A stretch of 64,000 nucleotides of DNA. Source: Yuukianura sp. NJ FZ-2021 (Eukaryota). The stretch is taken from assembly GCA_046563655.1 (NCBI GenBank), contig CM102285.1, positions 2,294,001 through 2,358,000 of the forward strand. The letters run 5' to 3'. A program made the position numbers and the translations under genes. The notes under the pieces were generated by a model, which had not been told where the DNA came from, did not search any database, and was given only the letters and a program-made list of their open reading frames with translations. This document shows, in pieces, positions 1 through 64,000 of this stretch (positions are counted from its first letter, which is position 1; the number at the start of each line of letters is the position of its first letter).

Positions 1-301
1 GTGAGAAGCCCGCAAAAATCCATTGAGCAGCAATTTCTTTAATCAGTGCCTTGCCCTCCAATCCAACATTAAAATTCAAATAGTATTCTTGTACTCCTTT
101 ACTTGACTCCTTTGGTTTCCTGTTCAAGTGAGCCATCAGCGGCGAGCTTGAAGTAGACTTTGAAAACGAAATCTTCAATCGATGAGTTGAATCTGTTTTC
201 AAAATGTTGACATCAGGGTCACCAGTCACCACTTCTCCATAAGATGCAGTTGGTTGTTCCCCCTCAGCAGTTGGTGTCTCAGGAATAGTTGAAGAATCCA
301 T
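1..301 (-). CDS. Polinton hypothetical protein, 3'-truncated by the window edge (not in the ORF track)
   Basis: Manual translation from the ATG at 301 stays open to base 1: MDSSTIPETPTAEGEQPTASYGEVVTGDPDVNILKTDSTHRLKISFSKSTSSSPLMAHLNRKPKESSKGVQEYYLNFNVGLEGKALIKEIAAQWIFAGFS... There is a TATATAAA box ~50 nt upstream on the minus strand, and clear similarity to the C-terminus of the 573 ORF. Confidence 0.75.
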   Translation of the reverse strand, partial: MDSSTIPETPTAEGEQPTASYGEVVTGDPDVNILKTDSTHRLKISFSKSTSSSPLMAHLNRKPKESSKGVQEYYLNFNVGLEGKALIKEIAAQWIFAGFS

Positions 302-572
302 TTTTTTTGTTTTCGAAAAGATGTGATAAAGTTGTCATTTTTTGTTCCACTTTATATACCAAAAATTACATGACTTGGAAACATTAACAAGAGTTGTTAA
401 TTTGTTCGTAATTACTCTAATTAAGAGTATCAATGTTATTAGTTAAATGGAAACTAATTACCCTCATTAACCTTGACACTTTTTTCAAACTCAGAAACAT
501 CATTTTTGAAAACCAAATATAAACCTTTCAAAATTGAAATTGGTTATAACATTTTTTTCCAAAAGTTGAGCA
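302..572. promoter_or_regulatory. Putative bidirectional promoter between two divergent Polinton genes
   Basis: AT-rich intergenic gap with TATATAAA on the minus strand (~351-358) and TATAAA on the plus strand (~518-523), each ~50 nt upstream of its ATG. Confidence 0.5.
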
Positions 573-1681
573 ATGACAGAAGCAAGCATTGTAACAGAAA
601 TTAACTCTCAATTCCAAAATGGAACTGAGAGGCCAAGAACTTGTCCAGGTTTCAAACTTTTTAAAAAAAGGAGTAACAAGTCGGAAAAATTTCCAGTTTT
701 GTTTCGAGATTTTGGTTTAAACAAGTTACCATTTACTAAACTTTGTAACCATAATCCGTGTGAGCCACAAGCAGAATACGAATATTACTTAACTAAACTC
801 GTAGCAAATGAGTTTTTGAATGGAAGCCAGTGGGAAAGTCTTCGACCAATGACTTGGAGGGAATTTTACAGTGGTGTAACTGGTCCTCCAACTCCAGTTT
901 TTGCAGAGCTTAGTGAAATTGATTGGGATCATTGCCATGGTTTTTTATTAGACAAGGGACCATTGGCTTTGTCTGAAGGTCAAAGTGCTACAAACATGTA
1001 TCCTGGTGTAAATTGGATCCCCACGAATAACGTACCATATACAAAGGCGTGTCCCCACGGTGGTCACTGCGATAAAAGCGTAGTGGCCAAATTCTCAATA
1101 ATTCGCGCCTATGCATGCGGAGTTTTGCCTGGCTTCGACCCTGATACGGTGAGTGCATTGGGTCCTCTGGAGACAATTCAAGAAACTGCAAGTACTAGCT
1201 ATCTGAACCAAGTCACAGATGGTGGCATTGGATTGAGAACAGCAATAATAAACTTGCTGAATGAGACGGATACTCCAGAATCACCAAAGTGGCATCCCTC
1301 AAGTCTTGTAATTGCTGATCCAAATTTGGAACCCTTTGCCTTTCGTACATTGGTTTGGACACAGCAAAGCACTTGGAATGGTACTGAAAGTACAATGGTA
1401 CACATGGAAAGAAAGCCAAGAGTTTCAACAAGGCCAGACACAAAGGAAATGTACCTCAACTTTAGTTTACACGAAAGTCCTGGTGTAATTTCAGAATTGG
1501 TTCGACATTGTATTCTCGGAGGTTTAGACGATGAATTGAAACCAGTTTTTGGTATCCTCAAGGAAAAGTTTCAACGGAGGTAAGTTTTTTTTACAACTTT
1601 TTTTTTCTGGATTTTTCAATTTTTTTTTTTTGCAGATCCGGGGGAGGGAGGGGGAGACGCCGCGCCGCCGCCCCCATATGA
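573..1681 (+). CDS. Polinton hypothetical protein (~350 aa), probably two exons: 573-1579 and 1636-1681
   Basis: 336-aa ORF in the track. Its stop overlaps a GTAAGT donor at 1580, followed by a T-rich tract and TTGCAG acceptor ending at 1635. Splicing adds SGGGRGRRRAAAPI* in frame. No recognisable domain. Confidence 0.7.
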
Positions 1682-1785
1682 AGCCTATGGCTTCATAACA
1701 TATGCGAATAACGCATAGGATATGCCCTTTGGGCATAAAATATGCCCCTATGGGGCATAAGGAGCCTTATGCGAATAACGCATAG
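1677..1785. repeat. Tandem array of short perfect palindromes/hairpins bounded by TATG...CATA
   Basis: tatgaagcc-tat-ggcttcata (1677-1697), tatgcg-aataa-cgcata (1701-1717), tatgccc-ttt-gggcata (1721-1737), tatgcccc-tat-ggggcata (1741-1759), tatgcg-aataa-cgcata (1768-1784), plus an overlapping gcataagg-ag-ccttatgc (1755-1772). Confidence 0.92.
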
Positions 1786-1841
1786 AAATTGAATAAAATG
1801 AGAGTCATGGGCGGAAATGTAGTGTAGTTTTGTTTTTGACT

Positions 1842-2486
1842 ATGGAGTGTCCAGACTTTGATTTTCGTCTTTTAACACCATTTTGTATGACAATTTCTGG
1901 TCCATCTCAATCTGGAAAGTCTACAATTTGTAAACAAATTTTGAAGAGAAGGCATGAGTTGCTAGATTGTTGCATAGATGAAGTTTTATATTGTTATTCA
2001 GAATTTCAATCAGAATTATTTGATGAATTGAAAAATGAAATTCCAACGATTAAATTTCATTATGGTTTACCAGAAGATTTTGGATGTGGTCAACCTCAAA
2101 TTGTGGTAATTGATGATTTAATGCAAGAAGTTTGTGCTAGAAAATCAATTTCATCACTTTTTACTAGATTATCACATCATAGATTAATTAGTGTTATTTA
2201 TTTGACACAAAATTTTTTTGAAAAGGCACAAAAGATTTTAACTAGAAACTGTAACTATATCATTTTTACAAAAAATCCTAGAGATGTTTCTCAAGTATTA
2301 AATTTTGGTAGACAGTTGACTAGAAATGGAAAACAAAATGAAAGTTTAGTATCATGTTACAATGATATTATGAACAAACCATATAGTCATATATTTATTG
2401 ACTTGCACATGCGCCAAAATGAAAAGTTTAGAATCCGTGATTCTGTTTTTCCTGAAAATTGTACAGTATATAAGTGTTGTGATTAG
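1842..2486 (+). CDS. A32/FtsK-HerA family genome-packaging ATPase (Polinton type)
   Basis: Walker A GPSQSGKST, Walker B IVVIDDLM, and downstream SHH / LTQNFF / RNCNYIIF motifs typical of Polinton ATPases. First ATG at 1842. Confidence 0.9.
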   Translation: MECPDFDFRLLTPFCMTISGPSQSGKSTICKQILKRRHELLDCCIDEVLYCYSEFQSELFDELKNEIPTIKFHYGLPEDFGCGQPQIVVIDDLMQEVCARKSISSLFTRLSHHRLISVIYLTQNFFEKAQKILTRNCNYIIFTKNPRDVSQVLNFGRQLTRNGKQNESLVSCYNDIMNKPYSHIFIDLHMRQNEKFRIRDSVFPENCTVYKCCD

Positions 2487-2503
2487 TAAAATTAGTTTGA
2501 ACA

Positions 2504-3370
2504 ATGGAGACGAGTAATAAACTTTGTCAGAATTGGATGAAAAATTTAAATTCCAATTTATTAATTAATCACATTTCAATTCCTGGAACACACAACAGTG
2601 GAGCTTTTACTAATGTTTTACCAATTTTGAACTTGTACTCTAAATGTAATTCAATGGATATAAAAAATCAATTACTATCCGGCATTCGTTTTTTTGATTT
2701 GAGGTTAAAATTAGTAAACAAACTAAAAGTGTTTCATGGTTGCATAGATATGGATTTGGATGCTAAATGTGTCTTTTCTGAAATGATTTCATTTTTAACA
2801 AAGTTTCCATCTGAATTTTTAATTGTCAAAGTAAAAGATGAATCAAAAACGTGTGAGCGGCGTTTTTGTATAGCTTTCAAATCTTTAATGAATGAATTTG
2901 GTTTGACAAATTTTTACAAGTTTGATTCTATCATACCAAATGTTGAATGTGTCAGAGGGAAAATTTTATTATTTGATGCATTTTCACCTAATCGAAACGA
3001 ATTTGGATTTGACTATGTGAATGAAAAGTTTTTTAACATTCAAAACTTTCACTGTTTATCTTGTCAAAGAGATTGTAACGAAAAGTTGAAGAAAATTACA
3101 CAATACTTGAATTTTGGAAAAAGTGACAAGTTTTTAATCAATGTTTTATCTGGCCATGGTTTAAAATTTCCTCCAAAATATATTGCTCAAGGAAATGCTT
3201 CATTTTCAAGTTGGGAACAAATTTTTAACATTTTTTGTCAAGATTTTATTGGAACAAATCAATTTACATTGGACTATATTACAAATCATAATTTGAATTT
3301 TATTGGTATAATATGTACAGATTTTCCAAACTCAATGTTAATTGATAAAATTATTAGTTGTAACTTTTAA
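2504..3370 (+). CDS. Phosphatidylinositol-specific phospholipase C (PI-PLC X domain, bacterial/fungal 1-phosphatidylinositol phosphodiesterase type)
   Basis: Motifs NWM...ISIPGTHNSG, QLLSGIRFFDLR, VFHG and C-terminal GIICTDFP match the single-domain PI-PLC TIM-barrel family. Intronless, 288 aa, no obvious signal peptide. Confidence 0.88.
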   Translation: METSNKLCQNWMKNLNSNLLINHISIPGTHNSGAFTNVLPILNLYSKCNSMDIKNQLLSGIRFFDLRLKLVNKLKVFHGCIDMDLDAKCVFSEMISFLTKFPSEFLIVKVKDESKTCERRFCIAFKSLMNEFGLTNFYKFDSIIPNVECVRGKILLFDAFSPNRNEFGFDYVNEKFFNIQNFHCLSCQRDCNEKLKKITQYLNFGKSDKFLINVLSGHGLKFPPKYIAQGNASFSSWEQIFNIFCQDFIGTNQFTLDYITNHNLNFIGIICTDFPNSMLIDKIISCNF

Positions 3371-6300
3371 GAATAATACAGTTTTATGTCTTTGTGATTG
3401 TAAGCTAGAGTTGTAATGTTATCTGGTAAAATAAAACGTTTTAAATCAAAACCGTTTATTCCCCTTCTAGATTGTTCTACGGTATATAGTTTATGATCAA
3501 AACTTCTAATTGATTTACTTTGAATAGTAGTAGAATGTCTACTTCCTTCCTCAAGTGCTTGAACATAATCCTCGAAATGGACTTGATTTTTAATTGATCG
3601 TTTAGGAATGCCTTTTGCAACCTTTTTGTCTGTCGTACTGTTTTCAATTCCAGTTTTGATGGAACGAATAATGTACATTTTTGGTTTCATAACTACCATA
3701 TGCGTAATAATTGAATTTGGAAGTTCGTCTTTTAAACATCCTAAAATATTTTTGTTTGTTGCACTGTAATATTGCCCAAAAAATGGATCGGATTGATCAT
3801 ATTTACTTAAATCAAAAACTGTACCTTCATGATCTTTCAAGTCTTGGTAAATATTTTCAGTTTCGACAAAAATGGCAAAGGAGTCAGTGTCACTGTAAAC
3901 GTTGGAAATTTTTTCATTGTACATTGGTTTCAATTTCTCAAAATACAATTTTGACATGTGAGCTTTAGACAACTCAAGACAACAGGCTCCAACAGCGATT
4001 GGTCTATCTAAAACTACTTCCAATTTTTTTAACACCAACAAAACCATGTGCGAATTGATAATTTTGACATGATTTACAGTAGGTTTTTTATTAAACCTTA
4101 AGGCTCGTTCCCTACTGTTTATGACGCGAATATTTACGCGCATTCGTTTGTTTTCTATAAATTTTCCAAAAACACTATTTGACGCCAACTTCCAAAAGGA
4201 AGATTCAATTTCGCTTGTGGCATTTGATCGTTTCAAAGTATTTAAATCAATTAATGGTTTTAACCAAGCTGATTGATAATACTTTACAGCTCTGTGAACT
4301 TTAGTTATTTGACAGCCAAGTTTTAACCACTGTTTTAAAGTTCTATATTCGCACTTGTAATTTTCTCGGTCGTAAAAATCTGTAATGAGCCTTTCACTTT
4401 TAAATGTTGTATCACCTAAACCAATGTCTTCAGCCAAGTCTGTCATTTCAAATGACACTTCATCAATCTTAACTCTTCGCTTGTATGGCATTGGTGGAAA
4501 CTGATTCAATTTGTCATGAAGATTTGTTGGTATTGTAACGTCAACTTCTGCATAATATCCAACATTTGCTTCATCTGGAATGTTTTCAAAAAATTCTTTT
4601 GGTTGCAATCTCATGGAATCCAATTCTACGTCATTTGCCCACATGTAATTTTTATGTGGGAGTTTACCAGAAAGACAGAAACCATACAAATTTGTGCAAT
4701 CTAACATTATACAAAATGTAGATGGTTTGGTCGGATCGTATGTTGGTAAAAGGAAATTATTTGGTTTACATGCCCTTAAATCTCCAACGCTAACAAAACC
4801 ACCTCTGATAGAACTTTCAAAAAAATTGTAAATTGATGGGTCTTGAATGTTTTCCAATTTCACTTTTGTGATTTTCAATGCAGCATCCATTGAAAGCATT
4901 GGTAGGCTAAAATAGTGAGCCATGTCTAACCCATAAGTTTCATAAACCAAATTTCGTACTTCCAGATAATAATCTGCAAGTATTGTAACATCACAGAGAC
5001 AATACAACAAGGTATAGTCACCTAGTGATTGAAGTCCAAAATTTTCAAAAACAGTTTTGGCATGTTCGTAATCTTCAATGGAAATATTTTCATTTGTTAA
5101 ATCGTTTTTAAAACATTCAATTCCTGGAAGTGATGTTTCGTTAAATTTTTCTACACAATCAATGTAGTTGTAGCAAAAAACTCCTTTCCTTAGTAATAAG
5201 TTTACATTTGAGCCATGACGCTCAAACACTTTTTTTGTAATTTTGAAATCTGTTTCCGGATTCATAACATTTGCAATCGTTTCTAAGCTCGTATTAAAAA
5301 ATGCAAAAGTGTCGAGAAATTTCAATGTTTGTCCACTGCGTGTTTCAATGATAATGGCAGAAAATTTTTCAGTTGAAGATGAAGCGATAACTTCAACATT
5401 TTTTACCAAATCGTTGTCATTTGCACCTTCAAGAATAAGTTTTCCATCATAGTTTTTTAAATTGTGAAAGAAAATTGTAAGCAAGTTTTTTGATTGCTGA
5501 GCTTGAAGGTTACATTGAGCATGCGCAAAACCTTCAAATCGGAATGACTCATGGCAATGGTGGGCGTGAATTCTTTCAGTTTGTGAGAATCCATTTCCGC
5601 AGAAAAAACAAAGTTGGCTACGACGAAAATTCGGGTCATTGATTTGGTTTTGTTGTTCCGGTGTCAGGATCATAATTTGTCTTGCCATTTCTTCATTTTC
5701 CTCTCTCCGAGCGGATTTTTGTTCAGCCAGTGCACACATTTCCTCTAGAAATTTTTTTGCAACGTTTTCATCATTGGATTTACCAAAATACGTACTCTGT
5801 TCCACAACTTCGTGGTTAGAATTAACACAGATCCAAGCGAAAGCACCGGGTGAGTGTTGGTTTAGAAGCCTCGAGCCACAAATAATTTTAAATTCTTGGA
5901 GTATTTTCAAAACTGACTCAAAGTCTGCGAAAACTAGGTTTGCAATACGAATTGTACGCTTGAACTGATTAAACTTGAGGAATTTTTCTTTTGGAAAACG
6001 AGTTTTTTGTAGTCCAAGTTGAGAACAACATTTTCTATGTTCTTCGTAACAGCGTCCAGATTTAAAAGCTTGGAGACAAAATCTACAAACGTCCTTCCCA
6101 CTGCTGTTTCCCCAGGTCTTGAACAAGAGACTGAAAAGTTTTTTTATGTAGAGAAAGTGACAATGTTCAGTAGTGATGTACATAAGCAAATCAATTTGAT
6201 GTTGACGTTCCTCTTTGCATGTGTGCAGAATGAAGCATTTTTCGCGCACGTCATTCAAAAGTTTTTTCCTGCGGTAATGAACACTTTCTTGAACTTCCGA

Positions 6301-7347
6301 ATTTTCATCTGAATTTTCCCCTCGAATTGAATCAAGAAGCTCATCAATGGTTTCATCGACGGATGTTCGCTGAGTTGGAGTGAAATCTTCAGTTAGATTA
6401 CGATCCATGTCGAAGCCAATGATGCACAATCCTATTGTAGGATTTTGTTTTTCAAATTTTTTTATTTGATCAATTGAAAATGGAAATGTTATACCACGCC
6501 AGTTGACTATTGTTTCCCCTGACTCTTGATTCAAACGAAAAAGATTGTCGTAGTACCTTTTCGACTTCAACATGACACTAATCCATTGTCGAGATACATT
6601 TGGAAGGTCAGCGCGTAGACTATGATGAACATGAACAGCTCTCTTAAAACACAAGTTATCATCACTAGGGACATTAATCAGACAATTAATTTTTCGTTTT
6701 AAAATGTCCGGCAGAGGAATGCTTTGACCAGCACAAAACTGAACATTTTCACAAATTGTTATGAAAAATGTTATTACACTTTTAAAGTTGAGATTTGAAG
6801 CCAAAGAAACAAAGTTTTCAATTCGTTCCTTAAAGTACAAAAGAGACTTGCGAATAACAAAACTGATGTCCAAATCGTTGTTGACACCAAAAAGGAAAGT
6901 AGTGAAGATGGGATTTGATTGTCTCAACCTCCCATCGCTTTCGATTTTTTCAAAATGCATCGTTCCGCTGAACTGTATCTTAAAGTTTTTGAACTTGGCC
7001 AGCATGTCACGCATCAAAGTGATGAAAGAAGAGCGTTGTCGCTTAAAAATTTCATCGATGGTATAAACTTGATCATGCTCAAGTTGAACTTGAAATTCTT
7101 GATACGTATCGTTTAGGCTTTCACCAGACAAAACAATTGGTAAAGGATTTTGAGTTTCGCTGCGTTGAGAGCCGCAACCATGTTGATTAGTGGTGTTGGA
7201 ATGTGCTGTGCGTAAGTGATCTTGAAAGTCAATCACACGGTTGAATTTTTGATTACATTGAACACAATGCCTCAATCGAATTGCTTCAATGGTAATCCCA
7301 TCATCAGACTCTTCTGATGAACTGTACTCAACCAACCTTGTAGCCAT
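3367..7347 (-). CDS. Protein-primed family B DNA polymerase (pPolB) with N-terminal C2H2 zinc finger, OTU-like region and inserted endonuclease VII-like domain
   Basis: Exonuclease motifs ADFES and FHNLKNYD. Polymerase motifs LDCTNLYG, KLASNSVFGK, YSDTDS, KMY and AKGI. CVQC...H...H finger at the N-terminus. CFFC...HHCH...FEGFAHAQCNL EndoVII-like insert. Uninterrupted 1326-aa ORF. Confidence 0.95.
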   Translation of the reverse strand: MATRLVEYSSSEESDDGITIEAIRLRHCVQCNQKFNRVIDFQDHLRTAHSNTTNQHGCGSQRSETQNPLPIVLSGESLNDTYQEFQVQLEHDQVYTIDEIFKRQRSSFITLMRDMLAKFKNFKIQFSGTMHFEKIESDGRLRQSNPIFTTFLFGVNNDLDISFVIRKSLLYFKERIENFVSLASNLNFKSVITFFITICENVQFCAGQSIPLPDILKRKINCLINVPSDDNLCFKRAVHVHHSLRADLPNVSRQWISVMLKSKRYYDNLFRLNQESGETIVNWRGITFPFSIDQIKKFEKQNPTIGLCIIGFDMDRNLTEDFTPTQRTSVDETIDELLDSIRGENSDENSEVQESVHYRRKKLLNDVREKCFILHTCKEERQHQIDLLMYITTEHCHFLYIKKLFSLLFKTWGNSSGKDVCRFCLQAFKSGRCYEEHRKCCSQLGLQKTRFPKEKFLKFNQFKRTIRIANLVFADFESVLKILQEFKIICGSRLLNQHSPGAFAWICVNSNHEVVEQSTYFGKSNDENVAKKFLEEMCALAEQKSARREENEEMARQIMILTPEQQNQINDPNFRRSQLCFFCGNGFSQTERIHAHHCHESFRFEGFAHAQCNLQAQQSKNLLTIFFHNLKNYDGKLILEGANDNDLVKNVEVIASSSTEKFSAIIIETRSGQTLKFLDTFAFFNTSLETIANVMNPETDFKITKKVFERHGSNVNLLLRKGVFCYNYIDCVEKFNETSLPGIECFKNDLTNENISIEDYEHAKTVFENFGLQSLGDYTLLYCLCDVTILADYYLEVRNLVYETYGLDMAHYFSLPMLSMDAALKITKVKLENIQDPSIYNFFESSIRGGFVSVGDLRACKPNNFLLPTYDPTKPSTFCIMLDCTNLYGFCLSGKLPHKNYMWANDVELDSMRLQPKEFFENIPDEANVGYYAEVDVTIPTNLHDKLNQFPPMPYKRRVKIDEVSFEMTDLAEDIGLGDTTFKSERLITDFYDRENYKCEYRTLKQWLKLGCQITKVHRAVKYYQSAWLKPLIDLNTLKRSNATSEIESSFWKLASNSVFGKFIENKRMRVNIRVINSRERALRFNKKPTVNHVKIINSHMVLLVLKKLEVVLDRPIAVGACCLELSKAHMSKLYFEKLKPMYNEKISNVYSDTDSFAIFVETENIYQDLKDHEGTVFDLSKYDQSDPFFGQYYSATNKNILGCLKDELPNSIITHMVVMKPKMYIIRSIKTGIENSTTDKKVAKGIPKRSIKNQVHFEDYVQALEEGSRHSTTIQSKSIRSFDHKLYTVEQSRRGINGFDLKRFILPDNITTLAYNHKDIKLYYS

Positions 7348-7899
7348 TTTAAATTTTTTCTTTTTTGTAACTAAAGTTTCCTAAACGCTGTTGGGTTTTA
7401 TTGATGTTGAAAATGAACTAATTGAAAATTAATGATGTAAGAAGTTGGTTGATATTGTAGAAACTTATCAGTAAATGAGTTTCATGTCAGTTAAGTGAAA
7501 ATTAATTACTCTCCAAAAGTGATCTGGAGTATCTTTATTCAGAAATAAGTTGTTTTTACGAGCATTGTTAGGATAATCTGGAAAATGTTTTCTTAATTGG
7601 ATGCCCAAATCTCGAATTATGTTCATTCTAAGTTGATTGCTCGAAACTGGGTCATAGTGTATCCCAAAGAATTAAGAAAGAAGAAAGTATTAGTTTGCTG
7701 GAACTTTGGTTTTTCTTTTTGGATAAGAGATGTATATTCTGGAGGATACGAATGCGGAACAACCATTTTTGGAAATCTGTTTTGAACTGGGCATTACTCA
7801 AAAGACGACTTTCTACTAAAGTGGCTAAATGGCATTTTAATGTTATTAGATCATTAACGTGCATTAATTACGTAATTTTGCTGCCAAATGGTCTAGTTG

Positions 7900-8009
7900 G
7901 TTAGAAAAGGTGTTGAAAAGTGGTCTTGCGTACTTTTAGAGGTATTGACAAGTGCTCAAGTCTGTTTACATAGGGTGGGATTTACAAATGCTGCACTATC
8001 CTTACTACT
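7900..8009. repeat. Candidate right terminal inverted repeat end of the Polinton (inner boundary unknown)
   Basis: Reverse complement from 8009 begins AGTAGTAAGG. The following 6 bp (ATTGTC, 8010-8015) would be the target-site duplication. The partner TIR is outside the window, so this is unverified. Confidence 0.45.
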
Positions 8010-8558
8010 ATTGTCTTATTTGCGAGAAAATAGGACTTTAAATTTTACTTTACTAGTACTTTAATAGTATTTTAATAGTACTTTCATAGTACCTTCTAAA
8101 TTGGTGTAAAACGTGATTGCTACACCAGTTCTAAATAATTTTACATTTTATGTAATTTAAATCAAACAAAACACTTTGAGATATTTAAGCTTCACGTTGC
8201 TGAATCATAATTATGATTTTGAGTTGCTTTTGCAACGCACCCGCGACAGATTTGTGTTTCAAAAAATTTGAAAATTTGAAGAAAAAAAAACAAAAAGAGT
8301 TATCGTATAACCTGTTACGAAAAAACAAGCAAAATTTCGATAAGCTATCTTGGGGGCTTCTTACTGTAATTGTGATCGTAAATATGAATACTATTCGTCA
8401 AAGAAATCTATCGGTTGCCTGTTTGACAGCATGCGCTGTGTACAGTAATTCAAACATATTAAACAACAGAAATAAACCAAATACACTGTAGGAATCAAAT
8501 ACAAAACTTGTAACTGGAAGAGAATTGAGTAAATTCTTATCATAGCTGTAAGAGTCGG

Positions 8559-11451
8559 CTATGTTATTATACAACACTGCAGTTGGTTTGCAGTGGCTCC
8601 ATTTCGTGCTCCGTATGCGTCCCATACGTTTATGACATTCACGCTGTCATGGTACTGCATTAATGCTTGTCGGTATTGATCCTGAAAAAAGTGAATAAAT
8701 ATATTTTGTAGTACTTTATAAAAATTTGTTCAACGCTTCATTGAGGTTTGTCAATTGAAATGTAAAAGTCGGTGTGAAGAAGTAAATTTGATTAAATCAA
8801 ACAGGGATCAATGAAGTTATAGATTAATTCACTCACCAATTCAAATTTGTCAAAACTGAAAACCAGTCTTTGAAGACGGCGTAATTCTCCTGTTCTACTT
8901 GCGTAAATCACACCTTTCCAACAGTCAGTGTTCTCCCAAAAAAATGACAACTCTGACAAAACTATCAAATTCAAAGAAAAAAATTTAAATTATGACTTGA
9001 AAATATTTGACTCAATACTTAAACCATCCGTACAAAATAATAAACTGCTTACATGGTAAGTTCCGGAAAGAATCCATACAACCTGAAGTTTTGTGAGGTT
9101 TAAGCGGGAAATTGCAAATTTTATTATTCGGAATGTATTTTGCTCCGCCGGTTAGATATTTCCAATGTAACCGACTTACACCACGGCTTGTACTACCACT
9201 GACAAGAATGCTAAGACCAAGTTTCCGTAATTTTGAAAATCCAAAAATGCCCTTCAGTGTTTCAGATGTAATTTTTATTTCTTCAACATTTGGTAGCATG
9301 AATGGCCACTGCTGAAGTTCATCGTCAGTTATTAAGTCAATTTCTGCACGTTTCACGTTTGGAAAGATACATCCGAAAAAGCTTGAGTCTTTGGTTATTA
9401 TGCAATTCTGACAACTGAGTCTAGTAAGCACGGGGAAATACGCCTGTTTACCTTTCACCCCTTGAATTCGGAATCCAAAAATTTCAAAAATTTGCATTTT
9501 TGCTAAGGAGTTCAGCGGCAACAAAAGTGGATAACCTGGAGCCGCATCAGGAGGCCTGATAATCACAGCAAGCTTGCTCACAAATGTCAATTTTTCTAAC
9601 CATTTTTCCAAAATGTGAAGTGTTTGATATACCGATTCTGCGCCAATATCGGTGTCTGGAGCATACATCTCCAATCTCAACTTAAGAATTTTAAATTGTT
9701 TTGAAATTGTGACAAAATTTTTTACATCATCGATCTCAGGATCCCAAATGCTCATATTTAACTTTATATGTACATTTGGTTTTACTTTGTGCACATGGTC
9801 TAACAAAGCTGTAACCAATGGTAACTTCAGTTGTGGACCATCGACTGAAATAGTATGTAGATTTGGCGCTAATTTCAAAAATTGAACCATTAGTGGAAAA
9901 CAGTCGTCTGAAGGAAATCTTGTCATGTATCTGAATATAAATGTGTTGATTGTGCGTAAGTTGTTTAGTACAGGAATTATTGCATCTTCACCCATTTCAA
10001 CTCCACGAACGATGTAGTGAGTGAATTCCTCTACATTTTGGCAGTTTTCCAACAACGCTTTGACGTTTTCGGAAAAGGCATCTGTGATTGAAAAACAAAC
10101 GTTCAGAATATCCCAGGTTTTAACAAATTTTCCAAATTCGGAACAAAACGTGTTCAGTGGCTCCAGCGACATTCGATCGCACAGAAGATAATCTCTGAAA
10201 CCAAATTTTTTAAAAGTAAAACTAGTTTGGTTTTGTCGAAACACTGAAACGTAGTTGACGACGTCACTGACTTTGTGGAAGTCTACTCTGCAACGAGTTT
10301 GAACAAATGGTATTGCCAGTAGATTGAAACGATGACTCACGAGACGTAACTTTGGAATGTCGTTTTTGTCCAAACAGCTTATGATTATCTCGAGCAGCTT
10401 AAGAGACAGTAGTGGATAATAAAATCAAACAAGTTTCAATAACAAAATCATTTCAAAAAAATAAACTTCTTGCAAAGAGGATGTAAATAAGTATCGTCAG
10501 ATCAATTATAGAGAGTTCCCGCGCCGGATATTGTTGACCTTTAGAAATTGGCGGCTTTTGAACTTGGCTGTTTTAGGATTGGCGGCTAAGGAATTGGTGG
10601 CTTTAGAGATTGGCGGCTTTTCAAATTGGCCACTTTAGGTTTGACGGCTTTAGAAATTGGCGGCTTTAGAAATTGGCCACTTTAGTTTTGGCGGCTTTAG
10701 AAATTGGCGGCTTTTGAAATTGGCCCTTTTAGAATTGGCGGCTAAGGTATTGGTGGCTTTAGAAATTGGCGGCTTTTGAAATTGGCCACTTTAGGCTTGG
10801 CGGCTTTAGAAATTGGCGGCTTTTGAAATTGGCCGCTTTAGGATTGGCCGGAATTTGGCCACCTCCGGTCAAACCAGAAACCGATTAGTCACCCCTGTAC
10901 CATGCGAAGGTCATCTGCGCAGACAGGTTAAAAATCGGTTCAGTGGTTCCAAAGTTATAGACGCGCGTAGCATGAGCGACGCCATTTTGCAACTTGCAGC
11001 GTCTATATCTCTAGAACCGTCGGTCAAAGGTCAAGATCGCCGACAGAAAAGTTGTTCCTCTCATTGAGATGAACAACTTTTGTAGAGGCCATTTTTCCAA
11101 ATTCCGTCAAAAATATATTTGACCTTGGGCTTTGACCCGGAAGTTGGCCACTTCCGGTCAAACCGAAAACCACTTATCCACCTCTGGACCATGTGCAGTT
11201 CATTTGTGAAGACAGATTGAAAATCGGTCCAGCGGTTCCGGAGAAGTTGTGGCTAGTATACAGTCGGACGGACAGACGGACGGACAGACGGACGGACAGA
11301 CGGACGGACAGACGGACGGACAGACGGACGGACAGACGGACGGACGGACGGCCATTACGATCCCTATAAGTATCTGACGATACTTAATAAAAAAAGTTTC
11401 TTAAACATATTTTTCCTAATTCAACCTTACTTCATTGGGAACAAATTCCAT
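8559..11451 (-). CDS. F-box/LRR-like protein, copy 1 (exons ~11451-11431, 10397-9053, 8961-8837, 8681-8559)
   Basis: Spliced N-terminus MEFVPNE|LLEIIISCLDKNDIPKLRLVSHRFN is an F-box motif, followed by LRR-like LxxL repeats. GT-AG introns sit at the same positions as in the paralog. C-terminus reads ...QLQCCIIT*. Confidence 0.8.
10540..10860. repeat. ~20-21 bp minisatellite (consensus ~TTAGAAATTGGCGGCTTT)
   Basis: Many degenerate head-to-tail units of attggcggcttt/attggccacttt with no unique spacers. Confidence 0.9.
11265..11351. repeat. Compound (GGAC/AGAC)n microsatellite (12-bp GGACGGACAGAC units)
   Basis: Directly visible in the sequence. Confidence 0.95.
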
Positions 11452-12153
11452 GGTTATTGTAGAAACCAGCACCAAACAGTTAGTAATTTAATGGACAACT
11501 GACTCATTAATACAGATTTGCAAACATTATTATCTTACTTTTTTATCAAACGCTTTATTATCTATTAAAAATTAGTGATTATTGTTTGCAAGTGCACTTT
11601 GGTAGCATTATTTGACAATTTATTTACTTTGTACTTTAAAATTTAGTTTCATTTTAATTTACAAATTTGTGTAAAATTTGGTGTTGCCAAACACGTTTTT
11701 TAATATTTTATGTTTTATGTATTTTAAGTCAAACACATCACTATACGTCCTCCAACACTTTTAAAAGTGTTAATAAATTAAATATTAATTATTCCTAACC
11801 TCACATGGTGTGGCTAATCCTAAGATGTGGCTGAATTCACAGTTTTTACATTAATTCAAAGCAGAATTAACGCTCACATTCAAATTTAATTAGTTGATAG
11901 TTAATTAATTTTACCTTGATTCACCTGAAAAACGAAGTTCAAATTTCATAAACAAAAGTAGAATTTCTATAAATCTATTTCAAAAACAATTAAAAAAAAT
12001 TTGTTACCATACACCATTGGTGTTGTGCTAGTCCTGAAAATTTCAAGACCATAGTTAGTGTATACATCCGTTTGCATCAGTTCGAATTGCGTTAGGCCTA
12101 AAGAAATGGACGGCAAGGACATGAAAACTGTTCAGTTTTTAAACGTTTGAAGT

Positions 12154-14594
12154 TCAAAATGAAAAGGTGGTGGGAGTATTGGAAGCTATCACAACGGTAT
12201 CGTGATACTTCAACAACGCTTGTCGGTAGTTTTTTTCCTGAAATATTCAGAATTACACTTTCCCAAATTGAAATTTATAGTATAGTTTATTAGTGTGGCG
12301 AGTTGATACTTAATATTTATAAAATTCAGTTTAACTAGTGCTAACAATCACCTCTTTGAAACCTTTGAAACTGAATACCAGTTTTTTAAGACGTCCTAAA
12401 TGTCCAGTTCTACTTGCGTAAATTATTCCTTTCCAACACTGTGTTTTTTCGTTAGAAAACGTTAAATACGTCAGCCCTGAAAAAAATAGCCGTGGAATAT
12501 TTGTCATAATTTTGGTCAAATAAAATTGAAAACTTCATACAATACACAATTCTTACCTGGCACATTCCGAAAATCGACTAATTCGGAGGTTGTGTGATCT
12601 CCTATCCGAAAATTACAGATTCTGTCATTCGTGATAAATTTAGCTCCGCCTGTTAGGTACTTCCATTGCAAACGACGTGTACCATGATCGTTATTTGATT
12701 CGACACAAATCTTCAGTTTCCGTAGCTTTGAAAATTGCAAAATTTCTTGAAATGTTTCAGAAACGACTTCCAGCTCTTGCACATTCGGTATCATAAGTGG
12801 CCACCGTTCAAGCTCTTCTTCCGTTGTTAAACTGATGTTGGCATATCTTACATTTGGAAAGACGTAACCGGTGAAATTGAACTTCTTAAGAATTTCACAA
12901 TTTCTGCAATTGAGTGTGGTTAGAACCGGGAATTCCATGGGTATAGCACCTACTGGCGTGTGTAAATAATATACTTCTAAATATTCCAACTTCTTTAGAG
13001 AATCCAATGGTATCACAATAGGACGTGCTTCATATACATAATCAATAGCAGCCGGAGTAGGACGTGGTTCATATCCGTAATCAATAGCAACCGTATTTCT
13101 CACCCGACGTTTGAAAACGAGAGAAAGTTTGCGCAAAAATGCTAGTTTTAAAATCCATTTTGATAAAATTTGATGTGTTTGATCTATTAGTGCGGAATTC
13201 GTATCCCGTAGAGGTGGATTTAACAACAACTTCAACTCAGCAACTGGAAATTTTGTAGAAATTTCAATCAAATTCTTTAGTTCATCGATGTTATTTACCG
13301 GAGTCAGAAGAAATAGATCCAACTTGTTGATATGAAAGTTTTGATTGAACCGGTACAGTTGTTTCAACAGGTTTATTGCACGCGTTGGAGGCTCAGTATC
13401 ACATTTCCGATTTTCGATTGAAACGTTGCGGACATTTGGCGCTATTTTTAGAATTTGATTAAGAAGAAACAGAAAATCTTGTGTGGTTGGAACTTTGGCG
13501 TATTTGATGTTGATTGTCTTTAAAGAGTAGAATGGAGGTAGATCAGCAGTTCCGCCAACTTCTACTTTCCAAATGAAGTGACTAATTTCTTCCACGTTTA
13601 AGCAATTTTCCAGTAAGGTTTTGATGTTTACTTCTGTCGGAGAGTCTGCTATAGTGGTTTCCGTCAATATTTCCCAAACTTTAACAAATTTTCCAAATTT
13701 GACACAAAACTGGAGCAAATGCGGAGGACAATGCGATAAGAGACCTTGACAGAATCCAAACTTTTCATACGGTAAAACCGTGTTGTGTTGTTCAAAAGTT
13801 TCAATAAAGTTCGAAATGTCGACGTCCTTCGTAAATTCCACCATAAATAACTTTTTTACCAGAGGAATTGTTAGTTGATTGAAGCGCCTATTCACGAGTC
13901 TCATCTTTGGAATGTCATCCTTGCTCAAATAATTAAGGATGTGAACCCGTAGCTGAAATACAAGAGAACAAGACATTAATCATAACGAAGTGGTATTTAA
14001 AATTGTATGTTTTTTAAGTTTATTGGAATAACTTTACTATTATGTGGTATTTCGGATTTTGATCAAATTGTTTTTCAAAATACCTTACTGACCCCTGATA
14101 CCAAAAATATATTTATTTTTTTTCGAAAATGAAATTTCTAATTTTTGGAAATTTTTGAAATTTGATAAGTCGCCATAAGGTTATATTCTTACAGCTTAAT
14201 TTTTTAAATTTTTTTTCAGTTTACGGATTTATTTGATTTTTAATGTAACGTAACAAACCTAACTGGCCTCTCTTCGCTCGGCTAGTTTCGTAAAGCATCA
14301 GTGTTTTTTGACAAAAATCAATAAATTTGTAATAAAAGTTAACATGTAACCTTATAACCTTATGGGGATTTTACAAATTTTCTAATTTCAAAAATTTCCA
14401 ATACTAATTCAAAATTTCATTTCCTGGAAAAAATAAATATATTGTTGGCATCCGGGGTAAATTGTGTGTTTTGAAAAAAAAATTGATAAAAATCCGAGAT
14501 ACAGCCCGATAGTAAAACTTTACCAGTTGATTTTATAATAAATACAAACCTAAAATGAAAAAGTTGAACTTACATCAAACGGAATACAATCCAT
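12154..14594 (-). CDS. F-box/LRR-like protein, copy 2 (exons ~14594-14574, 13952-12557, 12476-12352, 12237-12154)
   Basis: MDCIPFD|LRVHILNYLSKDDIPKMRLVNRRFN F-box motif. Colinear with copy 1 (shared FGKFVK.W.IL, WKYLTGGAK, CWKG.IYASRTG, YRQAL) and with identical intron phases. Confidence 0.8.
14033..14516. mobile_element. Degenerate foldback/MITE-like element with long inverted arms in intron 1 of F-box copy 2
   Basis: 14033-~14200 (tttactat...cggatttt...aatatatttattttt...ccataaggttata) is the diverged reverse complement of ~14340-14516. Confidence 0.7.
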
Positions 14595-15604
14595 TGCTTT
14601 AAATGTCCAAAACAACTGGCCTCACAAAAGATTTGCAATTTTCATCAAATTTGCTGTAATTCAAATGCTGTGAAGGTTATATAACTAATTATTCTAGTTA
14701 CATCTGTACTCAGCAGAATTCAAGTGAATTTTTTTTTTGTTTATACGAAAACAATGAGTTAGTCGTGCGAAGCCAGTCAACCGAAGACGCCTTCTTCATC
14801 TTCATAGTGGCTTCGGGCTGTTAAATTTCTTATAGGACCTATAAATGTAGTGTAGAGATTCTTAAGCAACACCAACCAATCTGTTGCGTACTGGCTAATC
14901 CTGAGAAACAGCAGAAGTCACAGTCTTTCGACTGAAGACCTGATTTAATTTGCTTATGGTTTCTGGGGCCTAAGGATATGATGGAATATACTCTAAAAAT
15001 GTTTATATTCTGTTGTGAAGGTAAATTTAACAAAAATTGAAGCTGTTTATAACAAAAATAAATTACATTAAATTTGGTTTCGCAGTGTTCATGTTCATTT
15101 AGTGACTAAAAGTAAGTATAACTATAACTCAAGAGTGAAGCTAAAAAATATCATAGAGTTCCAGCTAACTACAACCTTCAGTCAGACTATAACTGAGCAA
15201 ATGACGCCTCTGAGCGAACATCCACTTCCTTTAGGTGTATTGACGGACTTCCACAAAATATCGGCTCGCAATCGTGCATGTGTCTTGTCTATAGACATGA
15301 AGTGAAGTCACGGAGTACTTGAAGTAGTCTCCCTTCACCCCAACTCACATTTCCCACACATTGGTCTGTGCTTGCCAGAAGGATGTGGAATACAGCAATG
15401 TTGGCAATGACCAGTAACGGCAGAGGTTTCAAATCCTTACCTTTGTCCTATTTCTGGATACGTTAGCATCGTGCCTACTGACGACTCTCCGCCAGAGACA
15501 AGCATGCCACAGCCACACGCTTGCAGGATTCGTACAGCGCAACCACTCCTATTATCGTGATTGCCAAGATTTTGAGCGTGGCCTATCACGATTTGTTGAT
15601 GTTG

Positions 15605-15680
15605 AAGTTCTTATAGTGGGCATGGTACCACTTGGACCCGTATACTAGTCCAAGAGGAGCGGTGCCCACTATAAGAATTT
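15605..15680. other. Isolated ~75-nt hairpin
   Basis: Perfect 15-bp outer stem ttcttatagtgggca/tgcccactataagaa, plus an inner cttggac/gtccaag stem. Confidence 0.8.
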
Positions 15681-16526
15681 TAAGGTTCTAGAATTATTTT
15701 TAACAGGTTTTTTTTAATAAAAAAAAATTTAAACTAAAAAAAAACGCCAAGTGTGGCGGCACCCGTACCTTTGAAGATAGTATCCCAAGAAGTGCAGTTG
15801 CAGTGGTCTGGGCCGATACTGACGTTCGGTCTACGACAAAAAAATGACATGTAGAATGTCCAGCAGGCCATCAAAATTCCAATTCCACTCAGAATTGGCT
15901 GCAGTCGAGGTGTCCCGGCATTTTTTGAATGCTTACAGTGGGAACATGTCTGACAGTTTTGAAATTACTTAAAAAAACAGGAGCTAAGAGTTGCTTTGTT
16001 AGATTTAGCACAAAAAAAAATATTCATTTTGCAAATCTATGGAGTCTAAAACTTTAGAGTAAAACTTCAGTTGAACTGAATATTGTCATGTGAATTAAGA
16101 TTTGTTGAGTTGTAACATTTGTTCTGCGGCTGTGCTGAGGTAGACAACGAGCGTGTTCTTTAATTTTTGTTCATTTTGCGTTTTGCTTCTGAGATCTTTG
16201 GCCGAAATTTATTATTTTTTGCAATTAAAAAATTAAAACCCTAGCATATTCAATGCTGATGGTTTCAATAGACGCAGCGGGCATGTTAAAAATGAAACCC
16301 CAATTTGGACATGCTCCTGAGTCCTGAACGGATGACTAATTCAAAATTTTTGACTCATTTCGTTATGGTATTTCCGGGTGTACAGTTCATATAACCGCAA
16401 ACTGAGCTTCCGATGTTTCCTAGAATTGACAAATATTGTCACTTCATTCGAGTTTTTGTCTTTAGTCAGCGACACCCCTCTACATTTTTGTTCAAAGATT
16501 GTCTTCTTGAAACAAGTGTAGTAAAA

Positions 16527-19025
16527 ATGATGTACCTTAGCGAAATTTTCATTTGTACAACAATTTTATTGATTTTTGCTGTCTACCGATGGTACTACAG
16601 CAAAAGAAGTTCACGGTTTCCTCCTGGGCCGATTGGACTACCACTGGTTGGGTACTTGCCATTTCTCAAAGGACATCCATCTGAATTTGGAAAAATTGCG
16701 AGGAAATATGGCAGTATTTTCTCAATCAAACTCGGCAGTTTTGAGTAAGTATTTTCGGATTTTTCACTAAAAGTTAACTTGTATAAATGCGATTCACGGC
16801 ATATTGAAATTTGTTACTAAATACAGGGTAATCATATATAAGATTCACAGCTAAGTATAATATTTCTTTCTAGTGTTGTTATTTTGAACGATGCTGAGCT
16901 TATAAGGAAAGCGTTTCGCCAAGACGTTTTTTCGGGGAGGCCACAAGCCATTGTAGCCATGGCTATAACTTCGGGAGGTATAAATCAAAAGAATAATTTT
17001 TTTAGTGTTTTGTTGCTACAAAAATTTAAAAATGCAATCCAGGGATTTCGTTCAACGAGGGCATTGCATGGGATCAACAACGTAGATTTACACTAAAGGT
17101 GTTGCGACAACTCGGTTTCGGAAAAAGTGTTTTGGAATCGTCACTGCAAGGAGAAGTGTCTCGTCTGGTTAGCCACTTGAGGTAAACTTTTTTTTTTGTG
17201 GTTAAATGCTAACTTTAAAAGAAATTCACAGAAAAATTTATCAGAGATACAAAACTAACTAAAAAGTTGATAATTCTTTTCAGGGCCAACTCCAACAAAA
17301 GCATTTCTCTCAAGCGAATTTTTCAAATTTCGTAAGAAACTTTTATCTCAATGTTTGGCATTTTTCGAAGGAAACACATCAGTATATAGTTACCTCGATT
17401 TGCTTTAGCTTTACTTCTCACATTCGTTTTGATATTGTTTTAATTACCGTATTGTAGGGTTTTGAATACTCTTTGGTCAATTGTTGCCAGTAAGCAATAT
17501 GCTTATGATGATCCGGAAGCCCTCTACATGCACAAAATTTGTTACGAGTGAGCTTCCATCTCAAACAGCATTTTTATGAAATATAATTTTCATTTGATAT
17601 TTTTTTGACTTGCAGAGGTTTTATTGAGCCAGAAGTGGCCGGTCCAGTATGGTGAGCCGTTTTTTTTAACAAAAGTTAGCGCCGCGTCAAAATTTTGAAG
17701 CAATTTTTACGTTTTTTCGAAAGCCCTGTGTAATTTGACGCAATTGGTTAAATTTTCAATTTTTGAAAACTGTATAAGGTTCATGCCGTGGTTAGCAAAG
17801 CTTGCCCCGGTATGGTCTGGATTCAGAGCCCTGGAAATTGCAACCGAGAAAATGCAAGAAATTTTTCTGAAGTTGATCCGTGAGCGCCAAAAAACTTTCG
17901 CTGCTGACCGACTTGAGGATTTCATTGACTACTACCTACTCGAAATTTCAAAAATTGAAGATCCAAAGTCCACTTTCTACAAAGAAGCTGGAGGTAACAT
18001 TTATATTTCAAACATAACTCTGAGCACGCGGCGAATTTAATTTACTGTACTGTTTAAATCGTTCCTGCTCATTTTCCAGTACACAGTTTGACTCATGTAC
18101 TTATTGACCTGTTTACCGCTGGTTCCGACACGTACGTGCACTATACGTGAAAATACAAAAATTTTAACCCTGCATAAATTTTTTTTTTACAATTTCTTTC
18201 TCTAGCACAAGTTCAACTTTGTCGTTTGCCATTCTGTACTTGTTGCACAACCCGAAAGTGATGTCAAAACTTCGTTCTGAAATTGATTCCGTTGTTTCTC
18301 ACGGAGTGCAACCAGCAATCTCGGATCGCGCAAAGTAAAAAAAAATAAATAACTTTAAACTGATTCAATTTTATTACTATACAGTAAGAACAAAATTTCG
18401 AAATTAATTATTTGCAATCACGCAGCATGCCTTATACAGAAGCAACACTTGCTGAAATATTTCGAATGAGTTCCATTGTTTGCGGCGCACTACTCCACAG
18501 TACAATGGCAAAAACCGAATTTGAAGGCTACGAACTTCCTAAATCGACGATCGTAATGTCCAACTTGTGGGAAGTGCATCACGATCCCAAGAACTGGAAA
18601 GATCCATCCAGCTTTCGGCCGGAAAGATTCCTAGACAAAAACGGGAGTTTTCAGAAAAACGAACTCCTCATGCCGTTCGGTGAGAAAATATTTCCAGCTT
18701 TGCATTTAAAGCAAAATTTGTTGTGTTATATTAAATGCAGCTAAAAATGCTTCAATTTTATTATTTCTTCCCTTTTAATAGTTTTTTTTAAAAAAAAATT
18801 TCATAAGTTTGTCGAATAATTTTCTTTTTTCATACAGGCACTGGTAAACGGATTTGTCCAGCCGAGAACTTGGCTTCGACAAATTTCTTCTTGTTTTTGA
18901 CCAGTTTGGTTCAGAATTTTGATTTTGAATTTGACAACACCATCAAATTGCCAACACTGGAACCGAAAACTGGACTTGTCCTTTCTACGCAGGATTACAA
19001 CGTTATTCTTAAACCTCGATTTTAG
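16527..19025 (+). CDS. Cytochrome P450, CYP2 clan, ~11 exons
   Basis: TM anchor plus PPGPIGLPLVGYLPFL hinge, WDQQRRF (WxxxR), I-helix DLFTAGSDT|TSST, EATLAEIFR (ExxR), FRPERF, and heme motif PFG|TGKRICPAENLA. GT-AG introns join the exons in frame. Confidence 0.93.
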
Positions 19026-22000
19026 TAACTGCTGTACTTGCAACCATAATTTTTGAAACAAGCAAGAATTACCACCACAATTTAAAAAAAAATCATCGCA
19101 AAATATTGGATTTTGCCCTCAAGCACTCTCGGCTTTCGCATATTTTTGTGATTTGGCCAATTTTATTTCCTGTTAAGCATTTTCCGTTTCACTATCACTC
19201 CTTTTACTTTAAGTCAAGCTTATAAAAAAAATTGTCAGAACTTGCCTTGCCAGACCAAACACACTTTCCAGAAAAGTAATAAATTTTCTCACGCCTGTAG
19301 CTTGAGTGGTACTTAATTCAAATAAGGTTTACGTCCAAGGGTGTAAAAATTCACACCAGCGGTGTTAATCAGTTGTTTTGGTTAATCACACGACATACAT
19401 GGTGTGAATGGACTTTTCGGCAGTAAAGGAGTTATTTAACTTTTGATGATGACATCTTCCAAGAACTGGATGCGAATTCATTCAAGGGCAAAAAATCATT
19501 CGTTACTGGAGCACTATTGAAGGAAATATTCGCACGGAATCACATAATCTCCAAACTCATTAAAAAATTTCAAAGTAGTTTAAGAAACTCAAAAATATCT
19601 CAGACTAATAAAAAATGAAACATGTTTGTGTAGCTTTCCGTGCGGAAACTTCCGTTCAGTAAAGAATCGGAAATGTTTTGACCATAAAACCATTTCCCAC
19701 AAAAAAAAAAAGAAGTTAAAAACCAACATTTTTTGTTTGACTTTTGCAGTCAATTCAAAAACCAACTCCTAGTGTAAAAATCCAGAACAGAAGAATTTCA
19801 ATTTGGCGCTATAACGAGTTTAAGGCGGCAATGGATTATTTGAACCGTTAAGAAAATGGTAACGAGCTGAACAAACATTAACACCACCCATTAAATCAAA
19901 TGAATTGGGCATGGGTTTGTACACTCTTAAGCATATACAAGAAGCATTGGGTATCTGGTTTTCTTCAAACCAAAAAATGAAAAAACGAAAAATGGAAAAG
20001 CTAACAACAAAAACTATTGTTCCTGCACCCAAAAAAATGTTGTAAATGAACAAGCCAGGTAGTAATTCCCAACTAATTGCTTTTTAGAACAATCCCGCAT
20101 AGTTTTCATCATGTCTAAAGATTTATATCCTTGTTTTCTTTTCCTTTGAGCAAAAAAAAAACAATGATGGTCACGAGAAACATTATCATAGTGTTCGCCA
20201 TTAGCATTTGCAGCGTCGTGGGAGATCTGAAATTTGTAAATTTGTTAAATTTGAAGGTCACTGACCCCGATGACCTCTGGACTCTCCGCCGTGAGGGTAT
20301 CCAGTGTGTTCCAAATATTAATTGGCAGGAACCACCCTCCTCTTGGAAGAAACTTAACAAAAACATCATCTTTCTCTCCCCACAGGCCTCGTTCCGTTCC
20401 ACCTAATGTCAATTTCCAATGTAAATAATTGCTTTACACGCTCTTGTCAAAATACAAATAGAGGCACGCATGCGCTGAATGAATTTCTATTGTTCAACAT
20501 TTCCTATACCTCCATTGTTACGTTCTGCTTTTTCAATTACCTGCTGACCTGCTTTAAAAAAAATTCACGTAGAACGAAACTCTGCGGTGTTCGCTTACTC
20601 CCCGTGAATGTCTTGCTGCGCTGCGTTCCTCCAACAAGTCATTTTCCATTTACAAAATTTTCTGTAGGCAACAATTCATTTTTGAGTATTTTTGAATTTT
20701 GGAATGAGCAAAAGCGTCAAAACCGGACGGCGACCAAGGGGGGTCCCTTCAATGTTTGACTTTGACTGGAAGTACCTCAAACTACGTTGGGAGCAAAATC
20801 CATTATTTTCAAAAAACATATTTTTAACGGTTTGAACAACTTTTTTTTTTCATATTTGAAGTTAGGTGTATGTATTCATGTTTCTGTTTTGAAACGAACA
20901 ACTGCTGGTTAGTGGCTTGAAAATTAAGATTTAAGTTTCAATTCATATGCAACACAGGTTTTACATAACAATTTTGAATGTTTAATCTAATTTCCCCCGC
21001 TAAAAACTGGTTGACAATCCTTGTTCATAAAAACCTCTTCGTAACTTCACAGTATAAAAGAAAACTGAATAAATTAAAATTTTGAAAAAGTCAGTTTGTA
21101 ATCAAACCTCTTTGTCAGATCAAATTTTTTCACTACCTTGAAAATTTCGCGTATCAATTTTTTTTGGCACTCTGGTTGTATCAAATTTGTATGCCGATTT
21201 TAGTTTCAGTGTTCAAGTTGTAATGCGATTCAAGTTTTTGTGCCAAATTTTTTTTTCCAATAAATAAATTTCTGTACAAAAATGATAAACTTTATTGCAA
21301 TAAATACTGAATTGAAAATGCACTAAACAATGCATGTTTTAGTCAATTTCTGAAATTATTATTATGTCTGAAATTATTATGTCAAATTCTGAAATTAGAA
21401 TTGATTCAAAAATGCTCCAGTTTTACTGTTTAAAAAAGGAACCAATCAGAGAAATTCGCCCCAAAATTAAACTTCAAAATTTCAAATAAAATTCATTTTT
21501 TTTATTTTATTAAATGTGTTATGCTTAATGCAGAATACATGACAAAAGTTGCATGTTGTGAGACTACCCGTGGTGGTGGAACTATGATGTGTATTTTGGG
21601 CGAGGATAAATCTCATAGTTTTTGTTCCAAAAGTCTCAGTTGGAAACTTGGGGTCGACGCGGATGGAAGTTTCTCCCCGCAGTGTCTCTGTTTGAACATA
21701 TTTTTTTTCAAAAACGAATCTTGTTCTGACGCCAGAAATTTTCAAACAGTTAACTCTGCCAGTGAAATTTAAAAAAAAGGTCTTAAAATTTTGAGAAATC
21801 TCTGACTGTTCTACTCGTGTAAAAAAAAGTTTTGTGGTTGAGTGTTAGCCGAAAACGTTAATGGAACCAAAACCAAACTTTTTCTGTCTATTTGAACGGA
21901 AGGAAAAACACACATGCAGGATTTTTATAGCTTTTGAAAAACGCCAATAGACGAGACAACTTTTATTGTCTTTTTATTTCTCATCAACTGGAAGAAAACC

Positions 22001-25000
22001 GCTGGAATTAGCCGGCAAACCAGCGCCACTAAATTTCCCAAACGACCACACCAAAAGCCTGTCAATTTTTTAGTACTTTCGGATTTTTGAACTTTTAAAA
22101 GAACGAAATTCAATTTTGTCTAATTTCGACTCTTTATGATGTGATTTTATAATGCTATAAAGTTAGTAGTGTTCCAATTACAATTCGAGAGTGTGGAAAC
22201 TTGTTAACTTGAAGTCATAATAATCTTTTACCACAATCAAAAACCGCAAATGACACTGTAAAAAGTCTTCTAAGGAGATCCAGATGGGTATCCTTGTTAA
22301 CCGAAATTCTAGAAGCTGTAGGATCCGCTTCAACTTCAACTGTCAGCAGTAGTCATCCATCATCACTTTGCTCAGATGAACTTTCCTGGTTCTGCGCATG
22401 TCAAAAACAGAACTTGCTGAGCAGTTGAACTTTTCAGTTTTTAGAACAACTTTAGCATTTTGTGTATTCAAACAAACTTGAAATCCCAACTGAGCCAGGT
22501 AAGTTCTAAGAAAGTTTTCAATTGTTGCTTATAGTTTGCGAAGAGCTTAGCAAAGTGATTATGAACTGCTAGAACTTTGTGGAAATCCAAACAAATGAAT
22601 TTGAGAACTTTCTCTGTAATTAGTTTCCAAGTTTACATTGTGTTTTCGGAACGTCGCGGGGGACACAAAATGTCAAACTTTCTGCTTTTGTTACCTTCCA
22701 AAAGCAATGTTGCCCAATTAGGAAATAACTAATCTGCGGTAGGCATCTTACGTTTACTCAAATTTAGTAATTTTCAAAATTTCTAGATATTCAGAATCGA
22801 AAATTTAGTTTTCGGAGTTTCAGAATATTCAATTTCTATCAAACCGTAAATTTCAAAAACATGAATGATTTCTAAATTTTGAAATGAGGAAATTTTTTGT
22901 AAAGATTGTGTCAGCGATTGTAGATTCATATGCTCTCATTGAAGTGGCGTAAGTTTTTTGGGGCAAAGTGAGACAATGAGTTTCTCTGCAGACGTGAGGC
23001 GGGAGAAATGAAGTTGAATCTTTTGAAAGGGTTTTGGAGAGAAAATTGGCTTTCTCCAAACTCAAACCTAAACTCGTTAACAGAAATTTTCACCTTCCGG
23101 CTTTCTCCTGCTCCTTTTCAAAATAATTTCGTTCCTCTCCTTCAATTTCAGTTTCAAACCTTGCCGGGTCTTCTGCTGGCGGAAATCCTCATTTTGAAGG
23201 AAAAGGGAGATGAATAAGCTTTACACCCTCCCCTCTCTTTTAAGCTCAGTTTTTAGTTTTGACTCGGAGCAGCTTTTGATCAAACCAGAAGCAAAACTTT
23301 TCTTGGATTTGCTTAAATCTCCTTTTTTTAAATTGTGACAAGGGCAACTTTCCTGTTCAAACACCGAAAGCAAGTTCATCTTCAAATCAAACCTTCGAGC
23401 TATTCTTCTTTAATAAGATTTCTCTGACGCTTTCCCTTCGAGGCTTTCTTTTCCAAAAATCCAACCATCCAAGGAAAATTATGAGTAACATCTACTCCCA
23501 ATTCCCTTGACAATTGGCACTTGTAAACATTGATTGCAACATGACGCATGCTCGGTGTACCTGGTTGAAATGAACTGGAACTTACACGGTTGTATCCACC
23601 ATCAACAAGTTACAAACCCCCTTGTGCCAATCCACTGTGTGTATTTGTTACTGCTACAAGGTGATTTGGTTGAAAAAAATTTCAACTAAGCTAAATCCAG
23701 TTTTTTTTAAAAACAAAAAGTTTGAAATTGACCAAAAACTGACTGGCTAAATTGGTCTTCCAATTTTTGGGTTTGAAAAATTTTCTTGTTGTCAATCAGT
23801 TACATGAACAACAGTTAAAAGCTGAAAAAAGGTTCATTTTGAAATCGAAATGTATTTGAAGTTGATTTTTTACAGTTTTTACAACACAAAAAAGTTAAGG
23901 GAAAATATTTTTGCAGTTTAATGAAATGCTAAAGATTAAGTTGCACGTTCTATTCACTTCCACTTGCTACATAAAAAAAATCGCGCGCAGAAGAGCCATG
24001 CTTTTTAATAGAAGCGTTTTCTAATTTTCTTTCATTTTCACACGCTTGTCTTCTTCCCCCAATTTTAATTGGGTTTCTAAACGCTATCTTCCAACTTTCT
24101 ACATTAAGGCACTTTGGAAGCACTGAGCAGCACATCGTTTTACACTAATTCTAAACGACGGAAAGAAAAGAAGACATTTCGAAATTTCAGAATGGGAGGA
24201 AATCTTTTTCAGAACTTTTTTTTAGTTCAACTGTTTGGCAGAATACACCGAAAAACCTATTTTCCACGTGCACACATGGCAAGTTTTTATTGCAGAAGGA
24301 TTTTGTTGTCGTTCGTTGTCAAATTTTACTCCTATGTTGCAAGTTTTCGTTAACAAAAGTTTTCAAAGAGAGAACAAGTTTAAGTGTTGTAAAAATCCAA
24401 AACGCACCTTCAATTATTCTTCCGCACGCAACACCTTTAAGTTTCGGCTTTACTTTGTTCTCTTATGTTAGTGTTGTTCCCAAGTTTGTAATATGAGAAG
24501 CACTTTGGAGAATTGGAAAATGGTTGTTCGGAAAGTCTTAATTGCCTAACCCCTGCACACATTTGGCGGTTAGTTATGTTCGGCACTTAAAATTATTCGA
24601 AACCAAAATTTCAAATTCCGTGACACAATTGGCGGGCTACAGCACGTCCCTACTCCATATTCACAGCCCTTGAACTTGAGTGTTGTTGCAAAACATAGTT
24701 CTAGCATTGAACCTTGAATTCAGTAATATTTCCTCTTATAGCATCTTTGTTGTTGTTTTTTTCTAAAGCCACGCGCACACTGCAAAATTTAGTCAAAGAA
24801 TAACATAAAGCCTAACGAAAACACAAACGCAAGTTTTGATTTTCGTACAACATTTACTTAAAAAACGAAAAGAAACGTTGCTTTAATATTTCCACCAAAA
24901 AACTTAATTTTCTTGTTTGTTTTTTTTATCTCGCGCTCGAAGCGCGGATTCATCATTCATTATTTGATAACTACCGATTTGGTGCGGAGTTAAGAAATAC

Positions 25001-25830
25001 AAATCGTATTTTACGTACTGCATAAATAATTTAAGAAAACGGCAGAACCTTTGTGTTGGCGATTTCGCGTTTTTTTTCTCTGTGCGTTGGATTTTTGACA
25101 ATTTGAGGTTTATAAACTTTTGTGTGAAGAAGGCTTTAGATGAAATTTTTTTTAATGAAATTATAATTCGGAACGCGTTGGTAATCGTAGAAGTGCAGAC
25201 CCTGCACCTGAGTTTGACAATTTGAATTTCCCTCGTCAAAAAGAAAAGAGGGGAGCGGAGAGCGACGTCTGATGAAGGAAGTGCCAAGGAAAGATGATGG
25301 ATGGACCTGTAATGTTTGTTTGCTACCCAAATGTATTCATGCATGCTTCTTTTCCTTTCACTTCAATTCACAATTTCCCGCCACTACGAACAGTCACTTC
25401 AACAACACGCATGCATTTCCCTCTTTTACGAAACCATACATGCATGCTCTCTCCAGTTTTCGTCGGATTCAAAACCCAAAAGCGCCAAAAGACCAACAAA
25501 AACTGGACTCGATCCGAAACCGAAAGCCCAAAAAGCTGTTTCGCTTCATCGCAGCGGACCCCTTTGCTGTGATGATGACGCTTTTCACAAAATTTGTTGT
25601 TGACCACGCACACCATAACTCTAACATACCTTAAAACCTAACATAACTCCCCACCCCTACCCCCATTTTGGGATGAATGTGGTGGGGTGCAAGGTTCGTA
25701 AACAAAAAGAACACTTTTCTACACCAGGTTCTCCAATAACTCGAAGTTTTAAAATTTGTTTTTTGAAAGTAGCAAATTTGCCTTTCTATGGTAATTTTGG
25801 CCTGTAATTTAAACGGGATTGGTGGTGTTA

Positions 25831-25928
25831 AATTGGTGCTAAAACTTGCTTGAAGCAAGATTTTTGAAAACCCTGAGTTATTGGACAACCTGCTGTAGGA
25901 AATACAATTCGGTTGTCATAGAACCTTG
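25831..25928 (+). repeat. Dispersed repeat fragment (inverted copy at ~49127-49224)
   Basis: aattggtgctaaa...aaaaccctgagttattggacaacctgctgtaggaaatacaattc...aaccttg matches the reverse complement of 49127-49224 with scattered mismatches. Confidence 0.75.
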
Positions 25929-28900
25929 GTGGGGTGCTAGTAAAGTGAACGTAATCTGTAAACGAATCTTCGAATCTCGTGAGTTGAAACTCTCGTGATC
26001 TCGGAAACCAAAATCTTTCAATGCCATTACTCTCTTTGGTTTCATTTTTGACAAAAATTGATGGCATTATGAAAATTAGGTTTGTGCTTTTGCGCGCCAG
26101 GATTTGAAAATTTTGAAAAGGCCTGGGAAAGACCCTGCGTTTCCGGTTTGTAGTTATTTGAAGGGAAGCAAGGCGACAGTTGGGACGGGAGAGACTTTAA
26201 GTCACCCTGACATTGACTCCGTTTCCTGGAATTGGAGATAATGACATGGCGGTTGTAGGGGCGGGAAAAGTCTGGATTTGAAATTTTGAATTTTTTTTTA
26301 ACTAAATCCCACTTCTACTTTCAAACTCATCCCACATTACAGCCATCTCAGTCACTCAAACTTCGGAGGCGGGTAGTTTCGGTTTTGTAACTTTTCAAAA
26401 TTTCAAAGTATTTCTTCAAGTTCTGTTTAGATTGGAGTTGGTTAAGGTAGTGTATCTCTGAAATTAAAAAAAAACTGAAAATATCAATTTCAATTTTTTT
26501 TCTAAAATTCTTTTCAGAGTTTGTAGAGTTGAGTGTGACCTTCATTAAAGCTCGAAGTGTGGAAGTGATTGACATCTATTCTCCGTTTTCTACGGTTTTC
26601 CGGGTGAAATGTCTCGCAACGGCACGCTGAATTACGGAGTCATTAGGCTGATGTCCTCTTACCCGGATTTTACATGTTCTGTTACCCGGGTATTTTTTTT
26701 CTGTTCCATCGGAATCTGCCATTCCTTTCCCTCACTCAAATCCCTTTTTCCTCCTAATCTACCATCACATGCCTTGGAAAAACAATTCCAAAGGAATTCA
26801 AGAAGAAACATCCAGAAGTTCCTAGAAGCTTAGCCTTTTCTTCAGTACACAAAAGAATTGGATTAACTTGTAGCTTAGGAGGCACAGAAACATTCCGAAT
26901 TTGAACCCTCCCTCGCATCATTCCAACGGAGATAGGGAAGCATTATTTGTACAATGAAAGCTAGACGATCATTTCCTTTTAGAAAGAAAAAGCTCTAAAA
27001 CTGTCGTCGTCTTATACAGTTTCGGATGTAAATGAAGTGACATTAGACTTAGCTACGGATTCGTCCGTTTCGTCTGACATCACCCAGAGCTAAATCGCAG
27101 AAAACAGAAATTATAAAGTGGGATGTCACTTTTAATTTGTTTCTTCGCGCCTTTTTAATTGAAGAAAATACCATCTTACACTTGCTCATTCTTAACAACA
27201 TTGTGTGTAACTTAGGAAGAATTTGTTTCCGGCACAAAGCAGTTTTGCGCAGAAGCAGTCACGCTCCAAACGTGGTTCTGCGGAAGCGTCTTGTAGAGAT
27301 GGATTGTTTGCGAAGATTGAATTTTGAAAATTGAAAAAAATCGTCTCGAATTTTTGGTTTTTCAACTTGCAAATTTTCTGAAAAGTTTGGGAAAGACTGA
27401 CAAGGGATTGGTTTTCATTCAGTGCTACCAAAAATGGTTTGAAGAGTACAAAAAATTCTTAATTTTTTTCTTTTATGTATTTCTTGTCAGATTTTTTTTT
27501 TGAATTTTCGAACTCTTTTGGATGTTGAGTGAAGTGGGAAATATGTAGTAAAAAGTGTTTAAAAAAACTTATGTAGAGACGAAAAGGAATTCAAATAAAG
27601 TGCAAGAAATGGAGTAGCAGATCGGTCTCATCAGTGAAGTCATCTGTCTGTCCAGTCGTTGACAGACAAAGAGAAGCAGAGTGCTATAGCAGAACTGTTC
27701 CAAAACTTTTTCTAAATTGTAAAATCTTAGAAAAAATGGCATAGTGCATTCCTGTTCAACTGAAGTGCAGCTTAACCCATGAATCTCTGCCAAATTCAAT
27801 TATACGTAATCCTCATCTGACTAAAAAATACTCCATTCCGTAGAAAATACTCATTCAGAAAAGTGTGCATTTGTTTACGTTCTTTTCTTTTGAAGTTAAA
27901 AGTTTATAAATACACCAACAACTCATGTCTTTCACTAAAACAAACAAAAAAAAGCAGCTTTCTAAAATTTCTTTTATTATTTCAATTTCTGCAAAAAAAA
28001 AAATTACGATGCTATTTTTTTTCTTAAAATCTTTCTTGTTTTTTTTTTGAAAGAAATTACATTCTTTCCTAAAAATTCACAAAAATTCTATTCTACTACA
28101 AATTTACATGACAAAGATAGTCAACAAAAATACTTCTTTGCTCAGGAACAACTTCCGGTAAGTTTTGTTTTCTAAGGATTTCATTTTTGTATACTCAAAA
28201 ACTCCAGACCCGAAATTTCGTAGTTGTCAAGCACTTTGTAACAATTGAAAACTTAAAAAATAAAATTTAAATATCCGAAATTTTTTGGTCGAGTGACACC
28301 GAATTGACAAGGCATTTCTACGGTGTCATTTGGGCGTTTTACTTCTGCAAGAAAAACGGAATCTGAAGAAGAAATAATTTTAGAGCTTTGCAGCGGAAGA
28401 CTAAAAGTTGGTAGCCATGTGTTGGAATTGTCTTGAAAATGACAAGGAAAAGCATCTGCAAAGCAAGGAAAGGCTCATCAGCTCATCTTACCAAATCCTT
28501 CACGTAGTTAGCATACGAAGTACAGCCGAATTTTCTACTTTAGGCCCAAACAGGAATTCGTGGTTTTCGAAACCGATTTGTTAAATTCTATTTCTTGTTC
28601 TAATACAATATAATCCCACTTCAGATGGAACAAGCCACTTCGGTGGGAAGTGGGATTAAATTGTCACCAAGTAATAAATTTCACAACACCTTCCTCCGCT
28701 ATCTCCTCTTCCAATTTTGAAACAACTGTTTCCGAAATTTGATAAATTCAAGAAAGTAAAAAAGAATAAACAAGGAAAGCAACGAATTTTTTTGCTCCGC
28801 ATTTCTCTTGAACGTTGAAAATTTTTATTCTACCCCCACATACGGGTTAATTTCAAATTTTGGATTAAAATCTGTTAATTATTTAAAAGGAATAAAAAAT

Positions 28901-31900
28901 TGTGAATCTGAAACTGGCTTGTATTTTAATTTTTGAAAAAAATTGCACTTTATTTGAAAATTTTTACCACAATTAGGATTTGTACGCCCATTAAAAAAAA
29001 ACTGAAGTCTGACACCGTTTGGTGAATCAGCCTCTTATCATTTGATTTAACGTCGTTATGTTTGTCCAGTTGGGCAAAAGTGGAATGACGAAGTGTTTGG
29101 GAAGATGCAGATGCAGTTTTTGAATGCACTTTCAGATTTTTTCAGCCAGAGCTAGAGCTGCAGTTTGATGAAATGACTGAAAGTGAAAGTGCATTAAGTG
29201 AAAGTGGGAAATACAAAAGAGTCACTTGGGAACTGATTTCCTATGTTAACCCTTGTACTAAACTGTAGTGTAGAGGCGTCAAAACTAAAGTAAAGCAAGG
29301 GAGCGCAGTAGGAAGCCCTTCAGAAGCATCTACTTTTCCAATTTCCCTTTTAACAGAAGAATCAAAGACTTTAATTGCATTTCCTCAGCGTGTCAAATTC
29401 AAAATGTACCGCCATTCACTCCATTCCCCGCCATTTCCCAAAATTACTTCAGCGCCAATCCTCGGATTTTTAAATTTCGACTTATCGACGCTAACCAGTA
29501 TTACTCTGGTCAACAAACATCTCAAAATGTTCCATTTCAGTTTTTTTATTAAAAGTATGTTGATTCTCGAAGAATTCCACCAAATTTAAATTTTCAAATC
29601 AATTTTACCTTCTAAAATTTAAAACCCGAGTTCTCCAATTTTCATATTTTGTGTTCCATTATTTCAAATTTTTCTTCCGAAAATTTGTGTTGGAATTGAA
29701 AAACTTCTCCATAAAATGAAACGATTTCAGAGCTTTTTTTATTTTTTTTTTTTGAAAAGGAAAAACTTAGAAATTGATCGGAAATTGAACAATTTGGAAG
29801 GAGTTGCGTGCGTGTCACTCAAAAAGTAGAACAGCTCTCATGGAGGTATAGAGCAGAAGTTGTCCATCTATGGCATGGCGTGTTTGTCTGTCTTTTATGA
29901 TACATCAGCAGGACAGACAGTTGTCAGAGTTGGGAAAATTCTGGCAATCGGAGTATGGGTTCCAATTTCAAAAAAGTTTGATTAATTCCTTTCCTGGAAT
30001 CCTTCTTTTCCATTGTTAGTTTGTGAAAGAAGACGAATGAGGGTGAGGGATGTGAGAGTAACTTGTGATTCTGGTGGGATTGATTCTTGTGGAGATTAGA
30101 TGTGTTCTATGATTGTGTCGAAGTGTGAGGGGGGCCCTTTGGATCTTAAGGAAATGACAGTGACAAGGATATCGAGAGGGACTCAATTGAATGGAAAATG
30201 AGGAGCCTTAAGAGGCTTAACTTCCTCGTCCTGCTTTTGTCCAAAGATGACTTCCATCTCGGATCTCCATTTTCTATTTTCTACTGAAAAAATAACTTCC
30301 CTAGCCCATGTACTGCTCCACTTGAAAAAGTTAAGGAAGCTGCGAACGAGGGGTCACACCCTCCTAACTGCATCTGACAGCTCGGTCGTTGGGTTTTGGA
30401 TGATGATGGAACAGGAGTTCTTTTATGCCAAGGTCAAAACTTATTTCCTCACACGGAGTGACACTTAAGGGCCCCACTTCTCAAAAATTTAAGTTCATAA
30501 GTGGGCAAGTCGCACTCTTTCTAGTTTCGGTTTAGTTTTTTTTAAATCCAAAAAAAAATACTCAGAGTGCTGCATCAGAATTACACACTTTATTTTTAAG
30601 TTCAAATTCAAAAATTCAAATTTCTAACACAAATTGACAAACTAAAACATGAGGAAAAAACCTGCTGTTACTAAACCTTCGACTAGAAGCTATTCTTGAC
30701 ATTTCGAAAACTTGATTTTTCAAAATTTTGAAAATTTTTACTGCATGCCGCGTTAGTAAGGTCATGTTTAGGTGATGGGAAGAGTGAGGGCACTTTGCCC
30801 GTGTATATTTTGGTTTGATGTGGATTTTGAGTTGTCGATAATAGAAAGTGGTTCTAATCTTTGAAAAGCTCAAGAACGCCAGATTTGAAATTGAAAATGT
30901 AAAGGGTCAAAAGCTTTGAAAATTTTCAAAAAGTAGTTTTTGAACACGAAGTATGTGCTCTCTTTTTACAACCCAGCAAATAAATAAACCTAACCTAAGT
31001 TTAATAATTTAATGTAGAGTACAATTGGAGCCAATCAGGATTAGCTTTTTGTGTGAAACGTTTAATTACAAGTGACATCTCCAGTCTCCCAGGAACCCAG
31101 AAATCCGAAACTACTAGTCAATTTAATTAAAACCTTTCACGCATTTCCACTTCCCCTTCCAAAACCAAAGGACAGTGACCAAAGTAAAGTCCGTTTGAGG
31201 TTACATTTCGACATGGATTAGGTTATGTTAGGCTAGGTTTGAAATGGGATTAGAGGCTTTGGAATAGTTCAAGTCCCAGACTTCACACCCGCTAATTAGC
31301 AACACTAAATCTACTTTGGTGCATCAGTCACACAAGTTCTCATGTTGTCACGTCAAAGCTTGCAGAATTTTGAAACCTTATTTTTAAAGGTGTATTTTCA
31401 AAAATCATTCCGCAACGATTCCTGTTTTACTTTGATTAGACTGGTTTTAAAATTTTGTAATCAAAAAGATACTTTTGCTTGGATGTACGCTAAGCTGCTT
31501 TCGAAATCCAAATTACAAAATTTTGGCGTCAAATAGTAAAACTTTTTTTTAAAACAGGCAGAGTTTGAGTTTTTTACGGCTGAGGAGAAAACATTTACTT
31601 TTTGCATTTACGTCAGCAATTGCATTTGCTAGGCGTAACGTGGTGTAGGTGAAATTTAATGTTGGCTAAAAGCTTTTGGCAATGCTACAGTTAGAGAAAA
31701 GTTGAAGTAAAGTTACAAAGGTAAATGGATCCCAGGGGTGAAATTAATGCAGATATGGTTCCATATAAGAAAAATATATTTTGGAATATCCAATTTCAAG
31801 TGAATCGAATAAGCACATGAGGATGCCCTGCCCTTGTTATTGAAAAACAAATGCCCAACTCAGAACACACAAATAACGCATTGAGTGCCCAACCCTAAAT

Positions 31901-32484
31901 TAATCCATCACACGAAGTAGACATTTTTATGGGAAAGTAATTTTCCAAACACGTGACTGCTACGCAGAAAAAAATACAAAGCAATTGGAATTGATCAAAA
32001 CTTTCACGAACTGAATTGAGCTAGGGTAAGAAATTCACAAAAAAAAATTATGTCGTTGGAAGATTTTTTTTTATAAAATGCTGAAGAACTCGAAGTTGTA
32101 ACAATAGGCAATGGAAAAACGCCAAGAATTTTTTCAAGGAAGAAGGTGTGGCTGGAAAGATGCGAGAAGCGCGGAAGCGTTTCGAAACGCTTTTGAAAAT
32201 CAGCGGTTTGTTACAAAATGTCAACTTGACAAGAAGCGCTTTCCAAAGCACTGCGGAGACATTGACAGGAAAACAAGGTTTTCAGCCAGAACGAAACTCC
32301 AGCAGCCCACCACACTTCTTGACTTTCACTTTTCCTTATTACATGAAAAAGGTGTGGCTGGAAATACAGCATGTACCGAAATAAACTCGCCTCTTTAGTT
32401 TTAAAGCAACATTTTGACATAAAGTTTATTATATTTCATCGTTTTCAAAAATTTTAGGCTATATTTTTGATAGTTTTAATAAAT

Positions 32485-33870
32485 TTATTGTGTTCCCTTC
32501 TCGCACTTGCCCGTACCCCCAAATCGTGTAGGGATGGTGTCAAGGTCAATGGTTTTTGCCAGTTCCTGTGTCCACTGTGCCCGGTTGCTTCCAAAAACCA
32601 TAAAGGCTTCTCGTGTTGACGGAGACATCAATGGCTTCATGACAGCCACTACCGGTTGAAAAACTAATGGAGCTGAAATTTCAAATTTCAATAACGTTCA
32701 AATTCAAAAATTTTGAGTTTAGGTTGTTTTTAAACTTTTTGAACATTGCAACCATATGCTGTCAATTCCTTGCCTTACCGTTGGCACAAATCATCCTGTA
32801 GTAGTTGTAGGGATAGTACATCTCATGATCTGTCACCCATGACACGAAAAATGGAATACCTAGAATATGTGAAATTTTTTTTTACTAAAAAGTATTCACA
32901 TTTTTATTTGATTTACAGTTTAAAAAAAATAGTTTTAATTTGACGTTACATGAGATGCAAGCTCCTTTAGACCAGGAAAATCCACTCATTTCTCCAAAAA
33001 CCATACTTGTAGAATCTCCGGTAAGATTAAAGGAAAGTTGAGCTGTTGATTCTTCCAACCAATGCATGTATTGCGTCAGTTCAGATCTTTTTCCCTCTCT
33101 TGCTTTTTTGCGTATGTCCCACTCACCAAAGGGCACAAAGGCAACTTTACAAACGAAAAAGATAATTAAAAATTAAACAAATACTTATTACTATATTAAA
33201 CGTATTGATATAATTTATAGACAAAAGTTTGTGAAATTGGAACTTACTGGGAGCTCCATTACGATCTCGAAACGACAAATCAATCACATACTCTTTGGTG
33301 AATTCAGGTGAAAATATTTTAGTTGGCAGCTCGTCTATGCCTTGAGACTTTCTCCACTCCAATGTCTGAAACATTTTGCACCATTTTTTTGTTCAACTTT
33401 ATCAAAAGCACTTTTTATCATAATGTCTTTGTTATATCTCCTTACTTTCTCTAAACCTTTGATGGCCTGATCAGCGTTGAAGTTTTTAGCTATGGAAACA
33501 ATTTTTATGGCATTTTTCTTCTTATGTCAATATTCTTTGTTTTAAAATATTTTTGATTTCGGTTTCACCTTTGACCCACTTTACCAAATATGCATCGGAC
33601 TGCATGTACCGTGCTGTTAGCTTGTGACCTATAGCCTCCCTCAACTGTAGATCGTCAAAAATTCATTTAAAAATTAACTACTGGTTTCATGAATTTTCAT
33701 TTTTAATTTTGAATTTCATGAATGTTAAAAAAAAAGCATTACGTAGCAGAACTAACCTTTTCCACAGCGGCTTTTTCTTTAGCCGTCAGAATTGGTGGTT
33801 TTCCCTCAGCTAAAGTTTGGATCAAGCAAAACACGACGAAAGAAATTTCCAAAAACGTTGTTGAAACCAT
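32485..33870 (-). CDS. CRAL-TRIO/SEC14-like lipid-binding protein with predicted signal peptide, ~7 exons
   Basis: MVSTTFLEISFVVFCLIQTLAEG hydrophobic leader. CRAL-TRIO-N motif DAYLVKWVK|AKNFN...LEWRK, then DRNGAP...PFGEWD, YYP...ICAN|APLVFQPVVAVMKPLMS and the terminal IPTRFGG motif. Confidence 0.85.
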
Positions 33871-34344
33871 TTCGAAAAATACCAAACCACAAACCCTGGT
33901 CCCCGAAAATTCAGAAACTATTCTAATCACTTGCCCGAACTGAACTAATCATTTCATGACTCCTCAGTTTAGACGTTGGTATCATGTTGCATTATCACTG
34001 AATTAAAAAAATTCTGAAAACGTGTTTTTTCAGTCAATAAAACTGATGGGTTCTATAAACTCTTTAAACCTCTGCAATGTTAATAAACTTTTAATATTTC
34101 AGGTTTACATACAAAGTGAACCGGATTTCATTTTAGTTAAAAAACAACAAACAAAATCAAATATATGTTGAATTTTTATACAGTTTTTTGAATTTTGGAA
34201 TGTAAATTTTATCTAAATTTATGTTAGTTATCCTAAGGAATATGAAAAATGAAATATTTTCTCACTGTTTGTGAAAATTTGTGAACCACCTTGTACAAAC
34301 TGAAGCATTTTTCGCTCCGCTACTTCCGTGATTCGCTCCAACGA

Positions 34345-34470
34345 TTCTATTGGTTTCTCACTTCGTTTTCAAATAGCGCCGTTGCTTGGCAACACCCACT
34401 ACGATGACTTGCCAGTTTATTAAACATAATAACTTCGTGTAGAAATGAAAATCGGTCAAGCGCATGCGTT
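34345..34470 (+). promoter_or_regulatory. Candidate promoter with RFX X-box-like, NRF1/Ewg-like and CCAAT motifs
   Basis: GTTGCTTGGCAAC at 34381-34393, GCGCATGCG at 34460-34468, ATTGG at ~34349, and a possible splice donor (GTAAGC) at ~34656. Confidence 0.35.
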
Positions 34471-37400
34471 CACCAAAATTTCCGGAATTGCTCACTCTTT
34501 GTTGTTTTCACTTGTTAGGACATTTCGTTACTGCCAAGGAAAATATTGGTGTTTTTGGTGCTAATTGGTTGGCAAATACAATTTGTTAATGTTGGAGTCA
34601 CACATGTTTGAACAAGAAATTTGAAAATATCCGCTTTGCAGCAAAGTTTGAAAATGTAAGCTTATGAGCTTTACTTAAAATGGTTTTAGGAGGTCACGTG
34701 TGGTCATTGGCTCAGAGTTAAATGCATGAGGGAGAGTTCAAACCAAAATAGTTTTGAGAGTGAAATCGTTTTAGCACTTGTCCTAATCTAAATCACTTCC
34801 AACTCAACAACAGAGGATTTTTGAAGTACTTTAGCAGCGTTGTGTAAAAATAAATTTTTTAGAGGGTGTGAAACTAGAATGATAGACAACATAAAGGAAA
34901 ATCGCTTATTTTGAGGGCACAGTGGAAAACAACTTTTCCAGAGAAAAAATTTCCCCTTCGTAGCAGCACTTTCCTTTGACTTTGCTGCATTTCATCCATT
35001 CCATTTCATTTGGAAGAACTCTTCAGAAAAAGCACTTCTCAGATGACAGCTCTCCTTTTTCAAAACTGCATTCGAAAGTACGCGCCAAGGCTGGGACTAA
35101 ATGTAGAACTGCTCGACTGGGACGGTTGTGAACAACATGAGTCATCGCCTGGGGTATAACTAAGTAAACACAATTACATGACAAAATGGAATACATCACA
35201 CGTTCGATTTGGAGCGGACATCACAATTCAAACGTACGCGCCAAGGCATGAGTGAGTGTGGGGTATCAGTGCGTGGGGATCTGCAGGGTGGTATATTTTC
35301 AAAGACTCTGCAAAATCCTTTTGTCAAACTTTGACACATTGGATATTGGATGTGATTTGAATTGTTCCCCGGTATGACACATCAGTCATCCTCATCAGCT
35401 TCTCGTTTGAGGCAAACTTCAAATTAATCTACCCTCGGCTGGGAGACTGCAGTGCGCTTAGAATAGTCGGGCGTTTTTGGACGGACGTATCGTTCGGATT
35501 CACACATGCCGAGTACCATACACTGTTTTGTGCCAAAATCAACCATCTCCAAAAGAAATTGGCAAAATTTGGGAGTTGCATTACCGCGGTAACGATGTTT
35601 ACCGAAGCAGGGCTAACATTACATATATAGTTTTGCATTACTCATATAGCGTGTACATAATTTACATAATGTGATAAAAAGTTACATAGTACTTATACGT
35701 AATCAACTTATTATATAGTTAACCAACATATTAGCTATAAGTCAACTCAAATACATCATTTTACCACGTACATAAATTACCGTCCGCTTTTTGCCGTTCA
35801 TAAAACTCTCACAAACGAAAAATCTTACACTAAGAAGAGAAAAAAAATTTGGTTTGGCTCGTTTTTACTTTCAGTGGCCGGTACGCTGCTAAGCCGTACA
35901 ACAACGACCAGGAACTAATTTTCATCAAAATTTTCTTCTTTTGTGTCGATGTCCACCCAATTCATTTCGTAGTCAATTAGATCTGTGTAGAGCGTATCTC
36001 CTCACCCCATCACACAAAAATATGGAGATTGTGGTCTCCCGCACATGCCCGCCAACTTTCAAATTTCGTATTGAGTTTCATATGGACTTTGTAGAGTAGA
36101 TGCGAAGCTTTGATTCTCAAATGAGATTTGAATGGCATTCCAAGTGGCGAAGGAGAGAGGCAGATGTGGTCGTAAATCTCTGTGTGTTTTGTTATTGTGG
36201 AATCCAAGTCCTTCTCCCCGGAGAAAACTGCATCTTCTTCTGAATATGCAGCAACCTAAACCTAAACTAAGGAAAAGGAAGATGGAGCAGAGTAAATCAT
36301 TCTCTTTTCCACCGAAGCTCCTCAGTGTCAAGGTGGGCTTAAATCGGCGGGAAAAGTGCAGTGCGGGAAAGTAATGAGAGTAAAATCCGGCGGGAATGAA
36401 ATGAAAAGACTCCGTGTCTGGTACTGAAGCTACCACAGTCACGGCGGGGAAATTCAAAAATAGAAATACCGGGAACTTTCTCTTTTTTTAAAAAAAAATC
36501 TAACATGGAACAGTTTTTTTGCTTCCTTCCCTAACCTTAAACCTAACCTTTAAGGTTCTGCTCTTCCAACCAAGAAGTTTATTTGCATCTACATAACATA
36601 TCCAAGGCACTGTGGATTTATTTGCCACTTTTATTCGTAACATGGAACCCATTATTTTCCCAAATGCACTCAACCAATACAAGCGTCAAGGGAAACCTAA
36701 CTTTGCATTCAACACGTCACACTAGAAAGAGGCTTGTCTCGATTTAGTTCGCTTAAATTGAAATTATTTTGTGCCGTTTTAAACAAGATTTATGCTAACG
36801 ACAGTGCAACAACTTCTTTTCATTTTGTCATCAGTTCGAAGAACATAAATATACTAATAAACTTAAAAGTTAGAGTTAACCTATGTTGATCTAAACATAA
36901 ACTTATGTCAATAACGTAAAGTAATGTAAAGCGAGCTATCAGTTTAGTTATGTCTTTGAAAAAAAAGTTGAAAAACTCCACTTATTCGAGCACTTTAGTT
37001 TTACTTTGAGATAAAACGCAACTTGGATTTAAGTTGTAAGTTGGAATGGACTTTTCGAAAAACCTAATTTTTTGAAAATCCCAGGCTTAGAATTTTTGTT
37101 GATCGTAAATTGGTTCTCTCAGTTTGCAAAAGCTTTTTTTCAAGCCTGTAAGTGAAAGTACTTTCTCCTGCAAGTGAAACTTTGTTTTTTGAAAACTTGT
37201 CTGACCCAACTTTTGTTGCAATTTCAGCGTCCGAAAAACTTTCTTTAGACACGAAGTTTCCGGAATCCGTCATTTGGGAGCTGTTTGAAAATCTTTGAAC
37301 TGGAAAAAGCTTAAGTTCAGAAAAGCTTTCTAAAGTAAATGAAGAAAACGAACGGGTTTGGACTTCTTTCAAAACAAGGTGTGTGGAAGTTGATAAAACA

Positions 37401-40400
37401 TTTCTGTTAGAAAGTTCGATTTTTTGAAAAGTTCACATTTTTTTGAAAGTGAGATTATGTTGCAACGCGAGTAACTTTTTTGACATAACCCAAACTTCGT
37501 TCCTGGCAAACAACTTTCAAGTTTCTGCGTTATTGATCAAAGCATACCATATAGTTATTAGGGTAACAGGATCCAAAAAATTCAGTTTTTTTCAAGTTTT
37601 TTTTTTCTTTGGTAAAATTTTCTTGGAAAAAGCGCTTCGTCATTTGACTTTCTCCAAAGTCCTCAAAAAGAGTCCTTGATGTAATAATTCTGTCAAGCGG
37701 AGGAGAGCAATATATTTTGGCGCTTCTTTTTTTCAAAAAAAAAGAAAGTTCCCGGAAAATGTTTTCTTTTTATATCTTCCGCCATTTGGGGACTTGATTC
37801 TCATTTGAGAGCAGAGGAATATGGACTTATTGCTTTCTTTTCACTCTCTGATCATCTCCCAAAAGGAACCACCCGAAAGCACTTTCTTTTTTTGAACTTT
37901 TTTTTTAGAAAAGTTTCTTTTTCGAAAAAACCTTTGGACCGGAGAGATGGATGATATGATAGGAATTCTATCGGAAACATCCTTTGGCTTCTGAAAAGAA
38001 ATTGCTGACTCCTATTCTTATTAAAACGGAGGGAGCAGAGGAAAGTCTGAAGCGCAAACTTCAAGTTTCATCCACTTCTAAGGTTAGGTTGTTGTACAAC
38101 TGAGAGTCAATGGCGTTGAAGATTTGGGCGGAAGTAGTCAGGTCATCTCGGAGGTCAACAAAAGATAAAAGATGCATTTCGAAAAAAGTTTTTGAAAAGG
38201 AAGAAAGTTTTTTTTTTCGGAAACGCGGGGGATTCAAGGTCCTGCGACATTCATCTCACTTTCTTTTCTATTAGTCGCGATGGCGTCCCGATAGCTCTAC
38301 TTGCTTATCCGGGACAATTCCCGACATTTTTGAACGGAAATATTTTTGCCGCCATTTTACACCAAGATGTATAGTTCAAAAAGTACAGAAGAAAATGTGC
38401 TAAGCGAATTTTATAAAGTCCAGTTTGATTAGATAGTCCGTGCGTTGATGTCCGTACATTTCTCTTCTATAATTGTTTTTTTTTCTTACTTTCTGAGTCA
38501 CGCGATTTATGTTATTGCGGAGTCCTGTCGATATTGAAATTTAGCAACTCAGACAAGCGACTTAAATTTTCGTCTGTTGCTGAAAAAAAAGCAAAACCGC
38601 AACTTCGTCTCACGTTGCCCCAGTCACCTTCGACTGTAAAAGGCGCGTGGTAGTCGTTTAGGTCCAAATTGTTTTTCGGTGTGGCTTAATGCTTAAGATT
38701 CTTCCTCGAAAAATTAGATAAAAGCGACTCATCTGGCTTTTCTTCCAGCATCAAATGACTTTACAAACGTCAAGAACCTCATTTCCAGCCCCTCCATTCC
38801 TTTTCATTTGCTCTTGATCTCCTCACCAAATGAAAAGTTTATAGTCCACGACATTCTACCACGGGCATCTACGTTCCTAACCTAACATTGTAGAGTACAT
38901 TACCTTAACATTACTTCCAAACCTAACCTGAGTTCATACTTTCATGAAACGGAGTATAAAGTAACTCTAAGGTGTGAACGTGAAGTTGCACACTTTCCCC
39001 AGTGCATTTAGGCAGACACTTCACCTGTCTTTCTAATTACACTTTTCTTAACTAAGAATTCCTCTAGTGCCTCGGTCGATACTAACGAAGTCATTCAAAC
39101 AGGAAACTCACTCTGTTCTAGAAAAGCGTTTTAGAACATGTTCAAACACTGCTGCAAAATTCTTCTGGAGTCGGAAAATGCAGAATAGCGTTTCCCTTGA
39201 AATTTTCTGGAAAGATACTGTTGACTCAAGAGGCAGAGCACACATGAAAGAAAAGAGAAGAAGATGATGGCAAAATGTATTTTTAGAACAAGAAGATAAC
39301 TCACCAAAGATGCACGAGAGTAATGTTTTGCATTTCCTTGTTTTTATTGTCTGTCAGTCAAGACAAATACGTTTTCTACTATGCGTTATGGTCCATTATG
39401 ATCTTCGCACAGACGCATCTTCTCTCCAGAATAAATTAACAGATAAATGCCCATCTTTGCCAATGGGTGGTCATAAATACGAGACTGAGAAAACTAAATA
39501 ACGTACAAGCAGAGCCACGCCCTAAGTGATTGCAAAAATGAAAATTATGGAGTGAGGCTATTGCTTTAACATCTTCATTTTCATCGACTCGATCAGATAG
39601 ATCAGGCGGGAAGATTTGATTTATTTGCGCATGTTGCAAAATTTAATACCCCCTGTATCTTTTTAATGTAGCTTCAATGTACGACTGAGTTATAGCGGCA
39701 ACTCTTTATATACTTACGACAGAAACAAGACAAGGAAAGATGTTGTGTTGCTAAGGGATCGAGAGAGTCTTTTTCCACATAAACTGTAATTTGAGATTCA
39801 CTGAATTTCAAATTTGCCGCACTTAACTTTACCGTAAACAATAAATTTGAAAGGAAAGAAATTTATGCTCTAGCTCCCCTATCTTGTATCATAAAACCAA
39901 ATTTTTCTCCTCAAATTTTACCGCAATGTTTTTGACTGTAACTGTACTGAGAGTAAAAGTGATTTCAAAGAAAAATTTTGGCAAAGACGATGACATGCCC
40001 TAAATTTTTTTGCAATTTTTTACAAGCATTTTTGAAAAAAACTAAAGCAAAAATGTTTCCCTAAGGATTTGGAATGGATAATACCCATGTTGTAAAAAAA
40101 GCGTTTTCGTAGTGGTAAAATTTTAAAAAAAAATTTGCTTAGTCAGTAATAATTTGAGATTTTTTTAAGTGGAACTTGTACAAATTTCAGGACGACGATC
40201 TAGATATAAGTGAAAGCTGAAGTGTTTTGCATTCATCTACTATTAAACTTACCAATAAAATTTCAGTTTTTATGTAATTTTGAGAATTTTGACAATGGAA
40301 TAAGAAAGCGGGTCACTTCAAATTGAAAACTTTGAAATTTTTATGTACTTTAGAAAATTTTGACAAAAGAATAAGAAATAAGGGTCACTGCAAATTGAAA

Positions 40401-43400
40401 AATTTAAGATTTTTGAGTATTTCATATAAGGTTTAAAAAGATTTGAAGGACAAACAGTTCTCAGCCATTGCCACTTCAGATTTCAAGTTCACACGAGTCG
40501 AAGGTGCGTTTGTGTACACAAAACGCCCTTGGAGACGTTCTTGCAGTGTTTATATTGTTAGACTACAAGTCACAAAATGTCATTACAAAAATGTTCAAAT
40601 GTTTAAGGGCTCCAGAAGGATTCGATTACTAACAAGAATTGTTGGTCTGCTCAAATTTCAGAGCCATTGGAAACCATGAGGTCAAGCCTCAAGGACCCTT
40701 CAAAGTCTCCACTTTCAACAACTGTTGAGGTTCAGCTTGTGGGTACTTCAAAAAGTACCCTTAAAAACTAAAACGCTTGGAAAAAACTCAAAGATGCGGG
40801 TCGAGATACACTTTTTCAGGAAAAAAAGAAAGAGAAAAATTGCTTTTGGCTTAAAAGTAATGGCCTGTCACAAATGCTAAATATACAAGATCAAAATGTA
40901 GTGGCCAAAGGAATTTCTAGAAAAAGTTGCTGCTTTTGGACAGTCGATGCCTTGCCGTAACCAAAAAAAAACTAAGAAGAAAATGTTTGACTTTTTTTTG
41001 AAAACATGTCAGACTGACTAAAGATTTTCATATTTTGAGCTTTTATCAAATTTGCTTTCACCGTTGTCTGACACTTTCAATTCATTCACTTTAGTCTTAG
41101 ATAGCTTACCCCACGGAGTCCAAGTTCTGGAAGGATCATGTCTCATTATGATCAGGAGCCTACAGGCGCTCAATCATCGTGTCTGGTGGGCCCTTTGAAG
41201 GTTTAGAAAGGAGGGAGGAGATTCTTGTCAGTCAACGTCAAACGTTCATTTCCCTTAGTGTTTATTTACTCAAGTTCTGAAACGAAGGAAGGTTTAGTAG
41301 CATATTTGAAACCTATGATTTCCTTGTACAAAGAGATGAGTTCCATACTTACTGCTTTGGCGCGAAACGCGGTTCAGTTTTAATTTCAAATCTTTCATCT
41401 TCTCATTACCTCCAAAAGATTCAATTCTGAATGTTGAGTTTTCTTTCAAGTTGAGAGCAATGAGTAATAAGTTTTTCCTCTGCAAGCATTAAGTTCAAAA
41501 TGTAAAAAAAATCATGCCATTTTGAAATTCTATGCAGAGCAGGAGCGGCAAAATGTAAAACTAAAAATATTTTGGCAGTTTTAAAATTGGACTTTCAAAA
41601 TTGTTTCTTTAGCCTACAGTTGAATGCTAATTTTTCTGAAATTTTGGAAAATTTTGGGAAATCTTAGTTTAACTTTTCAAAAATCGCCCCCTCCTCACTA
41701 TATTCTAAGAGAAAATATCTAAGGGGGGGGGGTTGAAGTTGACCCTTAAGGGCCCTTTGTACCCATCAAGTTATTTGCTCAGTAGGACTTCAAGAATGTC
41801 TTAGGAAGAGCCCTGCGAAGGGCCCCCGTGACTTCTAAGGTCGTGAATCATGATTTATATTTTTTTGAAAACATTTTTCCATGTTGGGACTTTATCATTC
41901 TTCACGGCCCTTTGAATACACCAAACAGCCCTTCACAATATCTTTTAAATTAGCATTTTAATTAGAATGATAAATTGTATACCTTTGAACTCATACCTGT
42001 GCGGGTTGGATCCGCCTAAGGGGTTCCAGGGATTCGAACTGGCGGCTTTTACTCGCGACTTTCTTGAAATGACTTTCTATGGTAGAGGGGTACTTAACCT
42101 TTGACAAGGGACCACGTTTCCTTTGATGGTCAAACGAACCTTAATCGAATCTTTTAATCTTCCATGTCCTCTTGTGACAATCTCACAAGGCGAAAGGCGG
42201 CAAATCCAAAAAGTCAAGGATAGTGTCACATTGTTCCAGAAAAAGATCAAAGAAGGCTCGAACAACGCTTGTTCCGCATACGAACAACCACATTTAGGAC
42301 TTAAAGAAGGGTGTAACAGGAGATTGGACACCTTCTTAGCTTGTTAAGTCCCCCCTTCGATAATGTCAAGAACCACTTTGGAAAAGAAAAGTAAAGATTT
42401 AATAATGATCATGAAAGAAAAGACAAAAGGCGCTCAATTCAAATGGAGTCTTGCCAGACAAAGGTATAATTCAATATCCAATTTCCAGCACTTTCTCTTT
42501 CATCTCACAAAAATACTAAAGTGCTTTCTCCCTCCATTATCACTCGGCCTAAGGCTTTTTTTCGAAGAATAGAACAAAAAGGTAATGCGTGTGATAACCT
42601 GACTACAAAATTTTTACCTAAATATGAAATGTCGAATGTTTTTCAAAGCGTTTCAAATTTCAAATTTGGAGCCACATTTTCTTGAAATTTTGTAAATTTA
42701 ACTTTATAAAAGAATACGCAGTGACTAATATATATTTTAAATTTATTTTAGTAAGGAGTTTAGCAAAAAAAAATTGACAGTTTCGAAAAACTTAGAAAAA
42801 ATTGTGCAAATAATGTGTACGTGGAGTAAATGTATTCCTAATACAGTTTAAAAAAAGCAATTGTGAAAGTCAAGCTACTGTAGTTTTTTTTTGTCATTGA
42901 CAAGTTTTTGGAACAGTCTCAGAAAAGTTGTAACTGATGTTTTAGTGCTTGGTGATGTACAGGGTTATGGAGTTTACATTTAAGTGACATGGACCCAAGT
43001 CCTTATGTTCTTGTTCCTGTCAAGACGACATGTTGATTCTGAAGTGGATCTCACTTTATCTTTTTTTCACTAAAGTGTTTTCTAATGATTCTTCAATAAT
43101 AACACCATTACATCAGAACAGAGTTGAAGCAGAATCTATCACAACAATACAAGAGTCTCCTAACACTAACCCCGAAGATCAAATTTAAGCCAACACTTTA
43201 AAGCACTTAAAAGGCTTCGTAATAATGTAATGTTTTTTTTAATTCCAACTTGCTACTAACATTTAGCTCCGAAAAAAAGTGTTAAACTTGTTCGCTAGTT
43301 CAGCTTAATTGACCAATAACAAATACGTTCAATGCAGTACTTCATTCTTCTAATATCCGCTCTGAAAAATTTGCTACTCTGTTGATATTGGCTACTGTGC

Positions 43401-44411
43401 TTAAAAAGTAACAGAAATGTCAAAAACACTTTGTAAAGACTCCGGAGATTTTCAGTTTTGTATAGATTTTTATGTTTTTTTTTAATTACAAAAACAGTAT
43501 GTTTGTAAACGGAGAAACAATGCTGCTGTTCTTTTTCACTACGCAAAAGTAGATGGTTTGGAACTCCAAAAAGTGTAAGAAAACGTTATGTTTTAAAATT
43601 CGTGGACAACGTGTGTTGGGTGTATAACAAGTTTAGATAGAGAAAGTGACAGTGTCGCCACGGAGAGAGTTATGACTCCCCTCTGCCCTTGTTTCCACTT
43701 CCAAGCACCAAATTGTACCCAAAAAGGACATGATTTACTCCCAAATTTGATTCATTACTTAATACTGTTGAAGTAAAGAATAGCCTCACTATGGCTATAA
43801 GTTATAAGCACACAGTACAACTGTACATTAGTACATCGCTGTAAAATCTTCAACCGATATTTGCAACCACGCAAACCTACAGTTTGTGGTAGTTTAAAAT
43901 TATCCTTTGTCACATTATTCCCGTGGTTACACAAATTGTAGTTTGTAAACACGTTAATAAAGCGACAGATGATAATTTTAATTTAGCAATTTTACAAAAA
44001 GAATTAAATGTCAAGCTTTTACGAATTTTAACTTGCAGATGATTTAAACCAGTTTAGGGTTTGTTGACAGGATGCAAAATTTTCCATTTATGCAACCAGA
44101 TTAAGTTAATGCTCCATCTTCCTTCAGACTGATTCATTATGTTTAGTATATTTTTTTGAAATTTCAACCAAGTTTGTCTATTTTGCAACGTGACTTTCAT
44201 CCATGACGCAAATTCTTATAAACTAGCCCGACCATCCACCATCTTTGCACTAAGGTCAGCTTCTTCCATGCTAAATTGTAGACGAACTTGATCAGTTTCG
44301 GTTAACGATTAAAAAACGTTTTTGAAAAATTAATTCGGACTCATTGACACTCTAAAACTTGTTTAAATCAAGGTTTTATTCGTTTTGATTTAAAGTTTTG
44401 ACAAAGGTTGT

Positions 44412-44912
44412 TCAGATTCCAAGAGTGCGCTTAATCCAGTTTGAGAATTCTGCCACACTGATAAACCCATTCTTATTGACGTCGGCTTCCTGGAGAAATT
44501 TGTCGTAATCGTCGACGTAGGGTTTCAACTTCCGTTCATGTTTTACCATTAAATCCACAAAACCTTTGAATTCTTCCTCTGAAATCAACCCATTACCGTC
44601 TCGGTCATAAGCACGTCCAAGTCTCAGTGCTGCTGCGGATGGTCCAGCACGATCAGCTAAAATAACTTCCAAATACTGGGACAGGGTGATGACACCTTCG
44701 TAATGAGTGTCCCAGTACGCCTTGTATGCTTCACATTGCTCCGCGCTTTGATAGTAGTTCAATGCATGAAGAGCAATTTCCGTGTCGGTAGAGAGAATGT
44801 ACGGTTCGGCTCCCTCCTCGTGTCGGTGTGAAGGAAGCGATTGGAAAACTTCTATTAATTTTTCGATGTCCTTTTCGGTAAATGGCTTACTCCAGTCCAA
44901 ACGGTGCGACAT
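44412..44912 (-). CDS. Intronless EF-hand calcium-binding protein, copy A (166 aa)
   Basis: Canonical loops DRDGNGLISEEE and DVNKNGFISVAE. Colinear with the neighbouring paralog. Confidence 0.88.
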   Translation of the reverse strand: MSHRLDWSKPFTEKDIEKLIEVFQSLPSHRHEEGAEPYILSTDTEIALHALNYYQSAEQCEAYKAYWDTHYEGVITLSQYLEVILADRAGPSAAALRLGRAYDRDGNGLISEEEFKGFVDLMVKHERKLKPYVDDYDKFLQEADVNKNGFISVAEFSNWIKRTLGI

Positions 44913-45552
44913 TGTTCAAAATCAGTTTAAAGTAAAACTTAATTTGACAAATTAGTGGAAATTTTGAAGAGTGAATACTAAGTTGTGCAGCTGAGCATCG
45001 AATAACTACTAAATTAAATATACTCAAAAGTAAATTGATATAATTATTAAAATGGCCTAGCTTGTGTGTGAGCAGATTAACCGCGTTTTATCAAACGGTT
45101 AACGTATAATAGTTTAATTAAAAGGCGAAGATAGCACGAGTTAAAAACAATTTAATTAGGCTAGAGTTTGCGGTAAAAATATACAATCATTTTAAGATAT
45201 TAAAATAAAATCGGTACTAAATTCTTAGCGTATTTTTCCAAGAAAAAGTTTTATTTTATTTATCCAAACTCTTTTGCTTCCTCTTTTTAACAACATTATT
45301 GTCATTAATTTTAACCTTAACTTTAATTTTAATTTTGAACTCGCCTGATGAATTGACTGAGGTGTAATTGCCTGTTTATACAGGGTACTTTCAGAATAAA
45401 TAAACAAACAAACAAACAAACTGCTCCTTTAATGCTCATATTAATATTTATATTGAGTTTAATTTGACTTCTTTTGACCCAAAGTTGTTTTGTTTCTAAA
45501 AGTTAAGTTACAACAAAGCTGCTAAACCTTCAATATTACTCAAAAAATTTGT

Positions 45553-46053
45553 TTAGATTAGCAGCGTATCTTTGATCCAGGTTGCAAACTCCTGCAAACT
45601 CACCAAGCCGTCTTGGTTGCTGTCAGCTTCCTCCACAAATTTGTCAAAGTCGTAGATGAATCCCTTCAGTTTCGGTTCGTGTATTGCCATGAATTCGACA
45701 AATTCTTTGAACTCCTCGCGAGAAATGAATCCGTCCCCCTCTTTGTCCCAAGCAGCTCCAGCGACTAGCGAAGCTTTCGAAGCGCCTTGGTTAACGGCAA
45801 TAACGGTCTCCATATACCTGGACATGGTCACAAGTCCGCCGTAGTGTTCGTCCCAAAGCTTCTTGTACGTTTCACATTGTTCTGCGTCTCGATAGTAGTT
45901 CATTGCCCGGAGACAAGTTTCGACGTCGGATGATAAAAAGTATGGTTCGTTCCCGTCTTCGGCTCGATACGTGGGAAACGTAGGAGGAATTTTCTTGAGC
46001 CTTTCGATGTCTTCGTCGGTAAACGGCTTACTCCAGTCAATAGGAGTCGACAT
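45553..46053 (-). CDS. Intronless EF-hand calcium-binding protein, copy B (166 aa)
   Basis: Loops DKEGDGFISREE and DSNQDGLVSLQE. Same length as copy A, with shared DWSKPFT and NYY..AEQCE motifs. Confidence 0.88.
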   Translation of the reverse strand: MSTPIDWSKPFTDEDIERLKKIPPTFPTYRAEDGNEPYFLSSDVETCLRAMNYYRDAEQCETYKKLWDEHYGGLVTMSRYMETVIAVNQGASKASLVAGAAWDKEGDGFISREEFKEFVEFMAIHEPKLKGFIYDFDKFVEEADSNQDGLVSLQEFATWIKDTLLI

Positions 46054-46558
46054 TTTTCAAATTTGAGAACTCAGTTGATAATTTCAAAAAAATGTTCTCG
46101 AAAAGAAAAAGTTTTTTTTTTTGAAATCTTGAAAGGTTGGCAAGAGCCAACGATTGTGGTCGCGACGGACAAGAAGTTCTTAATGAAGTGCTTACATTAA
46201 AGAAGGATTGAATTTAAAAGGTTAACCTTCATTGGCTTTGTCCGCATCTAGTTTTACGTCAATTTTTTTCGGAATGTCACAGTTAGGACATGTTCGTCCA
46301 ATTAAAATGTGAAAATCACTATGTCGTTTGAAAACTTGAAAGAATTGGGTTCCCTAAACCAGTTTTGGAAAGCTAGCAAACTTTTTGCATTTTTGTAACC
46401 TAAGCTATTCTTATTACGATGTTTTTTTGACAACGTTGATTCTTTTAGGTAATTCTAATACCAAGGGAAAACTTTTTCATGCAGTTCAAAAGTGTTATAA
46501 TTCAGCTTTTACCAAAGAGACTTCAACATTTCCAAAATCGTATTTTTTTAACTTGCAG

Positions 46559-49500
46559 GAGACGCATTGAAAATCGCTTACATTCAAAAAAAATTGAGAA
46601 TGCCTCAGGACTCTTCTGGAAGTTTTGGCTCCACTACTGGTAAGTCACTTTTTGTTCAAAATTTGTGATTCAAAAACGTGTAAGACTAAGCGTGGGAGTG
46701 TAGTAATGGATATGGTGATTATGACATGATGGAAAAGAGAGGGATGAATATGAATTAATGCTTAGAAGTGAATTAAATGGAGGGTGGAGGATGGATGCAG
46801 GAATGGATTTCTACTGAACCTGAACCACCCTATACATTCATACTGCAGAATGCATTACAGTTTGAGTTTAGTTTCTTCGAAAGTTCAAACTTTGGATTTA
46901 ATCAATCTCTATTCCACTTGCACTTCCATGATCTTCAAGAGTCGGCAGGTTTTTAATTTGAAATTTCCCCCCACTCACTTTCATATCCATTTTAACCCTC
47001 CTATGTAATCTACGGAATAAATTACAAACCAAAGGAAATGTTGGGCAATTGAGAACGAATCAATCATTTCCCAACCACTTTTAGGAACCTCTAAGGAAAA
47101 TTATGGTATGTTTTGGCGCATATTTCCGTAATATCATATTTCCATATGCCATATTTCAACTTTCAAAGTTCAAATTTGACAGTACATAGCCATACGTTAC
47201 GACAATTTGGAATGACCTTCCCTGTTTTAGATGAACTTACCATATTTTGACCTCTGACCTCTTCGTCTCTTGAGTGACAATTTCTCACACTCAATGTCTC
47301 AGCATGGGTCGTTAGGCACTAAAAACTTGTTATTTAAATCTTCCGTGACGCTCTCTACAATACATTGGCCTCTCCTTCAACCTATGAAAATTTAAGTTTT
47401 ATCTTTGGACTGTATCAAAATTTTACAACTTATCAAATTTCGACAACAAAATTTTAAAACTTCTGAAGTTTAAAATTAAAAACTTTTGAAAATTATATAT
47501 AAGAAAGCACTATATGAAATCCATTAACAAATTAGTTAATTAAAACCCAAAGAGTATTTTTGAAGTATACAATAAAACTCAGATTTAATAGAGAAGCAGG
47601 CTCGTCTTCTCTCAAATTTTTCGTGTTTCAAATTTTTAAGATTTTGATTTTTTTTCTTGTCGTAACAAACTGAACTCAATCATAGTTTGTCTTAGTTTTT
47701 GGAAATCCTGGACCCCTCCGATTCCTTTGAAAAACAAAAGCGGGAATCATGGAGACAGGATCTCTCGGGAGAGTGAGAATGCGAAACCCAAAGTGTCCTA
47801 GCGTGACTCGCTTAGGGAGAGAAACCGGACACTATCGGACGGAGTATCATGGACGTAGTGATATGGACGGACAATTCTGGACAGGCAGTTTATGATTTGC
47901 TTTTTAGAATTAAGTCTATGAGAAAAAAACTGTTAAAGTTTTTCAACGTCCAGAAAACTCATCAGTCGACCGTACAGAAAAATCCGTCCAAAAGCGCCCT
48001 AGCACGCTGACGAGGGTACAAGAATCCGTCGAAGTCCGAAAACAAGGACAGAGCAACGTTATTTATTACGGTTCCCACCAACCCCTGACCAGGAGCTTGA
48101 AAATAAAAGTTGAGACTTTTTTGTGTGGAACTTTTAGGAGGAATGGAGGAAATGAAACTTTGTAATTTGTTGTCTCTGGTGTACATTAGGAACAAAAGAG
48201 CGTCTGCGCAGAACAAAGCATTCCCTTGGACACAAGTCATTAGGACTGGACATAGCCGTTTTTTAGTTCCTTTGTGCGCGCCAAAATTTGGCTTCAGGTA
48301 CAAAAAACTGAATCTAGTAAGAAACCTGGTTTGAGCACAATTGCCGAATTTGTCACCTTGCCAGACGTAAGGCTGGAAGTTGTGGTGACATTTCCTTGGC
48401 ATCATTAGTTTTCTTCCAGGAGCCAAAGAAAGTAAAAGCTTCCTTTACGTTAGGCCTAACCTAACGTAAAGGAAGCAATTAATCCTGTGGTGACCATTAG
48501 AACTTAAACCTTCTTCCTTGACTCCACAATCGATTTCTCATGAAGCTTCAGAAGAATCTGTACCTAACCGGAGGGATTCCAACATAGCCTAACCTAAAAA
48601 CGTAGAATTCAAACCTAACATAAAAGACATGAACAAAACAAGAAAAAAAAGTAAATGGACAAAATCGGAAGGAAAATGATGCCTAAGCACACACTTTCCC
48701 TGTTTCCCGCTTTTTTTCTGAAAGTGCAGAAGCAGGAATAACAGAATCCATGAGGTTTTTGTTTCTTTTATCTTTCACCCTCTTTCTCCAAACTAAGCTT
48801 TCTCTAACCAAAAACCTAACGCAAAAGTGTTTGAAAAGAAATAAAAACCACAAAGACTAACAATCCACACTGCGGCGGGAGTCCAGTTAAGGAGACGCAG
48901 CGATTGAGCAAAGAACAAACGACAATGACATCAGACAACTCTCAAGAAATGTACAAGAAATTTCACTATATGTTGCTAGTTTTCACATTTTCTTGCGTCT
49001 TTTGTCAAATCAGGTTTTTCACTTTTCACTTTTTTCTAAATATGAACCTTCAAGTATCGCCTAGAAAGTCGGTCGTCATAACCTATCCTAAGCTTATACT
49101 TTCACCACTTTCACTTGATGATTCATCAAGGTTTCTTGACGACGGAATTGTATTTCCTACAACAGGTTGTCTAATCACTCAGGGTTTTTAAATATCTCGC
49201 CTCAAATAACATTTAGCACCAATTTTTTACCAAGTATTTTTTTGTTTACGAACGTTGTGATTCTTGAAAGACTGAATGGGATGCAACTCTACGACTTTTT
49301 TTTAAGTTGAGGGGAGTTGAATGAGTTTTTAATGAAATGAGAGTCACCCCATAAGTGTCTAAGTTCCCGCGTAAAAAAATAGTCTCTGATGAACGTTCAT
49401 TTCCATTTTACTAATCAACCTGTAAAAACGGGTTGGTCTTTGTTCTTTTCCTTTTTTCGAGAAAAACTTCATTCTTAAGCCAATTTCTATGTAAATCACA

Positions 49501-52500
49501 GTTTTACTCACAAATTTTAAGTTGTGAGCCACAACTTAAAATATGAAAGACGCGTTAAACTCCTAACACGTTTTGGCTCATGTTGTTGCAGGAGCGGGTA
49601 ACATTGGACGACGTAATTTCTGGATGGACCCCTACTCTCCTCCTTCCGACGACATTCCATCAAATATTGATGAGTACGAACCAGACGACTATGAGGACGA
49701 AGATCATGAAGACTACACTGAAATCACCAACAATAACACGTAAAACACAGTTCTTGAATTTCAACATACATGTATATTTGGTTGAAGTAAGGCCAAAATA
49801 CACTTGTACCCATTTTTGTGTCTTTGATATAAGTTAACATCTATATTCATAACTTGTGGTCGACGACAATAGTAAGTACGTGAGGTTTGTTCGAAATGTT
49901 TGCGGGGTAAAAAAATTGTGTTTCGTTTTTTCCCGGTAACTTCAACCGATTTTTTTTGAAAAGGCGTTGAATTTATTTTTGGTCCTCCTAAGTTAACTTC
50001 CTTTGAGTCCGCGTTGAGATAACCTTCAACATGAATAACAACATCTCAATGATTTTCTAGAACCAGCCAAACGAAAAACCCTTCGTTCTAATGCATTTCG
50101 GAACAAAGTTTGGCACGGTGCGTGCACGCCGCTAGCCATTCCCTGCCCATAAATCATATCTTCCCGCTTTTTCTTTTTTGAAAAAAAAATACAAAACTTT
50201 CTCCCCGCAGGAACACGTCTTATCGACTGTCAGCTTTCTTTGCCCCACCACTTTCTCTCTGCTCAATTTCTTTTAGAAAAAGTGTTTTTCTCCTTTCACC
50301 ATCGATAGCCATTCCCTTCACCATCTTCCGTTTCCAGCTTTTTGTAAAACACATTTCTCTTCCCGCTTTTTTTGTCCAAAAATATATAAACCTGTAAAAC
50401 AAAATATTTTTTTTTGAGGGAAATGGAAAATTGTGTTGGCGCGAGTCACAAAGCTTCCCCTATTGACTTGCTAATTTAATAATGGACAATGTCCAACCAA
50501 CTGGAACCAGTTTCTGGATGTTGCATCTCTGGACATTGATATTTTCAGACAAACGGATCAGTTTGGGACGAGTGACCGGGAAATTTCAAAAAGTCCTGTT
50601 GGGGAAAACAGTTCACAGAGTACGTCATCTACAACAACCACCCCTCTACCACCAGTTAACTTTTTGAGATTCATCAAAAAATTAACAAATGTAACACGGG
50701 ATTCTGGATCAAACGTGAAACTGAGATGCGAAGCTGAAGGAAATCCACCACCAAAAAAAGTTTATTGGCTCCGAAATAGCGTAGAAATTAATCCAAAGAA
50801 TACTCGATTTCGGATACGAAAGTACCAAAATAGGTAAATTTTGACTATAAAATTTCTAGAAAAAAAAGCAAAGTTTAATGTTGAAAAAAAAACTCTTTTA
50901 TTCAAAATGTAGGAATGGAATTAACAATGGAAAACTTGGGTCACAACTCCGGATTTCTTCAGTGGAAGTTCTAGATAAAGGTGATTTGTGGAATTCAAAA
51001 TTTAATTTTTGAGTTACAAAATCATAAAATTTTGAAACGTTTTTTTTTTTGAAAATTCACGTTTACGTTGATTTAAAATTGTAGGTTTCTACACTTGTGA
51101 GGTGCATAATCGACAAAAGAAAATTGCTTCTACCGCAATTCTAGACGTGCGACACGATCCGGGTGAGTTACTGTTGTTGTTTTTTTTTTTAAATTATGAC
51201 ATCTTGAATAAAGTAATAAACAAAGCTTTCTTCTTTTATAAAAGTAATACAGAAGCCAAAAGTTATAAAAACTCGAAGTTACTTACCGAAGTTATTTTTT
51301 CCAGCTATATTTCATTTGTTAAACTTTTCGAAAAAAAAAAAAAAAAAGACTAGAATTCGAAGCCAAAAAATGTGAAAACAAAAACTAAAAGTGAAAGCGG
51401 AGAAAGTAATATCGCCGCATTACATTTATTCTGAATTTTGAAATTTGGAATTCCGCTGTCTGAACTTTTCTCTTTCGCAAACTCCTAAAGAAACAAAGGA
51501 CTGTCAGTGGGCACTGAACCACGAATTTCAAATCTGAGCGCGCTCTTTTCAAAACAAAGTTTAAATTTTGAACGTTTCTCCCGCTCACAGAAGTCGTACA
51601 ACATTTTGTTTTAAAACTTTCTCCAAAAGTCCGTTCCAAAGACTTGGTCTGTTCTCCGAACTTTGTCTCTTTCGTCCTTATAAGTTTTCAGTTACTTTTT
51701 GGATTCGTATTTTGATTACTTACAAAATACCACTGCCTCTCTTCCACCACTTGGAACAAAAAGTTATATTTTGTTTGAATTTTGAAAAGGAGCTTGCAAC
51801 GCTCAATTAATTTTCAAAAAAGACACAAGGGAGACACTCGTTTGATCCAGTCCATTGAATTCGTCTCTTCCGCCTTTTCTCCCGCTTCTTCCAGTTCAAA
51901 TTGAAGTCCATTTCCATGGAAATATGCAAAGTGAGTTCTAACTGTGAGGGCTTGGATGGAAACCGCAGTAGCGAAAGGTTCCGTTTCCACTTCAGCGGAC
52001 GACACTTGAAAAGTTCCGCGCTCTGTCACTGTTTCTGACGGACTTTAAATGACTAAAGCCTAAAATGAAAATTTTAGACAACAAAATGGGACAACAAGTC
52101 GAAATTTCGAAGTCGTAAAATTCACGCTTCCCAGACTTTCTAAACTCTCCAAGTTCCAAAATTTCAAATTTCTAATATTTAGCAGCGTTTGCAAAATTCT
52201 AAGATTCAACCAAAATTTATTTATTTAATGATATTTTTACTGCATTTTGGTAACGTAAACCCTTATTGAAGAATTTAGAAAATTTCGAAGAAAATTTCAT
52301 GTTGAAGTTGAATAAAGTTCAAAAATTTTAGTAGCAAAATTCTTCGAATAAAGCTTAGGAAAGATATCCGTGTCTTTGAAAGTGTTTAACCTGATATTGT
52401 TTGTTGTCTGGAGACGCAACATGCAACAGAGCTACCACGCAACTGTGATATGATTGCACAATATTTTTAAAGTCTTATTTTTAAAACACTTTTTTACTAT

Positions 52501-55500
52501 GAGTCATTAAGATGATATGACAAACATCGCCTCAATTTGAAACTTCTCTAACTTCTATTCCATTTCATTTCATGTTTTTCTATTTTTGATTCAGCTCTTG
52601 AAAGAGGCGTCATTCCTGATTTTCCTTCTCCATTTGACACTTTTCCCGAAATTGGAGAATCTACCGGGTAACACTTTCTTAAATAAAACATAAATTTTTT
52701 AGTCCTAATTTTCGTGGAATTTGAGAAAACGAAACTTTTTTGTTGTTGATTTATACTACAGTATAATTAAATCGAGAAACTCCAAGAAACTTGAATTTTT
52801 GATGTAATAATAGTCGTACACCATTTGTGAAGCAGTAGCATAAAGTTAATTTTGTCGGAACACCCTGTACATTTTGTTGGAAAGAGATGAGGGGAGAGTT
52901 GCGTGTAAATCCGCTGCTTTCCGCTCTTACCCGAACACTTTGGATTCTACTCCGGATTCTGTTTTCCGATCATCTTCTTCATCTTGCAGGATCCACTCCC
53001 AGTTTACCGTTCATCCACTTTTGTACTTTTTTACTTTTGATAAAAAGATTAAAGTTAAATTATACTAAACATTGTTAATTTACTTAATTGCTTTTTGTAT
53101 GTGGACACAGTGTACATCAAATCGATAGCTTTCACCATGGTCCTCTGATGGCAAACACTGGAATGGATGTCGGCGGTAATCGTCTGCAACCACCCAAAGA
53201 CGGAACAGGAATTTGTCAGGTATAAAACTGCAAATTTTGAAAACAAAAAAACCTCTCATTTCAAAACATAAAAACTTCTTTTAACAAAGGTGAAATAGGT
53301 TCGTTTCAGAAACAATTTTTGATAAAAAATTGCACTAATTTCTTTTTTTCAAAATTCCTGAAAAAAAAAATGTTGAACTTTTTTTCAGAGATACACTGGA
53401 TCCGTCTGCAAAGAATACATTGGAAACCGGACGATTTATGTACACTCAAAAGACAGCAGTGCTGTTACTGAAAGTAGATTACAAGAAGCACTAGCAGTTG
53501 TCCAGTCCTCTCGTATAGGGTAAGTTTTCAGAATTTTCAAAATTATTAAAACAAAATTTTGGTTTTTGTTTTGTTAATGTGACAATTGGATTTGAATTTT
53601 CAGTGACATCAGCCCGAGATGTTCAAAGTTTGCAATCCCGTCGTTATGTTACTCTGCCTTTCCCCTCTGTCCAGATCAAGTTGAAAATCCCGAAGAAAAT
53701 GTTAACTTTGTTTCTCCCAGGAGAATTTGTCGTGAAGAATGTGAACTCCTGGAACATGATTTGTGTCGTCAGGAGTACGCGCTTGCCAAACGCCATCCTT
53801 TGATTGGTCAACAACTTCCGATTCCGGAATGTTCGGAGCTTCCACCTCTCGGGTCCGACACTGCCCGAACTTGTATAAGTCTTGGACTACCCGAACTTTC
53901 ATCGGTTGTGAACTCCGATACTTGCTATGTTGGACGCGGCGAAGAGTACCGTGGAACCGTGCAGGAAACAGCTACAGGTGAACCGTGTCGACCATGGAGT
54001 CATCAAATGGCATTCAAATCGTCAGAGTACACAGAACTCATGGGAGGTCACAACTACTGCAGAAATCCAGGTATGCAAATCAGAAATTGCTAAAAAATTA
54101 CGAAAATTTTGAAATAATTTTGAAATTTTTAATTTTGAATATTGGATTTTTACGATTCACAGGCGGAGTGGAACCGGAACCTTGGTGTTTTTCCGACTCA
54201 CAGCATTTTCGGAAAGAGCCGTGCCGAATTCCAAAGTGCGGAATGTTCGGACTCGACAACTCGCTTTGGATGATGGCCATGGCGGGAATGTCAGCAATTT
54301 TGTTCGTGTGTCTCTTGACATTACTTATTTGCTGTTGTCGTGCCAAACGCGGAAAGAAAGGCCCGAAGTCATTGACTTCTGCTTCGATGCAAGGTCTCGA
54401 AATGAACAGTTTGTTGAGGAAACCGGGAGTTCCAAAAGCACCAGAAATTCCGTTGGTCAATGTCCAGTTTTACCAAGAACTCGGAGAAGGAGCGTTTGGT
54501 TAGTAACGAATTTTTCAAAAAGTGACTCATGAGTCAGATTGAGTCATGAGTCAATATCTAGGTCAACTGATGAGTCAATCAAAGTATGTTTTGCACATAG
54601 TATTCTACAAGTGGCACTCATAAGAAACTTTCACTTTTAGGAAAAGTGTACAAAGGTGACGCCGTTCTACGGCATGGGGATGCACCAGTTCGTGTTGCTA
54701 TTAAAACCTTGAAGTCTGGAGCGACATCTAAGACGCGACAGGATTTTCAGCGTGAATCTGAAATGATGGCAGAGTTGCAGCATCCGAACATCGTTTGTCT
54801 CCTTGGAGTCATCACGAAAGATGAACCACGGTGCATGTTGTTTGAGTACATGTCCCAAGTAATACCAAATTACTTTAAATTGTTAATTAAATCACGCAAT
54901 ACATTGATTTTTGACACCAGTTAAAATTTTCATAGGGAGATCTACATGAATTCCTAATTCTTCACTCACCGCGTACTGAAGGATCGAGTACTGAAAGTAA
55001 TCGCAAGACTGTTGAACCAAACGAAATGCTCTTCATCTCCGCTCAAATTGCTGCAGGGATGGACTACTTGGTAAAAAAACAAATTATTTTCTAAGAAATT
55101 TTAGCTTTATAATTACGAAATTTACAAAGTTTATTTCTCAAATCATTTGCTCGCAAATTATTTTTTGGCGTCTATAGCAAGTAAAATGAAAATATTAATT
55201 TTTAAGGTCACGCATCATTACGTCCATAGAGATTTGGCAGCGCGAAACTGTCTTGTCTGTAAGTACTTTTCTTTTAAATATTTATTTTCAAAATGTGAAG
55301 GAAATAGTCATTTTTTGATGTTATAACAGCGGAAGGACTGGTGGTGAAAATTTCTGATTTTGGATTATCGCGAGACATCTATTCGTCTGATTACTACAGA
55401 GTTCAATCCAAGTCACTTCTACCGGTTCGCTGGATGCCACGTATGTTGCAATTTTTGTATTTATATAAACAAATTTCAATAAATTTTTAATTGATGTTGT

Positions 55501-56543
55501 GTATTTGATTTGGTTTTCATAGCGGAATCCATCCTCTACGGTGAGTATTACAAAAAAAAAATTAAAAAAAAACATCTAAACACAAAGAGTTTTAAGCCCC
55601 TTTGTGTTTAAACAAAATTAAAGTTTGAAAAAATGAATTTCAGGAAAATTTTCGACTGAAAGCGATGTCTGGAGCTTTGGCGTGGTTTTGTGGGAAATTT
55701 ATTCCTACGGTCTCCAGGTATGATTCATTTTTTATCCTGTTTTCATAATATGACGGTTTCAAAAAAAGGTTACAAGGAAACATGATTTTTTGAAAATCTT
55801 TCGTATTTCAGCCATACTACGGATACACCAACCAAGAAGTTATTGAAATGATACGCTCTCGACAACTCCTTCCATGCCCTGACATGTGTCCACCAAGAAT
55901 GTACGGATTAATGGTCGAATGTTGGGCTGAACTGCCGCAACGTCGTCCTCATTTCGACGAACTTAACGCCCGTCTAAAGCAGCTTCTAATCCCCGTTCTA
56001 CCTCAACTTCAGCAGCATCAGCACTTCAAAAGTGCAACTTTAGGTTACGCATCCGGACCTGGAAGTACAAGTTGTGCCAGCAACAATTCGCAGAGCAGTG
56101 GTCACCAGTCACACAATTCCAGCACAGGGCCAATCAGCAACAACACCAATTCCACTTCAGTGTCAAACCAAATGGGTCAAGGACATCAAACGTGGGGTCA
56201 ACTGCCACAACGTCCTCAACAGTCCCCTTCACACTGTGTAGCCTACCAGTCCACTCCTATTGTCCACTGCCCAATCAACTGCCAAACTGGAAATGGTGGC
56301 AGCATTGGAAGATACTCTCCGCAACAGCATCAGCAGTATCACAACACATTCAGTCAACATCCTACGCACACAACTCCAGTCAACTATCCCCATGCCCATA
56401 CCAATCCACAAGCCACGCCCCATTTCCACGGTCCTCCGCCAATCCGATTTCAGCAGTCGTTTCATCCTGGACGTGGTGGCTCGCATACAAATTCTCCCTA
56501 TCACCACCGTGTTCTAATGGAATCCAAAGCAACTAATATTTGA
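46559..56543 (+). CDS. Ror: Ror-family receptor tyrosine kinase (Ig, Frizzled-like CRD, kringle, TM, kinase, Ser/Pro/Gln/His-rich tail); first coding exon not located
   Basis: Ig exons ([28 protein letters not shown], 50549-51162). CRD ([22 protein letters not shown]). Kringle ([11 protein letters not shown]...HNYCRNP). TM segment. Kinase motifs [58 protein letters not shown]. Upstream exons 46559-46639 and ~49592-49739 join in frame but are less certain. Confidence 0.92.
47827..48045. repeat. Degenerate inverted array of ~14-15 bp TGGACG/CGTCCA units (foldback-like remnant)
   Basis: Left arm tcggacgg..tggacgt..tggacgg..tggacagg; right arm cgtccag..cgtacag..ccgtccaa..gtccgaa in the opposite orientation. 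Confidence 0.45.
49127..49224 (-). repeat. Dispersed repeat fragment (copy of 25831-25928)
   Basis: See partner copy at 25831-25928. Confidence 0.75.
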
Positions 56544-57365
56544 ATCTCCCGCGGAATAAGTTAAAAAGCTATACACATTTATAGACTTTACCTCAAACGA
56601 GACAATTTTCCAGGCGTTTTGTATTTACCTGATTTACGCGTGCGGTGTAAATTTTTTACTTTTATTTCAACATTTCAGATTGTATAATTTATATTCTAAG
56701 TTATGTTGAGAATTTTTCAATTAATACTTACTGTTAAAATTATTCAAGTTAACAGGCATATTAACATGAAAAAGAAACTCGGCTGTTCAAAAATTAGAGA
56801 TCCGTGTGTTACAGGATGAAAAACTTTTTTTGAGCTGAAACTAATTAAGCTCAAACTTACTTAGGTTTTCCTTCATTTGCTAAGCATTGATTAGCTTTCT
56901 TTATGTGGTCGAAAACATAGGTATATAAGTTAGTATAATTTAATGTTTGTAACCTACTGCTATACACTAATTGTGAAGTTGTGCATAGGTTGGCGGAATA
57001 AACGTACATACGTTAATTTACGTGTAACAAAAGTGGATTCTAACTACCCCTAGCACCACACTAGAGACAAAAATGTAATTGGCAAATATTATCTGTAACA
57101 TAAACTTAGACATTTATACTTTAACCTAATAGAAGCTAGAGTCACCACTTTAGACTCATGTTGTAAATTTTGCATGATCCTCTTGTGTACATAACTGTTG
57201 GAGTCATTTGAAATAAAGTCAAGAATCACGATTGAAAACTAAATCGCGTTACCTTTGTGACGCATAGATAATAGTTACAGTTACGAGTTACCAATGTTGA
57301 CAGTTTTACGAGTTACATAACTATATTAATTGATTACAGTGGCCAGGTAAATTGAACAACAACAT

Positions 57366-58768
57366 TTAGAACATAACTAGCAGGCTAATGACGTTTTGTA
57401 GTACGATATCTGCGTAGAGTGTGAGGAGGTAGGCCTTTGAGTCCAGCACAAACAACTGCCCAACTCTAATGCTAATTAGTTGCCTTGAGCTCCAAAATTT
57501 GCGGCTGTATTCTCCATTGCTGCGTATGTTGTGGATTCTGACCAACCTATATTTCATGGAGTTTTGGTGGCACAAAGCTGCTAGACTCACTGCCTCCGTC
57601 AGAATAAGCACAATTACCATAGTAGACAAAAAGAACATTTGGAGCAGGACAATGTACCTTCCTTTAAACAGTTTAATTAAAGTATATATAAATAGAACTA
57701 AAATGATTTCGCAGTAGCATATTGCATATGCGACCAAATTTGCATAGACATAATTTGCATGCTTGTTCATAACTTGGAGGTGTGTGTAGGTTTGAGCCTG
57801 CTTTGTTTCCATGTCATCATTAACATTTTCCCTTCAATAAAAGAAACACACATTTTAATTGCAAAATACACACGAGTTTGATTTTTTTAAAAAATATTTG
57901 ATGAAGTTACGTCAGTTACCTTACCTATCTTAATACAACGGTATATGAAAAGTTAAGGCCAGTTTTATCATTTTGAAATTATTTCTAGTTCACTTACGTT
58001 AAATGTTGAAGCCAAAGTCTCGTTGTGTTTGTGTAGATTAAAGCACTATTGGTAAACACAAATGATGCAAAGAGTGAATTTATAATCGCTAACGCAAAAA
58101 GTGCTTCTGTTATTGAAATTGTGCTGCCAATCACGATCCAGTTGTCCACTCCAAAGCAATACCGCAGAACAGCTTCATATAAAATATATGTTGCTCGGCT
58201 TATATTTGTATCGGAAAATAAAAAAAAATGATGCCTTTGCGGGGACAAGAAAAATTCGAGCGTATGAAAATGCCACATGCGAAACTTTTGGTGCTGGTTC
58301 GTATCCGTCTTTTTCTTTTGAAATTACTGGTAATCCGTAGCATTTATCTAAAAAAGTAGAAAGAGTAGTAATTGTTTTTGACTATGCCAACGTCCAAAAG
58401 CTATAAATGAAATTACGGAGTTGATTATTGAATTTGAAGAAAGTTGAAATGATGCTGTAAATTTCTTCCTCAAATGCAAAGTACCATATCTCCATTCCAG
58501 TGAAAAATGAGATAAGTAAGATAAATCCGGAAATGAAGATGAACTCTCTGTAGTCATTTTGAAGCAGAAGAGCAGTAGCAGAATACGTTGCGATAGTCAT
58601 GAAATTTAAGACGATACAAATAGCTGTAAATATTCTGGCCGAGTAGTAGTTGCGTTTTTGTGCAATAATTTCACCCTTAATAACACTAACTTGAAATGTG
58701 CACAACCTCCAACGGGAGCCATCGTTAAGCACTTTCAATAAGTACTTCCAAGAAATTTCTGATAGCAT
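57366..58768 (-). pseudogene. Chemoreceptor-like (gustatory-receptor superfamily-like) multi-TM gene, copy 1; +1 frameshift in exon 2
   Basis: Three exons colinear with copy 2. The A-run at 58220-58228 has 9 nt where copy 2 has 8 (aagaaaaa), which shifts the frame. This may instead be a homopolymer sequencing error. Confidence 0.55.
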
Positions 58769-59129
58769 AATGTGAAGGCAATGTTTGACAAAATAGGTGC
58801 TAACCGTCTTAGTGTAAAATAAGAAGTGAAGGAAGCCATTTAAATTAACTTGATTGTTTTTTGTAATACCGCCCAAGACCGAAATTTTGGCCTTCATTCG
58901 CGGATTAGCTTAAAATTCTTTAAATTATTCACATTAGATCCACGTTCGATCCTGAGTTGCTCATAAATAGCCATATACACAAATATAGCGCTGGTAATTG
59001 AAAATTCCAGTGTACAATAGTATCGAAGGATACCCATGTACCATCGAACGGTTGCTCATACCGGCACACCTCACTGAGCGATACTGCGCTGCAGTTATGA
59101 ATTTAAAATAAAGTTCTTTAAAAAAACGA

Positions 59130-59968
59130 ATGCTGGTTGTCCAGAGTAATAACTTTCAAATCGTTCATTTCCCAAATGTTTCGTACTTTCCAACCTGACT
59201 TTTGACCCTGAAGTAATTGACCCACCAGATCTCGGGAATGCTGATGGGTTTTCGAGGCTTACCAAAGGTCACACGACTACACAGACAAATAGACAGACAG
59301 ACGGTCAGACAGACGGTCAGACAGACGGACAGACAGACAGACGGACAGGCAAACAAACAGAACGTAGTTAAGTATATTTCGACCAATGAGAAAACAATTT
59401 ATCCAGAAGTTCTAAGTATGCTTCCTGAATTAATCACTTTGTTTGTGAAATCGGCCTCTATGGAAACTGGCAGCCATCCCAGAACTCCAGAAGAGCCTTA
59501 CCATTGACTCCGTCATTTATTTATAAAATATTTAATCATTACGAAAGTTTTACCTCATCGACATAATAGGCCTGGGAGGACCCACAAAATTTTTTTAATT
59601 GAACGCTAAATAATTCTTATGAGAGATCAAAGCTAAATTTTATTAGAGAGAATCCTAAAGGTAAAAGAAAATTACATTTTTTTGCGATTTACAACTAATG
59701 ATGATGATTCATTCCCTAGCTAAATTAGGGTCTAATAGCTAATTTCAAAGCTAAACTAGTAAAATTAATAAAATGCTCAATTATTTACAACGACACCTAC
59801 TAGGGATGTATTGAAGGGCGTTGAGATACATTAATGTATTCTCCAATTGTAGAATATTAGAGAATTATTGGAGAATATTAGAGACATATTTAAGCTCTAT
59901 TTGGAGCCGAACAAGCATGCCGATGACGTTGTGCAGAAGGTTGGTATTACCTAGTAAACACCGCAAAT
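59130..59968. repeat. Duplicated intergenic spacer (near-identical to ~62195-63037), containing a (GACA/GACG)n microsatellite
   Basis: Long near-identical stretches, e.g. aatgagaaaacaatttatccagaagttctaagtatgcttcctgaattaatcactttg, occur in both copies. Confidence 0.88.
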
Positions 59969-61370
59969 TTAGAACATTACGAGCAAGTCAATGACGTGTT
60001 TTAGTACGATATCTGCGTAGAGTGTGAGGAGGTAGGCCTTTGAGTCCAAGACAAACAACTGCCCAACTCTAACGTTAACTAGTTGCCTTGAATGCCAAAA
60101 TTTTCGGCTGTATTCTCCGTTGGTGCGTATGTTGTGGATTCTGACCCACCTATATTTCATGGAGTTTTGGTGGCATAGTGCTGCTAGACTCACTGCCTCC
60201 GTCAGAATAAGCACAATTACCATAACAGACAAAAAGAACATTTGGAGCATGACAATGTACCTTCCGTTAAACAATCTAATTAAAGTATATATAAATAGAA
60301 CTAAAATAATTTCGCAGAAACATATTGCATATGCGACCATATTTTCATAGACATAATTTGTATGCTGGTTCATAACTTGGAGGTGTGTGTAGGTTTGAGC
60401 TTGCTTCTTTTCCATGTCATCATTAACGTTTTCCCTTCAATAAATAAAACACACATTTTAATTGCAAAATGCACACGAGTTTGATTTTTTTTTAAATATT
60501 TGATGAAGTTATGTTAGTTAACTAACCGCTTTTAATGCAACTGTATATATTAAAAAGTTAAGCGCAGCCTCATCATTTTGAGATTACTTCTAGTGCACTT
60601 ACCCTAAATATTGAAGCCAAAGTCTCGTCGTGTTTGTGTAGAATAAAGCGCTGTTGCAAAACACAAATAATGCAAAGACGGAATTTATAATCGCCAATGC
60701 AAAAAACGCTTCTGTTATTGAAATTGTGCTGCCAACTATGATCCAGTTGTCCACTCCAAAGCAATAGCGCAAAACCGCTTTATATAAAATATATGTAGCT
60801 CGGCTTATATTTGTATCGGAAAATAAGAAAAATGATACCATTGCTGGGGCGAGAAAAATTCGAGTGTATGAAAATGCCACATGCGTAACTTTTGGTGCTG
60901 GTTCATATCCGTCTTTTTCCTTTGAAATTACCGGCAATTCGTAGCTTTTATCTGAAAAAGTAGAAAGAGTAGTAATTGGTTTTTACTATGCCAAGGTCCA
61001 AAAGCTAATTGAAATTACGGAGCTGATTGTTGAATTTGAGGAAAGTTGAAATGACGCTGTAAATTTCTTCTTCAAATGCAAAGTACCATAGCTCCATTCC
61101 AGTGAAAAATGAGATAATTAAGATAAATCCGGAAATGAAGATGAGCTCTCTGTAGTCATTTCGAAGCAGAAGAGCAGTAGCAGAATACGTTACGATAGTC
61201 ATGAAATTTAAGACGATACAAATAGCTGTAAATATTCTGGCCGAGTAGTAATTGCGTTTTTGCGCAACAATTTCACCCTTAATAACACTTACTTGAAATG
61301 TGCACAACCTCCAACGGGAGCCATCGTTAAACACTTTCAATAAATACTTCCAAGAAATTTCCGATAGCAT
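59969..61370 (-). CDS. Chemoreceptor-like (GR-superfamily-like) multi-TM protein, copy 2 (exons ~61370-61019, 60951-60603, ~60435-59969)
   Basis: Multiple hydrophobic segments and a C-terminal VRVGQLFVL....LLTLYADIVL..VI.LLVMF pattern resembling arthropod 7TM chemoreceptor ends. Part of a tandem array. Family assignment is by resemblance only. Confidence 0.65.
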
Positions 61371-63037
61371 AATGTGAAGTCAATGTTTGACAAAATAGGT
61401 GCTGCCTAACCGTCTCAGTATAAAATAAGAAGTGAAGGAAGCCATTCAAATTAACTTGATTGTTTTTTATAATGCCGCCCAAGCCCAAAATTCTGTCCTT
61501 CACTCGGGAATTAGCTTAAAAGTCTTTAAATTATTCACATTAGATCCACGTTCGATTCTCAGTTGCTCTTAAATAGCCATATACACAAATATAGATAGGC
61601 TTGTAATTGCAAATTCCAGTGTACAAAAGTATTGAAAGATAGCCCTGCGCCATCGAACGACTGCGCATACCGGCACACCTCCGTGAACAACACTGCGCTG
61701 CAGTTATGAATTTGTGACGAAGTCAACGACCTTTAATTTTTCCGTTAGATTTCTTGTCTTTTGTTAGTCTCAACTTTTGCAAATTTTAAAGTTACAGTTT
61801 AAAATAGATTCATTGTCGTTTTCCAAAAACAACGTAAAACTCACATTGTTAGCATATTCAACTAAGCTGGAGTAACTTGTAACTCCAGTCTTACTCCTCT
61901 AGTTTCCGGTTTGAGCCCTATAAAAGGACTCAGTTTGCCTGTGTTCAGTCACTCTCAATTCCCATTTCTTATAAAGTTACTAAAACTCTGCCAGTCGTGT
62001 GACTGACAGAGTTCATTAACCTTTTGAACTTTTGAAAAATACACAATTTACTCAAAATAGCGACCTGCTATTACTAAAATCTTGTAGTAGAATCTTTATT
62101 ATTTCCAAGAAAAACAACGATTTCACTACAAATTTAAAAAAAGTTCACCTTTAGCACGGAAGGAAGCCAAGCGTGGCAACATAACACACACAAATGCTGG
62201 TTGTCCAGATTAATAACTCCCGAATCGTTCATTTCCCATATGCTTCGTGCTTTCAAACATGACTTTGGTCCCTGAAGTAATTGACCCACCAATGTGATAT
62301 TCAATTGCAGATATCACGCTAGTTAAGACAGATCTCGGGAATCCTCATCGGTTTCCGAGGCTTACCAAAGGTCGCACGACTACACAAACGGACAGACAGA
62401 CAGACGGACAAACAGACAAACAGATGTACAGAACGTAGCTCAGTACTATATTTCTACTAATGAGAAAACAATTTATCCAGAAGTTCTAAGTATGCTTCCT
62501 GAATTAATCACTTTGTTTGCAAAATCGGCCTCTATGGGAACTGGTAGTCATCCCAGAACTCCAGAAGAGCCCTTACCATTGACTCCGTCATTTATTTATA
62601 AAATATTTAATCATTACGAAAGTTTTACCTCATCGACAAAATGGGCCTGGGAGGACCCACAAAAATTTTTTAATTGAACGCTAAATAATTCTTATGAGAG
62701 ATCAAAGCTAAATTTTATTAGAGAGAATCCGAAAGGTAAAAGAAAATTACATTTTTTTTTCGATTTATAACTGATGATTCATTTTATAGCTAAATTAGGG
62801 ACTAATAGCTAATCTTATAGCTAAATTACTAAAATTAATAAAATGCTCAATTCTTTAATTATGTTCACAACGACACGAACTATAGGGATGTATTGGAGGG
62901 CATTGAGATACATTAATGTATTCTCCAATTGGAGAATAGTTCTTTATTTAAGCTGCGAACATGCGAACATGCGAGCCGAATATGCGAGCCGATGACGTTG
63001 TGCAGAAGGTTGGTACTACCCAGTACACACCGTAAAT

Positions 63038-64000
63038 TTAGAACATTACGAGCAGGTTAATAACGTTTTGTAGTACGATGTCTGCGTAGAGTGTGAGGAG
63101 GAAGGCTTTTGAGTCCAAGACAAACAACTGCCCAACTCTAACGCTAACTACCTGCCTTGAACGCCAAAATTTGCGTCTGTATTCATTCCTGTTGCGCCGG
63201 TTGTGGATTCCAGCCCACATACACTTTGTGGAGTTTTGGTGGCAAAGTGCTGCTAGACTCACTGTCTCCGTCAGAACAAAAACAATTACGGTAGTCGACA
63301 AAATAAACATTTGAAGCATGCCAATATACTTTCCTTCCAGTGAGGAAACCAACGAGTATATAAAAATAACTAGCATGATTTCGCAACTGCTTATTCCATA
63401 TGCAACTACATTTGCAAAGACGTAGTTGGCTTGCTTGTTCATGACTTGAAGACATGAGTACGTTAAAAAGTGATTGTGGTCCTCGTCTTTCATTTTGTCT
63501 CTGCAAAAGATAGCATACAAATTATTAAAAAGTGCAGAAAAGACTTTGGCTTAATCCTAAAACTTTTAGGTTAAAATTTTTAACCGCTTACAGCAAAAGT
63601 TGAAGCCAAAGCCGTGTTGAATTCATGTATAGTGAAATCGTATTAGCAATTATGAGTGTTGAGAACACAGCGTTGAGAATAGCCAGGCTAAAGAATGTTT
63701 CCATGACTAAAATTGTTAGTCCAGTGATGACCTGGCTGTCCACTCCAAAGCAATAATAAAGAACTGTTCCATACACGCGGTAAATTGATTGGGTGATACG
63801 TGTATCGGAAAATAAAAAGAACGCTACTGTTGTCGGTATGATAATAATACGCGTGTAGTCGAATATCATAGCCGTAACTTTTGGCGCCGACTCGTATCCG
63901 TCTTTTTCTTTTGAAAATAATTGTAGTCCATAACGTTTGTCTGAAAAATTAAACGTAAAGTCAATGAAACTAATACTGTTCAGGCGTAATTTAATTTACA
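63038..64000 (-). CDS. Chemoreceptor-like multi-TM protein, copy 3 (5'-partial)
   Basis: More diverged paralog with the same exon layout. Exon 1 runs off the window end. Confidence 0.65.

Follow-up and report, generated by a model that had tools for sequence, protein, structure and literature searches.

We analysed a stretch of 64,000 nucleotides from contig CM102285.1 of Yuukianura sp. NJ FZ-2021, hereafter called the window. The window holds only the right part of a virus-like element, the left side of which continues past window position 1, and the following features were assigned:

2 to 334, minus strand: probable next gene of the element, with its start near 334 and cut by the left edge of the window
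573 to 1583, plus strand: ORF of the element family with no assigned function (336 aa, internal duplication)
1842 to 2486, plus strand: A32/FtsK-type DNA-packaging ATPase (214 aa from the first ATG; Walker A GPSQSGKST, Walker B IVVIDD)
2504 to 3370, plus strand: predicted PI-PLC gene (intronless 288-aa ORF, single TIM-barrel domain, no signal peptide)
3367 to 7347, minus strand: protein-primed DNA polymerase PolB (intact 1326-aa ORF; homologues with PF03175)
7348 to 8829, no strand: from the PolB start codon to the flank of a host F-box-like paralogue, with the right end of the element somewhere inside

The ORF at 2504-3370 is as the original prediction had described it: intronless, 288 aa long, separated from the ATPase by 17 nt and overlapping the convergent PolB gene in a TTAA. 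Indeed, the ATPase ORF ends at 2486 and the ATG of the PLC is at 2504; the PLC stop TAA occupies 3368-3370 and the PolB stop, on the minus strand, 3367-3369, the TTAA at 3367-3370 being common to both. An AATAAA follows at 3430. An in-frame stop lies directly 5' of the ATG (the stop-to-stop frame begins at 2501), therefore an unspliced N-terminal extension is impossible. We observed that the frame was open in none of 20,000 mononucleotide shuffles of the 867 nt and that the other five frames of this stretch contain 15-28 stops each, which indicates that the PLC frame is more than a chance opening. The GC content is 0.266 in the PLC gene and 0.284 in the ATPase gene, with 0.362 in the host flank; in L002, a metagenomic element with the same gene order, the values are 0.376 for the PLC and 0.36 for the ATPase. 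Since the base composition of the PLC is close to that of its neighbour in both elements, this argues for a long residence and against recent capture. The DNA of this locus is found again, 98-99.7% identical, in contigs from sequencing runs with two organism labels and from two studies, including a contig of 2171 nt that spans the ATPase, the PLC and the end of PolB. In run X1, one contig joins 2338 to 3419 (2338>3419), which would bypass the PLC; this joint was not used, its shorter side being only 24 letters, and neither were the gaps in coverage of this stretch in X3 and X4.

The product had been called a microbial-type PI-PLC, and this is borne out by profile, sequence and fold searches. 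The protein matches Pfam PI-PLC-X (PF00388) over residues 25-157 with an E-value of 1.3e-5 and 25.3 bits, above the cut-off of 23.1; NCBIfam and PHROGs gave no match. With phmmer against the PDB, we found S. aureus, Listeria and Bacillus PI-PLC at E-values from 1.2e-17 to 5.8e-11, bacterial PI-PLC accounting for 25 of the 26 matches. An AF2 model was obtained with a pLDDT of 93.5 and a pTM of 0.92. Its best Foldseek match is the Listeria PI-PLC 1aod (E 3.5e-22, TM 0.78/0.81), ranks 1-24 are bacterial PI-PLC throughout (TMq 0.70-0.78), and the first eukaryotic PLCs appear at E ~1e-6 with a TMq of 0.32-0.50. In the model all 288 aa belong to the barrel, with no pX-like or other added domain; it is a single distorted barrel as in 1aod and 1ptd, lacking the Y-box, EF-hand and C2 domains of eukaryotic PLCs. 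Judged from its sequence and its model, the product of 2504-3370 is a single-domain, bacterial-type PI-PLC. We also noted that the protein has no added domain of a kind that would suggest packaging.

The catalytic set proposed for this protein stood in its main part, with H30, R67, H78 and D273 present in the motifs GTHNS (28-32), DLR (65-67), FHG (77-79) and TDFP (272-275); two active-site Asp residues, however, are replaced by Asn (N31 and N181). Among 161 aligned homologues, the catalytic columns are kept in 159 rows for H30, 160 for D65, 159 for R67, 155 for H78 and 156 for D273, and K111 and R151, in further homologue columns, are also kept in the PLC. N31 stands at the Asp33-equivalent column (Asp in 131/161, Asn in 22/161), N181 at the Asp column of the inositol site (Asp in 144/161, Asn in 16/161) and H183 at a Tyr column (Y in 94, F in 32, W in 24 and H in 3 of the 161). 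The column of N181 is that of B. cereus Asp198, with a role in the inositol site. The kept columns correspond to His32, Arg69, His82, Asp274, Lys115 and Arg163, which are named in the available text of 10.64898/2026.07.28.741319, PMC9572076 and PMC7054996. For B. cereus, the first two of these sources describe, in the parts available, His32 and His82 as the general base/acid pair, acting with Arg69, and the C-terminal Asp274 as positioning a His; Tyr200, the equivalent of H183, is an accessory residue in the available text of PMC7054996. N31, N181 and H183 are natural minority variants. The pair N31 and N181 is found in only 3 other rows among the 161 homologues, and with these replacements the activity or specificity of the enzyme may be lowered or changed.

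The original prediction had placed the gene between the packaging ATPase and the polymerase of a Polinton-like element, and both neighbours agree with this, one being an A32-like ATPase and the other a protein-primed PolB. The own Pfam matches of the window ATPase are weak (AAA and Adeno_IVa2, all below cut-off), and NCBIfam and PHROGs gave none. It is 41-66% identical to related ATPases; that of L049, 41% identical over 210 aa, passes Pox_A32 (E 4.5e-6, 26.8 bits, cut-off 22.8), as do the ATPases of six other related loci. PolB has no Pfam match of its own at E<=0.01; its 373 homologues at E<=1e-3, the best of which is 57% identical, include many with PF03175 DNA_pol_B_2, PF02945 EndoVII or C2H2, and the columns of the exonuclease and polymerase motifs are invariant in alignment A1. 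The ORF at 573-1583 is matched at two places (E 2.4e-9 and 5e-4) by a 211-aa ORF of L049; it gave no match in Pfam, NCBIfam or PHROGs, and its Atlas scores are all below 0.9. For the ORF at 2-334 no family match was found, and none in 90 PolB-related loci at E<0.3. On the right, a direct repeat (D12, 8830-8944 vs 12345-12459) marks the flank of two host F-box-like paralogues. One of these host genes has an F-box family match in Atlas with a score of 0.95. No inverted-repeat partner was found inside the window, where only one end of the element can lie, and the right part of the element contained in it, which runs off the left end, gave no match to rve integrase, adenain-like protease, double-jelly-roll capsid or penton protein.

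The comparison set consisted of the 90 PolB-related loci, in 63 of which the sequence extends 1000 nt or more past the end of PolB. The Pfam scan of the relatives covered 71 ORFs from 7 loci, out of 111 ORFs from 9 loci; L049, which was scanned separately, L020 and any ORF contained in a longer one on the opposite strand were left out of it. We detected rve integrase in L049, L081, L083, L010, L035, L015 and L031, a Peptidase_C5 match just under the cut-off of 21.3 in L049 (E 3e-4, 20.9 bits) and a DJR-like domain in L081 (E 7e-56) and L083 (E 3e-41). Directly beside the A32 ATPase, a PLA2-domain protein (PF08398) is encoded in L081 (E 6e-10) and L083 (E 8e-9). The presence of adenain protease, rve integrase, double-jelly-roll capsid protein and PLA2 in PolB relatives indicates that the element is a Maverick/Polinton, an assignment that rests on its two hallmark genes, PolB and the A32-like ATPase, together with the gene content of these relatives.

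When other copies with the ATPase-PLC-PolB order were looked for, as had been suggested, one independent and diverged element came up: the order ATPase>PLC><PolB is found in 1 of the 90 loci, the metagenomic element L002. PolB is 61% and the ATPase 66.5% identical (141/212) between L002 and the window, and the PLC about 31-35%. The PLC of L002 has no leader and carries one frameshift, before which it reads GTHNS and keeps the Arg and the His; the PolB of L002 is in at least three pieces. Where the PLC is absent, as in the relatives L001 and L049, PolB and the ATPase are separated by only 484 and 237 nt. The suspicion that PI-PLC is not standard Polinton cargo is supported by this single case among 90 loci and by the papers searched, none of whose main texts joins Polinton and PI-PLC, or Mavericks and phosphatidylinositol-specific; supplementary gene tables (PMC8502044, 10.64898/2026.06.19.733378, PMC10748475, 10.1101/2022.07.12.499685) might list a PLC. 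PI-PLC would be a kind of accessory gene so far undescribed for Maverick/Polintons, in which PLA2-type lipid enzymes are already known.

A protein search with the PLC returned 3754 homologues at E<=1e-3. No protein more than 43% identical to it was found among 1.84 billion representatives and no close relative among 15 billion proteins, identity to any full-length relative being at most 33-37%. The named near matches are bacterial (Listeria, Enterococcus, Vibrio, Maledivibacter) or bacterial-type genes of eukaryotes. An N-terminal extension is absent in only 27 of 233 homologues, and 179 of the 233 have at least 18 extra residues. In a mixture-model tree of 35 rows, the window PLC, L002 and the P0143 cluster form one clade (84/95), the third member of which (P0143/P0415) has lost the first catalytic His. 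The grouping of the window PLC with L002 is unstable: they are not joined by FastTree (161 rows) or in the free search with 42 rows; for the same 42 rows, the tree constrained to the clade of the window, L002 and P0143 has a logL 1.98 above that of the free search (p-AU 0.58). The genomes of Mytilus, Patella and Brachionus have annotated PI-PLC genes of bacterial type; the 42-row tree does not place these genes of molluscs and rotifers beside the window PLC. With no stable sister group in the trees of 161, 35 and 42 rows, no donor is named. In IMG/VR, the profile of the three-member clade found no relative, and the broad family profile found 5 loci, none of them Polinton-like by size or name.

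The PLC has evolved much faster than the core genes (31-35% vs 61-66% identity between the two elements), a gap that fits relaxed constraint as well as adaptive change; at about one third amino acid identity, the synonymous sites of the window and L002 PLC genes are saturated. In a near-identical contig, a very small sample of one, both changed PLC codons are nonsynonymous (E131K and I143N) and the PolB changes are 4/4 synonymous.

We propose, with confidence that is about evenly balanced, that the gene is a lineage-specific accessory PI-PLC of a Polinton, acquired before the split between the window element and L002 and acting on membranes. A real gene for a Ca2+-independent bacterial-type PI-PLC would have been inserted before these two elements diverged, with the packaging ATPase on one side and the convergent PolB on the other, and would now be an accessory gene of a Maverick/Polinton (adintovirus-like) endogenous virus. 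Since it has no signal peptide, the enzyme would be made in the cytosol of the producing cell and, as its gene follows that of the ATPase after 17 nt in the same orientation, expression together with the late, morphogenetic genes is probable. It would bind membranes via its rim loop and helix B, with aromatic residues in the 233-250 loop and in helix 40-46 as candidates for the contact, and cleave phosphatidylinositol into diacylglycerol and inositol phosphate. The disturbed host membrane could then let particles cross, either by escape from the endosome on entry, if the PLC is packaged, or by release from the cell, a job that we liken to that of the PLA2-domain proteins beside the same ATPase in related Polintons and to that of the Listeria PI-PLC in vacuole escape. 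In our reading, the PLC is a viral accessory lipase that evolves fast and probably acts on membranes.

It is rather unlikely, in our opinion, that the gene is a passenger under relaxed constraint, captured once, without any part in the Polinton cycle, intact here as a recent integrant and decaying elsewhere. Such a history would agree with the identity of 31-35% against 61-66% for the core genes, with the frameshift in L002, with the first catalytic His lost in the P0143/P0415 cluster, with the change of active-site Asp to Asn at two places in the window PLC, with the two nonsynonymous codon changes of the near-identical contig and with the presence of the gene in 1/90 related loci. However, at about one third identity the window PLC keeps H30, D65, R67, K111, R151, H78 and D273 and is modelled with a pLDDT of 93.5, L002 keeps GTHNS, R and H up to its single frameshift, the composition of the gene is that of its neighbours, and neutral drift that far would not leave a 288-codon frame open in DNA of 27% GC. 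The gene could also be that of a host, an animal PLCXD-type or other host PI-PLC merely lying near a PolB/ATPase fragment or captured very recently, which the genes annotated in Mytilus, Patella and Brachionus might suggest. This we find hardly credible: 17 nt separate the PLC from the ATPase and its end overlaps that of PolB, the same order in L002 is a synteny that largely refutes a host origin, the GC content of 0.266 matches the ATPase and not the host flank (0.362), the gene is intronless, no protein exceeds 43% identity among the 1.84 billion representatives, and in the 42-row tree, a set without animal PLCXD sequences, it stands apart from the genes of molluscs and rotifers.

A role as cytosolic effector, and not as penetration factor, is unlikely as well; the enzyme would deplete PI and raise DAG on cytosolic leaflets, and could thereby rewire signalling or trafficking in favour of replication. 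Alternatively, it could cause cell death, which would serve lysis and release or make the enzyme the toxic component of a selfish system, comparable to the cargo of Mavericks in nematodes. The lack of a signal peptide and of any added domain fits such an effector. In the available text of PMC7054996, a leaderless Bacillus PI-PLC in the cytosol of animal cells converts PI to DAG on organelle membranes and is cytotoxic if its interfacial Trp residues are intact, and the part consulted of 10.1101/2022.07.12.499685 describes toxin-like cargo in nematode Mavericks. That cargo, however, is terminal, between the terminal repeat and the integrase, GC-rich and with introns according to the same part, whereas the PLC lies in the core between the ATPase and PolB and is AT-rich and intronless; no antidote candidate was seen beside it. 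What separates such an effector from the membrane-crossing accessory enzyme that we prefer is only the positional analogy with the PLA2 genes.

We compared the window PLC with bacterial PI-PLCs (Listeria PlcA 1aod, S. aureus, B. cereus/thuringiensis), with which it shares the single (beta-alpha) barrel of about 290 residues, the best sequence and fold matches and the His, Arg, His and Asp columns. Unlike them, it has no secretion signal, is 20-26% identical to the solved structures, has Asn for Asp at two active-site positions and His for Tyr, and is encoded by a eukaryotic virus-like element. The Listeria enzyme PlcA is a vacuole-escape factor. More generally, bPI-PLC is linked to escape from host vacuoles in the available text of 10.64898/2026.07.28.741319. 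For adintoviruses, Starrett et al. 2021 (PMC8502044, in the part available) describe membrane-active genes of the PLA2X, gasdermin-like and cupiennin-like kinds, and the PLA2 gene of adintoviruses/Polintons is presented as capsid-associated or membrane-active in sections of PMC8502044 and 10.64898/2026.06.19.733378. Like these PLA2X (parvovirus-VP1-like) genes, which in L081 and L083 lie beside the A32 ATPase, the PLC gene would give an element of this class an accessory enzyme that attacks lipids; but its product has an unrelated fold, belongs to a family of head-group phosphodiesterases and not of sn-2 acyl hydrolases and has no pX-like DNA-binding tail, and the orientation of its neighbours differs.

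Giant viruses also encode PI-PLC homologues. One of bacterial type, on the contig of a giant-virus MAG (L093 = P0466), is about 30% identical to the window PLC, with a weak grouping (93/73, unstarred). Virions of PkV RF02 contain a 'PI-PLC, Y domain' protein, as stated in the available text of PMC11953307; unlike the window PLC, this protein is annotated with the eukaryotic Y domain, and the genome type differs from that of a Polinton. Eukaryotes have cytoplasmic PI-PLCs of bacterial type as well (fungal Cyt-PI-PLC; proteins of ciliates, red algae, dinoflagellates, molluscs and rotifers); they belong to the same family and some are leaderless, both in our searches and in the available text of 10.64898/2026.07.28.741319. 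In contrast to the window gene, they are chromosomal and have no known Polinton link, and none is more than 36% identical to it over aligned columns.

Maverick/Polintons are thought to be true viruses and gene-transfer vectors between animals and, to our knowledge, almost nothing is known of how their particles cross membranes. PLA2-domain proteins are credited with membrane penetration in other Polintons and in parvoviruses, and the accessory genes proposed so far for membrane crossing are PLA2-like, gasdermin-like, cupiennin-like and patatin-like. A PI-PLC at one fixed core place in two diverged elements would be a chemically different candidate, a claim that extends to two or three carriers known from DNA, of which one is broken; the protein is small, intronless and easily expressed, and its activity is directly testable. 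By analogy with Listeria PlcA, the PI-PLC might even have taken over membrane penetration from PLA2-domain proteins in one Polinton lineage, such elements seeding leaderless PI-PLC genes into animals, a scenario that we consider distinctly doubtful. If true, a eukaryotic DNA virus would for the first time be seen to use a PI-PLC for entry or escape, and Polintons would carry leaderless PI-PLC genes of bacterial type into the genomes of animals; such genes are present in mussels, limpets and rotifers. A bacterial-family enzyme inside an animal virus-like element also bears on the scatter of bacterial-type PI-PLC genes through eukaryotes.

Just the right-hand portion of the element lies in the window; the rest runs off the left end. 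This portion comprises the following ORFs:

2-334, minus strand: ORF running off the left end
573-1583, plus strand: 336-aa ORF with a homologue in the related locus L049
1842-2486, plus strand: ATPase with Walker A and B motifs
2504-3370, plus strand: PI-PLC ORF (PLC), open over 288 codons
3367-7347, minus strand: DNA polymerase (PolB), 1326 codons, 373 homologues

The position of the PLC, its distance from the ATPase and the overlap of stop codons were part of the original prediction, and we reproduced these coordinates exactly: 17 nt separate the ATPase stop from the PLC start, and the PLC TAA (3368-3370) and the convergent PolB stop overlap within the tetramer TTAA. A stop codon lies in frame immediately 5' of the PLC ATG, so an N-terminal extension is ruled out except via a spliced upstream exon. 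The G+C content of the PLC DNA is 27%. When its 867 nt were shuffled, 0/20000 versions remained open, and each of the remaining five frames holds 15-28 stops. The start context, aacaATGg, and an AATAAA 60 nt downstream of the stop are no more than weak hints.

The protein was predicted to be a PI-PLC of microbial type, and the Pfam, PDB and structure searches agree with this. It matches Pfam PI-PLC-X with 25.3 bits (curated cut-off 23.1), and in a PDB sequence search 25 of 26 matches (E 1.2e-17 to 5.8e-11) are PI-specific phospholipases C, from Staphylococcus aureus, Listeria monocytogenes and Bacillus; the alignment with Listeria covers residues 8-257. An AlphaFold2 model built from 89 sequences has a mean pLDDT of 93.5 and a pTM of 0.92. 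Its top structural match is the Listeria PI-PLC 1aod (E 3.5e-22, TM 0.78/0.81) and the next 23 are bacterial PI-PLC entries too, whereas eukaryotic PLC-delta, -beta, -gamma, -epsilon and -zeta rank far behind (E about 1e-6, TMq 0.32-0.50). This ranking identifies the protein as a single-domain enzyme of the bacterial type and not a eukaryotic PLC.

The catalytic set was also expected to be present, and in an alignment of 161 PLC homologues this held for the core: H30, D65, R67, H78 and D273 occupy columns conserved in 155-160 of the 161 rows, and K111 and R151 occupy the Lys and Arg columns. The matching B. cereus residues are His32, Arg69, His82, Asp274, Lys115 and Arg163 (PMC9572076, 10.64898/2026.07.28.741319, PMC7054996). 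Three positions depart from the residues usual in homologues. N31 stands in a column with Asp in 131/161 rows and Asn in 22/161, N181 in one with Asp in 144/161 and Asn in 16/161, and H183 where Tyr (94), Phe (32) or Trp (24) are usual and His occurs in 3 rows; N31 and N181 are combined in just three other rows. Because of these departures, the enzyme may be slower or altered in specificity. Homology to relatives starts at about residue 5-9, and among 233 homologues aligned from the N-terminus of the query, 179 carry at least 18 additional residues and 27 carry no more than 10; the PLC has no leader.

The PolB ORF itself has no Pfam match; many of its homologues contain DNA_pol_B_2 (PF03175), an EndoVII-like segment or C2H2 fingers, and the named ones among them belong to corals, molluscs, thrips, mites, spiders and beetles. 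In alignment A1, the motifs of the exonuclease and polymerase, YSDTDS included, are invariant. We fetched 90 loci with PolB relatives (80 metagenomic and 10 from IMG/VR). Among the larger of them, L049 contains an A32 ATPase, an rve integrase and an adenain-like protease just under cut-off; L081 and L083 contain an rve integrase, an A32 ATPase, a double-jelly-roll capsid protein and a PLA2-domain protein; L010, L035, L015 and L031 contain an integrase and an ATPase. These gene sets identify the PolB family as that of Maverick/Polintons. The Pfam matches of the window ATPase (AAA/Adeno_IVa2) are all sub-threshold; it is 41-66% identical to the ATPases of related loci, seven of which pass Pox_A32. 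Integrase, protease and capsid genes had no match within the window. Overall, we hold it very likely that the PLC is a PI-PLC homologue belonging to a Polinton.

Several features of these elements were seen in passing. The 336-aa ORF is internally duplicated, a single 211-aa ORF of L049 matching both 642-827 and 927-1175, and its G+C content (0.41) is far above that of the adjoining ATPase (0.28). In the IMG/VR Polinton-like contigs L081 and L083, a DUF5679 + PLA2 (PF08398) protein (2852-3547 and 8011-8532, minus strand) and the A32 ATPase (3474-4247 and 8506-9366, plus strand) are encoded back to back, and the integrase flanks the PLA2 gene on the opposite side. L010 encodes, at 7630-8112 near its ATPase, a protein with DUF5679 only.

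We then looked for the PLC in the 90 PolB loci, by tblastn with the window proteins and with a PLC-family HMM over all six-frame ORFs; 63 of the loci extend at least 1000 nt past the PolB end. A PLC is present in exactly one of them, L002, and in the same ATPase-PLC-PolB order, in line with the view that PI-PLC is not a standard Polinton gene. This 5124-nt metagenome contig is the closest PolB relative with a readable locus (PolB 61% identical, ATPase 141/212 identical). Its ATPase is followed after 26 nt by a PLC convergent on PolB, which shares GTHNS, likewise lacks a leader and is 30% identical to the window PLC by tblastn (76/219 in a global alignment). A single frameshift in the last fifth of this PLC and a PolB frame split into at least three pieces mark L002 as a decaying copy. 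In L001 and L049, which come next in relatedness (ATPase identity 46% and 41%), the ATPase is directly convergent on PolB, 484 and 237 nt away, with no PLC; the gene was therefore acquired, or retained, solely on the branch that gave rise to the window element and L002. The PLC of each of these two elements has a base composition like that of its neighbours (G+C in the window: ATPase 0.284, PLC 0.266, host flank 0.362; L002: ATPase 0.36, PLC 0.376).

Wider searches show how isolated the protein is. The protein is absent from a collection of 5.8 billion clusters, where the best match is 34% identical. With HMMER, a full search of 1.84 billion representatives yielded 3754 matches at E<=1e-3, with nothing at E<=1e-30 and no full-length match above 37% identity. 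Named close matches are bacterial (Listeria seeligeri, Enterococcus, Vibrio, Maledivibacter), and a profile search adds annotated bacterial-type genes from Brachionus, Mytilus, Patella, a ciliate, a fungus, red algae, a dinoflagellate and a giant-virus MAG. A FastTree tree of 161 rows places the window and L002 PLCs apart; a mixture-model tree of 35 rows groups them with the metagenomic homologue P0143 (84/95). With 42 rows, including animal and giant-virus genes, a free search again placed them apart, pairing L002 with P0415 (99/96), while the tree constrained to hold the three together scored 1.98 log-likelihood units above the free tree (p-AU 0.58). From these trees, a single origin would be the best-scoring but weakly supported solution. 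All the branches concerned are long; the P0143/P0415 cluster is leaderless and has a C-terminal pattern in common with the window and L002, and its first catalytic His is gone. No stable sister group, and hence no donor lineage, emerged in the 161-, 35- and 42-row trees.

Among the relatives, the mollusc and rotifer genomes of Mytilus (P0427, P0449), Patella (P0462, P0463) and Brachionus (P0420) have annotated bacterial-type PI-PLCs, the Mytilus protein being 288 aa long with an acylation-like N-terminus, MMGNCCC, that is not a signal peptide. The giant-virus MAG contig L093 (125 kb) encodes at 10001-10783 a leaderless PI-PLC reading GTHNS (P0466), and the 360-kb IMG/VR contig L095 has such a gene at 10001-10525. 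IMG/VR contigs L091, L092 and L094 also carry one; their names point to isolate genomes and they are probably prophage calls.

The PLC is a bacterial-type PI-PLC that lacks a leader, is well folded and retains the core catalytic residues, and its place between ATPase and PolB is fixed in both of the diverged elements. The synteny with L002 argues against a host gene, a reading that is nearly excluded. Comparison with four DNA sequencing runs gave contigs spanning ATPase, PLC and PolB end in a single piece in two runs of one organism (X1 and X2; X1 piece 1710-3880, 7 differences from the window). In a separate study of another organism (X3), short pieces fall on the 336-aa ORF, ATPase, PLC and PolB with 98-99.6% identity (PLC piece 2852-3229, 6 differences). 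The rival reading of a passenger gene under relaxed constraint can be set beside the X1 contig, in which both changed PLC codons are nonsynonymous (E131K, I143N), all four PolB changes are synonymous and the ATPase is unchanged, a sample too small to weigh. That the enzyme is active is somewhat more likely than not.

Bacterial-type PI-PLCs cleave PI, and some of them GPI anchors, without Ca2+ to give DAG and inositol phosphate, and require interfacial aromatic residues for membrane binding (PMC9572076, PMC7054996). Since the PLC lies 17 nt behind the ATPase in the same orientation, it would probably be expressed with the late block. Its position resembles that of the PLA2 genes adjoining the same ATPase in related Polintons, which Starrett et al. 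interpret as membrane-active virion genes in adintoviruses (PMC8502044). By this analogy, the PLC would probably serve to breach a host membrane during entry or release; we rate the penetration role in particular as less likely than not. Another reading is a cytosolic effector or toxin; leaderless Bacillus PI-PLC expressed in animal cytosol is described as producing DAG on organelle membranes and as cytotoxic (PMC7054996). PI-PLC in Polintons or Mavericks was not found in the literature searched, as had been supposed: the main texts of the nematode Polinton/Maverick and adintovirus papers and of the 2024 animal-virus transfer and 2026 PLV framework preprints name PLA2, unspecified or patatin-like phospholipases and do not mention it. 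Accessory genes that attack lipids are already known from Polintons; the enzyme class and the core location are new.

Beyond about 8.8 kb lies host-like sequence with two F-box-like paralogues, EF-hand genes, tandem 7TM-like genes, and exons for Kringle and tyrosine-kinase domains, a combination that points to an animal. In X3, most element pieces (83-6799) are 98-99.6% identical to the window, and host F-box pieces (12493-13869), like one PolB piece (6139-6799), about 92%; the element is possibly younger than the host divergence, with the caveat that the host pieces may be paralogues. The F-box-like, LRR-like paralogues (9012-10373 and 12516-13976, minus strand) lie about 3.5 kb apart and have similar downstream flanks (8830-8944 and 12345-12459). 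The stretch 10275-11675 is repeat-rich, with a 31/16-nt periodic repeat (10539-10848) and an ACGG/ACAG microsatellite (11248-11371) recurring at 59265 and 62368; as its summed contig depth in each of the four runs lies in the thousands to tens of thousands, it is a high-copy host repeat. Two intronless EF-hand genes are in tandem on the minus strand (44412-44912 and 45553-46053). Exons at 53994-56543 (plus strand) with a weak Kringle match, the end of a tyrosine-kinase domain and a Gln/His/Pro-rich tail resemble a ROR-like receptor kinase. An inverted repeat pair of 109 nt (25823-25931 and 49124-49232, 23 kb apart) is 82% complementary. Finally, 57364-64000 is made up of three units in tandem (about 2.6-3.1 kb long and 83-98% identical); each contains two ORFs for multi-pass membrane proteins that have no Pfam match.
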